Part shown: in pieces, positions 1 to 47,680 of the stretch | Position numbering within the stretch: the stretch's first letter is position 1 | How the letters are laid out: the number at the start of each line of letters is the position of its first letter | NCBI GenBank assembly: GCA_039182715.1 | Contig: JBCDBY010000002.1 | Span: 1-47,680, forward strand | Direction of reading: 5' to 3' | Source: Planctomycetota bacterium | GTDB taxonomy: Bacteria > Planctomycetota > PLA2 | DNA length: 47,680 nucleotides | The notes under the pieces: model-generated | The model's input: only the letters and a program-made list of their open reading frames with translations | Told to the model about the DNA's origin: nothing | The model's database searches: none | Position numbers and translations under genes: made by a program

Positions 1-2
1 GC

Positions 3-593
3 CGCTTCCGCGAGGACCTCCTGGCGCGCATCAACCTCTGGACGTTCCGGCTGCCGGGGCTGGCCGAGCGGCGCGAGGACATCGAGCCGAACTTCGACTA
101 CGAGCTGGAACGGGCTGCCGCCCGAATCGGGCAGCGGGTCACGTGTAATCGCGCCGCCCGCGAGGCTTTTCTGCGATTCGCGGGATCGCCCGAAGCGAGC
201 TGGCGGTCGAACTTCCGCGATCTCAACGCCGCGGTCCTCCGCATGGCCACGCTCTGCGAAGGCGGGCGGATCGGCCGGGGGGACGTGGCCGAGGAGATCG
301 CCCGGCTGCAGGCGGGCTGGGGCGGGGCGCGGCCGGAAAGCGCGCCCGGAGCGCTGGTTTCCGAGGTGCTGGGGCGCGAAATTGATCAGTTCGAGGCGGT
401 TCAGCTCGAGGAGGTCATTCGGGTCTGCCGCGCCTCTTCCTCCCTGGCCGAGGCGGGCCGGCGGCTGTTTGCGGTCTCCCGCGCCCAGCGCAGCAGCCGC
501 AACGACTCCGACCGGCTGCGCAAGTACCTGCTCCGGTTCGGGCTCGATTGGCGAATGGTCACGAAGGAAGCGCGCGAAACGGCCGATACATAG
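3..593 (+). CDS. rtcR: RNA repair sigma-54 transcriptional activator RtcR, 5'-truncated by the window edge
   Basis: Frame 3 reads RFREDLLARINLWTFRLPGLAERREDIEPN (AAA+ enhancer-binding domain), then NFRDL and the RtcR-type C-terminus LFAVSR..NDSDRLRKYLLRFGLDW. Confidence 0.88.
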   Translation, partial: RFREDLLARINLWTFRLPGLAERREDIEPNFDYELERAAARIGQRVTCNRAAREAFLRFAGSPEASWRSNFRDLNAAVLRMATLCEGGRIGRGDVAEEIARLQAGWGGARPESAPGALVSEVLGREIDQFEAVQLEEVIRVCRASSSLAEAGRRLFAVSRAQRSSRNDSDRLRKYLLRFGLDWRMVTKEARETADT

Positions 594-601
594 GAGAGCG
601 C

Positions 602-610
602 TGGTATGCT
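602..610 (+). promoter_or_regulatory. Putative extended -10 promoter (TGgTATGCT) for the RRM gene
   Basis: TGn-TATGCT about 160 nt upstream of ATG 773, in a lower-GC intergenic region. Confidence 0.35.
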
Positions 611-772
611 GCGGGCCGTGGAAATGGCTCAACTGCCGGTCGTGTGACACCGGTGCCAGGAATCGACCCTGCTGCTTCCATCGTGTTTTACGTGTTTCGT
701 TGTTCTGCCTGTCTTGTCCTTGCCGTCGATTGAAAAGGGTAGCCATGCGGAAGACTGAGAGGGATTCCCGCC

Positions 773-1081
773 ATGGGAACTAGGCTGTTTGTCGGTAACC
801 TGAATTTCGTTACGACGGAGATGGATCTGCGCTCGCACTTCGAGCAGGCAGGATTCACGGTGAACCAGGTCACGATCGTGACCGATCGCGAGACCGGCCG
901 CCCGCGCGGCTTCGGTTTCGTGGAAGTGGAGAGCAACGACTCGGCGCGTAGCGCCATCGACTCGCTCGACGGGCAGGAGCTCGACGGGCGTCCGCTTCGC
1001 ATCAACGAGGCGCGCGAGCGCGAACGTGGTGGGGGCGGAAACCGCGGTGGTGGTGGCGGCGGACGTCGCCGCGACTACTAG
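773..1081 (+). CDS. RRM (RNP-1) RNA-binding protein with Gly/Arg-rich tail
   Basis: RNP2 LFVGNL, RNP1 RGFGFVEV, LDGRPLRINEA, GGGGNRGGGG tail. Confidence 0.95.
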   Translation: MGTRLFVGNLNFVTTEMDLRSHFEQAGFTVNQVTIVTDRETGRPRGFGFVEVESNDSARSAIDSLDGQELDGRPLRINEARERERGGGGNRGGGGGGRRRDY

Positions 1082-1103
1082 GAACCGATTTCGATTGCAA
1101 CGA

Positions 1104-1131
1104 GTGCGGTCCCGTTTCGGCGGGACCGCAC
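1104..1131 (+). terminator. Stable hairpin (terminator or mRNA stabiliser) after the RRM gene
   Basis: GTGCGGTCCCG-tTTCGg-CGGGACCGCAC, perfect 11-bp stem with a UUCG-containing loop and no clear U-tract. Confidence 0.5.
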
Positions 1132-1176
1132 GACTCCTTCGCGACGATCGGACGATCGATCGCGGGAGGGACATTC

Positions 1177-2112
1177 TTGTCTCAGCGAAAACTCAACTGG
1201 CTGAACACCAGCTTCCTCGCGTTCTCGCACCTGTTGGCGTTGAGCGCGATTCTCTACATGGTCTTCGTCCACTTCTCATGGTGGTCGCTGGGCCTCGCAC
1301 TCTTCTGGGGCGTCTGTTGCGGGCTCGCCGTGACGGGCGGCTATCACCGGCTCTTCGCGCATCCGACCTATCGGGCGGCGTGGCCGGTCAAGCTCTTCTA
1401 CCTGCTGTTCGGCGCCGCGTCGGTGCAGAACTCGGCGCTCAAGTGGTCGGCTGATCACCGCGAGCACCACGCCGAGACCGATCACGAGTCGGATCCGTAC
1501 AACGCGCAGAAGGGTTTCTGGTGGTCGCATATCGGCTGGGTGCTCTACGAGAGCAACGAGCACGATCTCGGCATGAGCCGCGTCAAGGACCTGCTGGCCG
1601 ACAAGATGGTCGTGTTCCAGGACCGGCACTACGTGGCGCTCGCCATCCTGATGGCCGGCGTCGTGCCGCTTGCGCTCGGCTTCCTCTGGGGCGACCCGAT
1701 CGGCGCGCTGCTGTGCGCCGGATTTCTGCGGCTCGTGGTGCAGTGGCATGCGACGTTCTGCGTGAACTCGCTTGCGCACCAGATGGGCTCGCAGCCCTAC
1801 TCGACTTCGACCTCGGCGCGCGACAGCTGGGTCACCGCGCTGGTCACGTTCGGCGAGGGGTATCACAACTACCACCACCGCTTCCAGGGCGACTATCGCA
1901 ACGGCGTGCGCTGGTACCACTTCGACCCGACCAAGTGGTTCGTCTGGTCCCTCTCGAAGATCGGGCTCACATGGGATCTCCGCAAAATCTCCTGGTCCGC
2001 GATCGATCGTGCTCGCGCCGCGACCAAGGAAGAGAAGAAGCAGGGCATCAATCGCCTCGAGATCGATCTCGCCAAGCGCGCCGAAGCGCAGCGCAAGCAG
2101 TCGTCCTCGTAG
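1177..2112 (+). CDS. Acyl-CoA/acyl-lipid delta-9 fatty acid desaturase
   Basis: His boxes HRLFAH, HREHH and HNYHH, GFWWSHIGW, DPTKW, TM helices; TTG start. Confidence 0.95.
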   Translation: MSQRKLNWLNTSFLAFSHLLALSAILYMVFVHFSWWSLGLALFWGVCCGLAVTGGYHRLFAHPTYRAAWPVKLFYLLFGAASVQNSALKWSADHREHHAETDHESDPYNAQKGFWWSHIGWVLYESNEHDLGMSRVKDLLADKMVVFQDRHYVALAILMAGVVPLALGFLWGDPIGALLCAGFLRLVVQWHATFCVNSLAHQMGSQPYSTSTSARDSWVTALVTFGEGYHNYHHRFQGDYRNGVRWYHFDPTKWFVWSLSKIGLTWDLRKISWSAIDRARAATKEEKKQGINRLEIDLAKRAEAQRKQSSS

Positions 2113-3614
2113 CGCTTCTTTTCGCTTCGCCGGTTCTCGTTTCGCCGGCTGCCGCGGCCGAATGGCCGTTCGGCCGCGGCGACGGATTTCGTCGGCTCGA
2201 CCGATACAACCTCGGCCTGCTCGGCGTGAAGGCGGCGGCGAGCAGCGCGCCGCTTCCGTCGAACGAACCGCCGCGCCAGGGCGGACGGCGATCGGGCGGT
2301 CGCGCGCCGGCGGGCGCGGACGACGGCCCGACGCAGTTGCGCATCGACCTGCTTTACCCGGAAGGCCCGGCCGCGAAGGCGGGGCTCGTCGTCGGCGACT
2401 GGATCGTCGGCGTCGGGAGCCGCAAGTTCAAGGAAGGGTCGCTTGCGCCGCTGGCCAAGGCGCTCGTGAGGGCGGAGTCCTCGAAGGGCGTCGTCACGCT
2501 GCTCGTGCAGCGCGGCGGGAAGGGCAAGGCGGAAAAGGTCGACGTGACGATTCCCGTCGGCGGCGCCGCGGCGAAGAAGCCGCTGGCCGGGCCGGGGCGT
2601 GCCGCGCTCTGGAAGCAGTCGCTGACGTGGCTGGCGCAGCGCCAGCAGGAGGACGGCGGCTTCGTCGAAACGCTCTCCGGCAAGAACGGCGCCGTGATTC
2701 AGGCTGCGATGGCGGGCCTCGCGTGGCTCGGGGGCGGCAGCGATCTGAAGAACGGCGCCCACAAGGACAACGTGCGTCGCGCGGCGGACTTCGTCATCGC
2801 GAACGTGTCGCAGCTGGGCGCGATGGGCGGGGGGCGGCCGGGCGGTGCCAACTGGAACCAGGCCAACTGGGGCTACGCGCACGCCGCGATGTTCCTCGGT
2901 GAGCTGCACGCGCGTACGCCGGACGAAGGCGTGCGGGCGTCCCTGCACTTCTGCGCGAAGCGGCTCGTGGAAACGCAGGAGACGTCGGGCGGCTGGGCGC
3001 ACGGACCCGGCGGCAAGAACGCGCTCAACTACCTCGAACTGAACATCGTCACCGGCCTCGCCCTTTGCGGCCTCGGTGCCGCGCAGCAGAGCGGCTTCGA
3101 GGTGCCGGAGTCGACGATCGAGAAGGCGGAGGCGTACCTCATCGCGAGCGGTGGCGGCGACGGCGGCATCGGTTACTCGACGAGCCCCGGCCAGAAGGGC
3201 TCGGGCAACATCGGGCGCACCGCCGCCGCGTGGATCGGCTACCTCGCGCTCGGCAAGCGCAAGAGCGCGTGGGCGAAGAAGATGGCCGGCTACGTGAAGC
3301 GCAACGCCGACGAGGTGATGGGCGGGCACGCCAGCCTCATGCAGCACATCCTGCTCGCCGGCGTCGCCGCGCAGGCGCACGGCAAGGGCACCGCGAAGAC
3401 CTACTGGAAGACGATGGAGCGCGACCTCGTCCTGGCGCGCGCGCCGGACGGCTCCTTCCAGCCGCGCCCGTGGCACGAGAGCCTGTCGATGGGCAGCAAC
3501 TCCGACGTGACGTTCGGCGAAGTCTGGACCACCGCCGCCTGGACCATGGTCCTCGTCGCCACGCCGTCCAAGGAAGGCGCCGTCGGCTACCCCGCCCTCA
3601 CCGCCACCCGCTGA
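1971..3614 (+). CDS. Secreted PDZ-domain + alpha/alpha-toroid (prenyltransferase/squalene-oxidase repeat, DUF6288-like) protein; start uncertain
   Basis: Signal-like VVLVALLFASPVLVSPAAAA, PDZ-like GPAAKAGLVVGDWIVGV, repeats WLAQRQQEDGGF, QETSGGW and APDGSF. Confidence 0.7.
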   Translation: MGSPQNLLVRDRSCSRRDQGREEAGHQSPRDRSRQARRSAAQAVVLVALLFASPVLVSPAAAAEWPFGRGDGFRRLDRYNLGLLGVKAAASSAPLPSNEPPRQGGRRSGGRAPAGADDGPTQLRIDLLYPEGPAAKAGLVVGDWIVGVGSRKFKEGSLAPLAKALVRAESSKGVVTLLVQRGGKGKAEKVDVTIPVGGAAAKKPLAGPGRAALWKQSLTWLAQRQQEDGGFVETLSGKNGAVIQAAMAGLAWLGGGSDLKNGAHKDNVRRAADFVIANVSQLGAMGGGRPGGANWNQANWGYAHAAMFLGELHARTPDEGVRASLHFCAKRLVETQETSGGWAHGPGGKNALNYLELNIVTGLALCGLGAAQQSGFEVPESTIEKAEAYLIASGGGDGGIGYSTSPGQKGSGNIGRTAAAWIGYLALGKRKSAWAKKMAGYVKRNADEVMGGHASLMQHILLAGVAAQAHGKGTAKTYWKTMERDLVLARAPDGSFQPRPWHESLSMGSNSDVTFGEVWTTAAWTMVLVATPSKEGAVGYPALTATR

Positions 3615-3722
3615 CCCCCTTCGGATGCACCTCTTCCATCAGGGATGGGGCGTAAACCCCTAACGGACAATGGTTTGCGAGCGGCGAGGTGCGGAATGAA
3701 CTCCGCACCTCGAGCCTCGTCG

Positions 3723-4799
3723 CTAGCGGCGGCGGCGGTTGTTCTGGTTGTTGCCGGCCGGCTTCGGCTCCGGCATCCGGCGCTCGAAGTGCACGCGCAC
3801 GGCGCGACGCATGGTCGTCAGCCGCTTCACGCCCGCGCTGGTCACGTTGGTGTCCCAGGCGAACACCTCGGCCAACGCCGGGAGCGTCACGAGCGTGTCG
3901 AGCCCCGCGTCGCTGACGTCGGTGCCGTAGAGGTTGATGCGTCGCAGCTGCGGCTGCTTGCCCTGGCCGAGCGCGCGCAGGCCCTTGTCGGTGATCTCGG
4001 TGCGCGGCAGGTCGAGTCGCACGAGGTTCGGCATCTTCACCACTTCCGCCATGACGGCGTCGGTGATCGACGTGCGCCCGAGCGACAGGATGGCGATGTG
4101 CTTGCGTAGCGGCGCCAGCGCCGCGACCGTCTTGTCGTCGATCGAGCCCGGGTTGTCCACGAACTCGACGCGCAGCAGCTTGCCGTTCGGCAGCACCGGC
4201 GCGATGCGCGCGCCCGCTTCCTGCGCCTGCTTGAGCGCGCCGCCCGGTGCCTTCGATGCCTTCGCGTCGAGCACCTGGTAGATGCGCAGGCGACCGCGCG
4301 TCTTCGAGGCGTCGACCTTCGTCGTCTTGATCGCGTGCTTCGCCTCGCCGCCCTTGCCGGTCCAGCCGCCGAAGTGCGCGCCCTCCTTGATCCAGGTGCG
4401 CAGCAGCGTCACCTGCGCCTTGGGCAGCACGTCGCCGGACGGGGGCATGACGTCGTCGTGGTCCTCCGGGAGCACGCAGCGCGTATAGAGCGGGCTGCGA
4501 TCGGGACGCCCCGGCACGATCGACGGGCCGGACACGCCGCCCGCGAGGAGGAAGGACTTCGAGTCGACGCGCAGGCGGCCCTTGGGCTTGCGCTTCGCGT
4601 CGGAGTGACACTCGAAGCAGCGGTCCTGCAGGATGGGCAGGATATCGGTCTTGAAGTCGACGGTGCCCTTGGGCGACCTGTCGTCACCCATTCCCATCTC
4701 GTCGCCCATATCCCCGCCCATGTCCCCGCCCATCTCCTCGCCGTCTTCGGCGAAGAGCGCGAGGCTGAACAGCAGGACCGCAAAGAGCGCGTAGCGCAC
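3723..4799 (-). CDS. Planctomycete-type cytochrome c domain + leucine-rich-repeat protein
   Basis: Signal peptide, VDFKTDILPILQDRCFECH (CxxCH), MPP, WIKEGA, then LRR repeats (LDLPRTEITDKGL, INLYGTDVSDAGL). Confidence 0.85.
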   Translation of the reverse strand: MRYALFAVLLFSLALFAEDGEEMGGDMGGDMGDEMGMGDDRSPKGTVDFKTDILPILQDRCFECHSDAKRKPKGRLRVDSKSFLLAGGVSGPSIVPGRPDRSPLYTRCVLPEDHDDVMPPSGDVLPKAQVTLLRTWIKEGAHFGGWTGKGGEAKHAIKTTKVDASKTRGRLRIYQVLDAKASKAPGGALKQAQEAGARIAPVLPNGKLLRVEFVDNPGSIDDKTVAALAPLRKHIAILSLGRTSITDAVMAEVVKMPNLVRLDLPRTEITDKGLRALGQGKQPQLRRINLYGTDVSDAGLDTLVTLPALAEVFAWDTNVTSAGVKRLTTMRRAVRVHFERRMPEPKPAGNNQNNRRRR

Positions 4800-6103
4800 T
4801 AGAAGAGCGCCTTTACCGGCTTGCCGTTGTGCGCCACGGTGAACGGGCGTCCGGACGGCGAGTAGAGCTTGAATTCGAGCGGCAGGCCCAGCGCGTACGC
4901 GATCGTCGCGTTGAAGTCCTCGACGCGGACGAGGTTCTCGATGACCTTGCGGCCCTCCTCGTCGGTCTTGCCGTACTTCTGGCCGCCCTGGATGCCGCCG
5001 CCCGCCATGAGCGCGCTGAACGCCTGCGGGTAGTGGTCGCGACCGTTGGCGCGGTCCTGGTTGATGTCCGGCGTGCGGCCGAATTCGGTCGTCAGCACGA
5101 CCAGCGTCTCGTCCAGCATGCCGCGCGCCTCGAGGTCGCCCAGCAGCGCGCTGAGCGCGCGGTCGACCGGCGGGCAGAGCTCGTCCATGCGCTCGAAGTT
5201 CTCGGAGTGCGTGTCCCAGCCGCCGTGTACGACCTCGACGAAGCGCACGCCGCGCTCCACCAGCCGGCGGGCGAGCAACACGCCCTGGCCGAAGCGGTCG
5301 GTGCCGTAGGCGTTGCGGACGTCCTCGCTCTCCTTGGTCACGTCGAACGCCTCGAGGTCCTTCGAGTCCATGAGGCGGATCGCCTCCTCGAAGACCTTCG
5401 CGTAGTCCTGGACCGCGCGCGCGTCGTACTTCTCGCGGAACGCCTTGTTCATCCGCTCCAGCTTGTGGATGCGGTGCTCGAAGCGCTCCTCGCTCACGTG
5501 CTGCACGCGCGCCGAGTTGGTCAGTCCGGCGGTCGGGTCGCCGATCGGCAGCGGCGTGAGCGACGCGTCGAAGAAGCCGTTCGTCGCCATCTCGCCGCCG
5601 CCGCCCACGATTACGTGGCCCGGCAGCGTGCCGTTCACGCGCCCGCGCATCTTCTCCAGCCAGGCGCCCATGCTCGGGTGCTTGATCGTCCCGCGCAGCT
5701 GGTAGCCGGTGTGCATGAAGTATCGGCCCTGCGCATGCGCGCCCTGGTTCGAGTTCATCGAGTTGATGACCGCGACCTTGTCCATGTGCTTGGCGAGCAG
5801 CGGGAAGTACTGCGAGATGCGCACGCCGTCGGCGCTGGTGTTCAGCGCCTCGACGGGGCCCTGCGTGGACGCGCCCGGCTTCACGTCGAACGTGTCGAGG
5901 TGCGTCATGCCGCCGGCCATGTAGAGGTAGATGACGTTGCGCGCGGTCGCCGCCTCGCGGGGGATCGCCACCGACTCGCCGGCCTTCGCGAGGCTGGTCA
6001 TGAGCGGGGCGGTGGAGAGGCCGAGCAGGCCCTTGGCGGCGCCGCCGACGAACTGGCGGCGGGTCGGGTTGTCGAACCGGTCGAAGTATCGCTTGAGTCG
6101 CAT
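4799..6103 (-). CDS. DUF1501 domain protein (Tat-exported)
   Basis: TRRQFVG twin-Arg, IYLYMAGGMTHLDTFD, ARRLVERGVRFVEV, GWDTH, TEFGRTP, GRDHYP; start taken as ATG 6103. Confidence 0.92.
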   Translation of the reverse strand: MRLKRYFDRFDNPTRRQFVGGAAKGLLGLSTAPLMTSLAKAGESVAIPREAATARNVIYLYMAGGMTHLDTFDVKPGASTQGPVEALNTSADGVRISQYFPLLAKHMDKVAVINSMNSNQGAHAQGRYFMHTGYQLRGTIKHPSMGAWLEKMRGRVNGTLPGHVIVGGGGEMATNGFFDASLTPLPIGDPTAGLTNSARVQHVSEERFEHRIHKLERMNKAFREKYDARAVQDYAKVFEEAIRLMDSKDLEAFDVTKESEDVRNAYGTDRFGQGVLLARRLVERGVRFVEVVHGGWDTHSENFERMDELCPPVDRALSALLGDLEARGMLDETLVVLTTEFGRTPDINQDRANGRDHYPQAFSALMAGGGIQGGQKYGKTDEEGRKVIENLVRVEDFNATIAYALGLPLEFKLYSPSGRPFTVAHNGKPVKALF

Positions 6104-6113
6104 GGTGCTGCCC

Positions 6114-8213
6114 CTACTGGATGAAGAGGAATTCGTGGGTGTTGACGAGCGTCCAGACGAGATCCTGGGTGGCGCGCTCGCCGCCCTTGGCGATGTCGCG
6201 CTCCCACATGCGGCGCTCTTCCGAGGTCGGCTTGCGGCCGAGCACGCCGAGGAAGGCGGCATCGATCTTGCCCTTGTTGCCGCGCGCCTCCTGGATGTCG
6301 CGCATGACCTCGGCGGAGCGGTTGGTCAGCACGCGCTGCTCGAGGAAGGCGTTGAGCAGGGCGAGGATCTGCGGGACGGTCGGGTCGCTGTGGCCCTCCT
6401 GGATGAGCTCGCGCGGCGACTGGCCGAGTTCGCGCAGCAGGTGGCCGTTGGGCGCCGGCGACGGCAGGTCGCTGGCGCGCTGCAGGTCGCGCACGGCGCG
6501 GCCGGCGCGGCGTCCGCGGTTCTCGCCCGGGATCGGCAGGCCGCGCTCCTCGAGCTCCGCCTTGATCTCGTCCATGCGCTTCGTGTTCTTGCGGCGCTCG
6601 GCGAGGCGGTAGTCGCGGTAGAGCTTCTGCATCTGCTTCTGCGCCTGGCGTCGCTTCGCCTGCTGTTCCTGCCGCTTCTCGCGCTGGCGCTTCTGGAACG
6701 CCGCGCGGTCGGTGTAGCGCAGGACGAAGTCGGCCGTCTCGGCCATGATCTCCTCGTCGCTGGCGTCGAGCAGCTTGTCGAATCGGCTGTAGATCGCCTC
6801 CGTCCGCGGGTTGAGCGGCGGGAGCAGGCGGCCGTCGAGGTTGGGCACGACGAGCGTCAGCAGCGAGTCCCAGGCCTGCTCCGCGCTCATGCGGCGCAGC
6901 GCGGGGCCGCGCAGGTCGGCGACCTCGGCCTCGCCCGTCGACGGGCTGATCGCCTCGCGGCGCCACATCTTGGTGTAGAGCAGGATGCGCTGGAACTCGC
7001 GCAGGTCGTAGTCGAGCTCGACGACCAGGGCGGTCAGGTGGTCGAGAAGCTCCTTCGAGCTGTGCGTCGAGTCGTCCTTGAAGTCGTCTTCCGGCTCGAC
7101 GATCGCGCGGCCCATGAGCTTCTTCCAGACGCGGTTGGCGATCGTCCGGGCGAAGGCGTCGTTGCGCGGCGAGGTCATCCAGTCGGCGAAGAGCTTGCGG
7201 GAATCGACCTCGGGCAGGCGCGGCGCGCGGTTGCGCCGGCGGTTGTTGTTGTTGCGGGAGGACTGGCGCGCACGATCCGGAATGTGGACGTCCACGAAGA
7301 CCGGCGGGTCGAAGAGCGGCGATGCCTCGAGGAGATCGTGCGGCTTGTGGTCGTCGTACTGGTAGTCCTGCGGCAGCTGCGAGGCGCCGGTGCCGTTGCC
7401 GTAGATGCCGATGAAGGTCGGTTGCAGGATGCGGAAGACCGCGCGCTGGCCGTTGCGACCCCAGCGCTTGCGCGCCTCCTGCACCAGGCGCTGCATGCGC
7501 GGATCGCCACGCGGCGACTTCTGGTACTGGATGCCGCCGGTGAAGGCGACCATCTCGAAGTACTGCTTCTGCGTCCACTTGTCGAACGGGTGGTTGTGGC
7601 ACTGGGCGCACTCCACGCGCGATCCGAGGAAAACCCGGATCGTGTTCGACATGTTGTCTTCCTGCATGTTGCGGTCGCGCATGAAGTAGCCGGTGGCGCC
7701 GTTGTCGCGGGCGTGCACCGGGCCGCTCGCCGTCAGCAGCTCGCGGACCATCGTGTCGTACGCCTTGTTGTCCGCGATCGACTGCTTGAGCCAGTGCATG
7801 TAGGGCTCGCCCGACGTGCGCTGCGCCAGCCGCGTGCGCGTGCGCAGCAGGTCGGCCCACCAGTTGAACTGGTGGCTCTCGTAGCCCTTGCTGGCGAGCA
7901 GCTCGTCGACGAGGTCGTAGCTCTTGTCGGTCGAACTCTTGCGCTTGTAGGCGCGCATCTCGATGGCGTTCGGGATCCGTCCCGCAACACCGAGATAGGT
8001 GCGCCGCGCGTAGGTCGCCTCGTCGGCCAGCCCCGCCGGCTTCAGCCCGGCGGCGCGCAGCTCCTTGTCGACGATGGCGTCGATGCGCGCGGCCATGCGC
8101 TTGGCGGCGCCCTGTCTGAGGCCGGTCTGGTCCGCCGTGGCGGGCTCACTCGGCCAGATCAGGTAGGTGAAGAGGAGCGCGGGAAGCGCTCCGACGATCA
8201 GTCTGCATCCCAT
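6114..8213 (-). CDS. DUF1549/DUF1553 (PSD1-type) cytochrome c-motif protein
   Basis: RRTYLGVAGRIP, WADLLR, FLGSRVECAQCHNHPFDKW, NRVWKKLMGRAIVEP, RRMSAEQAWDS, DLVWTLVNTHEF. Confidence 0.92.
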   Translation of the reverse strand: MGCRLIVGALPALLFTYLIWPSEPATADQTGLRQGAAKRMAARIDAIVDKELRAAGLKPAGLADEATYARRTYLGVAGRIPNAIEMRAYKRKSSTDKSYDLVDELLASKGYESHQFNWWADLLRTRTRLAQRTSGEPYMHWLKQSIADNKAYDTMVRELLTASGPVHARDNGATGYFMRDRNMQEDNMSNTIRVFLGSRVECAQCHNHPFDKWTQKQYFEMVAFTGGIQYQKSPRGDPRMQRLVQEARKRWGRNGQRAVFRILQPTFIGIYGNGTGASQLPQDYQYDDHKPHDLLEASPLFDPPVFVDVHIPDRARQSSRNNNNRRRNRAPRLPEVDSRKLFADWMTSPRNDAFARTIANRVWKKLMGRAIVEPEDDFKDDSTHSSKELLDHLTALVVELDYDLREFQRILLYTKMWRREAISPSTGEAEVADLRGPALRRMSAEQAWDSLLTLVVPNLDGRLLPPLNPRTEAIYSRFDKLLDASDEEIMAETADFVLRYTDRAAFQKRQREKRQEQQAKRRQAQKQMQKLYRDYRLAERRKNTKRMDEIKAELEERGLPIPGENRGRRAGRAVRDLQRASDLPSPAPNGHLLRELGQSPRELIQEGHSDPTVPQILALLNAFLEQRVLTNRSAEVMRDIQEARGNKGKIDAAFLGVLGRKPTSEERRMWERDIAKGGERATQDLVWTLVNTHEFLFIQ

Positions 8214-8325
8214 GGCTTGTTCCATTCTCGGCGCCGCCCCGGGGTGGGACAACCGCTTCCTCTCTCGAAACCCCGGTTCCGGGGCGAGGTTTCGCTACTC
8301 TGTCGCGACCGCCCCGGAAAGACCC

Positions 8326-9198
8326 ATGCGACCGTTCGGATTCTTCGTCGTTCTCCTCTATTTATCGGCCTGTGGCGGCGAGCTGCCCGCTTCGGGGCCT
8401 CCGGTCGTGGGCGTCTCGCTGCCCGATCTGGCGAACCGGTTCTTCAAGGATCTGGAAGCGGGGCTGCGGGCCGAGGCGGAGGCGCGCGGCATGCGGCTCC
8501 AGGTGCGCTCGGCCGAGAACGACCCCACGATCGAGGCGCGCCACCTGCGCCGATTCGTCGAGGAGGGCGTTGCCGCGATCGTCCTCGCGCCCTGCCGCAC
8601 CGAGGTCGAGCCGTTCGACCCGGCCGGGATTCCCGTCTTCTCCTGCGACATTGCAATCGAGGGGGTCGCGGTCATCGCACACGTGGCGAGCGAAAACCGT
8701 CGCGGCGGCGAGCTGGCGGCGGCCGCGCTGCAGGAGCGCGTCCCGGACGGCAAGTTCCTGCTGCTCGACAACACCGCCGTCTCTTCGGTGCGCGCACGCA
8801 GCGCGGGTTTCCGGGCGGTGGTGGGGGCCGAGCGGCTCGCGGGCACGCCCGACTGCGGCGGCGATCGCGCGCGCGCCGAGGCGATCACTCGCGACTACCT
8901 CGATCGCCACGCCGAGCTCCGGGGCATCTTCGGTACGAACGACCTCGCGGCGCTCGGCGCCCTGCGCGCGGTCGAGGCGGCGCGCCGCGACGACGTCGTC
9001 ATCGTCGGCTTCGATTTCACGCCGGACGCACGGCAGGCGATGCTGCGCGGCAGCGCGTTGCGTGCCGACGTGCGACAGGACCCCGCGCGAATCGGGCGCA
9101 CGACCATCGAAACGATCGCGCGTCACCGCGCGGGGGAGACGGTCGAAAGGAACATCCTGATCCCGGTCGAGCTGGTGACCGCGGAGTCGCTCAGGTGA
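8326..9198 (+). CDS. RbsB-like periplasmic sugar-binding lipoprotein
   Basis: Lipobox LSAC, NRFF, GIFGTNDLAALGA, IVGFD, QDPARIG. Confidence 0.85.
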   Translation: MRPFGFFVVLLYLSACGGELPASGPPVVGVSLPDLANRFFKDLEAGLRAEAEARGMRLQVRSAENDPTIEARHLRRFVEEGVAAIVLAPCRTEVEPFDPAGIPVFSCDIAIEGVAVIAHVASENRRGGELAAAALQERVPDGKFLLLDNTAVSSVRARSAGFRAVVGAERLAGTPDCGGDRARAEAITRDYLDRHAELRGIFGTNDLAALGALRAVEAARRDDVVIVGFDFTPDARQAMLRGSALRADVRQDPARIGRTTIETIARHRAGETVERNILIPVELVTAESLR

Positions 9199-9670
9199 AA
9201 CGCGGCAGCGTCAGCTCGTACAGGTAGGTCTCGCCGAAGGCGCCGGGCAGCGAACCGGTGCGGCGGAACCCGACCTTTTCCAACACGCGGATGGAGGCCG
9301 CATTCGGGGCGTCCACGGCGGAGACGATGCGCGTCCATCTCTGGCGTCGGGCCACGTCGACCAGCCACCGTGCGGCCTGGGTCGCGAGGCCGCGGCCGGT
9401 CACCCTCTCGAGGAAGGCGTAGAGGAGCTGCGGCTCCGGACCGAGGTCTTCGAAGACGCGGTAGCCGATGAATCCGACCGGCTCGCCCCGCAGTTCCACG
9501 AGCCACAACCCCACTCCCTGCTCGTGGAGCTGCTCGCTGCGCTCGATCTCCGCCCGGCACCAGGCCACGTCCACGATCTCGCCGTCGAGAAGGTAACGTC
9601 GGATGTGCTCGTCGGTGGCGAGGCGGTGAAACGTTTTCTCGTCCCCGATCTCCATCAAGCGGTACTGCAT
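9191..9670 (-). CDS. GNAT (RimJ/RimL-like) acetyltransferase
   Basis: TGRGLATQAA, NAASIRVLEKVGF; start ATG 9670. Confidence 0.85.
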   Translation of the reverse strand: MQYRLMEIGDEKTFHRLATDEHIRRYLLDGEIVDVAWCRAEIERSEQLHEQGVGLWLVELRGEPVGFIGYRVFEDLGPEPQLLYAFLERVTGRGLATQAARWLVDVARRQRWTRIVSAVDAPNAASIRVLEKVGFRRTGSLPGAFGETYLYELTLPRFT

Positions 9671-9680
9671 TCGCACTAGT

Positions 9681-10451
9681 ATGGGGCGGGTGCAGATCTT
9701 CGGTGTGGACGCCTTCGCCTCGGGCCCGTTTCGTGGCAACCCTGCCGCCGTCTGCCTGCTCGACGCGCCGCGCGACGACGCGTGGCTGCAGCAGGTCGCC
9801 GCCGAGATGAACCTCTCCGAGACGGCGTTCCTGCTGCGGACCGCCGCGGGCTGGCGCCTGCGCTGGTTCAGGCCGGTCTGCGTGGTGGAGCTGTGCGGCC
9901 ACGCGCCGCACGCGTCGGCGCACACGCTCTTCGAGCAGGAGGCGGCGGACGGTTCGGTCGAGTTCCACACGCTGAGCGGGACACTGACCTGCGTGCAGGT
10001 GGGGGACCGCATCGAGATGGACTTTCCCGCGACGCCGGCGCACGAGGCGTGCGATCCGCCCGACGTCGGGTTCGATGTGCTCGAGGCGGCGCGCAACGAC
10101 TACGACATGCTGCTGGTGCTGCCGGGCGAGCGGGCGGTGCGCGACTGCAAGCCGGACTTCGCGCGGCTCGCGCAGATCGATGCGCGCGGGCTCATCGTCA
10201 CGGCGCGCGGTTCGGACTACGATTTCGTTTCGCGCTTTTTCGGACCGCGCGTCGGCGTCGACGAGGACCCGGTGACCGGCTCCGCGCACTGCACGCTGGC
10301 GCCCTACTGGGCGGCGCAGCTCGGCAAGACGAGCATGCGCGCCTATCAGGCCTCCGGGCGCGGCGGCGAGGTGTCCGTGAAGCTGCAGGAGAATCGCGTG
10401 GTCCTGGGCGGTACCGCGCACACCGTCTGGAGGGGGGAGCTGGCGATATGA
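9681..10451 (+). CDS. PhzF-family isomerase/epimerase (YddE-like)
   Basis: VDAF..FRGNPAAV, EMNLSETAF, LCGHA, EDPVTGSAHC. Confidence 0.92.
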   Translation: MGRVQIFGVDAFASGPFRGNPAAVCLLDAPRDDAWLQQVAAEMNLSETAFLLRTAAGWRLRWFRPVCVVELCGHAPHASAHTLFEQEAADGSVEFHTLSGTLTCVQVGDRIEMDFPATPAHEACDPPDVGFDVLEAARNDYDMLLVLPGERAVRDCKPDFARLAQIDARGLIVTARGSDYDFVSRFFGPRVGVDEDPVTGSAHCTLAPYWAAQLGKTSMRAYQASGRGGEVSVKLQENRVVLGGTAHTVWRGELAI

Positions 10452-10825
10452 GCAAGGTGGGAACGGTCGGCTGGTTCGACCTCACGGTGCCCGAAGCCGG
10501 GAAGGTGCGGGACTTCTACTGCGCGGTCGCGGGTTGGACGGCGCAGGAACACGACATGGGCGCGTACGCCGACTACGAGATGTTCACGCCCGACGGTGAG
10601 CGCGTCGCCGGCGTCTGCCATCGCCGCGGACCCAACAAGGACGTTCCGCCGCAGTGGTTGATCTACATCGCCGTCGCCGACGTGAACGCCAGCCTCGACG
10701 CGTGTATCGCGAACGGTGGCCAGGTCCTTTCGCCGGCGAAGGAGATGGGCAGCTACGGCCGCATCGCGATCGTGAAGGACCCGGCGGGCGCGGTGGCTGC
10801 CCTGTGGGAACAGGCGGGGGCGTAG
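10448..10825 (+). CDS. VOC (glyoxalase/bleomycin resistance) family protein
   Basis: ATGA overlap with PhzF; GWFDL, FY..V.GW, PPQWLIYIAVADV, DPAGA. Confidence 0.88.
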   Translation: MSKVGTVGWFDLTVPEAGKVRDFYCAVAGWTAQEHDMGAYADYEMFTPDGERVAGVCHRRGPNKDVPPQWLIYIAVADVNASLDACIANGGQVLSPAKEMGSYGRIAIVKDPAGAVAALWEQAGA

Positions 10826-10826
10826 G

Positions 10827-10899
10827 GCTGCATGCCGCGCGCCACACGCCGGCCCAGGATCAGCTGCCAGGATCAGCTGCCCGGCGTGCAACATGCAGC
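10827..10899. repeat. Intergenic inverted repeat enclosing a 13-bp tandem duplication
   Basis: GCTGCATG/CATGCAGC and CACGCCGG/CCGGCGTG arms around (CCAGGATCAGCTG)x2, between convergent genes. Confidence 0.6.
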
Positions 10900-10921
10900 G
10901 TGAAGCGCCCAGCGCCCAGCG

Positions 10922-11350
10922 CTACTCGTGCTCCCACGCCTCCAGTCGGCTCTCCGACGGAAACATGCTCCCCATGAAGATCACCATCGCGAGCGCGACG
11001 CCCGCGCCGACGACGGTCGTCTTGCCTTCCATCAGGTAGGCGACGCAGCCGAGCAGCGCGGGGAACTCCGCGGAGGCGAGCCGCATGATGACCACGATCC
11101 GGAAGGAGACGAGCGTGTTCTCCTCACGGAACCGGATCACCTTGGGAATCAGCGGGTAGAGCCCGAACGACATGAGAGCCGTCGCGAGAGCAACGTAGGA
11201 GATCAGCGAGCCCGTTTCGGACTGGCCCAGCGTGGTGTCCGGCTGGTTGATCAGGAACAGGCACGCTCCGAGAAAGATCGCGGGAACGGTCGTAATCGCG
11301 ATCGCGATGATGCGGACGGCCTGAAGGGTCTGGACGCGCTCGTCGGACAT
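10922..11350 (-). CDS. Hypothetical membrane protein (about 4 TM helices)
   Basis: MSDERVQ.. with four hydrophobic segments and LASAEFPALLG; GC-rich third codon positions. Confidence 0.7.
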   Translation of the reverse strand: MSDERVQTLQAVRIIAIAITTVPAIFLGACLFLINQPDTTLGQSETGSLISYVALATALMSFGLYPLIPKVIRFREENTLVSFRIVVIMRLASAEFPALLGCVAYLMEGKTTVVGAGVALAMVIFMGSMFPSESRLEAWEHE

Positions 11351-11414
11351 GGGGATACGGTAACCGGGTCTTCCGGGCGTGGTGGATTCGCCGTGGGCCG
11401 GGAGCCGGGGGGCG

Positions 11415-11783
11415 CTATCCGCAGTCGGGGCAAGTGCCGTAGAGGATGATCTCGTGTTCCTCGACCTGAAAGCCGCGCGGTGCGAGGTCATCAAGCGAGC
11501 CGGGGCAGCCGGGGAGGTCGTAGACGCGGTCGCAGCTTCGACAGTGGAAGTGGTGGTGGTGCTCCTTGTCGGCCAGCTCGTATCGGCTCGCCTCGCCCGG
11601 CAGTTCCACCTCGGTCAGCCAACCCTCTTCCAGCAGCGAACGGATCGCCCGGTAGACCGTCGCTTCACCGAGGCTCGGGACGGTCGCCTGCGCGGCCTCG
11701 AGGATCTCGGCCGGGCTGAGCGGGCGGCCGGCTTCGCGCAGGGCCGCCTGGATCGCGTCGCGCTGTCGCGTGCGTCGTTGCAT
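11415..11783 (-). CDS. Fur-family metalloregulator (possibly Zur-like)
   Basis: TRQRDAI, LGEATVYR, HHHHFHCRSC, YGTCPDC; coupled to the ZIP stop codon. Confidence 0.92.
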   Translation of the reverse strand: MQRRTRQRDAIQAALREAGRPLSPAEILEAAQATVPSLGEATVYRAIRSLLEEGWLTEVELPGEASRYELADKEHHHHFHCRSCDRVYDLPGCPGSLDDLAPRGFQVEEHEIILYGTCPDCG

Positions 11784-12619
11784 CACTTTCCTCCCGTCAT
11801 GCGCTCGACGAGCGGGCTCGTGCGCTGGCCCTCGTGAGGATGCATCGCATCGATCGCGAACGCGAACGCCAGACCCACCAGAAGGGCAACCGTGAGCTTG
11901 AGCCGATCGTGATCGTGGAACTGGATTTCCGGAAGCAGGTCGGCGAGCGCGATGCAAAGGAACAACCCCGCCGCGAAGCAGAGCGCCGCACCGACGGTTG
12001 CATCGCCGGCATCGCGCATCCCGAACGCGAAGAGCGTCGCGCCGATCGGGACGGTCACCGCGTAGAGCAGATTGACGAGCGCGCGGGTCCGGACGGACCA
12101 GCCGCCGGCCGCCATCACCGAGGAGATCGAAAGGCTGTCGAGCGGCTTGTGGGCCAGTACCGCGATGAAGGTCGCGATGCCGAAGAACATCGAGGAGTCG
12201 GCGAAGCGCGCGTCCGCGGTGACCGCCGCCGCCAGCGCGATGCCGTCGAGTAGCGAGTGGATCGTGAGGCCGGCGAGGACGCCGAACCCGCTCGCCCTGT
12301 GGCCGTGGCCGTGCGGCGCACCGTCGCAGTCGGTGCCCGCCTCCCCGTGCGAGTGCACGTGGAAGACGCGAATCAGCAGGAACATCCCGAGAATGCCGCC
12401 CGCCATCCAGTAGCCGCCGTCGTGGAAAGAGCGCAACTTGGCGGAGCCGTGCGGGAGCATGTGGAAGAGCGCCACGCCTAGCATGAGCCCCGAAACGAAG
12501 CTCATGATCACCTGCATGCGCGTGTGCGTCAGCTTCCAGCGCGACGGCAGCCATCCACCCGTGAGGGAGGCGCCCGCGATGATCAGGCAATAGAGTGCAA
12601 GCGTGCCGGCGGGCGTCAT
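11783..12619 (-). CDS. ZIP-family divalent metal transporter
   Basis: His-rich loop HVHSH..HGHGH, LTIHSLLDG, AHKPLDS, ALADLLPE. Confidence 0.92.
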   Translation of the reverse strand: MTPAGTLALYCLIIAGASLTGGWLPSRWKLTHTRMQVIMSFVSGLMLGVALFHMLPHGSAKLRSFHDGGYWMAGGILGMFLLIRVFHVHSHGEAGTDCDGAPHGHGHRASGFGVLAGLTIHSLLDGIALAAAVTADARFADSSMFFGIATFIAVLAHKPLDSLSISSVMAAGGWSVRTRALVNLLYAVTVPIGATLFAFGMRDAGDATVGAALCFAAGLFLCIALADLLPEIQFHDHDRLKLTVALLVGLAFAFAIDAMHPHEGQRTSPLVERMTGGK

Positions 12620-12624
12620 TCTTA

Positions 12625-12642
12625 CTGAGTTCCCGGTCTCAG
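12625..12642. promoter_or_regulatory. Candidate operator palindrome upstream of ZIP-fur
   Basis: CTGAG-N8-CTCAG, 5 nt upstream of the ZIP ATG. Confidence 0.4.
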
Positions 12643-12698
12643 GAGCCCCTCAATATACCGACCGGGCCAGGGGTTCGGAGGTGTCGCTGTGCTGAATT

Positions 12699-12777
12699 GC
12701 CACGGAGGCACGGAGCCCCCGCGCGAAGGCTCGTGGAGTCCGGACGCTGCCTCTCCGTGTTTCCGTGCCTCCGCGGC
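12699..12777. repeat. REP-like inverted repeat
   Basis: GCCACGGAGGCACGGAG (12699-12715) against TTCCGTGCCTCCGCGGC (12761-12777), plus an extra CTCCGTG unit at 12753. Confidence 0.65.
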
Positions 12778-12788
12778 CAACGACGACT

Positions 12789-13508
12789 CTAGTTCGCCGG
12801 AAACAACTCCGGCAGCACGATCGGGAACTGCCGCGCCCACGACGCCTCGTCGTGCGTCAGGTTGGCGAACTCGCGGTAGCGCCAGTGCGGGTGGTGCGCG
12901 CGGCGCAGCGCATCCCGAATCGCCCGCGCACCCTCCCTCATCAGCCCGCCGCCCTCCGTCTTGCCGACCAGCACGCGGAAGTTGATGTGTCGCATGTGCG
13001 GCAGCGCCTGCTCGAAGCGGCGCACGAAATCCTCGCCGCCGTACCAGACCGACGGCGAAAAGGCGGCGCAGCGTCCGAAGGCGTCCGGCTGATCGATGCA
13101 GATCTGGAGCGCCGCGAAGCCCCCCAGCGACGATCCGCCGATGCCGGTGTGTTCCGCATCCGTTTCGGTCCGATAGTGCCCGTCGACGTAGGGCTTCAGC
13201 TCTTCGACGATGAATCGCCCGTACGTGTCGTTCGGCCCGTACTCCTGCTGGCGCTGCGGCGTGTTCTCGATGCCGACGATGATCAGCGGCTCGACCTCGC
13301 CCTCGCCGATCAGCCTGTCGGCCGTCTTGCCGGCCTCCCACTCCACGCCGAACGCCGCCTTGGCCGGGTCGAAGAGGTTCTGGCCATCCTGCATGTAGAG
13401 CACCGGATAGCGCGCGTCGCCGTCGGCGTAGCCCGGCGGCAGGTAGACGTGCACCGTGCGCCGGTTGTCGAGGATCGCGGAGGGGAAGTCGGGGTGGGCC
13501 TCGATCAC
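12789..13508 (-). CDS. Alpha/beta-hydrolase esterase (Fes/IroE-like family); start uncertain
   Basis: VYLPPGY..RYPVLYMQDGQNLF, GGSSLGG nucleophile elbow, SPS, HDEASW. Confidence 0.88.
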   Translation of the reverse strand: MIEAHPDFPSAILDNRRTVHVYLPPGYADGDARYPVLYMQDGQNLFDPAKAAFGVEWEAGKTADRLIGEGEVEPLIIVGIENTPQRQQEYGPNDTYGRFIVEELKPYVDGHYRTETDAEHTGIGGSSLGGFAALQICIDQPDAFGRCAAFSPSVWYGGEDFVRRFEQALPHMRHINFRVLVGKTEGGGLMREGARAIRDALRRAHHPHWRYREFANLTHDEASWARQFPIVLPELFPAN

Positions 13509-13563
13509 GGAAGGCGAATGAGGATAATCGGTCCCGGGCTGCGTTCGAGTCCATGGAGGTACC

Positions 13564-15777
13564 ATGAAGCGAATCTTTGCACTCTGCCTGCTCATGCCGC
13601 TCGTCATCCACGCGCAGGAGGAGGAGGCGGACCCGCTCGGCTGGCCGCGGCTCATCGAGAAGGACGGCCTCGAGCTGGTCGCCTACCAGCCGCAGATCGA
13701 GGAGTGGAAGGACAACAAGCGCGTCGTCATGCAGATGGCGCTGGAGGTCACGCCCAAGGGCAAGGAGCAGTCCCATGTGGCGGCGGTCCGCCTGCGTGCC
13801 CGCACCAAGGTCGACTTCTCCTCCCGCACCGTCGAGATCTCCAAGGCGACCATCGCCTCGCTCGAGTTCCCCGACGCCGATCCGCAGCAGACCGCGAAGT
13901 TCCGCAAGTTCGTCCGCGGGCTGCTCGACAAGCGCACCTGGAACACCTCGCTCGACCGCATGCTGGCCAACGCCAAGCGCGCGGGGCAGACGCAGCGGGA
14001 GGTGCGCGTCAACACCGAGCCGCCGCCGATCTACTACAGCGAGAAGCACGCGATCCTCATCCAGTACCTGGGCGAGGTCGACTTCCAGCCCATCCCCGGC
14101 ACCAAGCTGCGCTTCGTGACCAACACCAACTGGGACATCGTGCGCCCCGACGGATCGACCGAGGCGTTCCTGCAGTACGACGAGGGCTGGCTCAAGACGA
14201 ACAACCCGATGGCGGGACCGTGGCAGCCGGCCGGCGAGCTGCCGCCCGACCTGCGGATGCTGCCCAACGACGACAGCTGGGCGGCGTTGCGCTCGCACGT
14301 GCCCGGCAAGCCGATCCAGGAGGTGCCGCAGGTGTTCGTCTCGCTGCGCCCGGCCGAGATGATCCTCGTCGACGGCGAGCGCATGATGGAGTCGATCGAG
14401 GGCACGCAGCTCTCCTACGTCGCCAACACCGACGCCGACCTCTTTCACCACAAGGGCACGGACCGGTGGTACTTCCTCGTCGCCGGCCGCTGGTTCGAAT
14501 CGCGCGAACTCAAGAATCGCGGCAGCTGGGCGTGGGCCGACAAGCTGCCGGAGGACTTCGCGAAGATCCCCGAGGACCACGAGATGGCCGACGTGCGGGC
14601 TTCGGTCCCCGACACGCCGGAATCGGATGAAGCGGTCCTGCAGGCGTCGATTCCCCGCATGGCGACGGTGCAGCGAGAGGGCACGACGATCGAGGTCGTC
14701 TACGATGGCGACCCGGCGTTCGAGGAGATCGAGGGCACCGGCGGCGTCTTCTTCGCCATCAACACGCCGAGCGACGTCTTCCGGTTCGACAACCAGTACT
14801 ACTGCTGCGCGAACGGCGTCTGGTTCATCGCCACGTCGCCCAACGGCCCGTGGGTCGTCTGCATCAAGGTGCCGGAGCAGGTCTACTCGATTCCCGGCGA
14901 CCACCCGAAGCACAACGTCACCTACGTGAACGTCTACGAGAGCAACGACGACGAGGTGGTCTACGGATACACCGGCGGCTACTACGGCTGCTACTACTGG
15001 CGCCGCCGCGTCTGGTTCGGCTACGGCCACTGGTGGGGCTTCCGCCGCGGTGTTCGTTTCGCGCGCTGGATGCACTACCGGTACCGCCCGGTGCACTACG
15101 CGTACGGGATGGGCGCCCGCTACAACGCCTACAAGGGCACCTTCCTGCGCAACGCGCGCGCCTACGGGCCGTACGGCGGCGTCGGGCGCGGCGCCGCGTG
15201 GAATCCGCGGACCAAGCAGTACGTGCGGGGCAAGGCCGCGTACGGCGCGCGCCAGGGTCGCATCGCGACGACCGCATACTCGCCCGCCGCGCGCAACTAC
15301 GTGCGGAACCGGAAGGCGACCAGCATCTACGGATCGTGGGGAAAGAAGGTCACCGCGCGCGACAACCAGTGGGCCGCCGCCGAGCGCACGCAGGCGCAGG
15401 CGCGCGCCGCGCAGCGCCGGCAGGCGCAGGCGGCCGCGCAGGCGCAGCAGCGCGCGCGGATGCAGCCCGCCGCGAAGCGGACCAACAACATGTACGTCGG
15501 TCGCGATGGCCGGGTCTATCGGCACGGCCAGAACGGCTGGCAGGTCAAGGGCAAGGGCGGCTGGCAGAAGTTCGACCACACCCGGAAGCAGGCGCGGTCC
15601 CAAAAAAAGGTCACCGGGCAGGACGTGCACCGCGACCTGAGGCGGCAGCAGTATTCCCGTTCCCGGGCACAAACGCGCTCGCGCCACTACAGCCGCGGTC
15701 GCGCCAGCTCGGGCCGCCGCAGTTCGGGCTACCGCCGCGGCGGAGGGGGGCGTCGAGGAGGTGGCGGTCGTCGCTGA
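13564..15777 (+). CDS. Large secreted hypothetical protein with Tyr/Gly-rich segment and Arg/Gly-rich disordered tail
   Basis: RBS GGAGG, signal peptide, GWPR..YQPQ, internally repeated FVTNTNWD/YVANTDAD/FAINTPSD units, C-terminal RRGGGGRRGGGGRR. Confidence 0.8.
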   Translation: MKRIFALCLLMPLVIHAQEEEADPLGWPRLIEKDGLELVAYQPQIEEWKDNKRVVMQMALEVTPKGKEQSHVAAVRLRARTKVDFSSRTVEISKATIASLEFPDADPQQTAKFRKFVRGLLDKRTWNTSLDRMLANAKRAGQTQREVRVNTEPPPIYYSEKHAILIQYLGEVDFQPIPGTKLRFVTNTNWDIVRPDGSTEAFLQYDEGWLKTNNPMAGPWQPAGELPPDLRMLPNDDSWAALRSHVPGKPIQEVPQVFVSLRPAEMILVDGERMMESIEGTQLSYVANTDADLFHHKGTDRWYFLVAGRWFESRELKNRGSWAWADKLPEDFAKIPEDHEMADVRASVPDTPESDEAVLQASIPRMATVQREGTTIEVVYDGDPAFEEIEGTGGVFFAINTPSDVFRFDNQYYCCANGVWFIATSPNGPWVVCIKVPEQVYSIPGDHPKHNVTYVNVYESNDDEVVYGYTGGYYGCYYWRRRVWFGYGHWWGFRRGVRFARWMHYRYRPVHYAYGMGARYNAYKGTFLRNARAYGPYGGVGRGAAWNPRTKQYVRGKAAYGARQGRIATTAYSPAARNYVRNRKATSIYGSWGKKVTARDNQWAAAERTQAQARAAQRRQAQAAAQAQQRARMQPAAKRTNNMYVGRDGRVYRHGQNGWQVKGKGGWQKFDHTRKQARSQKKVTGQDVHRDLRRQQYSRSRAQTRSRHYSRGRASSGRRSSGYRRGGGGRRGGGGRR

Positions 15778-15843
15778 CTGCGCCTAAACTCTCGCCCTTC
15801 GAGACTTCATTCAGGGGCGCGACGTTCCTGATTCCAGGAACCG

Positions 15844-16398
15844 ATGCGTCTTCTGCTTCTCTCGCTTCTCGCGCTCGCGGCGTGCAACGGTGGTGTGCAC
15901 CGCGAAGGCGACCGCATGTTCGTCGCGCGCGGCCTGTTCACCGCGCATCCGATCAAGGGCAATGCCATCGCCTGGAACGGCGAGCGCGACAACGAGTACT
16001 TCGGCGCCGGCGTCGGCAACTACTGGTTCGTCCGCGATCGCGTCGCGCTCGGCGTGCTCGCGTCGGTGTTCAACGTCCAGTACGGCGGCGACAACATCCT
16101 CGTCGGCCAGGTCGAGCTCGCGCACCGCTGGTACCTGTTCGAGCACGAGAAGTTCGCCTACTTCTGGGACTCGCACGCGGGGTTCCTCTATGGCGAGGAC
16201 AACTTCCCCGAGGGCGCGACGCGTCACGAGGCGACGTTCGCCTTCGGTCCCGGCATGGAGATTCCGCTCAGCGAGCGCAACCGGCTGTTGGCGGGCATCC
16301 AGTTCCACCACGCGTCCAATGCGCGGGGCCGTGCGGCCGACGACAACCCGAGTCAGAACGATCTGCGGATCTGGCTGGCTTGGGGCTTCAAGTGGTAG
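15844..16398 (+). CDS. PagL-like (lipid A 3-O-deacylase/acyloxyacyl hydrolase) beta-barrel
   Basis: FHHASNA (HxSN), amphipathic strands, C-terminal WGFKW, N-terminal LAAC. Confidence 0.7.
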   Translation: MRLLLLSLLALAACNGGVHREGDRMFVARGLFTAHPIKGNAIAWNGERDNEYFGAGVGNYWFVRDRVALGVLASVFNVQYGGDNILVGQVELAHRWYLFEHEKFAYFWDSHAGFLYGEDNFPEGATRHEATFAFGPGMEIPLSERNRLLAGIQFHHASNARGRAADDNPSQNDLRIWLAWGFKW

Positions 16399-17641
16399 GC
16401 GCGCGCAGGCTGGCGAGGCCCGCCGCGACGACGGCCGCGAAGAGGGACCACGCGCCCGCCTGAACCCACGCCTCCACGTGCTGCGACATGCCCCACGCCA
16501 GCGCGGGGACTCCGGCAGTCCAGAGCACGAAGCAGGTGATCTGCAGCGCCCGCACCGGCCCCGTGGACGGCGACGCCGGCATCTCCTCGTGGTCGCCGTC
16601 GGCCCCGTCGCGCAACCAGCCGTACATCGGCAACAGGCGCATCGACACCCCGAGAATCGCCTGCCCGAGGAAGCCGAGCAGCACGATCACGCCGTAGGCC
16701 AGCATGCGGTCGGTGAGCAGGGTCTCGGTAAACACGAGCGAGAGGCCGATGCCGATCGCCACCGCCAGGTAGAGCAGCGCCTGCATGGCGTGCAGCATGC
16801 CGATGTCGGGGCGTCGCCGCGCGGGCGGCGCCGGCAGCCGGTTGCGCAGCATGCCGATGACGACTCCGAGGAAGTAGAGCAGGCCGAAGGCGATCGGAAT
16901 CGACGCCCAACGCGCCAGGGAGGGCGCGAAGAGCCACGCGAGCACGGCGCCGATCACGCCGACCTGGATCGGGATGAGGATCCGGAAGGCGTGCCGTTCG
17001 TCCGGTGGCCGCGCGGGCAGGGCGATCGGCAGCATGCGCAGACCGACGCCGATCAGCATGAGCGACGCGAACCCGACCAGCCCGAGGTGCGCGTGGCCGA
17101 AGACGCTCTGGTAGTGCGTCCCCGGCAGAATCGGATAGGTCTTGTTGATCGCCAGCAGCAGCCCGAGGAACGCGGTCCCGGTCAGGTTGCTCCACGCGAT
17201 GGTGATGATCGCCTTGGTGCCGCGCTCGATGGGTGACTCCTTGAGCGCGCGTCGGACACGCCGCAGCAGCCACTCGAAGCAGAGCAGCAGCATGACGCCG
17301 GCGTAGGCGATGCCGGAGTACTCCTCGATCCAGAAGTGCGCCGCCACGCCGCTTGCGCCGATCGCGACAAAGGCGCAGACCCACGCGTCGCCGCGTCCGG
17401 CCGGGAATTCCATGCGCAGCGCGAGCGGGGCCGCGAGGTAGAACGCCCCGATGATCGAGTGCACGATCCAGCCGAGCGTGACCAGATGCACCGCGAAAAC
17501 CGTGTACGGCGTCAGGAAAAAGCCGCTCGCCTTCCCGGGCTCCAGCGCCACCGCCGCGAGCGCGAGCAGCAGCGCCGCGTAGGCCAGTCCGAAGTAGACC
17601 AGCGGCAGGCGGCGGGGAGGCGGACGTCGGCCGGCGGGCAC
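16388..17641 (-). CDS. Polytopic membrane protein with intramembrane His motifs (NnrS/HCO-subunit-I-like appearance)
   Basis: About 12 TM helices; AVHLVTLGW, GHAHLGLVGF, LGVSMRLLP. Confidence 0.65.
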   Translation of the reverse strand: MPAGRRPPPRRLPLVYFGLAYAALLLALAAVALEPGKASGFFLTPYTVFAVHLVTLGWIVHSIIGAFYLAAPLALRMEFPAGRGDAWVCAFVAIGASGVAAHFWIEEYSGIAYAGVMLLLCFEWLLRRVRRALKESPIERGTKAIITIAWSNLTGTAFLGLLLAINKTYPILPGTHYQSVFGHAHLGLVGFASLMLIGVGLRMLPIALPARPPDERHAFRILIPIQVGVIGAVLAWLFAPSLARWASIPIAFGLLYFLGVVIGMLRNRLPAPPARRRPDIGMLHAMQALLYLAVAIGIGLSLVFTETLLTDRMLAYGVIVLLGFLGQAILGVSMRLLPMYGWLRDGADGDHEEMPASPSTGPVRALQITCFVLWTAGVPALAWGMSQHVEAWVQAGAWSLFAAVVAAGLASLRAPTT

Positions 17642-17786
17642 GGCTCGTCATTCTCGGCGCAGGAGGTCCCCAATCCCAGGGATCCGGTGTTGCGAAATCT
17701 CACCATCCGACCGCCTCAGAACCGGCCGGTGGGAAGGGTTCCGGCGCGGATCTCCCTCGCGAACTCCTACACTGCCGGGACTTTCC

Positions 17787-18614
17787 GTGACGGGCAACGG
17801 GAACAGCTACCACTCCATTTTCATCCCTTCCGACTTCAGCGACGCGAGCGAGCGCGCGCTGGCGCACGCGTTGGCCATGGCGGTGGTCTGGCAGTCGGAG
17901 CTCTGCCTGCTGCATGCCGGCGGCGACGCGTTCTCGGACGAGGAGTGGGAGAACGCGCCCTCGGTGCGCGGCATGCTCGCCGAATGGGGGTTCCTCGAGC
18001 GCAACGCGACGCGCCAGGCGATCTTCGACGAGCTGCGGGTGCGCGTGCGCAAGGTCGAGTCGCGCGGCCGTCCGCCGCTGGACGCGACCCTCGAATTCCT
18101 GCGCCGTTCGCCGACCGAACTGATCGTCCTGGCGACCGGCGCGCGTCGCGGGCTGCTCCGCATGATGCACCGATCCGTCGCCGAGGCAATCGGGCGACAG
18201 GTGGCGGTGCCGGTTCTCTACGTGCCGGCGTCGTCCCGGGGATTCATCGCGACGCAGGCCGGGACCAGTTCCCTGCGTCGCGTCACGGTCGCCGTGCAAC
18301 CGGGGGACGACGTCGACGAAGCGTGGGCGGCCGTGGCGCGGCTGCAGCCGCTGACCGCGGGTGCACGACTGGAGGCGGAGTGGCTGCGACTCGGCGATGA
18401 TGCGCCGGAACTCCGTGCGCCCCAATTCGAGCGGATCGCGTGGACTGCGCGGCGCGCGTGCGAAAGGCGCCCGCTGCGGGCGATCCTCGAGTCGTCCCCC
18501 GACCTGGTCGTCATCACCGCGCACCCCGCGCCCGGAACCGACGCGAGCACCGCCGAAGATTTGATTCGACGCGGCGCTTGCCCCGTCCTTTCCTTGCCTG
18601 CGCCCCGCCAATAG
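17787..18614 (+). CDS. Universal stress protein (tandem Usp domains)
   Basis: IFIPSDFSDASERALAHA, LIVLAT, SVAEAI..VPVL, CPVL. Confidence 0.88.
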   Translation: MTGNGNSYHSIFIPSDFSDASERALAHALAMAVVWQSELCLLHAGGDAFSDEEWENAPSVRGMLAEWGFLERNATRQAIFDELRVRVRKVESRGRPPLDATLEFLRRSPTELIVLATGARRGLLRMMHRSVAEAIGRQVAVPVLYVPASSRGFIATQAGTSSLRRVTVAVQPGDDVDEAWAAVARLQPLTAGARLEAEWLRLGDDAPELRAPQFERIAWTARRACERRPLRAILESSPDLVVITAHPAPGTDASTAEDLIRRGACPVLSLPAPRQ

Positions 18615-18724
18615 GGGACCATTTTGGTCCTCGAAAAGCCGCCCACCGGGCGGATTTTCCGGCGACGAGAAAGTGGACGGTCCCCCTCGCGCCGGAGTAC
18701 AACCAGACCGATCGCATAGGAGAA

Positions 18725-19534
18725 ATGAACGTGCTTCGAATTGCTCTCTGTCTCGCCCTGTCCTGCTTCGTGATCGCCTGCGGCGGTTCCGAAGAGCCGA
18801 AGAAGACCGCCCCCGCGCCCGCCGCGGACGACGGTGGTTCCGAGGAGGAGTCGTTCGGTCGTCAGACCTACTCCGCCGACAAGGGCAGCGCCACCGTGTC
18901 CGGCACCGTGAAGTGGAGCGGCAAGGCGCCCAACCGTCGCCCGCTCGACATGGGCTCCGACAAGTTCTGCGAGAAGTGCTACGAGGGCCAGGAGGCCCCG
19001 CGCTCGATGTCCGCCGTCGTTGGTGCCAACGGCGAGTTCGCGAACATCTTCGTCTATGTCAAGAACAGCGGCGACATGAAGAACTGGAAGTTCCCGAAGG
19101 GTTCGTCCACGCGCGTGATCGACCAGGTCAAGTGCATGTACACGCCGTACCTGATCGGCGTGCAGACCGGCGACACGCTCGAGATCCGCAACAGCGACCA
19201 GACGCTGCACAACATCCACGCCACGAAGGATGGCAACGACTGGTTCAACAAGGCGCAGCCGGCCGGCTCCGACGCCTACACGACGACCGTCACCGAGGCG
19301 GGCATGTTCACGCTCAAGTGCGACGTGCACAGCTGGATGAAGTCGTTCATCTGCGTCGTCGACAACCCCTTCTTCGCCGTGACCGGCGAGGACGGCAAGT
19401 TCTCCATCCCGAGCCTGCCCGCCGGCAGCTACACGCTCGTCGCCTGGGACAGCCGCAAGGGCAAGGAGATGACCAAGGACTTCACCGTCTCCGACGGTGG
19501 CTCCGCCACGGTCGATTTCGAGTTCAGCAAATAG
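18725..19534 (+). CDS. Lipoprotein with cupredoxin-like and carboxypeptidase-regulatory-like domains
   Basis: RBS AGGAGA, lipobox VIAC, DQVKCMYTP, NSDQTLHNIH, KCDVHSWM, PFFAVTGEDGKF. Confidence 0.82.
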   Translation: MNVLRIALCLALSCFVIACGGSEEPKKTAPAPAADDGGSEEESFGRQTYSADKGSATVSGTVKWSGKAPNRRPLDMGSDKFCEKCYEGQEAPRSMSAVVGANGEFANIFVYVKNSGDMKNWKFPKGSSTRVIDQVKCMYTPYLIGVQTGDTLEIRNSDQTLHNIHATKDGNDWFNKAQPAGSDAYTTTVTEAGMFTLKCDVHSWMKSFICVVDNPFFAVTGEDGKFSIPSLPAGSYTLVAWDSRKGKEMTKDFTVSDGGSATVDFEFSK

Positions 19535-19541
19535 GAGCCTG

Positions 19542-20354
19542 ATGGAACCGCGAAGCCGCCCCCGCATCATCCTCGGTCTGGTCGCCTTCTTCGGCCTGAT
19601 CACCCTCTTCACCGTCGGGCTGTTCATGCTGCCCTGGCGGTCCGAGGTCGCCTCCGATGAGGGGGGCGGCATCGACGCGGTCATCACCTATCTGCTCGTG
19701 GCGACGGGCGCCCTCGTGGTGCTCGGGCACTACGTGCTCATCCGCTTCCTCTGGAACGGCAACGGCGAGAAGGGGTACACCCGGCCGACGCCCAAGGTGG
19801 AGTGGATGTGGGGCATCATCCCCGTCGTCATCATGATGATCCTCTCCGAGGCGGGCGTGCTGGTCGTCGGCGCGCCCACCTGGAAGAAGCTCTACGTCGA
19901 TCGCGCCGAGAACCCGGTGCAGATCGAGGTCGTCGGCAAGCAGTTCCAGTGGTACGTGCGCTACCCCGGCAAGGACGGCGTGTACGGCGACTACGACTTC
20001 GAGGAGATCGACGGCGCCGACAATCCGCTCGGCCTGCTCGACGACAGCGACGCCGCGGTCGACGACATCGTCACCTCCAAGCTGCGGCTGCCGCTGGGTC
20101 GACCGGTGCAGATCCGCATGCGCACGCACGACGTCATCCACAGCTTCTTCGTGCCGGACTTCCGCGTGAAGCAGGATCTCATTCCGGGCTTCCCGACCGA
20201 GATCCGTTTCACGCCGACGAAGCTGGGCGAGTACGAACTCGCCTGCTCCGAGCTGTGCGGCCTGGCGCACTACCGCATGAAGGCTCCCGTGCTGGTGATG
20301 GAGCCCGAGGCGTTCGACAAGTGGTTGGCCGCGCAGCGCGGTTACTTCGAGTAG
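19542..20354 (+). CDS. coxB: Cytochrome c oxidase subunit II
   Basis: Two TM helices, QFQWYVRYPG, CuA ligands DVIHSF and CSELCGLAHYRM; no fused cytochrome c. Confidence 0.95.
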   Translation: MEPRSRPRIILGLVAFFGLITLFTVGLFMLPWRSEVASDEGGGIDAVITYLLVATGALVVLGHYVLIRFLWNGNGEKGYTRPTPKVEWMWGIIPVVIMMILSEAGVLVVGAPTWKKLYVDRAENPVQIEVVGKQFQWYVRYPGKDGVYGDYDFEEIDGADNPLGLLDDSDAAVDDIVTSKLRLPLGRPVQIRMRTHDVIHSFFVPDFRVKQDLIPGFPTEIRFTPTKLGEYELACSELCGLAHYRMKAPVLVMEPEAFDKWLAAQRGYFE

Positions 20355-20366
20355 GAAGGCAACGGC

Positions 20367-22094
20367 ATGCACGAACCCATGCACGAGGCGCCGCACGCGG
20401 CCCCGACCACCTTCATCGGCAAGTACATCTTCAGCTTCGACCACAAGGTCATCGGCATTCAGTACCTCCTCACGGCGATCCTCATGGCCGTCGTGGGCGG
20501 GCTGTTGTCGCTGATGATCCGCCTGCAGCTCCAGCACCCCGAGATGCAGCTGCTCGGCCCGCCCGAGGCCTACCTCGCCTGGGTCACCATGCACGGGACC
20601 ATCATGGTCTTCTTCGTGGTGTCGCTGGCGATCAGCGGGTTCGCGAACTTCCTGATCCCACTGCAGCTCGGCGCGCGCGACATGGCCTACCCGATGCTCA
20701 ACATGTTGAGCTACTGGACCATCGTTCCGTCGGTGCTGCTGATGCTCGCCTCGTTCTTCGTGCCGGGCGGCGCGGCGGCCGCGGGCTGGACCATGTATCC
20801 GCCGCTTTCGGCGGTCCCCGAGGCGGTGCCCGGCTCCGGCCTCGGCACGACGTTCTGGCTGCTCGGCATGGCGCTCTTCATCGCGTCGTTCACGATGGGC
20901 GGCCTCAACTTCCTGACCACGATCGTCAACTGCCGCACCAAGGGCATGACGATGTGGCGCATGCCCATCGCGGTCTGGGGCTTCTTCATCGCGACGGTGC
21001 TCGGCCTGCTGGCGTTCCCGCCGCTGACGGCCGCCGCGCTGATGCTGCTCTTCGATCGCCACGGCGGCACGAGCTTCTTCGTCACCGAGATGGTGGTCAA
21101 CGACCAGGTGCTCCTGCCGGGCGCCGAGGGCACGCCGCTGCTCTTCCAGCACCTCTTCTGGTTCCTCGGCCACCCCGAGGTCTACGTGCTGGTGCTGCCG
21201 TGCGTGCTGATGACCATGGAGATCATCCCGGTCTTCACGCGCCGCCCGATGTTCGGCTACCGCCCGAGCGTCTGGGCGCTCTTCGTGATCGGGTTCCTGA
21301 GCATGATCGTGTGGGGTCACCACATGTTCGTGACCGGCATGAACCCGTACATCGGCGAGTACTTCTCGATCGCGACGGTGATCATCACGGCGCCCTTCGC
21401 GATCCTCGGCGTGAACCTGCTCGCCAGCCTCTGGCGCGCGAAGATCAAGCCCGCGGTGCCGATGCTCTTCGCGCTCGCGGTCATCTCCGCGGTCGGCTTC
21501 GGCGGCTTCGGCGGCCTGTTCCTGGGAACGGTGGTCTCCGATATCTACTTCCACGAGACCTACTTCGTGGTCGGCCACTTCCACCTCATGATCGGCACGG
21601 TCACGTTGCTGAGCCTCTTCGGCGCCCTCTACTTCTGGTACCCGAAGATGTTCGGCCGCCGCATGAGCGAGAAGCTCGGCCGGATCCACTTCTGGTTCAC
21701 CGCGGTGCCGATGATCACGATCTTCATCCTGATGCACATGCAGGGTCTCGGCGGCATGCTGCGCCGCACCTACGACCCCGGCGCCTACGACTACAACGCC
21801 GGCGCCAACATGATGCTGCGCTTCCCGATCACGGCGATGGCGTTCATCCTCTTCCTGGCGCAGTTCGTCTTCTTCTGGAACTTCTTCCGCAGCCTCAAGA
21901 ACGGGGAAGAGGTCGGCGAGAACCCGTGGGACGCGACCACGCTGGAGTGGACGACGCCCTCGCCCGCCGGCCACGGCAACTGGCCGGGCGCGCTGCCCGT
22001 CGTCGAGCACGACCCGTACGAGTACGACGGCGACGACTTCACGCCGCAGGGCAGGGTGGTCGAGACGGCTTCGGAGGAGGGCGGCAACGCGTGA
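20367..22094 (+). CDS. coxA: Cytochrome c oxidase subunit I (A1-type signature)
   Basis: TMHGTIM, GWTMYPPLS, WFLGHPEVY, VWGHHMF, VVGHFH, GMLRR. Confidence 0.97.
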   Translation: MHEPMHEAPHAAPTTFIGKYIFSFDHKVIGIQYLLTAILMAVVGGLLSLMIRLQLQHPEMQLLGPPEAYLAWVTMHGTIMVFFVVSLAISGFANFLIPLQLGARDMAYPMLNMLSYWTIVPSVLLMLASFFVPGGAAAAGWTMYPPLSAVPEAVPGSGLGTTFWLLGMALFIASFTMGGLNFLTTIVNCRTKGMTMWRMPIAVWGFFIATVLGLLAFPPLTAAALMLLFDRHGGTSFFVTEMVVNDQVLLPGAEGTPLLFQHLFWFLGHPEVYVLVLPCVLMTMEIIPVFTRRPMFGYRPSVWALFVIGFLSMIVWGHHMFVTGMNPYIGEYFSIATVIITAPFAILGVNLLASLWRAKIKPAVPMLFALAVISAVGFGGFGGLFLGTVVSDIYFHETYFVVGHFHLMIGTVTLLSLFGALYFWYPKMFGRRMSEKLGRIHFWFTAVPMITIFILMHMQGLGGMLRRTYDPGAYDYNAGANMMLRFPITAMAFILFLAQFVFFWNFFRSLKNGEEVGENPWDATTLEWTTPSPAGHGNWPGALPVVEHDPYEYDGDDFTPQGRVVETASEEGGNA

Positions 22095-22597
22095 GCCTCT
22101 CCGTCCAGCAGCGGGCCGCGTGCAACCGCACGCTCACCATGGCGGTCATCGTGACGGTCGTCATGCTCTTCACGGGGTTCGCCGCGGCGTACCTCGAACG
22201 TTCGCATACCACGGACGTGTGGCAGCGCATCGAGCTGCCGTCCGTTCTCGTCTGGAACACCGGCGTGCTGGTGCTCAGCAGCGTCGTGCTCGAGTGGGCG
22301 CGGCGTCGCGGTCGCACCGACGGCATCGCCTGGGCGACCGGACTGGGCGTGCTGTTCCTCGCGGGCCAGATCTGGTCCTGGGTCGAGCTGCGCGAGCAGG
22401 GGGTGATGGTCGCCTCCCACGCCCACGCGTCCTTCTTCTACATGTTGAGCGGCGTCCATGCGCTGCACCTGATCGGAGGGCTTTGCGCCCTCTGGGCCGC
22501 GCGCCGGAAGCGCCGCATCCTTCCGTTCGCCGCGGGTTTCTGGCACGTGATGGCCGGCGTCTGGATCTACGTCCTCGTCGTGCTGACCGTTCTTTGA
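22091..22597 (+). CDS. Cytochrome c oxidase subunit III-like protein (short)
   Basis: GTGA overlap with coxA; [33 protein letters not shown]. Confidence 0.85.
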
Positions 22598-22619
22598 TGA
22601 TCTTCTCGGGGAGAGCCGC

Positions 22620-23252
22620 ATGAGTCTGACCGCACAGACGTCGTTCACGCCGGAGCGCTGGCAGGGAGGCCTCAGCCCCTACAACCAGACCTGGCAGAAG
22701 CTGATGATGTGGATGTTCATCGTCGGCGATGCGCTGCTCTTCGGCGGCTTTCTCGCGGCCTACGGCTTCACCCGCCACGGCGCGGGCGACGCGTGGCCGG
22801 TGGTGCTGGGCGAAGGCGGCCTCTTCAGCACCGGCCTGCTCACGACGATGACCTTCGTGCTCATCACGAGCAGCGCCTTCATGGCGTGCGCGGTGTCCGC
22901 CGCGAAGGCAAACAACCGCGCCGAGACGGTGAAATGGACCTTCCTCACGCTGGCCGGCGGCGTGGTCTTCCTCGGCATGCAGGTCTACGAGTGGAGCCAC
23001 TTCATCGGGCAGGGCGCGCGCCCGTGGTTCACGCCGGGCGGCGCGGATCCGGGGTTCGCCGCCTACTTCTTCCTGATCACCGGCTTCCACGGCACGCACG
23101 TGCTCATCGGGCTCATCGTGCTGCTGGTCACCGCGCTCAACGCGAAGCGCCGTCCGGAGCTCAATCCGAACGGCGTCGAGGTCGCGGGCCTCTACTGGCA
23201 CTTCGTCGACCTCGTCTGGGTCTTCATCTTCGGCTGCTTCTACCTGCTCTAA
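22620..23252 (+). CDS. coxC: Cytochrome c oxidase subunit III
   Basis: [38 protein letters not shown]. Confidence 0.93.
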
Positions 23253-23254
23253 CC

Positions 23255-23539
23255 ATGGACGCCACGATGGACGCCACCGCAACCGCTTCCGCCCCGAACT
23301 ACAAGAAGATCTGGAAGGCGTGGGCCGCGCTGCTGGTCATCACGGTCGCCATGGTCTTCCTGCCGCACAACCTCTGGACGATCATGATCGGCATCCTGTT
23401 CAAGGTCGTGATCATCGCCGGCATCTTCATGGACCTGAAGGACGAGACGCTTGACTTCGTGATGATCGTCGGGTTCAACGTGCTCTTCTTCGCCATCCTG
23501 CTCTACGCGCTGATGGTGCCCGACGGGCTGGTGATGTGA
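23255..23539 (+). CDS. Cytochrome c oxidase subunit IV family protein
   Basis: YKKIW..LLVIT, KVVIIAGIFMDLK, three TM helices, operon position. Confidence 0.8.
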   Translation: MDATMDATATASAPNYKKIWKAWAALLVITVAMVFLPHNLWTIMIGILFKVVIIAGIFMDLKDETLDFVMIVGFNVLFFAILLYALMVPDGLVM

Positions 23540-23748
23540 TGATGCGCTGGTTGCTGACGCTACTCGTGCTGCTCGCGATGGTCACCATCGCGCGCGGCCA
23601 GGGGTGATGACCCGACGTCGGGGATGTCCCCGAGAATGCCCGTCGGGTCGACGGGATCCTGAAAGCCGCTGCCCTTCTGACGACGACCGCCCTGGTCGTG
23701 GGTAGCGCCGTGGTCTACGTGCTGCGGAACCAGGTCAAGGACGAGTAA
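23539..23748 (+). CDS. Small exported, membrane-anchored protein with tandem in-frame TGA-TGA (candidate Sec-Sec selenoprotein, 69 aa)
   Basis: TGATG coupling to subunit IV; [76 protein letters not shown]; hairpins follow the UGAs. Confidence 0.65.
23608..23655 (+). promoter_or_regulatory. Candidate SECIS-like hairpin(s)
   Basis: GACCCGACG/CGTCGGGTC lower stem, TCGGGG-ATGT-CCCCGA upper stem; alternative CCCGTC-GGGTC-GACGGG hairpin at 23639-23655. Confidence 0.5.
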
Positions 23749-23953
23749 GGCGAGGGCGCCTCGACATGGCGGTTGAGAGCGCCCCAAGAAGAGACCCCGA
23801 AAGGGGGACTCCAAAAGGGACCCCAAATGGGACCAGGGCCGGCACGATCAGGAAGCCGCCGCCCACCCCGACGATTCCCGTCAACATGCCGACGCCCAGT
23901 CCCGCGAGCGCCCGCGTCCAGCCAGGCTGAACGCCGGCGCCATGATTCTCCAT
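23735..23953 (-). pseudogene. Fragment of a TauE/SafE (sulfite exporter-like) gene
   Basis: [24 protein letters not shown] motif in only about 70 codons, followed by degenerate PFGVPFGV sequence. Confidence 0.6.
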
Positions 23954-24099
23954 ATGCGTGCGACGCAACGCGCGCTGCCTGCAGGGACGGCGCGCGTCAC
24001 GCGTGCTTCCAGCCAGTTCCAGCGCTGGCTTCGATTCCCTCGAATCTCGTATGGCGGGAGAATTGAACCCGGCTCGGTCATCCCGCTAACTTGAGGCGA

Positions 24100-24573
24100 A
24101 TGGCGACGCGACGACGAATCATCGGTGTCCTGGGGGGCATGGGAGACGACGAACGGGCGCGCGCGGTGGGGGGCGCGATCGCCGAGGCGGGCTGCCTGCT
24201 CGCGTGCGGAGGTGGGCTCGGCGTGATGGAGTCGGCGGCCCGCGGGGCTCGGGAGGCGGGCGGCGACGTCATCGGCATTCTGCCGGGCACCGATCCGGAG
24301 TGGGCGAACGAGTACGTCAACATCCCCATCGCGACCGGCCTCGGCGAAGCGCGCAACTGCGTGCTCGCGACCTGCTCCGACGCGGTCGTCTGTCTCGGCT
24401 CGGGGCCGGGCACGCTCAGCGAGGTTGCGTTCGCGCTCAAGCTGGGGCGGCCGGTCTACGCGATCCGCTCGGGGTGGGATGGGATTCCGGGGGTCGTGGT
24501 GCTGGCGGATGTCGGGGCGTTGCGGGGGGTGCTGTCGGCGACGAGAGGGGGAGGGGGCGGAGGCGCGGAGTGA
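24100..24573 (+). CDS. TIGR00725 / LOG-like Rossmann-fold protein
   Basis: CGGGLGVMESAARGA, IGILPG, TGLGEARN, GTLSEVAFALK. Confidence 0.88.
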   Translation: MATRRRIIGVLGGMGDDERARAVGGAIAEAGCLLACGGGLGVMESAARGAREAGGDVIGILPGTDPEWANEYVNIPIATGLGEARNCVLATCSDAVVCLGSGPGTLSEVAFALKLGRPVYAIRSGWDGIPGVVVLADVGALRGVLSATRGGGGGGAE

Positions 24574-24626
24574 TGGCGCGCGGGGGCGCGGAGGCATCGC
24601 GGAGGCGCGGAGATGAGAAGCAGGGT

Positions 24627-24941
24627 CTACAGGACGACTTTGACTGCCTCGTCCGCCTTGAGCTTGCGGAAGAGGTCGTCGCGGTGGGCCTGGTCGTCGA
24701 CGGTTACGCGCAGGTGCAGCGAGACGTAGCGGCCGGTGGCGCTTTCGTTCGACGGCGCGAGCGTGTACGCGCGTTCGCCCAGCAGGTCCTCGACCAGTTG
24801 CCGGATCAGCTTTTCGTGGGTGCCGATGATGCGGTAGCCCCACTCCGTCGGATAGGTGATCTCGAGTTCCGGCACGACCGCATCGTACGACGCGTCCTCT
24901 GCCCCCGGTAGAGGTTCTGCGGCGCTCGACCGGCCTCGCAC
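24627..24941 (-). CDS. DUF493 (YbeD-like) protein
   Basis: ITYPTEWGYRIIG, SATGRYVSL, VKVVL C-terminus. Confidence 0.82.
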   Translation of the reverse strand: MRGRSSAAEPLPGAEDASYDAVVPELEITYPTEWGYRIIGTHEKLIRQLVEDLLGERAYTLAPSNESATGRYVSLHLRVTVDDQAHRDDLFRKLKADEAVKVVL

Positions 24942-27404
24942 TCACGGCCGGTCGGGAAGCGTCTCCGTCAGGCCCAGCTCCGCGCGCACCAGCTCGCGCG
25001 CGGTCGACCGTGCGCTCATGATCGGCTCCGCGGCGGCGCGCTCGCCCCAGAGGATCTCGAGGCTCGCCGCCCAGGATCGGTGCCGCGCCGTTTCCAGGCC
25101 GCGAGCGACCATCGCGCGCCGCCCCTCCTCGTCGCGATAGATCCTCTCCATGGCGTCCGCGAACGCCTCGGCGCCGGACCGATCCACCACGATGCCCGAC
25201 TCGCGCTCCTGGACGATGCCGCGCGGCCCGCCGGAGCCGGTCACCACGGCGGGGAGCCCGCAGGCGTGCGCCTCGATGATCACGTTGCCCAACGTGTCCG
25301 TGCGCGACGGGAAGACGAACAGATCCGACGAAGCGTACGCTTCGGCCAGCTCGAAGCCGCGCAGGTAGCCGGTGAAGTGCAGGCCGGGCGTCTTGTACTG
25401 CCTCGCCCACGCGGCGCGGCTCGGTCCGTCGCCGACGATCGCCAGGTTCGCCTTCACGCCGCGCTGGTGCAGCAGCTCGAATGCGTCGAGCAGGACCGGC
25501 AGCCCCTTCTCGCGGCTCACGCGGCCGACATAGAGGAAGGTGAACGGGTCGTCGAGTCCGCGCGAGGACCAGAAGTCCGGGCGGCGGCGGCCGGTGTGGA
25601 AGAGCGTCGGGTCGATGCCCGCCGGCAGCACCTTGAGCTTGCGCGCCGCGTAGCCGCGCGTGAGCAGCTGGCGCCGCGAGTGCTCGCTCCGCACGAAGAC
25701 CGTGTCGAGCTGCTTGTAGAACCAGTCCACGTAGCGCTGTGTCGCGGCGGCGACCGCGGTGTCCTCGGTGAGGCGCGCCACGTAGGCGGGGAAGTCGGTG
25801 TGGTAGATGCCGCAGGTCTTGATGCCGGTGGTGTGCGCGGCGGCGAGACCGGTGAGGCCGAGCGGGCCCGGCGTCGAGAGGATCAGCTCCTCGATGTCCT
25901 CGCGCTCGACGTACTCCATGATCTCGAGGAAGGGCGGGAAGGCGAGCGTCTGGTCCTCGTACTCCGGCATCGGGAAGGTGCCGACCGGCGGGAAGTTGAC
26001 CACGCCGTCTTCGCTCGGGTTTTCGGGCAGCGAGGTGATCACGCGCATCGGCAGGCCCGCGTCGCGCGCCTCGTTCGTGAGGCGGCGAATCGTGCGGGCG
26101 ACGCCGTTGACGTCGGTGAACGTGTCGGTCAGCCACGCCTTGCCGCCCTTGCGTGCGGTCGCGCCGCCGATCGCCGGGTAGCGCTCCTCCAGCTCGCGCA
26201 GCAGCGGTTCGTCCTTGTGGTGCGCGTTGAAGGAGGCGAAGTAGGGCGCGATCGAGAGCCCGACCGGCGCCATCGAGGCGATCGTCTGCAGGCTGTCGAT
26301 CAGACGGCCCTCCGTCGCGTAGCGCTGGAAGCGGCGCATGCTCTCGTAGCCGAGCAGGTGGGTGATGCGGCAGGCGATCTCGAAGGTGCGACGGTCCCCG
26401 CGCGCGTCGTGGCCCTTGTCCTCGCCGAACAGGTTCTCGAGCTCGCGCAGCAGGACCTGGTCGGCGCGCCGGCGGCGCAGCATGCGACCGGCCCAGAGCT
26501 TCAGGCGCAGTTTCAGCGACGCGGGCCGGGTCGGCGCGCCCGCGAGCCGCGCGAACATGGCGCTCAACACGCCGGAGCCGCCCTGGAAGCGCGCCGCGTA
26601 GTAGCTGTAGGCGATCGAGCAGAGGCTGCGCGCGAGCTGCAGGCTGCTGCCGCGCGTGCCCGCCATGGCGTGGCGGCCGGCGCGCAGGTGGTCGAGGAAC
26701 TCGTCGACCGTCTCGGCCGGCGGGGTGACCGTATGCGCCGAGGCGACGTAGAGGCCGCTGTGGTCGTCGCTGCCGCCGGTGAGCGACTTCTCCCAGGGTC
26801 TCTCACCGACCGGGGCGATGCCGTGATCCTCGGCGAGGCGCCCGATGTCCTGCTCGGTGAGCTGGTCGAGCAGCGCCTCGAAGACCGCACCGTTGCGGCG
26901 GCCGTGCATGCCGTTGATCCCCTCGAACGTGTTGAAGAGCAGCAGCAGCTTCTCGACGTGGTCGGCCGTGAGCAGATCGTTGACGCGGTAGAGCGGGTGC
27001 GCGACCGACGTCGGGATGTCGTTCTCGATGACGTAGCGGCGGAATTCGTAGATGTCCGAGCGCACCTCCTGGATGTCCCGGAACTGCGCCTCGGTAATGC
27101 CGTTCACGAGGATGTGCACCTTCGCACCGTCCTCGGGGAAGTAGGTGGTCACCTCGTTGGAAATGAAGGTGTCCGGAAGGTGGGCGATCTCCAGCGCGCC
27201 GTCGATGCGGTTGTGGTCGGATATCGTGACGAAGCGCATGCCGCGCTCCTTCGCGGCCCGGTACAGATCCAGCGGCTCGACGAACGACTCCGGCGCCCCG
27301 ATGCGCCGCAGCCACCACTCGCTGGGACGATCCGAGTACTTGGTGTGGATGTGCAGGTCCGCGCGCGCGGGTCCACCTTCGTTGGGAGAGATCATGCCCT
27401 TCAT
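24942..27404 (-). CDS. PHP-domain / GT4 glycosyltransferase fusion
   Basis: DLHIHTKYS, TISDHN, AHP, GGSDDH, then TDTFTDVNGVA, YHTDFP, YVGRVSREKG, FPSRTDTLGNVIIEA. Confidence 0.9.
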   Translation of the reverse strand: MKGMISPNEGGPARADLHIHTKYSDRPSEWWLRRIGAPESFVEPLDLYRAAKERGMRFVTISDHNRIDGALEIAHLPDTFISNEVTTYFPEDGAKVHILVNGITEAQFRDIQEVRSDIYEFRRYVIENDIPTSVAHPLYRVNDLLTADHVEKLLLLFNTFEGINGMHGRRNGAVFEALLDQLTEQDIGRLAEDHGIAPVGERPWEKSLTGGSDDHSGLYVASAHTVTPPAETVDEFLDHLRAGRHAMAGTRGSSLQLARSLCSIAYSYYAARFQGGSGVLSAMFARLAGAPTRPASLKLRLKLWAGRMLRRRRADQVLLRELENLFGEDKGHDARGDRRTFEIACRITHLLGYESMRRFQRYATEGRLIDSLQTIASMAPVGLSIAPYFASFNAHHKDEPLLRELEERYPAIGGATARKGGKAWLTDTFTDVNGVARTIRRLTNEARDAGLPMRVITSLPENPSEDGVVNFPPVGTFPMPEYEDQTLAFPPFLEIMEYVEREDIEELILSTPGPLGLTGLAAAHTTGIKTCGIYHTDFPAYVARLTEDTAVAAATQRYVDWFYKQLDTVFVRSEHSRRQLLTRGYAARKLKVLPAGIDPTLFHTGRRRPDFWSSRGLDDPFTFLYVGRVSREKGLPVLLDAFELLHQRGVKANLAIVGDGPSRAAWARQYKTPGLHFTGYLRGFELAEAYASSDLFVFPSRTDTLGNVIIEAHACGLPAVVTGSGGPRGIVQERESGIVVDRSGAEAFADAMERIYRDEEGRRAMVARGLETARHRSWAASLEILWGERAAAEPIMSARSTARELVRAELGLTETLPDRP

Positions 27405-27549
27405 CTCGGTGACAAAGGTGTGGTGAAGAGCAGCCGCGCGTGAATTCCCGGTATAACCGCGTGCTCGTCGCGTCGATGCCCCGCGCCGTGCGGGATTCCA
27501 CGCGATGACGATCGCGTAAGCGAACGATGAAGAGTGGGCGAAGGCGGAC

Positions 27550-28179
27550 TTGCCATTGGATGCGCTGACGGTTCTCCATCAGGACGACGAGTGCGTCGCC
27601 GTCGACAAGCCGCCCGGGCTTCTGGTGCACCGCACGCACCAGGCCCCGGACCGCGTCGTCGTGCTTCAGATGCTCCGCGACCAGATCGGCCGCCACATCT
27701 ATCCGGTGCATCGGCTCGACCGGCCCGCTTCGGGCGTGCTCGTCTTCGGGCTCTCCCCGGAAGGGGCTCGCCGCGTCCAGGAGCAGCTCGCCGTCGCGAA
27801 CAAGGAGTACCTCGTCTTCGTGCGCGGCGAGACGCCGGTCGCGTTCGAGAGCGATCGCCCGCTCAAGAGCGAGCGCGGCGTGCCGCAGGAGGCCTACAGC
27901 GAGTTTCGGCGACTCGCGGTGGTGCGCGGGTTCTCGCTGCTGCGCGTGCGCATCCGGACGGGCCGCCGCCACCAGATCCGACGCCATCTCTCCCACCTCG
28001 GCCACCAGATCGTCGGCGACTCGCAGCACGGCAAGGGCCGCATCAACCGCTGGCTTCGGGACGACTACGGGCTGCCCCGGATGTTTCTCCACGCGCGTCG
28101 GCTGACGTTGGGTGAACTCACCCTGCGCGCGAGGTTTCCTGACGACCTGCGGTCGTTTCTGCGACGATTCCGCGCGTGA
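27550..28179 (+). CDS. RluA-family pseudouridine synthase (TruC-like)
   Basis: DKPPGLLVH, HRLDRPASG, TGRRHQIRRHL, GDSQHG, LHA. Confidence 0.92.
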   Translation: MPLDALTVLHQDDECVAVDKPPGLLVHRTHQAPDRVVVLQMLRDQIGRHIYPVHRLDRPASGVLVFGLSPEGARRVQEQLAVANKEYLVFVRGETPVAFESDRPLKSERGVPQEAYSEFRRLAVVRGFSLLRVRIRTGRRHQIRRHLSHLGHQIVGDSQHGKGRINRWLRDDYGLPRMFLHARRLTLGELTLRARFPDDLRSFLRRFRA

Positions 28180-28931
28180 TCGTTCTGCTGCTTGCCCTCT
28201 TGCCGATGGCCGAGACGCGCGAGGAGGCGGTCGAAGCGGTCGCGCAGGAGGGCGCGCCCCGGGACTGGGACGTCGGCCTGACGATCTACGGCTGGCTCAT
28301 CGGGTTCGACGTGGAGGTCGACGGCGAGCGCATCCAGGCCGACTTCGGCGACGTGCTCGAGTACGTGAACGCCGGCGGCATGTTTCGCCTCACCGGTCGC
28401 TGGAAGCGCTGGACCGGGTATGTCGACTACCTCTTCGCCGACCTCGGCGACTCCGGCGCGATCGGGCCGGGCAGCGGCCGCATCGACATCGATCAACACA
28501 ACATCGACTTCCGCATCGGGTACATCGTGTACCGGGACGAAGGGGCGCCGGGCGTCGACGTCATCGTCGAAGCGGGTGGGCGATGGTGGTACACGAAGAC
28601 CGCGGTGACCATCGAGTTCCCGCCGCTGCTGCCCGGGCGGCCCGGCATCCGCGAGGAGTTCCGCGACACGAGCCAGTGGTTCGACCTGCTCGTCGGCGTG
28701 CGCGTGCGATGGCGACTGGCGGAGTGGCTGGTCTTCAGCGCGCACGCCAACGTCGGCGGGTTCGGGCTCGGGGAGTCGTCCGACTACGCCTGGGACGTGG
28801 GCTTCGTCTTCAATATCCGGCTGGCCCGGTACCTGTCGCTTCCGATCGGATACCGCGCGCTGCAGTACGAGCGCAACGAGATCAAGAACACCCTGCAGGG
28901 CCCGATCATCGGGATCTCGATCGTCTTCTGA
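28176..28931 (+). CDS. Putative outer-membrane beta-barrel protein
   Basis: Short signal, alternating strands, GGFGLG, GYRAL, QGPIIGISIVF ending in Phe. Confidence 0.75.
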   Translation: MIVLLLALLPMAETREEAVEAVAQEGAPRDWDVGLTIYGWLIGFDVEVDGERIQADFGDVLEYVNAGGMFRLTGRWKRWTGYVDYLFADLGDSGAIGPGSGRIDIDQHNIDFRIGYIVYRDEGAPGVDVIVEAGGRWWYTKTAVTIEFPPLLPGRPGIREEFRDTSQWFDLLVGVRVRWRLAEWLVFSAHANVGGFGLGESSDYAWDVGFVFNIRLARYLSLPIGYRALQYERNEIKNTLQGPIIGISIVF

Positions 28932-30833
28932 CTACTTCCGGTCGCGCACCGCGTCCGGCTTCTCCAGCCGCGGATGGTTCCGGTCGAACTCCTCGAGGTG
29001 CAGCAGCAGGATTCGCTCGGTCTCCCGCGCCGCGGCGGGCGTGTGCTGCACGCTGTGGCCCGACTTGAAGATCACCTCGGAGGCGGCGCCGGGGACGTGC
29101 GAGCTGCGATACGGCACGAAGCCGTCGGTCCCGTCCTTGAGCCCCGGTCCGCGCTGGTCGCCCATGATCGAGTGGAACGTCACGCCCTCGACGATCGGCA
29201 GATCCGCCATCGCGATCAGCAGCTTGTTGTCCTCCTGCAGCGCCTGCACGCTGGTGAGCTGCTTGAGCTTGCGGAACTCCGGCTTGGCTTGCCGGCGAAT
29301 GCGCACTTCCTGGCCGGTCATGCGCGACGGGAGCTTCAGCAGCCCCGACGCCCACTGCGCGATGCCGAGCTTCGCCTGCGGTGATCCGCGGTGCGGCGTC
29401 GCATAGAAAATGACGCGGCTTGCGAACGGCACCGGCTCGAACATGAGCGCCGCGCGCAGCTCCTGCTTGTCCTCCTCCGGCAGGTCAAGCTCCTCCAGCG
29501 GCTTGTCGAACGCGACGTCGTAGATCTTCGTGCCCGGGTCGACCACCAGCGAACGCGTGAGGATGCCGCCCATGGAGTGGCCACAGATCACCGTGTTGCG
29601 GTCGATCTTGTCGTTCTTGTTGGGGTCCAGCAGGTCGTAGGCCTGCGTCAGCGCGTCGCGGAGCTGCGCGGCCGAGTAGAAGACCGGCTGCGCGGTGGGA
29701 TAGAACCAGAACGCGAACTGGTAGCGCGTCCGGATCGTCTCGTTCTCCATCAGGTCGGTGTAGAGCGGAAGCCACGTGAGCGGGTCCGACGCGAGACCGT
29801 GGACCATCAGGATCATGATCTTGTCGGGATCGTAGGGCTGGAACATGTAGAGCCCACCGCGGTCCTGGAACTCATCGCCGCGGAAGAGCGCGCGAATGCC
29901 GATGTCCTGCTCCTTGCCGGTCAGGACGGCCGCAATGGGCGTGACGTAGTCGATCTCCAGCGGCACGCGCACGCCCTCGATCTCGACCGCGACCGTCTTC
30001 GTCGGGTCGAGGATCTCGATGATCATGTCGGGCTGTTCCTCGTCGAGGACCGAAGTCCCGTCCGGGAAGCGCACGATGGTCGTCGCCGGGAACGCCAGGT
30101 CGGGCGGCAGGTAGCGGAACTTGTTCGCGTCCATGCCCTCGAGGGCGGCCTGCCGGTTCCAGGACCGGCGCAGGATGCAGGGCACGCCGAAGCCGCGCCG
30201 GTTGTCCGGCGGCGGGAGCCCTTCGACGACGAAGTCGTACGCGACGCTCAGGTCGTCGAACTCGTCGATGCCCCACTGCATCTCGTTGAGCCCGATCTTG
30301 AGGCCCGACTCCCCGCCGTACCACTTCACGACCCGGCTGTTGATCTCCCTTTCGCTGTCGACCCTCGAGACGCGCACCAGATCCGCGAGCGCGGTGGTGT
30401 AGAGGTCGTTCGCCCAGCGGAACTGGGCGTCGAACGCCTGCGGCCGCGGCTCCAGCTTGGGATCGAACAGATAGGCGTAGCTGTAGCGGATCGTCGTGTT
30501 CAGCGCCATGCGCTCGACTTCGGTCCACTTGCGCGATTGCAGATAGGCGAGCTCCGCGATGGCGACCGCGAGACTGCGGTCCCGCGTCTCCTTCATCTCC
30601 GCCTCGAGGATCTTCATCGCCCCGATCGGGTCATTCCTGTACGTCTCGAGCAGGGAGCGCCGGCGCAGGATGTTGCGCGTGACCTCGCTGACGTCGGGGG
30701 TCGTGAGGATGCTCCGGCGCGATCGCTCCAGCCAGGTTTCCTTGTCCTGCTTGATGACGCCGATCGTCGAGCATCCGGCGAGCAGGACGAGCAGCCAGAC
30801 GGACGGGAATAGGCGGCGCGCCACGGCGTTCAT
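28932..30833 (-). CDS. Lipoprotein alpha/beta hydrolase (esterase/lipase), paralog 2
   Basis: Lipobox LAGC, MVHGLASDP, GHSMGG, ATPHRGS, DGFVPY, SGHSVQ. Confidence 0.9.
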   Translation of the reverse strand: MNAVARRLFPSVWLLVLLAGCSTIGVIKQDKETWLERSRRSILTTPDVSEVTRNILRRRSLLETYRNDPIGAMKILEAEMKETRDRSLAVAIAELAYLQSRKWTEVERMALNTTIRYSYAYLFDPKLEPRPQAFDAQFRWANDLYTTALADLVRVSRVDSEREINSRVVKWYGGESGLKIGLNEMQWGIDEFDDLSVAYDFVVEGLPPPDNRRGFGVPCILRRSWNRQAALEGMDANKFRYLPPDLAFPATTIVRFPDGTSVLDEEQPDMIIEILDPTKTVAVEIEGVRVPLEIDYVTPIAAVLTGKEQDIGIRALFRGDEFQDRGGLYMFQPYDPDKIMILMVHGLASDPLTWLPLYTDLMENETIRTRYQFAFWFYPTAQPVFYSAAQLRDALTQAYDLLDPNKNDKIDRNTVICGHSMGGILTRSLVVDPGTKIYDVAFDKPLEELDLPEEDKQELRAALMFEPVPFASRVIFYATPHRGSPQAKLGIAQWASGLLKLPSRMTGQEVRIRRQAKPEFRKLKQLTSVQALQEDNKLLIAMADLPIVEGVTFHSIMGDQRGPGLKDGTDGFVPYRSSHVPGAASEVIFKSGHSVQHTPAAARETERILLLHLEEFDRNHPRLEKPDAVRDRK

Positions 30834-30850
30834 GGCGCCATGGTACCGAC

Positions 30851-32701
30851 TTACTTCTTCGCCTGCGCAGCGTCGAATGCCGCGATGTGCTCGAGCAGGA
30901 TGCGGCGCGTTTCGCGGGCCGCCTTCGGCGTGTGTTGCACGCTGTGGCCCGACTGCAGGACCAGTTCGGTCTTCGCGCCGGGGATGTGCGAACTGGAATA
31001 GGGCACGATGCCGTCCGTCCCGTCGGTGCGGCCCGCGCCGCGCGTGTCGCCGATGATGGAGTGATAAGTCACCGACGGATCGATCGGGATCGTGTTGATC
31101 ACCTGCAGCATCGGGTTGTCCTCGCGCAGCGAGTTGACGCTGGTGAGTCGCGGGACGTTGCGAAACTCGGGGCGCAGGGCGGAGCGGACGCGGCGCGCCG
31201 TTCCGCTGAATCGCTGCGGGACCTTGGTGAGGCTGTCCATGAACCGGCCGAGCCCCTTGCTCGCGCCCGGGGACCCGCCGTGTGGCGTGGCGTAGAAGAT
31301 CACACGGCGGATGCCCGGCATGCGCTCGAAGATGAGCGCGTCCCGGACCAGCTGGAGGTCGGCGGGCTTCAGAGGAGACTTCTCGGGGGGGTGATCGAAC
31401 GCGAGATCCCAAAGCTTCATGCCGGATTCGATCACCAGCATGCGAGCGAGCAGGCCGCCCATAGAGTGGCCGCAGACGACCCCATACTGGTCGGCGGGGT
31501 CCGCGTCGTTCGGGTCGACGAGCTCCATCGCACCGCGGATCGCCTCCCGCAACTGCATGGCCGACGCGGGCACCGGCTGTCCGGTGGGATAGAGCCAGAA
31601 GGCGAACTGGCAGCGCGTGCGAATCGTCTCGTTGGCCATCAGGTCGGTGTAGAGCGGCAGCCAGGTCAGCGGGTCCGACGCGAGACCGTGCACCATCAGC
31701 ACCGGAATCTTGCCGCGGACCCACGGCTGGAACATGTAGAGCCCACCCGTCTGTTCGCTCTCGTCCTGCCGCAGCAGGGCGCGCAGGCCGACCTGCTGCT
31801 GCTGGTTGGCGAACGTCAGCGCGATCGGCGTTACGTAGTCGAGTTCCAGCGGGACGCGAATCCCCTCGATCGTGACGTGGGTCGTGATCGTCGGGTCGTA
31901 GATGTCGATGATCCAGCGCGTCTCTTCCTCGTCGAGCACCGAGGTGCCGTCGGGCAGGCGCGCGACGTAGGTCACGCTGTAGTTCAGATCCTCGAGCAGA
32001 TAGCGCACCGTCGTGCCCTGGCGTCCCTGCAGCGCCGCCTGCCGGTCCCAGCTGCGACGCAGGATGCAGGGCACGCCGAAGCCGCGCCGGTGATCGGGGC
32101 GGGGGAGTCCCTCGACGACGTAGTCGAGCGCGACGTCGAGCTGCGGGAACTGGTCGGGCGCCCAGCGCAGATCGTTCACGCCGGGCTCGATGCGCGCCGT
32201 GCCGCCGTACCACGGGAACCTCTGCTTCCGGATGTCCTCCAGGCGTTGCTGCTTGGAGTCGCGGATGAGGTACGCCAGCGAGGTCGTGTAGAGGTCGAGC
32301 GCCCACCGGAACTGCGCGTCGAACGGACTCGGCGCCGGCTCGAGCTTCGGATCGAAGAGGTAGGCGTAGCTGTAGCGGACGACCGTCATGACCGCGCGGC
32401 GATCGAGCGTCGTCCACTTGCGCGCCTGGAGTGCCGCCACCTCCGCGATGGCCGCAGCGAGGTCGCGCGCCCGCGTCTCGTACATCTCCTCGCGGAGCAC
32501 GGCGAGGACGCCGACAGGGTCGTCCCGATACCGCTCGTGCAGCCCGCGGCGGCGCAGCATGTTGTAGGTGACGTCGCTGACGTCGACATCGGTGAGGATG
32601 CTGCGCTTGGCCTGCTTGATCCACTCTTCCTGATTCTGCTCCGTGACGTCGATGGTCTTGCAGGCGACGAGCAGGAGGACGATCGTGAGGGCGACTCTCA
32701 T
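30851..32701 (-). CDS. Lipoprotein alpha/beta hydrolase (esterase/lipase), paralog 1
   Basis: Lipobox LVAC, MVHGLASDP, GHSMGG, ATPHGGS, DGIVPY, SGHSVQ; ATGA overlap with the CoA ligase. Confidence 0.9.
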   Translation of the reverse strand: MRVALTIVLLLVACKTIDVTEQNQEEWIKQAKRSILTDVDVSDVTYNMLRRRGLHERYRDDPVGVLAVLREEMYETRARDLAAAIAEVAALQARKWTTLDRRAVMTVVRYSYAYLFDPKLEPAPSPFDAQFRWALDLYTTSLAYLIRDSKQQRLEDIRKQRFPWYGGTARIEPGVNDLRWAPDQFPQLDVALDYVVEGLPRPDHRRGFGVPCILRRSWDRQAALQGRQGTTVRYLLEDLNYSVTYVARLPDGTSVLDEEETRWIIDIYDPTITTHVTIEGIRVPLELDYVTPIALTFANQQQQVGLRALLRQDESEQTGGLYMFQPWVRGKIPVLMVHGLASDPLTWLPLYTDLMANETIRTRCQFAFWLYPTGQPVPASAMQLREAIRGAMELVDPNDADPADQYGVVCGHSMGGLLARMLVIESGMKLWDLAFDHPPEKSPLKPADLQLVRDALIFERMPGIRRVIFYATPHGGSPGASKGLGRFMDSLTKVPQRFSGTARRVRSALRPEFRNVPRLTSVNSLREDNPMLQVINTIPIDPSVTYHSIIGDTRGAGRTDGTDGIVPYSSSHIPGAKTELVLQSGHSVQHTPKAARETRRILLEHIAAFDAAQAKK

Positions 32702-34227
32702 CCGCGCAGCTTGAACCGTTGGATCTTCCCCGTGGCGGTCTTCGGCAGCTCCTCGACGAACTCGACCCAGCGCGGGCGCTTGTAGCTCGCCATCGCATCG
32801 GAGCAGTGCGCGATGAGCGCCTTGGCCTGCGTCTCGGATTCCTCGAACGCCTCGTGCAGCTTCACGAACGCGAGCGGCTTGACGAGGCCGTCCTGGTCCT
32901 CCTGGCCGACCACGGCGCACTCCATGACCGACTCGTGGCCGAGCAGCGTGCTCTCCACCTCGACCGGCGAGACCCAGATGCCGCCGACCTTGAGCATGTC
33001 GTCGCTGCGGCCGCTGTGCCAGTAGTAGCCGTCCTCGTCCATGCGGTACTTGTCGCCGGTCACCAGCCACTCGCCGCGAAACGTCGTGCGCGTCTTGTCG
33101 TACTGGTGCAGGTAGCCGAGTGACGCGGTCTCGCTCTTGACCCAGAGGTTGCCGACCTCGCCGGCGGGGACGTCCTGCCCGTCGTCGTCGACGAGGCGCA
33201 CCTCGTAGCCCTCGAACGGCTTGCCGCTGCTGCCCGGCCGGATGTCGCCGGGCCGGTTGGAGAGGAAGATGTGGTAGTTCTCCGTCGAGCCGATGCCGTC
33301 CACGATGTCGAGGCCGGTGCGCTCGCGCCAGTGCTCGAAGATCGGGGCCGGCAGCGACTCGCCCGCGCTGACGCAGATGCGCAGCGAGGAGAGGTCGTAC
33401 TTCTCCGTCAGGTCCTCGCGCGCCAGCGCCATCGCGTAGCCGGTCGGCGCGTTGTACAGCACGGTCGGCTTGAAGGTGTCGACGGTACCGAAGACGTTGT
33501 GCACGTCGCGCGGCGAGCCGGCCAGCAGCACGCAGCTCGCGCCCACGTAGAAGGGGAAGATCAGGTTGCCGCCGGTGCCGAAGGTGAAGAAGAGCTTCGC
33601 GCCGGCGAAGGTGCGGTCGTTCTCGGTGAGGCCGAGGACGTTCACACCCCAGAGCTGCGCCGTGAGCGGCAGGTCCTTGTGCGCGTGCGGGATGCCCTTG
33701 GGTTCGCCGGTCGTGCCGCTGGAGTAGTTGAGGCAGCAGATGTCCTCGCGATGGGTGGCGACCGTCTCCAGCTCCGTCGATGCCTTGGCGAGCCAGTCGC
33801 GGTACTCGTCGGAGCCGATCACGAGTACGTGCTCCAGCTCCGGCAGGTCGTCGCGCAGCGCGGCGACGGTCTCCGCGAACATGTCGTGGCACACGAGCAC
33901 CTTGGCGCGGCAGTCGGCCAGCATCAACCGGTACTCGTCCGGCGTCAGCATCGTGTTGAGGCTCAGCGCGACGGCGCCGATCTTGATCGTGCCGAAGTAC
34001 GCGCCGACCCACTCGACCGAATCGAGCGCGAGCAGCGCGACCGTCTCGCCGAACCGGACGCCCAGATCGCGAAACCCGCTGCCGTGGCGATTGATCTCCT
34101 CGCTCAGCGCGCCGAAGGTGATCTCCCGCTCGGCGGAGTAGATCGCCGTCTTGTCCGCGCGCGCCGGAAGGTTGCGCTCGACGATGTCGACGGCGTTGTA
34201 GTGCAGGGGCAGGTCCGCGGCCTTCAT
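32698..34227 (-). CDS. Benzoate-CoA ligase family AMP-dependent ligase
   Basis: YSSGTTGEPKG, AKLFFTFGTG, SAGESLP, DGIGSTE..HIFLSN, GRSDDMLKVGGIWVSPVEVE, LPKTATGKIQRF. Confidence 0.9.
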   Translation of the reverse strand: MKAADLPLHYNAVDIVERNLPARADKTAIYSAEREITFGALSEEINRHGSGFRDLGVRFGETVALLALDSVEWVGAYFGTIKIGAVALSLNTMLTPDEYRLMLADCRAKVLVCHDMFAETVAALRDDLPELEHVLVIGSDEYRDWLAKASTELETVATHREDICCLNYSSGTTGEPKGIPHAHKDLPLTAQLWGVNVLGLTENDRTFAGAKLFFTFGTGGNLIFPFYVGASCVLLAGSPRDVHNVFGTVDTFKPTVLYNAPTGYAMALAREDLTEKYDLSSLRICVSAGESLPAPIFEHWRERTGLDIVDGIGSTENYHIFLSNRPGDIRPGSSGKPFEGYEVRLVDDDGQDVPAGEVGNLWVKSETASLGYLHQYDKTRTTFRGEWLVTGDKYRMDEDGYYWHSGRSDDMLKVGGIWVSPVEVESTLLGHESVMECAVVGQEDQDGLVKPLAFVKLHEAFEESETQAKALIAHCSDAMASYKRPRWVEFVEELPKTATGKIQRFKLRG

Positions 34228-34258
34228 CCCCGACAGATTACGAAGTTCGGGCGATCGG

Positions 34259-34960
34259 TCACAGGGCGGAGGAGAAGACGAGCAGGTAGCCCTCCGGCGT
34301 CTGGACCATGCAGTCTGTCGCCGCGGCGGGCAGCGGCTTCTCGACCGTGCCCCGCTCGTGGAAATCGGCGTAGAGCGCGTGCAGGTCACGCACCAGGAAG
34401 AGGGCGTCGAGGCCGAACGGGTCCTGCTTGTGGCGCGGCAGCTGGGCCACATCCGCTTCGGTCGTTTCGATCAGCAGCGGCATCCCGTCGCGTTCGAGCA
34501 ACACCCCCGGCGGCGGGCCCTCCCGGCGCTTGACGACATGGAAGCCGAGCTTCTCCCGATAGAACGGCAGCGCCTCCTCCAGGTCGCGCACCAGCAGGTT
34601 GGGGCACGGGCCCCACGCCGGGTACTCGCCGATCTCGATGCGGTTGCCGAAGGGGTCCTTGAGGAACAGCCGCCGCACCCCGGGGATCTTGGTGTCGATC
34701 TCGCCGCCGAGCTTTTCATGCACGGCGTCGAAGTCGACCACGCGCAGGCCCGGGTGCGCCTTGCGCGAGGGCTGGAAATCCTTCTGGACGCCGACGTGGA
34801 TCTCGGCGCGTCCGCCGCGGAACCAGCAGCCGCCGCTCTTGGCGAGCTCCGCCGGCTTGGCAACCTCGCGGAGGCCGAGCAGCCCCCCGTAGAAGGCGCG
34901 CGCTTCGTCCTCGCGTCCGGCCGGCATGGCGATCTGGATGTGGTCGAGCCCGTCGATCAT
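34259..34960 (-). CDS. Two-domain VOC/glyoxalase protein
   Basis: [27 protein letters not shown], second domain [13 protein letters not shown]. Confidence 0.85.
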
Positions 34961-35007
34961 GGCGGCATCATCGCAAGATTTCCCCTGCGGGGTACGCTCC
35001 CGGATGC

Positions 35008-36105
35008 ATGGGTTTCAAGTGCGGCATCGTCGGTCTGCCCAACGTCGGGAAGTCGACCATCTTCAACGCGATCACGCGCAGCGGGCAGGCGCAGGCGGAG
35101 AACTTCCCCTTCTGCACGATCGAGCCGAATGTGGGCGTGGTGCCGGTGCCGGACGAGCGCGTCGACAAGCTCACCGAGCTGGTCCAGCCCAAGAAGACGA
35201 TCTTCACCTCCATGAACTTCGTCGACATCGCCGGGCTCGTGCGCGGCGCGTCGAAGGGGGAGGGGCTCGGCAACAAGTTCCTCACCCACATCCGCGAAGT
35301 CGACGCGATCGCCCACGTGGTGCGCTGCTTCGAGGACGGCGACGTCGTCCACGTCGACGGCAAGGTCGACCCGATCGCCGACATCGAAACGATCGAGGCG
35401 GAGCTCGCGCTCAAGGATCTCGAGTCGGTGCAGAACGCCAAGCACCGCGACGAGAAGAAGGCGCGCGGCAACGACAAGGCGGCCAAGGCGGCGCTACCCA
35501 TGTACGACGAGCTCATTGCGCTGCTCGACGAGGGCAAGCCGGCGCGCAGCTACGAGCCGGCGGACTCGCTCCGCAAGACCTTCCGCGAACTCTGGCTGCT
35601 GACCGCCAAGCCGATTCTCTACGTCGCCAACGTGAGCGAGGACGACCTGCCGGACGGCGGCGAGCTGGTGCAGCGCGTCCGCGAGCACGCGGCGAAGGAG
35701 AACGCCCAGGTGGTCGTCATCTCCGGCAAGATCGAGTCGGAGCTGATCGAGATGCCCGACGAGGAGGCGCAGGAGTTCCTCTCCGACCTCGGCTTGGAGG
35801 AGCCCGGCCTCAACCAGCTCATCCGCGCCGGGTACACGCTGCTCGGCTTCATCACCTACCTGACCGCGGGCCCCAAGGAGGTGCGCGCCTGGACGATCCC
35901 CGAGGGCACCAAGGCCCCCGGCGCGGCCGGCGTGATCCACACCGACTTCGAGAAGGGCTTCATCCGCGCCGAGACGATTTCGTTCGACGACTTCGTCACC
36001 TGTGGTTCCGAGCAGGCGGCCAAGGAGGCGGGCAAGATGCGGGTGGAAGGGAAAGAATACGTCGTCGCGGACGGCGACGTCATGCACTTCCTATTCAACG
36101 TCTAG
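35008..36105 (+). CDS. ychF: Redox-regulated ribosome-binding ATPase YchF
   Basis: [52 protein letters not shown]. Confidence 0.98.
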
Positions 36106-36132
36106 GGACTCCCTCTCGCTAAAATCCGTCGC

Positions 36133-38526
36133 TTGGCCCAGCGCAAGAAGAAGACCTCGGCGAAGAAGCAGCCGTCCCTGTTCGACGACCTCGAGTTCGG
36201 CAACGAGGGCACCGTCGCGCTGCACGAGGCGGCCCGCGAGCGTTACCTCAACTACGCGCTGAGCGTCATCACTTCGCGCGCGCTGCCGGACGTGCGCGAC
36301 GGGCTCAAGCCGGTGCAGCGCCGCATCCTCTACACGATGGGGCAGGCGGGCATCCGGTCGGACGCCAAGCACCGCAAGTGCGCCAAGGTGGTCGGCGACG
36401 TGATGGGCTCCTACCACCCGCACGGCGACAGCTCGATCTACGACGCGCTCGTGCGCATGGCGCAGCCCTTCTCGCTGCGCATGCCGCTCATCGACGGCTC
36501 GGGCAATTTCGGCTCGCTCGACGGCGATCCCGCGGCGGCCATGCGCTACACCGAGTGCCGCCTCTCGCCGGACGCCGACCGCACGCTCGCCGAGATCGGC
36601 CAGCAGACGGTCGATTTCCGGCCCAACTACGACGGCACGAAGAACGAGCCGGTCGTGCTGCCGGCGCAGCAGCCCAACCTGCTCATCAACGGCGCGACCG
36701 GCATCGCGGTCGGCATGGCGACCAACATTCCGCCGCACAACCCGGTCGAGGTCTGCAACGCGCTGCTGCGCATGCTCAAGAACCGGCAGTCGCGCGTCAC
36801 GACGATCCTCGAGCACGACCTGCCCGGCCCCGACTTCCCGACCGGCGGCCAGGTGATCAATTCGCGCGAGGAGCTGATCGAGATCTATCGCAACGGCCAC
36901 GGGACGGTGCGCATCCGCGGCACCACCAAGCCGGGGCCCAAGCAGCGCGGCGCCAAGGTGTTGGTGATCGACTCGATTCCCTACGGGGTCAACAAGGCGA
37001 CGCTCGTCGAGCGCATCGCCGACGTCGTCGTGGCGCGCAAGCTGCCGGCGCTCACCGACGTGCGCGACCTCTCGACCGACGACGTCAACATCGAGCTGGT
37101 CCTGAAGCGCGACGCGGACGCGACCAAGGTGCTGGCGTACCTCTACAAGAACACGCCGCTGCAGAGCAACTTCGCCGTCAACCTGACCTGCCTGGTGCCG
37201 ACCGCCAACCCGCAGGTCGGCAAGCCGGAGCGCTGCGGGCTGACGGTGATCCTCAACTACTTCCTCTGGTTCCGGTTCGACGTCGTCACCAACCGCCTGG
37301 AGCACGAGCTTGGCCAGCTTGAGAAGCGCCTGCACGTGCTCGACGGCTTCGTGACCGTCTTCGACGCGCTCGATCGCATCCTCAAGATCATTCGCGCCAG
37401 CGACGGCAAGGCGGACGCGGCGAAGAAGATCATGAAGGAGTTCCCGCTCGATGAGGACCAGACGGACGCGATCCTGGAGTTGAAGCTCTACCGGCTCGCC
37501 AAGCTGGAGATCAACGTCATCCGCGAGGAGCGCGACAAGAAGCGCAAGCGCGCGGCCGAGATCCGCAAGCTGCTGGCCGAGGAGGCGGGCCGCTGGGAGA
37601 TCGTCACGAAGGAGATGCGCGCGCTGCGCGACCTCTACAAGAAGGACCCCGCCTGCAAGCGCCGCACGACGCTCGAGAGCGTCGGCGACGAGCCGGAGTA
37701 CTCGGCGGAGGACTTCATCGTCGCAGAGGACGCGGTCGTGCTGGTGACGCGTGACGGCTGGGTGAAGCGGCAGAAGGAGATTCGAGACCTCAAGAAGACC
37801 AAGCTGCGCGAGGGCGATGCCGTGCTCGCCGCGGAGCCGGGCTCGACGACCGCGCCGATCGTCTTCTTCTCCAACTACGGCACGGCGTACACCGCGAAGA
37901 TCGCCGACATCCCGGCGACCACCGGCTACGGCGAGCCGATCCAGAAGCGCTTCAACCTCAAGGACGGCGAGAAGATCGTCGCCGCGTTTTCGCTCGACAA
38001 GCGTCGCATGGGCGACATCGGCAAGCCCGACGCCGAAGTCGAGCCGGACATCCACGCGGTGGCCGCGACGAGCGACGGCTACGCGCTGCGCTTCTCCTTT
38101 GCGACGTTCGCCGAGACGAGTACGAAGAACGGCCGCAAGTACGCGCGACCCAAGGCGGGCGCCCACGTCGTCGGCGTCCAGCGCCTCGTGCGCAAGGACG
38201 ACGAGGTGCTGCTGGCCGCCTCGCGCAAGGCGCGCGCGATGGTCTGCAGCGCGTACGAGGTCAACTTCCTCTTCGGCGCCGGCAAGGGCGTGCTGCTGAT
38301 CAAGCTGGCGCCCGACGACGAGCTGCTCGGGTTCCACGCCTCGCGCGGCGACCGCGACCTGCTCACCGTCGAGACCAACCGCGGCGCCACGAAGACCGTC
38401 TCCACCGGCAAGTACGAGGTCACCGGCCGCGGCGGCAAGGGCCGCGAGCTCCAGAAGAACGGACACTTCGTCCGCGTTGTCCCGCACGATGTTCCCAGTC
38501 CGGAGCCCCTGGCCCCTGGCTCCTAG
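36133..38526 (+). CDS. parC: Type IIA topoisomerase subunit A (topo IV ParC-like)
   Basis: [28 protein letters not shown]; no canonical GyrA-box at the start of the CTD; TTG start. Confidence 0.8.
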
Positions 38527-38535
38527 CTCCTAGCC

Positions 38536-40443
38536 ATGTCCTCCAAGTACACCGCCAAAGACATCACCGTCCTCGAGGGGCTCGACCCCGTCCGCAAGCG
38601 CCCCGGTATGTACATCGGCGGCGTCGGCGCGGCCGGGCTGCACCACCTCGTCTGGGAGATCTTCGACAACGCGGTCGACGAGGCGATGAACGGGCACGCC
38701 ACCGAGGTGGCGCTCACGCTGCACAAGGACGGCTCGTCCATCACCTGCGTCGACAACGGCCGCGGCATTCCGGTCGACAAGCACCCCAAGACGAAGAAGC
38801 CGGCGCTCGAGGTGATCCTCACGACGCTGCACGCCGGCGGAAAGTTCGAGGAGGGCGCCTACAAGACGGCGGGCGGCCTGCACGGCGTCGGCTCGTCGGT
38901 CGTCAACGCGCTCTCGCAGAAGATGGTGGCCACCATCAAGCGCGACGGCAAGCGCTACGAAATGAGCTTCGCGCGCGGCAAGACGAAGAGCAAGCTCAAG
39001 TCGCTCGGCGCGGCGCGCGGTAGCGGCTCGACGATCTACTTCGAGCCTGACCCGACGATCTTCCCGCGCACGCGATTCGACCCGGCGACCATCCGCCAGC
39101 GCTGCGAGATCGCCAGCTACGTGCACCGCGGTCTCAAGGTCACCTTCGACGACCAGGTCAGCGGCAAGAAGGAGACCTTCCACCACACGCGCGGCATCGA
39201 GGACTACCTCGACCGGCTGCTCAAGGAGCGCAAGTCGCCCGCGGTGCATCCGGCGCCCTTCGTGATGCTGCGCGACGATCCGGAGTGTCGCATCGAGCTC
39301 TGCATGCAGTGGAGCGAGGCGACCGACGAGTGCATGCGCAGCTACGTGAACGGCATTCCGACCGGCTCGGGCGGCACGCACGAGAACGGCCTACGCGCCG
39401 GCATGGGCAAGGCGATCCGAAACACGATCGAGCTGCACAAGCTCGCGCCCAAGAACCTGACGCTCACCGCCGACGACCTGCGCGAAGGCCTCGTCTGCAT
39501 TCTCAGCGTCTTCATCACCGATCCGCAGTTCCAGGGGCAGACCAAGGACCGCCTCAACAACCCCGAGGTGCAGTCGCGCATCGATCAGGCGGTACGGCCG
39601 GCGATGGAGAAGTGGCTCAATTCCAACCGCTCCGCCGCGGAGTCGATCGTCGCGCGCATCGTGCTCGCCGCCCGCGCCCGCGAGGCGTCGCGCGCCGCCG
39701 CCACGCAGGTCGTGCGCAAGTCGGCGACGAAGGGCCGTCTCACCCTGCCCGGCAAGCTCTCCGACTGCACCAACCCCGGCACCGAGGAGAGCGAGCTCTT
39801 CATCGTCGAGGGCGACTCGGCGGGCGGCACCGCGAAGCAGGGGCGCGACCGGCTCACGCAGGCGATCCTTCCGCTGCGCGGCAAGATCCTCAACACCGAG
39901 GCGGTCGCGGCCGGCAAGGTGCTGCAGAACAAGGAGCTGCACGACCTCGTCATCGCGCTCGGGTGCGGCATCGGCAAGAACTTCGACATCAGCAAGCTGC
40001 GCTACCAGCGCATCGTGCTGCTGGCCGACGCCGACTCCGACGGCCACCACATCACGACGCTGCTGCTCACGTTCTTCTTTCGCCACCTGCGGCCGCTTGT
40101 CACCGCCGGCCGCGTCTTCATCGCGCAGCCGCCGCTCTACCGCATCGACATCGGCAAGGAGACCCATTGGGCGGCCGACGACGCGGACAAGGAACGCATC
40201 CTCGAAGAGAAGACCGGTCGCGCCAAGCCGGAGATCACGCGCTTCAAGGGACTGGGCGAGATGATGCCCAAGACGCTCTGGGCGACGACGCTCGACCCGG
40301 CGCGCCGTCGCCTGCTGCAGGTCGAGATTCCCGAGCCGATGACCGCCGACCGCACCTTCCAGGAGCTGATGGGCAAGGATGCGTCGGCGCGCTACCGTTT
40401 CATCATGGACCACGCCGACGAGGCGGACGAGCTCGACGTGTGA
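38536..40443 (+). CDS. parE: Type IIA topoisomerase subunit B (ParE/GyrB family)
   Basis: VRKRPGMYIG, DNGRGIP, GGLHGVG, EGDSA, PLRGK, DADSDG, RFKGLGEM. Confidence 0.8.
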   Translation: MSSKYTAKDITVLEGLDPVRKRPGMYIGGVGAAGLHHLVWEIFDNAVDEAMNGHATEVALTLHKDGSSITCVDNGRGIPVDKHPKTKKPALEVILTTLHAGGKFEEGAYKTAGGLHGVGSSVVNALSQKMVATIKRDGKRYEMSFARGKTKSKLKSLGAARGSGSTIYFEPDPTIFPRTRFDPATIRQRCEIASYVHRGLKVTFDDQVSGKKETFHHTRGIEDYLDRLLKERKSPAVHPAPFVMLRDDPECRIELCMQWSEATDECMRSYVNGIPTGSGGTHENGLRAGMGKAIRNTIELHKLAPKNLTLTADDLREGLVCILSVFITDPQFQGQTKDRLNNPEVQSRIDQAVRPAMEKWLNSNRSAAESIVARIVLAARAREASRAAATQVVRKSATKGRLTLPGKLSDCTNPGTEESELFIVEGDSAGGTAKQGRDRLTQAILPLRGKILNTEAVAAGKVLQNKELHDLVIALGCGIGKNFDISKLRYQRIVLLADADSDGHHITTLLLTFFFRHLRPLVTAGRVFIAQPPLYRIDIGKETHWAADDADKERILEEKTGRAKPEITRFKGLGEMMPKTLWATTLDPARRRLLQVEIPEPMTADRTFQELMGKDASARYRFIMDHADEADELDV

Positions 40444-40856
40444 TCGAGATCCGCGAGCTGGGACCCGACGACGCCGAACTCGCGCGCGTGGTCGTGGACC
40501 GTTTCAAGACGAGTGGGCATTCTCTCGCCACCATGCAGGAGTGGCTCACGACCGATCGTCACCTCATGCTGGTCGCGCTCGATGGCCGGACGCCGGTCGG
40601 ATGGGTCTACGGCTACCGGCTGCCGCGCGTCGACGTCGCCATCTCGATGTGGCTCCTTTACGAGATCGACGTCGCCGAGAGCCATCAGCGCCGCGGGCTC
40701 GGAAGCGCGCTGACGGGCGCGTTTCTCGAGTTCACGGAGGGCCCGGTCTGGCTGGTCACGAACCGCTCGAACGTGGCCGCCATGACGCTCTACCGCAAGA
40801 TGGGCGGCACGGCGCCCCAGGACGACGACGTCGTCTTCCAGCTGCGCGCCGAATAA
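40440..40856 (+). CDS. GNAT acetyltransferase
   Basis: GTGA overlap; LYEIDVAESHQRRGLG, NVAAMTLYRKMGG. Confidence 0.85.
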   Translation: MIEIRELGPDDAELARVVVDRFKTSGHSLATMQEWLTTDRHLMLVALDGRTPVGWVYGYRLPRVDVAISMWLLYEIDVAESHQRRGLGSALTGAFLEFTEGPVWLVTNRSNVAAMTLYRKMGGTAPQDDDVVFQLRAE

Positions 40857-40897
40857 TTCCGCGATCCGGTACGGCCTGTGCGTCGTATTCCTGAGTA

Positions 40898-41734
40898 ATG
40901 CTCTCGAGCTGGGACGTCGGCACGTATGCCGGGATCCGTGTGCGGATCCACTGGACCCTTTTGGCGCTCATGGCGCTCGTCGGCTGGTCGGAATGGCAGG
41001 CCGGGCGTTCCGCCGCGGCGGGCGTCGGGTTCATGGCGGCCCTGTTCGGGTGTGTCCTTCTGCACGAGTACGGCCACGCGCTCGCCGCACGTCGTTACGG
41101 GATTCCCACGCGCTCGATCACGCTGTTGCCCTTCGGCGGCATCGCCGCGCTCGAGCGGGTGCCGACCGAGCCGCGCCGCGAGCTCGTTGTCGCGCTGGCC
41201 GGCCCGGCCGTGAACGTGCTCATCGCGCTGGTGCTGCTGCCGGTGGTCTGGCTGACCGGCTACGGTATGACGCTGCTCGTCACGAACATCGCGCTCGTCG
41301 TCTTCAACCTGATCCCCGCCTTCCCGATGGATGGCGGCCGCGTCCTGCGCGCGCTGCTGGCGCTGCGCACGTCGCGTCTACGGGCGACGCGCGTCGCGGT
41401 CGGCATCGGTCGCGTCGTGGCGATCGGCTTCGCCATCGCGGCGTTCTACTGGAGCCCGATGCTGCTGCTCATCGCCTTCGTCGTCTGGACGCAGGGCGGC
41501 GCCGAGCTGGCGCATCTCGAGGCGCTCGCCTCGATGAGCACGCTCTCCCCGCACGACCCGCTTGAGAAGCCGCTCGCGATCTTCGCGCGGACCGGCCAGA
41601 GCGAGTTCCCCGTCCTCATGGGCCAGCAGATCGTCGGCGTGCTGCGCCGCGAACAGCTCTCGCTCGCCTTCGCGCGCTTCGGCCCGCACATGTCGGTCGG
41701 CTCCGTCATGGAGCCGGTGACCAAGGCCGGCTAG
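40898..41734 (+). CDS. Site-2 (M50) zinc metalloprotease with C-terminal CBS-like domain
   Basis: HEYGH, AGPAVN, FNLIPAFPMDGGR. Confidence 0.93.
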   Translation: MLSSWDVGTYAGIRVRIHWTLLALMALVGWSEWQAGRSAAAGVGFMAALFGCVLLHEYGHALAARRYGIPTRSITLLPFGGIAALERVPTEPRRELVVALAGPAVNVLIALVLLPVVWLTGYGMTLLVTNIALVVFNLIPAFPMDGGRVLRALLALRTSRLRATRVAVGIGRVVAIGFAIAAFYWSPMLLLIAFVVWTQGGAELAHLEALASMSTLSPHDPLEKPLAIFARTGQSEFPVLMGQQIVGVLRREQLSLAFARFGPHMSVGSVMEPVTKAG

Positions 41735-41743
41735 AAGGGCCGG

Positions 41744-42589
41744 CTAGAAGCGAGTCACGTAGTTCTTGAGCTGGGCGACCAGCGCGGGCGGCAACGACCG
41801 CTCGATGCGTCGCTTGCGACCGATCTCGTACTCCGCCATGAACGGCTCGGGCTCGCCCAGGCCGTAGCTGCGATCGCACCACAGAAGGCCGCCGCGCCGG
41901 TCCGCGCCATACATGTGGAAGTGGCCGGAGCGCGTGATGTCCTCGGTGATGCGCAAGGCGCGCGCATCGCCGAGCAGCGCCACGAAGCCGCGATAGCGTG
42001 CCGGCGCGACGAAGCCCTCGCTCAGATCAATCGTCGCCTCGATGAGCCGCGGCGTGCCGCCCTCGGTCTGCCAGACCTGGCGCACCTCGAACAGCATGCC
42101 GGCGTACGGCCGCCGCTTGCGCATGCCGCGGTAGTAGTGGCGCAGCAGATCCTGGTCCTCCTCGATGTGCGGCTCCGGCAGCGTGTGGATCGCGGTGACG
42201 ACGGCGACGCACCGGCCCGGCAGGTCGGGCCGCGGGTAGTGCGCGACCAGCATGCGCATGCGCGGGTCGGCGGGGTCGATGGCGGCGAACGCGTCGACGA
42301 TGCGGTCGCCGACGAGCGAGCCGTGACCGCCGGTGGGGGGCGCACCGACGGCGGCGAGGTAATTCGGGACGACCGTCCCGTTGCCGACGACGATTCAGTC
42401 GGGAATGGCGTTCGGAATCAGCGTGCCGGGGAAGGGTGCCAGGATCGTCGGGCGCATCGCTTCGGGTACGAGCGGGCCGGGCCGCACTTCCCGTAGCGCG
42501 TAGGAGGGGATCGTGGCTTCCACGGAGCCCGCGTCGAACTCCTCGCACGCAATCGATACGAGAAGCAGGGAGAGAAACACCGTCCGCAT
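41744..42589 (-). CDS. Hypothetical lipoprotein with one in-frame TGA at codon 65 (candidate selenoprotein, 281 aa)
   Basis: Track ORFs 42395-42589 and 41744-42259 share a frame and are separated only by TGA 42395-42397; lipobox-like LVSIAC; GGUC-loop hairpin downstream. Confidence 0.7.
42344..42394 (-). promoter_or_regulatory. Candidate bacterial SECIS element
   Basis: CGGGAC-GGTC-GTCCCG with the loop 20 nt after the UGA; lower stem ATCGTCGTCGGC/GCCGCCGTCGGT (10 of 12 pairs). Confidence 0.6.
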
Positions 42590-42710
42590 ACCCGCGCTTA
42601 CGGGCGCGGATGCAAATGGGTTTGTCTCAACTCATTTGGAAGCGAAACAACCGCGAATCACGGTTACGAAGGCAACCGATCTTCCTCGCGCAACGTGGTG
42701 GCCGGAAACG

Positions 42711-43661
42711 TCAGAACCGGAAGTTGAAGATGACGGCGATCGCCAGGCCGCTGTCGAAGCGCGCGATCGTATCCGTATCTCTTACGTCGAAGCCGCGACG
42801 GAAGCGTCGCTCGAACGTCCACGCGAGCGCGACCTTCGCCTCGAGGTTCTTGTCGGGAATCCACGCGAAGCCGAGCTCGACGCGGTTCTCCGTGTAGAAG
42901 GTCCGAAAGTTGTCGCGCGGGTCGTCGTCGATCGTGAAGCCGAAGTTCGCGCCGCGATAGCGCAGGAAGATGTCGAACTTCTCGCCGAGGTGGAAGGTGA
43001 ACCCGCCCACGGCGTTGATCGGCGGCAGGAAGCGCAGATCGATTTCGAACCAGTCGACCGGTCGCCAGTTGAGTGCGATGAACGGGAAGCCGATCGTCGT
43101 GCGGAACTCCTCGGTCCAGATGCGCGTCCACCCGGCGATCGGCAACGGGACGTCGGGCCAGATGACGCGGTTGCCGTCGAAGTCGAGTCCGAGGTAGAGG
43201 AAGTTGCCCTTCCCGAGGATCTTCTGTGCGGTCAGGCTCGCGAGCCCGTAGGTGCCTCGTCCGTTGTACGGCTTGTCGCCCGCCCAGCCGATGCCGACCG
43301 AGGCCTGGAAGATCCAGCCCGCGAGCGGCGGGCCGAGCCCGAAGCCGACGGCCACCGACGTGTCGGTCAGGCCGCTGGGGATGGTGGGGTCGTCGGTGTC
43401 GAACTGGATGCGGAGCACATCGAATCCGAGCTTGGGCGAGGCGCGCCCCGCCTTCGGATTGAGCTTGATCCGGCCGTCGAAGCCGACGATGAACATGTCG
43501 AAATCGGCGCCGCCCTCGGTCTCGGAGTCGAGATAGAAGTCGATCTCGTAGCGCAGCTGCGCGTTCACGTCCTCCGCCATGGGAGTCAGATTGAGATCGG
43601 CCCGGGTCTGGCCGAACGCGGGGAGGGCCAGCAGCCCGAGGAGCACGAACACCCTTCGCAT
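42711..43661 (-). CDS. Putative outer-membrane beta-barrel protein
   Basis: Signal peptide MRRVFVLLGLLALPAFG, alternating strands, C-terminal FNFRF. Confidence 0.75.
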   Translation of the reverse strand: MRRVFVLLGLLALPAFGQTRADLNLTPMAEDVNAQLRYEIDFYLDSETEGGADFDMFIVGFDGRIKLNPKAGRASPKLGFDVLRIQFDTDDPTIPSGLTDTSVAVGFGLGPPLAGWIFQASVGIGWAGDKPYNGRGTYGLASLTAQKILGKGNFLYLGLDFDGNRVIWPDVPLPIAGWTRIWTEEFRTTIGFPFIALNWRPVDWFEIDLRFLPPINAVGGFTFHLGEKFDIFLRYRGANFGFTIDDDPRDNFRTFYTENRVELGFAWIPDKNLEAKVALAWTFERRFRRGFDVRDTDTIARFDSGLAIAVIFNFRF

Positions 43662-43717
43662 GCGCACGAATTCGACCACAATCCGTCGCTGGATTTCACG
43701 CCTAGAATGGATCGCTT

Positions 43718-44581
43718 ATGAAGTATTTCATCCCCTTCCTGCTCCTGGCCGGATTCGTGTTCGCCCAGGACCCGCAGCCCGAGACGAAGGAGCAGCCGAA
43801 GGCGGAACAGCTCCCGGCCAAGGCCGCCAACCCGGTCGTGATCATGAAGACCTCGATGGGGGACATCGAGATCGAGCTGTTCGCCGATGAGTGTCCGAAG
43901 ACGGTCGCCAATTTCGTCGGCCTCGCCGAGGGCACCAAGGAGTGGACCGATCCGAAGTCCGGCGAGACGGTGAAGAAGCCGTTCTACGACGGGCGGATCT
44001 TCCACCGCGTCATCGACAAGTTCATGATCCAGGGCGGTTGCCCGATCGGGACCGGAAGCGGCAGCCCGGTGAAGAAGTTCGAGGACGAGATCAACGCGAA
44101 GGCGCTCGGCCTCGACAAGCTCAAGGCGGTGCAGAACGGTGCGCCGCACCCGTACCTGCTGATCCGCTCGCAGCAGCAGTGGCAGGCGCAGGTGATCATG
44201 CCGCTGATCAAGTCGATGGGCATCAAGTCGGACGACGAGTTCAAGCAGCGTCAGGAAGAGGCGAACAAGAAGCTTCTGGAGCTGACGCTCTTGCTGGCAT
44301 ACGAGACCCTCGGCTACAAGTACCACGACTCGCGTTCGTCGCACGCGCCCAAGCGCGGCGTGCTCGCCATGGCGAACAGCGGTCCGAACACCAACGGCTC
44401 GCAGTTCTTCATCAACGTCGTGGATACGCCGCACCTGACCGGCAAGCACACCGTCTTCGGCGAGGTCAAGAACGGCATGGAGATCGTCGATGCGATCTCG
44501 AAGACCAAGGTGGGCGCCGGCGCCAAGCCGGTCGAGGACGTGAAGATCATCTCCGTCCGCCTGAAAAAGTCCGACGCCTGA
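43718..44581 (+). CDS. Exported cyclophilin-type peptidyl-prolyl isomerase
   Basis: PKTVANFVGL, FHRVIDKFMIQGG, LAMANSGPNTNGSQFFI, KHTVFG. Confidence 0.95.
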   Translation: MKYFIPFLLLAGFVFAQDPQPETKEQPKAEQLPAKAANPVVIMKTSMGDIEIELFADECPKTVANFVGLAEGTKEWTDPKSGETVKKPFYDGRIFHRVIDKFMIQGGCPIGTGSGSPVKKFEDEINAKALGLDKLKAVQNGAPHPYLLIRSQQQWQAQVIMPLIKSMGIKSDDEFKQRQEEANKKLLELTLLLAYETLGYKYHDSRSSHAPKRGVLAMANSGPNTNGSQFFINVVDTPHLTGKHTVFGEVKNGMEIVDAISKTKVGAGAKPVEDVKIISVRLKKSDA

Positions 44582-44602
44582 TCGAACCAACCCCGGAACA
44601 AG

Positions 44603-44647
44603 GCCGTTCCCAAAGGCATGCGGGTGCCGTTGGGAACGGCTTTTCTT
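44603..44647 (+). terminator. Intrinsic terminator-like hairpin overlapping the next start codon
   Basis: GCCGTTCCCAA..TTGGGAACGGC stem followed by TTTTCTT. Confidence 0.55.
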
Positions 44648-45904
44648 GTGGTGGGGCTGCTTTTCTCCTCCGGTGCGTCGGCCAACGACGCGGATTCGGA
44701 GGCCTATCTCGAATTGATGGCGCTCAAGATGAAGGCGCTCATCAAGCAGGCCGAGATCCTGGAAAAACAGGGCAAGCTCGACGCCGCCCGCGCGAAATAC
44801 GCCGAGGCGGTGGCGGTCTTCGACGGCCTCGAGCGCAGGCCGGAGCGCGTGGAGCGCCTGCCTTTCCGGCCGGACGTCCGCAAGTCCATCGAGATGGGCC
44901 TGGCTTGGCTGGTCAAGCACCAGGACGACGACGGCCGCTGGGACGCGGACAACTTCGCCAAGCACGACCCCAACAACGACAAGAGCGACGGCCGGGGCGG
45001 CACGCTCTACGACGTCGGCGTGAGCGGGCTGGCGCTGCTGGCGCTCATGCAGGCGCGCGACCCGCAGGTCCACGAGGCGTCGATCGAGCGAGGACTGACC
45101 TTCCTATTCAACCAACAGGATACGGAGGGGTGCTTCGGCGCCCGCAGCTCGCAGCACTTCATGTACAACACCGCCATCGCCACCGCGGCGATGTGCGAGG
45201 GATTCCGGCGCACCAAGAACCTGCGATGGAAGAAGTCGGCGACGGCCGGCATCACCTTCCTGTTGCAGGCGCGCAACCCGTATCTCGCCTGGCGCTACGA
45301 ACCGCGCGCCGGCGAGAACGACACCTCGATCACCGGCTGGTGCGTCGAGGCGTTGCGCCGCGCTCGCCGCGCGCGGCTTCCCATCGGCGCGGCCGACTTC
45401 GACGCCGCGATCAAGGGTAGCCTCGCCTGGGTCGACAAGATGACCGATCCGAACACGGGTCGCACGGGCTACCAGCGTCGGGGCGGTCCCCCCGCGCGCC
45501 CGGAAGGCAAGCAGAACACCTTCCCCGCCCACCGCAGCGAGTCCCTGACGGCGAGCGGCATCGTGACCAAGCTCACCGCGGGACGCGGCAAGAACGCGCC
45601 CGACATCCAATCGAGCCTGCGCCTGCTGCTCGGCAGGCGGCCGTCCAAGGGCGTCATCGGCGGAATCGACCTCTACTACTGGTACTGGGCCACGCTCGCC
45701 TGCCGGCGCGTCGGCGGATCCGTCGGCCGCACGTGGGACGACAAGGCCCTGGCCACGATCGCCAGCCTGCAGCACAAGAAGGGCTCCGGCTCGCGCACCG
45801 GCAGCTGGGACCCGGTCGGCCCGTGGGCCAACGATGGCGGCCGCGTCTATTCGACCGCGCTCATGGTCATGGCGCTGCAGGAGCCCACGGGGGGCGGCAG
45901 CTAG
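44618..45904 (+). CDS. Secreted prenyltransferase/squalene-oxidase repeat protein
   Basis: GLAWLVKHQDDDGRW, QDTEGCFG, RNPYLAWRY, DTSITGW, DLYYWYWAT, GSWDP..GGRVYST. Confidence 0.82.
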   Translation: MRVPLGTAFLVVGLLFSSGASANDADSEAYLELMALKMKALIKQAEILEKQGKLDAARAKYAEAVAVFDGLERRPERVERLPFRPDVRKSIEMGLAWLVKHQDDDGRWDADNFAKHDPNNDKSDGRGGTLYDVGVSGLALLALMQARDPQVHEASIERGLTFLFNQQDTEGCFGARSSQHFMYNTAIATAAMCEGFRRTKNLRWKKSATAGITFLLQARNPYLAWRYEPRAGENDTSITGWCVEALRRARRARLPIGAADFDAAIKGSLAWVDKMTDPNTGRTGYQRRGGPPARPEGKQNTFPAHRSESLTASGIVTKLTAGRGKNAPDIQSSLRLLLGRRPSKGVIGGIDLYYWYWATLACRRVGGSVGRTWDDKALATIASLQHKKGSGSRTGSWDPVGPWANDGGRVYSTALMVMALQEPTGGGS

Positions 45905-47247
45905 GAGCTTTCGAGACCCAGCCGCGCGGGTCCTCGAAGTTGAATCCACCCCACAAACAGCGCCGCGACGACAAGCAGCCCCGCCGCCAGTCCCCACCAG
46001 ATGCCGGCGAGGCCGTAGCCGAGTTGGATGCCGAGGAGCCATCCCAGCGGGATGCCGAGCGCCCAAAAGCCGAGCAGGTTGAAGACCACGGTCGGTTGCG
46101 TGTGGCCCATGCCGCGCAGCACGCCGGCGCCGACCGCCTGTGCGCCGTCGAAGAACTGGAAGGCCGCCGCGACCGGGAAGACGGCGGCCGCCAGCGCGAT
46201 CGCCTCGGGGTCGCGGGTGAACATCCGCGGCCACAGCTCGCTTCCGAACACGAACGCGAGCGTGGAAAACGCCATGATCGCGCCGCCCAATCCCAGCGCG
46301 ACCCAGGCCGCCAGCTGCGCCTCCGGATAGTCCCGCTTGCCGATCAGGTTGCCGACGCGCGTGGAGGTCGCGACGCTGATCCCCAGAGGAACCATGAAGG
46401 CGAGCGACGCCATGCGCAGCACGATGATGTGTGCCGCGGCGTTGGGGGAGGGGAGCCGGCCGGCGAGCAGCGTCGAGGTCTGAAAGGCCCATACCTCGAG
46501 CCCGAACGCGAGCCCAATCGGGATGCCGATGACCAGCACCTGGGCGAGCCCCTCGAGCTTGAGCGCATCGCGCGACCAGCCGGTCCACCCGCCCCGCAGC
46601 AGCCGCCCGGCGCGGATGGCGATGACGAGCGCGATGAGCGAGAAGACGCGCGTGAGGCCGGTCGCGATCGCGGCGCCCTCGACGCCCATGGCGGGGAAGC
46701 CGAGGCGTCCGAAGATCAGCACCTCGTTGAAGGCGACGTTGGCGAAGTTGGCGGCGATCGCGACGACGAGAGGCGTCTTCATGAGGCCACGGCCGAGCAG
46801 GTACTGCTGCATGGCGACGAAGACCAGTACGGGCGCGATCGAGAAGATCTGCGTGCGCGCGTAGACGTTGGCGAGCGCGCCGTTTGCCTCCGTCTGGCCG
46901 AGCGCGCGCAGGATCGCGCCGGTCTCGTACCAGAAGAGCGAGAGCACCGGCACGAGCAGCAGGGCGATCACGATGCCGCGCTGCAGGGCGAGCCCCATGC
47001 GTCGCCGGTCGCCGGCGCCTTTCGCCTGGCTGACGATTGGATCGATGCCCTGCACGACGCCGAAGGCAAGGATGAGCGAGCCGAAGATGCAGACGTCGGC
47101 GAGTCCGACCGCCTCCATCTCGGCCACGCCGAGGCGCCCGACCATGAGCGTGTCGACGAGCCCCAGCATGAGCGTGGCGAGCCGTGTCAGGACGACGGGC
47201 CACGCGAGTGCGCTGATGGTGAGGAGTTCGCGGCGAACGGGCGTCAT
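45901..47247 (-). CDS. MATE-family efflux transporter
   Basis: VDTLMVGRLG, DPIVSQAKGA, NEVLIFGRLGFPAMGVEGAA, FQFFDGAQ..GVLRGMG. Confidence 0.95.
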   Translation of the reverse strand: MTPVRRELLTISALAWPVVLTRLATLMLGLVDTLMVGRLGVAEMEAVGLADVCIFGSLILAFGVVQGIDPIVSQAKGAGDRRRMGLALQRGIVIALLLVPVLSLFWYETGAILRALGQTEANGALANVYARTQIFSIAPVLVFVAMQQYLLGRGLMKTPLVVAIAANFANVAFNEVLIFGRLGFPAMGVEGAAIATGLTRVFSLIALVIAIRAGRLLRGGWTGWSRDALKLEGLAQVLVIGIPIGLAFGLEVWAFQTSTLLAGRLPSPNAAAHIIVLRMASLAFMVPLGISVATSTRVGNLIGKRDYPEAQLAAWVALGLGGAIMAFSTLAFVFGSELWPRMFTRDPEAIALAAAVFPVAAAFQFFDGAQAVGAGVLRGMGHTQPTVVFNLLGFWALGIPLGWLLGIQLGYGLAGIWWGLAAGLLVVAALFVGWIQLRGPARLGLESS

Positions 47248-47322
47248 GCGGGTCGTCCCGCAATGGGACGCGGATTCGAGTTCCCACTAGTAGCCGGGCG
47301 GCCGGCGATCCGAAAGGAAAGC

Positions 47323-47625
47323 ATGGCCACCACAGTGCGAAAGACCAAGAAGCAGACCAACCACCGTGCGCGGGTGACGCCTTCGAAGAAGGGTGCGCAC
47401 TTCGCGGTGCAGGACGGCCAGCTGGTCGTCAAGCTCTCGAAGGATCAGCACCCCGAGGTGTTCGACACCGATCGCCTGATGAAGTCGATGCGCAAGATCA
47501 TCGAGACCTACGGGCGCAAGCCGAAGTGCCGCGACCTCGTGGAGTTCCTGGAGGAGACCGAGAAGAGCCTCGAGATCCTGCTGCGGAACCACCTCGAAGA
47601 CGCGATGCGCATGTACCTGAAGTAA
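47323..47625 (+). CDS. Hypothetical protein, 100 aa, basic N-terminus
   Basis: RBS AAAGGA, strongly GC-rich third positions, MATTVRKTKKQ.. Confidence 0.75.
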   Translation: MATTVRKTKKQTNHRARVTPSKKGAHFAVQDGQLVVKLSKDQHPEVFDTDRLMKSMRKIIETYGRKPKCRDLVEFLEETEKSLEILLRNHLEDAMRMYLK

Positions 47626-47653
47626 GCCTATTTCGATCGGATTCCACCCTGCC

Positions 47654-47680
47654 GGCGGCGGGCCCTCCGGGGCCGCCGCC
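47654..47680 (+). terminator. GC-rich hairpin after the last gene, at the window edge
   Basis: GGCGGCGG..CCGCCGCC arms. Confidence 0.4.

Follow-up and report, generated by a model that had tools for sequence, protein, structure and literature searches.

Gene content and setting of the oxidase operon

The window, i.e. the complete stretch of 47,680 nucleotides that was analysed, carries an oxidase operon with the gene order cup, coxII, coxI, small coxIII, coxIII and coxIV (Table 1) and belongs to a metagenome-assembled genome (MAG) that is 82% complete and consists of 407 contigs. The reading frame of coxI is intact and free of stops. Its predicted product scores 441.3 bits against the Pfam model PF00115 (COX1; cut-off 34.8), which assigns it to the COX1 fold, and 543.2 bits against the CtaD_CoxA equivalog model TIGR02891 of NCBIfam, which is below the cut-off of 670.75. 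The best solved relative is the actinobacterial subunit I 6adq_F (phmmer, E = 4.4e-109), and the identity to solved enzymes amounts to only about 40%.

CoxII stays below the equivalog cut-off of the NCBIfam model CoxB as well (135 versus 147.7 bits). All 51 aligned CoxII sequences share the CuA ligands His215, Cys250, Cys254, His258 and Met261. Residue numbers of CoxII count from the GTG at 19497, the ATG at 19542 being the likely true start.

The lipoprotein Cup shows similarity to CarboxypepD_reg (34.2 bits) and, just below the cut-off of 21.2, to Copper-bind (20.7 bits). Based on a His...Cys-x2-His-x2-Met pattern, a lipobox-like N-terminus and a weak amicyanin/pseudoazurin match it is a probable periplasmic electron carrier. 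Cup homologues were detected in 29 of the 80 related loci, mostly upstream of coxII. The cupredoxin was rejected as a marker of oxidases devoid of the K-channel lysine (hereafter K-less), since the canonical A2 oxidase of genome G004 (locus L104) is also preceded by a cup homologue.

In most related loci a homologue of the small CoxIII-like protein directly follows coxI, while CoxIII is present in about 74 and the CoxIV-like subunit in about 49 of the 80. No conserved neighbours were found outside the six-gene cluster in the related loci. Within about 10 kb of the operon no c-type cytochrome gene was detected, cyc2/cyc1-like ones included, and the only two CXXCH motifs of the window are located on the minus strand at 4619 and 7610, far from the operon. 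A gene encoding a universal stress protein adjoins the operon. Among the sequencing runs listed as matching, none is of RNA, and the sole strong match is a DNA run, possibly from the source sample itself.

Table 1. Genes and residues of the oxidase operon; positions refer to the window.
Feature	Position	Strand	Basis
Cup, lipoprotein with plastocyanin-like type-1 copper motif and C-terminal CarboxypepD_reg-like sandwich	18725..19534	+	Pfam
CoxII (subunit II), CuA subunit without cytochrome c domain	19497..20354	+	Pfam COX2, 51.4 bits
CoxII Glu102, canonical K-channel entry Glu (Rs E101-II)	19800..19802	+	same alignment column as the entry Glu in Lys-bearing relatives
CoxII Glu118, membrane-buried carboxylate, candidate replacement of Lys362	19848..19850	+	conservation, modelled interface
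CoxI (subunit I), family-A heme-copper oxidase without canonical K-channel	20367..22094	+	ORF of 575 aa
CoxI Asn94 (GFANF), Asp105 (ARDMA), Asn112 (MLNML), D-channel	20646..20702	+	DNA reading; invariant in 57 clade sequences
CoxI HPEVY: CuB ligand His269, Glu271 (Rs E286), Tyr273 (Rs Y288)	21171..21185	+	DNA reading; invariant in 57 clade sequences
CoxI Met284 (Rs Ser299 position)	21216..21218	+	phmmer and MAFFT alignments, DNA reading
CoxI Thr341 (Rs Ala356), clade-specific hydroxyl on helix VIII	21387..21389	+	column comparison, modelled interface
CoxI Phe344 (Rs Thr359), Leu347 (Rs Lys362), Gly348 (Rs 363)	21396..21410	+	alignments, DNA reading
CoxI Gly377 and Gly382, helix IX (canonical: Thr or hydrophobic)	21495..21512	+	column comparison, modelled interface
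Small CoxIII-like protein, 152 aa	22139..22597	+	weak CtaE/CyoC matches; COX3 18.1 bits, below cut-off
CoxIII, 210 aa	22620..23252	+	Pfam COX3, 73.6 bits
CoxIV-like small subunit, 94 aa	23255..23539	+	COX4_pro 20.9 and caa3_sub_IV 21.3 bits, both below cut-off
Rs, R. sphaeroides numbering.

Loss of the canonical K-channel residues in subunit I

The residues read from the DNA confirm that the active site and the D channel of CoxI are complete, as the sequence-only reading had stated for the six histidines, the Glu and the cross-link Tyr of GHPEVY and the D-channel residues. His76, His269, His318, His319, His404 and His406 align to the ligands of heme a, heme a3 and CuB in solved enzymes and are invariant in 57 clade sequences. 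Tyr273 follows the CuB ligand His269 in helix VI at a distance of four residues, which predicts the cross-link. Asn94, Asp105, Asn112 and Glu271 constitute a D channel of the A1 kind, in which helix VI carries Glu and not the Tyr-Ser of A2-type enzymes, and the N-D-N signature of the window recurs in each of the 76 K-less genomic loci.

According to Table 2 of PMC3084760, the K channel of family A comprises Lys354, Thr351 and Ser291 in P. denitrificans numbering, at which positions CoxI has Leu347, Phe344 and Met284. The phmmer alignment to 6adq_F runs without gaps across helices VI and VIII, with PFAIL facing PTGIK and TME facing VSE, and a MAFFT alignment of 176 family-A rows gave the same equivalences. 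Both alignments thus bear out the earlier assignment of Phe (codon 21396-21398), Leu (codon 21405-21407) and Met to the positions of Thr359, Lys362 and Ser299, respectively. The label “A1-type” given to the enzyme on the same occasion holds with respect to the D channel only.

Within the clade, position 284 is mostly occupied by Phe and in some members by Met, Leu, Ala, Cys, Asn or Ser, and Asn350 (Rs Ser365) is invariant in the 57 sequences. Among the clade-specific and the invariant columns of CoxI, none introduces a new Lys or Arg at another site of the membrane helices. Two further candidates were dismissed: Glu285, at the position of Rs His300, as a stand-in for the lysine, because Asp or Glu also occurs there in Lys-bearing sisters and in the A2 paralogue of the same genome, and, as a clade-specific feature, an insertion of about 12 residues in the V-VI loop, which the Lys-bearing sisters possess as well.

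The lysine was detected in none of the 118 readable close homologues (119 in the set), all of which are non-canonical at the three K-channel positions, and it is missing from 76 of the 80 genomic loci, which derive from MAGs of Planctomycetota, Acidobacteriota and Gemmatimonadota and display the same three-position pattern. The K-less enzymes form one clade (FastTree support 100, IQ-TREE SH-aLRT 99) with Lys-bearing sister lineages. In the same unrooted trees, built without outgroups from families B and C, CoxI lies inside family A, surrounded by Lys-bearing rows of the A1 and A2 types (support 97-100). Since the clade is monophyletic and its sisters bear the lysine, the loss is derived and old.

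One might suspect a degenerating gene or an assembly error behind the substitutions, given the incompleteness and fragmentation of the MAG. This explanation is refuted, and we assign it practically no probability: the frame is intact, the catalytic residues are invariant, and the same residues recur at 60-83% identity in many independent assemblies, including the 76 of 80 loci from three phyla. The loss of the lysine is fixed and defines the clade across at least three phyla. Thus the sequence-only reading was right to discount a sequencing error, and the alignment and tree that it had proposed as a check yielded a clade sharing the substitutions. Close homologues that all retain the lysine, which it had named as a sign of strain-specific decay, were not encountered among the 118. 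However, its assertion that the K-channel lysine is near-invariant in family A was too strong in view of the K-less enzymes treated in parts of bioRxiv 10.1101/2020.03.01.968255 and of the nearest 94 full-length representatives at 50% identity, which have Lys in 60, Gln in 10 and another residue in 24 cases, the sample being skewed to relatives of a K-less query.

A buried glutamate in subunit II and the proposed proton route

The second transmembrane helix (TM2) of CoxII is about five residues longer in the K-less enzymes than usual and contains Glu118. This residue is present in all 70 K-less CoxII sequences that cover TM2 and is invariant in the alignment of 51 sequences. The TM2 segment bearing it is missing from the four Lys-bearing sisters (4/4) and from five further Lys-bearing enzymes (5/5), and in 38 Lys-bearing metagenome loci the TM2 core is free of acidic residues, so that such a residue is missing from all 47 Lys-bearing enzymes (4 + 5 + 38). 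Glu102(II) is retained in 64 of the 70 K-less sequences and replaced by Gln in four and Ala in two; Glu118(II) is thus the more constrained of the two. Glu118 is located about 16 residues above Glu102 and, judging from the helical rise, could be level with Tyr273 or even higher instead of halfway up, an argument against the relay role proposed below.

In CoxI, position 341 is Thr in all 73 clade rows versus Ala in 89% of the Lys-bearing rows. Over the 176 rows, Ser or Thr occurs here in 100 of the 101 rows without Lys or Gln, and Ala or Gly in 65 of the 65 Lys-bearing ones. Gly348 is found in 93% of the clade, where the Lys-bearing rows have Ile or Val, and Gly377 and Gly382 occur in 99-100% of the clade rows and in none of the Lys-bearing ones. 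A model of the CoxI-CoxII complex scored 0.92 (best of three controls 0.00) against a mark reached by 58 out of 80 solved complexes and by 2 out of 110 mismatched pairs. Its runs share at least 94% of the contacts, with a partner pLDDT of at least 82. As the model was built for a textbook pair from alignments prepared in this analysis, the pass may reflect likeness to solved oxidases, and the model served as a list of interface residues only and not as evidence of binding. The predicted contacts comprise residues 341-343, 345-346, 348-350, 377-378 and 381-382 of CoxI and include 116-118 of CoxII; CoxI residues 344 and 347 are not among them.

We propose, with a probability of roughly 0.45, that the operon encodes a complete and selectively maintained accessory terminal oxidase in which the K-pathway is displaced to the interface of subunits I and II. 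Electrons would probably enter via the CuA site of subunit II, supplied by the co-encoded membrane-anchored cupredoxin or by a soluble carrier, and O2 would be reduced at an ordinary heme/CuB/Tyr site. The D channel is complete from Asn94, Asp105 and Asn112 up to Glu271. With Met284, Phe344 and Leu347 filling the middle of the canonical K-pathway, the K-pathway protons for the reduction of the active site would take a route along the interface: they would enter as usual at Glu102(II) and Asn350, Glu118(II), buried and unpaired on the lengthened TM2, would take over from Lys362 as the protonatable relay, and Thr341 together with Thr337 (Rs Thr352) would pass the protons on toward Tyr273. Gly348, Gly377 and Gly382 may leave space for the side chain or for water.

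Of the three options raised by the sequence-only reading for its D-channel-only enzyme (peroxidase-like chemistry, another substrate or a rerouted proton path) the last is favoured, as Glu118(II) and Ser/Thr341 track the loss of the lysine at the modelled interface. Its premise, i.e. canonical K residues gone with D channel and active site intact, stands, whereas the restriction to the D channel is disfavoured. Glu118(II) could also have a structural role, bind lipid or another subunit, or act in assembly.

Alternatively, the K-pathway may simply be closed, all chemical and pumped protons passing through the D channel and Glu271 while Glu118(II) and Thr341 contribute to interface packing. The invariance of the D-channel residues and Glu271 and the hydrophobic residues at the three mid-channel K positions throughout the clade agree with such an enzyme, and passages of bioRxiv 10.1101/2020.03.01.968255 already propose it for acidophilic iron oxidisers with K-less oxidases. 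However, a buried unpaired carboxylate within the membrane is costly, yet it is conserved in 70 of 70 sequences and thus better than the entry Glu; moreover, a TM2 carboxylate recurs in independent K-less lineages, and the lower K-path residues Glu102(II) and Asn350 are kept, which would be unexpected for an abandoned path. Phe175 and Thr176, replacing Ser and Ile near the top of the D channel, might retune it, but they also occur in Lys-bearing sisters and hence do not track the loss of the lysine. Since, furthermore, K362M enzymes are unable to keep up turnover although their D channel is intact, we consider the closed pathway rather unlikely and favour the rerouted one.

In all six genomes checked a canonical Lys-bearing A2-type oxidase is co-encoded, and within the window's own family the K-less oxidase is patchy (6 of 10 relatives). 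The K-less enzyme is an accessory oxidase, and given the canonical oxidase beside it a slow or specialised activity would be tolerable. This accessory status, the patchy distribution, the adjacent universal stress protein gene and the peroxidase-type activity which K362M enzymes retain would all fit an enzyme that mainly handles a different substrate, such as H2O2 or NO, or one that scavenges O2 or drains off electrons without pumping. Such an altered chemistry nevertheless appears improbable, since the determinants of four-electron O2 reduction (the three CuB histidines, the cross-link Tyr and Glu271) and the CuA site are kept and the conserved cluster lacks any gene that points to another substrate. 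In addition, the NO reductases of the heme-copper superfamily are described in part of PMC11214002 as lacking the Tyr cofactor. Nothing at the locus thus points to the peroxidase or NO chemistry that had been suggested.

The rerouted K-pathway might be more than a peculiarity of one clade. Kryptonia, a separate K-less lineage, has Glu in the Glu118(II) column and Ser at CoxI position 341, and an AU test rejected its grouping with the main K-less clade (p 0.0015; the group was chosen after inspection of the tree). An extra TM2 carboxylate was also found in two more K-less lineages (L109/L110 and L112-L114). The independent phylogenetic contrasts are few: of six, four to five pointed in the same direction and none in the opposite one (p 0.06-0.125). 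It is possible, as a tentative generalisation, that family A possesses a second K-pathway architecture, in which a membrane-buried carboxylate of TM2 of subunit II acts in trans as the relay together with Ser/Thr at Rs Ala356 (helix VIII) and arose convergently at each loss of Lys362. At least four lineages would exemplify it, namely the Planctomycetota/Acidobacteriota/Gemmatimonadota clade, Kryptonia, an AHPEVY-type group and a group with an N-terminal heme-c motif in CoxI.

Relation to known oxidases

The enzyme shares with the canonical A1-type aa3 oxidases (R. sphaeroides, P. denitrificans, mitochondrial, actinobacterial; 6adq, 1m56, 1ar1) the 12-helix COX1 fold, the six histidines, Glu and Tyr of HPEVY, the D-channel Asn/Asp/Asn, the CuA subunit II and the genes for subunits III and IV. 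It differs from them in Met/Phe/Leu for Ser299/Thr359/Lys362, Thr for Ala356, extra Gly in helices VIII and IX and the TM2 of subunit II, longer by about five residues and with the buried Glu.

The need for two proton input channels and the role of the K-pathway lysine have been studied almost exclusively by means of point mutants in three or four model enzymes. The K-less clade, in which the D channel and active site are kept and the K core is replaced, represents a natural experiment on the K-pathway and is widespread among Planctomycetota, Acidobacteriota and Gemmatimonadota from the sea and from soil. Glu118(II) and Thr341(I) are specific, mutable candidates for the replacement of its function. 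If the Glu is indeed the relay, a carboxylate of a different subunit can serve to reconstruct the K-pathway, and a sequence rule for the annotation of K-less enzymes would follow. Classifiers of type A that are based on K-channel residues will misfile many environmental oxidases.

K-less A-family oxidases as such were already known and have been reported in archaea, too; new is the clade with the correlated Glu118(II) and Ser/Thr341. No description of the clade or of the subunit II Glu turned up in the literature searched, although the supplementary trees of Degli Esposti et al. may include the clade. According to the portions of bioRxiv 10.1101/2020.03.01.968255 and PMC8239418 (both Degli Esposti et al.) considered here, K-less COX1 of family A occurs in acidophilic Fe(II) oxidisers (rus-operon type), and these enzymes are A2-type, with the entry Glu of COX2 substituted and two extra N-terminal helices in COX1. 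They resemble the window's enzyme in the hydrophobic residue in place of the lysine (Leu347 here), the retained D-channel residues, the cup gene ahead of COX2 and the duplicated COX3, the latter in cluster variants of soil bacteria. Judged by these published descriptions, the window's enzyme is set apart by the A1-type Glu (helix VI reads GHPEVY), by the entry Glu (Pd E78) kept as Glu102(II) here and in 64 of 70 clade members, by a CoxI without N-terminal extension (the alignment to canonical enzymes begins at residue 15-20 of 575) and by a cluster without cyc2/cyc1 cytochrome genes.

A K-pathway analogue without Lys but with a subunit II Glu is also a feature of the B-family ba3 oxidases, in which, according to parts of PMC3084760 and PMC11214002, it is the single proton pathway of this kind and consists of hydroxyl residues. 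The likeness is limited: Ser309, Thr312 and Thr315 of ba3 align with Rs Thr359, Lys362 and Ser365, where the window has Phe, Leu and Asn, and instead of the B-family residues Thr, Ser and Tyr at Lys362, Thr359 and Ser299 it has Leu, Phe and Met. The D channel, absent from the B-family, is intact in the window. Thr341 was rejected as a B-family feature because ba3 has Ala at the Rs 356 position.

The order coxII, coxI, small coxIII-like gene and coxIII is the same as in coxMNOP-type (“type b”) operons, which contain two subunit III-like genes, the likeness being one of gene order alone. This order does not explain the loss of the K-channel lysine, since Lys-bearing sisters (L057, L062 and L108) share it.

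Residues of subunit I

The sequence-only reading had described an A1-type oxidase without the K proton channel, and all residues named in it were recovered at the coordinates it gave when read from the DNA. Subunit I (CoxI) retains His76, His269, His318, His319, His404 and His406, Glu271 and Tyr273 of the GHPEVY motif and the D-channel residues Asn94, Asp105 and Asn112, and the K-channel positions are occupied by the non-canonical residues Met284 (21216), Phe344 (21396) and Leu347 (21405). In the alignment with the best solved relative 6adq_F (phmmer, E 4.4e-109), which runs without gaps across helices VI and VIII, Met284 corresponds to Ser, and Phe344 and Leu347 correspond to the Thr and Lys of the P-T-G-I-K motif; a 176-row MAFFT alignment yielded the same equivalences. 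The observation of K-channel loss is confirmed.

Measured against the A1 criteria of Pereira and Sousa (Table 2 in PMC3084760), the protein shows the D-channel and active-site features but lacks the K-channel feature. It scores below the cut-off of the NCBIfam CtaD equivalog, and the residues of the B-family K-analogue are not reproduced in it. Family-A COX1 proteins without the canonical lysine (K-less; Lys362 in R. sphaeroides numbering, Rs) are known from acidophilic iron oxidisers, some non-acidophiles and archaea, and repeated K-channel loss has been inferred among archaeal family-A oxidases (bioRxiv 10.1101/2020.03.01.968255; PMC8239418). The K-less COX1 of these sources is described as A2-type, bears extra N-terminal helices and is paired with a COX2 whose entry Glu is substituted; none of these features applies to the oxidase of the window. 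The same sources report that rus-like clusters in Gemmatimonadetes MAGs contain a cupredoxin gene and a duplicated COX3; these clusters may overlap the K-less clade.

Distribution and phylogeny of the K-less oxidases

A protein search returned 119 homologues of 60-83% identity, many labelled as Planctomycetota MAGs; the helix VIII Lys is present in none of the 118 readable ones, nearly all of which read P-F and one P-S. A genomic scan with one genome per species yielded 80 oxidase loci, 76 without the lysine and four with it (L057, L062, L068 and L077). The K-less loci belong to MAGs named Planctomycetota, Acidobacteriota (Vicinamibacteria, Blastocatellia and others), Gemmatimonadota and Kryptonia, and all 76 keep the Asn-Asp-Asn and His-Glu-Tyr residues.

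A FastTree phylogeny of the 176 rows placed the window inside a clade of 73 exclusively K-less rows (support 100), and the same clade was recovered from 55 rows under an IQ-TREE mixture model (SH-aLRT 99). In the latter tree the Lys-bearing pair L057/L062 is sister to this main clade (95) and the K-less Kryptonia group adjoins the Lys-bearing L077/P0121 (94). An AU test rejected the union of the Kryptonia group, chosen after the tree was seen, with the main clade (p 0.0015), and the Lys state requires 7-8 changes over the tree. Since the 94 full-length 50%-identity representatives nearest to the query comprise 60 with Lys, 10 with Gln and 24 with another residue, the loss of the lysine is recurrent in family-A sequence space and not singular. 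According to the homologues, the 80 loci and both trees, the substitutions define a clade and do not reflect strain-specific decay; judged from the sequences, decay of the gene is excluded.

Other family-A-like lineages without the helix VIII Lys are represented by P0122/P0134, P0131/P0151, P0149/P0220 and the P0124 and P0135 groups. In P0149 and P0220 Trp additionally replaces the Glu of HPEVY, and D-channel residues are missing too in P0131/P0151 and in some members of the AHPEVY group. The ten representatives with Gln at the Lys362 position (P0170, P0202, P0203, P0226, P0237, P0238, P0246, P0247, P0251 and P0258) mostly comprise 780-870 aa, and most of them have non-canonical residues where the D channel begins. 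Two Acidobacteria (loci L094/L109 in genome G002 and L095/L110 in G003) encode a second kind of K-less oxidase beside the main-clade one, with AHPEVY, helix VIII P-S-V-I-I and CoxII downstream of coxI/coxIII. Furthermore, the metagenome contigs L112-L114 encode a K-less CoxI of about 730 aa with an N-terminal periplasmic CXXCH heme-c domain and one extra helix.

Correlated residues and a possible proton route

When the 73 clade rows were compared with 65 Lys-bearing rows, Thr341 (Rs Ala356; 100% of clade rows) and Gly348 (Rs 363; 93%) proved to be clade-specific, and helix IX carries Gly377 and Gly382 in 99-100% of clade rows where canonical enzymes have Thr. Over the whole 176-row alignment, all 65 Lys-bearing rows carry Ala/Gly at position 341, 100 of the 101 rows having neither Lys nor Gln carry Ser/Thr, and the Gln group is mixed. 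Four to five of six phylogenetically independent pairs changed in the same direction and none in the opposite one, in an underpowered comparison (p 0.06-0.125).

At the sequence level the signal in subunit II (CoxII) is stronger than that at position 341. The second transmembrane helix (TM2) of K-less CoxII is about five residues longer and carries a hydrophobic-flanked Glu118 (codon 19848-19850; residues counted from the GTG at 19497, the likely true start being the ATG at 19542). This residue occurs in all 70 K-less CoxII whose TM2 falls in the locus and is invariant in a 51-sequence alignment; the canonical entry Glu102 (equivalent to Rs E101-II) occurs in only 64 of these 70. The segment is absent from all four Lys-bearing sisters and from five further Lys-bearing enzymes, and no acidic residue was found in the TM2 core of the 38 Lys-bearing oxidases in metagenome loci. 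The Kryptonia CoxII has a Glu in the same column, the AHPEVY-type oxidase of the two Acidobacteria a second TM2 Glu eight residues past the entry Glu, and the group with the CXXCH domain L-S-(D/E) near the TM2 top. In a limited search of the open-access literature we found no description of the clade, the subunit II Glu or the Ser/Thr356 rule.

The modelled CoxI-CoxII complex scored 0.92 (best of three controls 0.00), passing a mark reached by 58/80 solved complexes and 2/110 mismatched pairs, with at least 94% of contacts shared between runs and a partner pLDDT of 82 or more. Because the model used custom alignments and the pair is a textbook one, this score may stem from resemblance to solved oxidases, and the model served for the interface residue list only. 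In the model CoxI residues 341-343, 345-346, 348-350, 377-378 and 381-382 touch CoxII, CoxII residues 116-118 touch CoxI, and Phe344 and Leu347 are not listed; these contacts would place the clade-specific Thr/Gly and Glu118 at the subunit interface and the old channel positions inward. From the Tyr288 C-alpha the entry Glu lies about 19-23 Å and Lys362 about 13 Å away (PMC9687966). By a helical-rise estimate Glu118 stands some 16 residues higher than Glu102, with about 11 more to the periplasmic end of TM2, and would lie at approximately the depth of the upper K-pathway.

We presume, with a probability of roughly 0.45, a carboxylate-based route replacing the lysine: the enzyme would be a working O2 reductase receiving electrons via CuA, with a normal D channel and a proton path displaced to the interface of subunits I and II. 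This is suggested by the hydrophobically filled K-path, the retained entry (Glu102 of subunit II, Asn350) and top residues (Thr337, Tyr273), and the buried invariant Glu118, Thr341 and extra glycines at the interface. The main rival, a D-channel-only enzyme in which Glu118, Thr341 and the glycines are structural, seems rather unlikely. The sequence-only reading had also considered altered chemistry; its loss of the K channel in an intact D-channel enzyme stood, but altered chemistry gained no positive support and is quite improbable. The finding is of interest because the clade is so broad and because two residues, both closely correlated with the loss, offer testable candidates for how a family-A oxidase functions without the K-channel lysine.

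Gene neighbourhood and host genomes

Oxidase cluster and neighbouring genes in the window
Feature	Position	Strand	Remarks
ZIP-family metal transporter	11415-12619	-	Pfam Zip
ORF after ZIP gene			C-terminal part putatively Fur/Zur-like, by eye
737-aa secreted-looking protein	13564-15777	+	no Pfam family; long Arg/Gly/Gln-rich C-terminal tail
416-aa multi-pass membrane protein	16388-17641	-	divergent from oxidase cluster; no Pfam family
Universal stress protein	17787-18614	+	member of compact oxidase cluster
Cup, lipoprotein	18725-19534	+	plastocyanin-like copper motif, carboxypeptidase-regulatory-like sandwich
Subunit II	19497-20354	+	full CuA site; no cytochrome c domain
Subunit I, heme-copper oxidase	20367-22094	+	575 aa; PF00115, 441 bits
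Small subunit III-like protein	22139-22597	+	
Subunit III	22620-23252	+	
Subunit IV-like protein	23255-23539	+	
SLOG cluster-4 protein	24091-24573	+	PF18306, 120 bits
819-aa protein	24942-27404	-	PHP-associated region joined to GT4 glycosyltransferase

The six-gene order is conserved (CoxII in 75/80 loci, CoxIII in about 74, small CoxIII in 51-76, CoxIV in about 49, Cup in 29) and is common to the Lys-bearing sisters; beyond these genes no conserved neighbour was detected among the 80 loci. A CXXCH scan revealed no c-type cytochrome motif closer than about 10 kb to the operon. The sole two CXXCH motifs of the window (about 4619 and 7610, reverse strand) fall in long ORFs (796 and 726 codons) remote from the cluster.

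Besides the K-less enzyme, the source genome (82% complete, 407 contigs) has genes for two more subunits I, an A2-type one in which helix VIII keeps its normal lysine and a more distant one of cbb3-like appearance. A canonical Lys-bearing A2-type CoxI accompanies the K-less one in this genome and in five others, that is in all those checked, in one of them as a contig-end fragment only. Within the window's own family an orthologue of at least 67% identity occurs in 6/10 relatives and four genomes (86-95% complete) have the A2-type match only; in the neighbouring family, 29 genomes yielded no match as strong as E 1e-100. The K-less oxidase is accessory in its genomes.

In one Planctomycetota genome (L104, G004:C20:157000-168500) a Cup homologue likewise lies directly upstream of the coxII of the canonical A2-type oxidase; the same contig carries the K-less operon at a distance of about 9 kb. 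The nearest ESM Atlas clusters of the 416-aa membrane protein are uncharacterised and from Acidobacteriota/Gemmatimonadota, one with PF00115 on 10% of its members, and homologues close to the oxidase occur only in the loci L004 (52%) and L070 (35%).

Follow-up and report, generated by a model that had tools for sequence, protein, structure and literature searches.

What does a cytochrome c oxidase (cox) operon encode at its end, when the frame of its last gene runs into two adjacent UGA codons? The locus lies in the window analysed here, the whole stretch of 47,680 nucleotides at positions 1 to 47,680 of contig JBCDBY010000002.1 of a Planctomycetota bacterium (assembly GCA_039182715.1). An initial annotation, made from the letters alone, proposed a vicinal Sec-Sec selenoprotein, and this reading is supported by the Cys homologues, the conserved frame, the SECIS-like hairpins and the selA, selB and selD genes described below. 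There is strong comparative evidence that TGA-TGA is decoded as two selenocysteines (Sec, U). The genes leading up to the site are as follows.

19497-20354, plus strand: coxII (Pfam COX2)
20367-22094, plus strand: coxI (Pfam COX1)
22139-23252, plus strand: split subunit III, with N half at 22139-22597 and C half at 22620-23252
23255-23539, plus strand: subunit IV-like gene, immediately upstream (COX4_pro E-value 5e-4, below cut-off; orthologues by tblastn)

The C half of subunit III matches PF00510 and the N half is without a Pfam match; a Pfam search also placed a cupredoxin-like lipoprotein gene upstream in the operon. These results agree with the oxidase genes that the initial annotation had named. 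It had also stated that cox clusters with a split subunit III often end in a small protein with a signal peptide, a Cys motif and a transmembrane helix, a pattern that can be seen in the loci of relatives. Wherever flanking sequence exists, the genes of all 12 relatives with the UU form directly follow coxIIIN-coxIIIC-coxIV. The gene itself comprises the following parts.

23539-23748, plus strand: whole gene, 69 codons plus TAA with both UGAs read as Sec; last gene of the cox operon, with orthologues in 12 other genomes
23539-23598, plus strand: signal-peptide-like N-terminus of 20 residues, with a hydrophobic core and an A-x-A-Q-x motif that UU and CC forms share
23605-23607, plus strand: first in-frame UGA, aligned with the Cys of C-U and C-C forms
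23608-23610, plus strand: second in-frame UGA, the family's invariant column, usually followed by Pro
23656-23724, plus strand: predicted transmembrane helix of 23 residues; the hydrophobic stretch and basic tail are kept in all forms
23725-23745, plus strand: short charged tail RNQVKDE, directly after the predicted helix

The start codon (ATG, 23539-23541) shares one base with the TGA stop of subunit IV (23537-23539), giving ATGA. Twenty-two sense codons precede TGA-TGA and 45 follow it before the TAA at 23746-23748, with G or C at the third position in 21/22 and 38/45 codons, respectively. The description in the initial annotation (ATG overlap, signal peptide, TGA TGA at 23605-23610, 45 sense codons and transmembrane helix) thus holds in the sequence. 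The signal peptide is probably cleaved after an A-x-[AG] site, two to three residues ahead of the U-U pair, and the protein would have its N-terminus outside and its C-terminus inside. A bare open frame of 45 codons is unremarkable in a genome of 67% G+C, where the list of open reading frames holds many spurious entries; what lifts the gene beyond chance is that TGA-TGA and a frame conserved at the protein level recur in relatives. A minus-strand open reading frame at 23560-23826 (88 aa) is unsupported, as its frame mirrors the conserved plus-strand frame. We likewise rejected a frameshift or hop: the +1 and +2 frames past the UGAs are not conserved, and the landing codon never equals the take-off codon. 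At one related locus (L012), the ATG within TGATGA starts a frame that ends after 7 codons. A plus-strand terminator scan 3′ of the gene found none.

Thirteen genomes, spread over at least seven families of Planctomycetota, have TGA-TGA at this site (G000, the genome under study, and G001, G002, G009, G010, G004, G008, G111, G063, G068, G178, G382 and G078); genomes with U forms are related MAGs, and counts across them, here and below, are not independent. Among orthologous loci, all five complete ones have TGA-TGA and the conserved frame after coxIV. A genome of the same genus has TGA-TGA too, its gene lying split across two contig ends, as do six more distant genomes. Four relatives have TGC-TGA (Cys-Sec), their CU forms reading G-C-U-P or S-C-U-P, and metagenomes contain Cys-Cys proteins, 26 of which were aligned (alignment A3) and one of which (L074) sits at the identical operon position; DNA was obtained for one Cys-Cys form only. 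Both CU and CC orthologues carry the two halves as one open reading frame at the same operon position. Homologues with residues other than Cys at the UGA positions would have spoken against the Sec-Sec reading, as the initial annotation had pointed out; in the CU and CC forms, Cys is what stands there.

The gene appears to belong to a large, so far uncharacterised family of single-TM proteins with a signal peptide and a [C/U] motif. One branch, that of the gene, has UU, CU and CC forms that always follow coxIII-coxIV, and the other carries U/C-P-x-C. Members of this paralogous branch lie beside SCO1/DUF420 and read U-P-x-C in 13 genomes (TGA-CCN-NNN-TGY) and C-x-x-C in 10, with a U form and a C form within one genus (G091 and G057). 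The genome studied here has such a second family member on contig C48, FAFA-U-PSC, following SCO1 and DUF420, and a U-P-x-C paralogue is present in 10 of the 11 genomes of its taxonomic family. Across the alignment of all forms, the column of the second UGA is the only invariant internal one, holding U in UU, CU and UxxC forms and C in CxxC and CC forms. The whole oxidase-linked family amounts to about 1270 clusters at 50% identity.

Public annotation captures little of this family. Against Pfam and NCBIfam, including the selenoprotein models, no family passed for nine members covering all forms, save for a domain match in the protein of L012, which scored 21.4 bits on LPXTG_anchor (cut-off 15.9; one of four proteins) from its transmembrane helix and basic tail. 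An LPXTG or C-terminal sorting-signal protein was rejected, as the alignments contain no LPXTG-type motif and the match is limited to the helix and its Arg/Lys tail. A search of the ESM Atlas returned nothing beyond clusters of hypothetical proteins. Gene callers miss members of the family, shorten them or translate TGA as Trp; two database proteins (P0002 and P0012) show WW and CW at the UGA site, most likely because their callers used a code in which TGA is Trp.

If the two UGAs were ordinary stops, they would be expected to vary. The in-frame stops of U forms are TGA in 43 of 43 cases, and in the UU forms alone in 26 of 26, never TAG or TAA. Long open reading frames of this genome (n = 1223) end in TGA (554), TAG (550) or TAA (119). 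TGA is thus an ordinary stop here, and its conservation at this site argues against termination; for the same reason, a general reassignment of TGA was rejected. Downstream of the UGAs the frame is kept, changing mostly at third codon positions, in line with the conservation that the initial annotation had asked for: differences by codon position are 1/1/7 between G002 and G009, 7/4/15 and 8/5/16 in further pairs, and 12/11/24 between the window and G001. Both TGAs also appear genuine, being retained in independent assemblies and in one independent run. From the latter, a metagenome (X2), a 248-nt contig spans 23483-23730 with 19 differences, none of them at 23605-23610. The best DNA read set (X1) probably comes from the source sample and hence is not independent.

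Two candidate SECIS hairpins follow the UGAs within the coding region.

23618-23633, plus strand: hairpin 1, UCGGGG-AUGU-CCCCGA, encoding (V)GDVPE, with rare codons retained
23639-23655, plus strand: hairpin 2, CCCGUCG-GGU-CGACGGG, encoding (A)RRVDG, the best SECIS candidate

As given in the consulted sections of PMC13188914, the bacterial SECIS (bSECIS) consensus has an apical loop of 3-9 nt, a stem of 4-16 bp and a minimum free energy of at most -7.5 kcal/mol, with a G in the first two loop positions followed by G or U. Hairpin 2, with a 7-bp stem, a GGU loop and -10.6 kcal/mol, conforms to this consensus. With the loop drawn as GGU, its distance is 35 nt to the second UGA and 38 nt to the first, and with the loop drawn as GGGUC it is 34 and 37 nt; the second UGA is thus within the range of the model, and the first at or just past the published limit of 16-37 nt. 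Hairpin 1 breaks the loop-G rule with its AUGU loop. In 12 comparable U forms its codons are nevertheless Gly GGG in 11 and Pro CCC in 10, against a genomic usage of 16% and 31%. Hairpin 1 is apparently also under selection at the RNA level, and hairpin 2 is most likely the SECIS that directs UGA decoding.

In a strict consensus scan, 15 of 22 U forms were followed by a hairpin that fits, the other 7 failing, as against none of 10 Cys forms; in this genome at large, the background rate was 5.7% for Cys codons (n = 4000) and 7.8% for TGA stops (n = 550). Over 14 U forms, both helices together were 87.4% paired (shuffles 78.1%, slid controls 37-54%), and 7 of 13 pairs changed on both sides, a degree of covariation reached in 0 of 500 shuffles. 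The paralogous branch has a hairpin of its own: in four of the five UxxC forms found first, the UGA is followed after 11 nt by GGAGGC-GGUC-GCCUCC, once with compensatory changes, and the fifth (G358) keeps loop and spacing with one stem mismatch, failing the strict scan. A spacing of 11 nt is that of the minimal E. coli element. The Cys form from the same genus is without this GGUC hairpin. A folding test by synonymous recoding gave 0.113 for the window (not significant) and reached the 0.05 level for 5 of the 15 U forms; as this whole-region test is weak, it was replaced by the SECIS-model scan with its controls. The peptide parts that the hairpins encode (G-D-D-P, L-x-G-G) are conserved in Cys-Cys proteins too, and constraints on protein and RNA are therefore confounded.

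The initial annotation had asked for selA, selB, selC and selD, and three of the four were found. The genes selB (325.6 bits), selA (503.8) and selD (357) lie together on contig C177, all above curated cut-offs, and selD has an in-frame TGA of its own. The fourth, selC, was not found in this assembly (82% complete, 407 contigs), in which the best RF01852 matches were tRNA-Ser and blastn with the selC of relatives returned nothing. Among five UU-form relatives searched, tRNA-Sec (anticodon tca) is present in three better assembled ones (G004, G008 and G111). Each of the 11 sampled genomes that were by then known to have a U form has selA; this co-occurrence is weak evidence, since 290 of the 401 genomes sampled across the phylum have selA too.

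Could the tandem UGA be a true double stop after all? It would then release a hydrophobic peptide of 22 residues, and the part downstream would go untranslated, form a gene of its own that starts at a non-canonical codon, or be the decaying remnant of a former Cys-Cys gene. Two stops in a row usually signal termination strongly, a U follows the first UGA, the one RNA run found (X3) has zero cover over the gene, and tRNA-Sec was not found in this assembly. Yet in 13 genomes of at least seven families the downstream frame stays open, in the same length class and with changes biased to third positions, which a decaying remnant would not keep. The window sequence has no in-frame ATG, GTG or TTG between the UGAs and the transmembrane helix from which a separate gene could begin, the CU and CC orthologues are single open frames at the same operon position, and the UU forms use TGA throughout, though TAG is equally common as a stop in the genome. 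We regard termination at this site as highly improbable.

Read-through might instead insert something other than Sec at one or both codons: near-cognate or suppressor decoding could give Cys, Trp or a different residue, and tRNA-Sec could itself carry Cys. The WW and CW residues in P0002 and P0012 are in keeping with this and illustrate how readily the frame is read through in silico. Across every relative with readable DNA, though, the site holds Cys and never Trp (TGG) codons, U forms alone have a SECIS-type hairpin after the UGA, and Sec pathway genes are present, making such decoding very unlikely. A further proposal differs from Sec-Sec decoding, with which it is compatible, only in emphasis: most ribosomes would stop at the tandem UGA, full-length protein would be made only when Sec-tRNA is plentiful, and UU would serve dosage regulation rather than diselenide chemistry. 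Two consecutive recoding events multiply their inefficiencies, termination carries no polar cost because the gene is last in its operon, and the existence of CU and CC forms implies that the first position is not strictly in need of selenium. On the other hand, in each form the invariant reactive C/U has a partner C/U at -1 or +3, which implies chemistry at the pair, and UU is retained in at least seven families with no drift to CU. A selenium-dependent switch seems very unlikely to us as the main role.

The explanation that we consider very probable is a membrane-anchored Sec-Sec selenoprotein of 69 residues with a Q-G-U-U-P motif, decoded by SelB and tRNA-Sec with the help of a hairpin and linked to the oxidase. 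Comparison among relatives indicates that the gene is real, that its frame is read through, that the UGA positions correspond to Cys and that the SECIS-like hairpin is specific to Sec forms. The product would be a small membrane-anchored protein carrying two adjacent selenocysteines in an exported N-terminal segment that faces the periplasm. Both UGAs would be decoded by the bacterial SelB/tRNA-Sec system under the direction of a downstream hairpin in the coding region, a single SECIS (hairpin 2) serving both. The efficiency of this decoding may be low, because SelB must reload within one codon step, and no such case appears in the PMC13188914 inventory.

The chalcogen pair may bind Cu(I) or perform thiol/selenol-disulfide exchange while the copper centres of the heme-copper oxidase are being assembled or protected. 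Such a copper or redox role is suggested by the chemistry of the motif and by gene neighbourhood, the branches of the family adjoining either cox genes or SCO1/DUF420. A complex prediction for the SCO1 domain and a CxxC small protein (residues 22-76) gave no verdict, speaking neither for nor against binding. Taken jointly, we find it rather likely that this is the first natural bacterial protein with adjacent Sec residues; that SelB decodes UGA-UGA with one SECIS in the coding region; that the mature N-terminus bears an exported, membrane-tethered vicinal diselenide/diselenolate; that the protein handles Cu(I) or redox equivalents for cytochrome c oxidase as a functional counterpart of Cox17; and that it belongs to a large unrecognised family switching freely between sulfur and selenium.

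Sec insertion in bacteria relies on a hairpin whose distance from the UGA is set, and adjacent Sec codons would probe both the positional slack of the SelB/SECIS interaction and the reloading of SelB within one codon step. If correct, our reading would provide a natural, ready-made template for vicinal diselenides made in bacteria. The selenoproteins known from bacteria are concentrated in anaerobic redox and metal metabolism; the present candidate would add one to aerobic respiration and link selenium to the assembly of oxidase copper centres. Both the selenoproteome and the set of oxidase accessory proteins of Planctomycetota would be under-counted, because standard annotation drops or cuts the family or misreads its Sec as Trp.

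How, then, does the gene compare with known systems? Mammalian thioredoxin reductase ends in Gly-Cys-Sec-Gly, whose vicinal chalcogens can close an eight-membered ring. Such a pair is shared, without homology; here it lies in the N-terminal part of an exported peptide and would depend on bacterial decoding, rather than lying in the C-terminal tail of a flavoenzyme. Mitochondrial Cox17 is a soluble, twin Cx9C copper chaperone with a CCxC motif that feeds Sco1 and Cox11. Like Cox17, our protein is small, has an adjacent C/U pair and is tied, in this case by gene neighbourhood, to Sco1 and the copper sites of the oxidase, an analogy of function only; membership among Cox17-type chaperones was rejected, since no member's alignment contains a Cx9C motif and the product is a single-pass membrane peptide, not a soluble one. 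More than one Sec per protein is familiar from eukaryotes, in selenoprotein P and in SelL with its UxxU diselenide, which share with our gene the reading of more than one UGA as Sec in a single mRNA and the possibility of a diselenide. There, a SECIS in the 3′-UTR acts with SBP2/eEFSec in processive decoding, whereas the bacterial SECIS is local and position-dependent, which makes adjacent UGAs mechanistically harder in bacteria.

For prokaryotes, the 119 selenoprotein families catalogued in a 2026 inventory include neither a UU motif nor a small oxidase-operon protein with signal peptide and transmembrane helix (PMC13188914). Neither the family nor adjacent bacterial Sec was found described in the portions consulted of the literature (including PMC13188914, bioRxiv 2022.07.06.499078, PMC13326102, PMC12013277 and PMC2398784), whose supplements may list candidates absent from the main texts. 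The gene would thus represent a new selenoprotein family with unusual decoding. Among the families described there, paired-chalcogen bacterial selenoproteins comprise CU in SaoL, SaoC, HgcA and MbdU, UxxU in NF041115 and the FmdB family, and UxxxxU in TsoB (Haft & Gwadz, bioRxiv 2022.07.06.499078; PMC13188914). As far as those accounts go, our gene resembles them in having an in-frame UGA where homologues have Cys, two closely spaced Sec/Cys residues, a motif thought to serve soft-metal binding or redox chemistry, and a history of being shortened or missed by gene callers; the hosts differ, being oxidase-bearing Planctomycetota here and anaerobes in the SAO and Hgc systems. Measured against the bSECISearch model and the E. 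coli fdhF type, both hairpin 2 in UU and CU forms and the GGUC hairpin in UxxC forms agree with the rules for stem, loop G[G/U], energy and, in the UU forms as counted from the second UGA, spacing, whereas the departures from the consensus bSECIS are that one hairpin would serve two neighbouring UGAs, at 34-35 nt and 37-38 nt, and that hairpin 1 stands between these UGAs and the candidate SECIS.

The last gene of the heme-copper oxidase operon carries two adjacent in-frame TGA codons. It lies in a metagenome-assembled genome of the Planctomycetota (82% complete; 4.34 Mb in 407 contigs), whose relatives bearing names are Isosphaeraceae, Planctomycetaceae and Planctomycetales MAGs. The window features concerned are:

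18725-23539, heme-copper oxidase operon: cupredoxin-like lipoprotein, coxII, coxI, split coxIII, subunit IV-like gene
23537-23539 (+), stop TGA of the subunit IV frame
23539-23748 (+), UU gene: ATG 23539; [28 protein letters not shown]; TGA TGA 23605-23610; 45 sense codons; TAA 23746-23748
23618-23633, hairpin 1, encoding L/V-G-D-x-P-E
23639-23655, hairpin 2, CCCGUCG-GGU-CGACGGG (CCCGCC-UGGUA-GGCGGG in other members)

The first operon gene (18725-19531, +) is lipoprotein-like, with a weak plastocyanin/azurin-type copper-binding match and a carboxypeptidase-regulatory-like domain, and its product may serve the oxidase as electron donor or copper protein. A 77-codon reverse-strand ORF (23738-23968), which shares 11 bases with the UU gene at the latter's 3′ end, matches the TauE/SafE sulfite-exporter profile below cut-off (E 6.6e-7; positions 125-165 of 237 only), and represents a fragment or else a very short relative. 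Unrelated metagenome contigs stack up in large numbers at 23830-23895, consistent with a motif conserved widely.

Re-reading the window reproduced exactly what the initial annotation had described, a tandem UGA followed by 45 sense codons, 38 of them with G or C at the third base; the same holds for 21 of the 22 codons 5′ of the UGAs. An open frame of this length is not in itself beyond chance, since such frames are abundant at 67% G+C, and on comparative grounds it is conservation of the gene that decides the matter. Orthologous cox loci of relatives were located with a CoxIII probe and the sequence 3′ of subunit IV was read. All five complete loci (genomes G002, G009, G010, G004 and G008) have a signal-peptide-like start, an in-frame TGATGA and then a frame conserved at the protein level (..P.LGDDP.S.RLVGGI.., a hydrophobic helix and a basic tail). 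Genome G001, from the same genus, has the gene halves at two contig ends, the second opening with TGATGA. Profile searches of a phylum-wide sample of 401 genomes contributed further TGA-TGA (UU) forms, in G111, G063, G068, G178, G382 and G078, for a total of at least 13 genomes and at least 7 families, counts that are lower bounds, with 13-14 candidates scored per genome. Differences 3′ of the UGAs fall mostly at third codon positions (1/1/7, 7/4/15, 8/5/16 and 12/11/24 by codon position), as expected of the conserved post-UGA frame that the initial annotation implied, and no in-frame start codon lies between the UGAs and the helix of the UU gene. Both TGAs are also unchanged in independent sequence, a 248-nt contig from a marine-sediment run with 19 differences from the window, none at 23605-23610, and TGATGA is kept in the relatives' assemblies. 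Taken together, the UU gene is almost certainly real and read through.

The related strain in the marine-sediment run differs at 23538-23540 (G>A, A>G, T>C), where the subunit IV stop and the small-gene start overlap; this junction is therefore not conserved although TGATGA is. The G001 assembly is interrupted a few bases or less from TGATGA, leaving the halves on contigs C209 (locus L013) and C164 (L055/L069), which may be due to strain variation or hairpins.

Exchange with cysteine points to the identity of the inserted residue. TGC-TGA (CU) forms occur in four relatives (G391, G366, G228 and an uncultured Planctomycetia MAG, locus L068), and a profile run against 1.84 billion representative proteins returned 1270 relatives at E ≤1e-3, among them a branch reading A-Q-N-C-C-[ML]-P. 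One Cys-Cys (CC) protein, on a metagenome contig, is encoded directly 3′ of coxI, split coxIII and subunit IV, the same operon position. Homologues at cox operon ends with Cys or conserved TGA at these positions, named in the initial annotation as support, were thus found. The second UGA is the only invariant internal column of the full alignment, being U in the UU, CU and UxxC forms (the last from a paralogous U/C-P-x-C branch) and C in the others. All 43 in-frame stops of the U forms are TGA (two in each of 13 UU forms, 4 in CU and 13 in UxxC forms); among true stops of 1223 long ORFs in the window's genome, TGA (554) and TAG (550) are about equally common. We consider it probable that both UGAs encode selenocysteine.

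In public protein collections, U forms are mis-called in P0002, P0012, P0034, P0069 and P0137: two read WW or CW at the UGA site, probably through TGA being called as Trp, and three are fragments beginning just 3′ of the UGAs. Annotation pipelines thus garble the family's U forms.

Outside the window, the following loci are relevant:

Contig C177 of the same genome, 648-4866: adjacent selB-selA-selD cluster (loci L001, L002, L009)
Contig C48 of the same genome, about 10912-11151 (-): second family member (L106), directly 3′ of SCO1/SenC and DUF420 genes
Genomes G002-G010: paralogue loci of the window's family (L108-L116)

Of the selA, selB, selC and selD named in the initial annotation, three are present on C177, all over curated cut-offs, the selD containing one in-frame TGA (Sec-type SelD), whereas selC (tRNA-Sec) was not found on the 9.5-kb C177 or elsewhere in the 82%-complete assembly. 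A tRNA-Sec with anticodon tca was found in three of five UU-form relatives searched (G004, G008 and G111). Of 401 sampled genomes, 290 carry selA, among them all 11 then known to have a U form; this agrees with the Sec reading and weighs little.

No Pfam or NCBIfam model scored over cut-off for nine members, save one protein's LPXTG-anchor domain match, which is compositional; source names and Atlas clusters offer nothing beyond 'hypothetical protein'. Gene neighbourhood was compared in 31 loci, three short ones being uninformative. All 11 other UU forms, three of four CU forms and the CC form directly follow coxIIIN-coxIIIC-coxIV, in keeping with the pattern given in the initial annotation, in which cox clusters with a split subunit III often end in a small protein with signal peptide, Cys motif and TM helix. 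U/C-P-x-C forms lie 3′ of SCO1 and DUF420 at five loci (both neighbours Pfam-confirmed for L056) and adjoin coxI, coxII or coxIII at seven others. The L106 product has a signal peptide ending FAFA, then U-PSCRTAVAAS, a TM helix and a basic tail, with a hairpin (CGGC-AGUU-GCCG) that follows the UGA at 17 nt. Of the 11 genomes in the window's family, 10 have an AFG-U-P-x-C-[KR] paralogue containing an in-frame TGA; in G002 and G004 it is about 5 kb or less from the UU gene on the same contig.

UU and CU forms carry two hairpins 3′ of the UGAs. Across 14 sequences, 87.4% of cells in the two helices were paired, against 78.1% in shuffles and 37-54% with slid partners, and seven of 13 pairs changed on both sides, a number reached by 0 of 500 shuffles. 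Hairpin 1 is kept by rare codons (Gly GGG in 11 and Pro CCC in 10 of 12 comparable sequences; genomic usage 16% and 31%) and is only 13 nt away from the second UGA. The bacterial SECIS consensus calls for a G that the hairpin 1 loop (AUGU, ACGA and similar) does not have. As summarised in a 2026 review, that consensus has a loop of 3-9 nt opening with G then G/U, a stem of 4-16 bp, an energy no higher than -7.5 kcal/mol and a spacing of 16-37 nt (PMC13188914). Hairpin 2 fits the loop, stem and energy rules of this summary; its distance to the second UGA, 34-35 nt, is in range, and that to the first, 37-38 nt, is at the upper limit or just over it. In a strict scan for the summarised model, 15 of 22 U forms passed and seven failed, and none of 10 Cys forms had a conforming hairpin; in the window's own genome, 4000 Cys codons gave a background of 5.7% and 550 TGA stops one of 7.8%. 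In the first five UxxC forms examined, a GGAGGC-GGUC-GCCUCC hairpin begins 11 nt beyond the UGA. The G091 stem is compensatory (GGAAGC/GCUUCC), G358, with a single mismatch in its stem, did not pass the strict scan, and G057, a Cys form from the genus of G091, encodes a similar peptide without the hairpin. Whole-region folding against synonymous recodings was significant at 0.05 in only five of 15 U forms (window 0.113), and the hairpin-encoded peptides are partly conserved in Cys-Cys proteins as well.

Comparison of sequences thus shows a read-through gene with UGAs at Cys positions, a SECIS-type hairpin specific to Sec forms and Sec pathway genes in the genome, and it supports the initial interpretation as a vicinal Sec-Sec selenoprotein. 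The hydrophobic N-terminus would be a Sec-pathway signal peptide cleaved at A-x-[AG], so that Q-G-U-U-P would stand close to the start of the mature protein; residue 1 of the paralogues would be the U or C itself. With a basic tail following the helix, the C-terminus would be cytoplasmic and the U-U pair would face outwards. Hairpin 2 may serve both UGAs as a single SECIS, with SelB reloading after the first insertion. Vicinal Cys/Sec sites are known from Cox17 (CCxC), thioredoxin reductase (GCUG) and the Cys-Cys pairs of MerT and MerA. From this chemistry and the gene neighbourhood, the adjacent selenols could bind Cu(I) or exchange with SCO1 or CoxII disulfides while the copper centres of the oxidase are assembled or repaired. 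Complex prediction of a family protein with SCO1 spoke neither for nor against binding, and we regard copper or redox handling for the oxidase as about an even prospect.

CU, UC, UxxU and UxxxxU pairs are among those described in bacterial selenoproteins (bioRxiv 2022.07.06.499078; PMC13188914). Neither a UU motif nor an oxidase-linked small membrane protein appears among the 119 families, with at most 2-3 Sec each, of Table 1 in the 2026 review (PMC13188914), and no such protein is mentioned in passages from the deep-Sep, BSepDB and GOS papers (PMC13326102, PMC12013277, PMC2398784); supplementary candidate lists could include one. The absence of such an entry among described families suggests that the UU gene represents a new family of selenoproteins using the known bacterial Sec system, in which the two adjacent Sec codons would be a feature new in kind.
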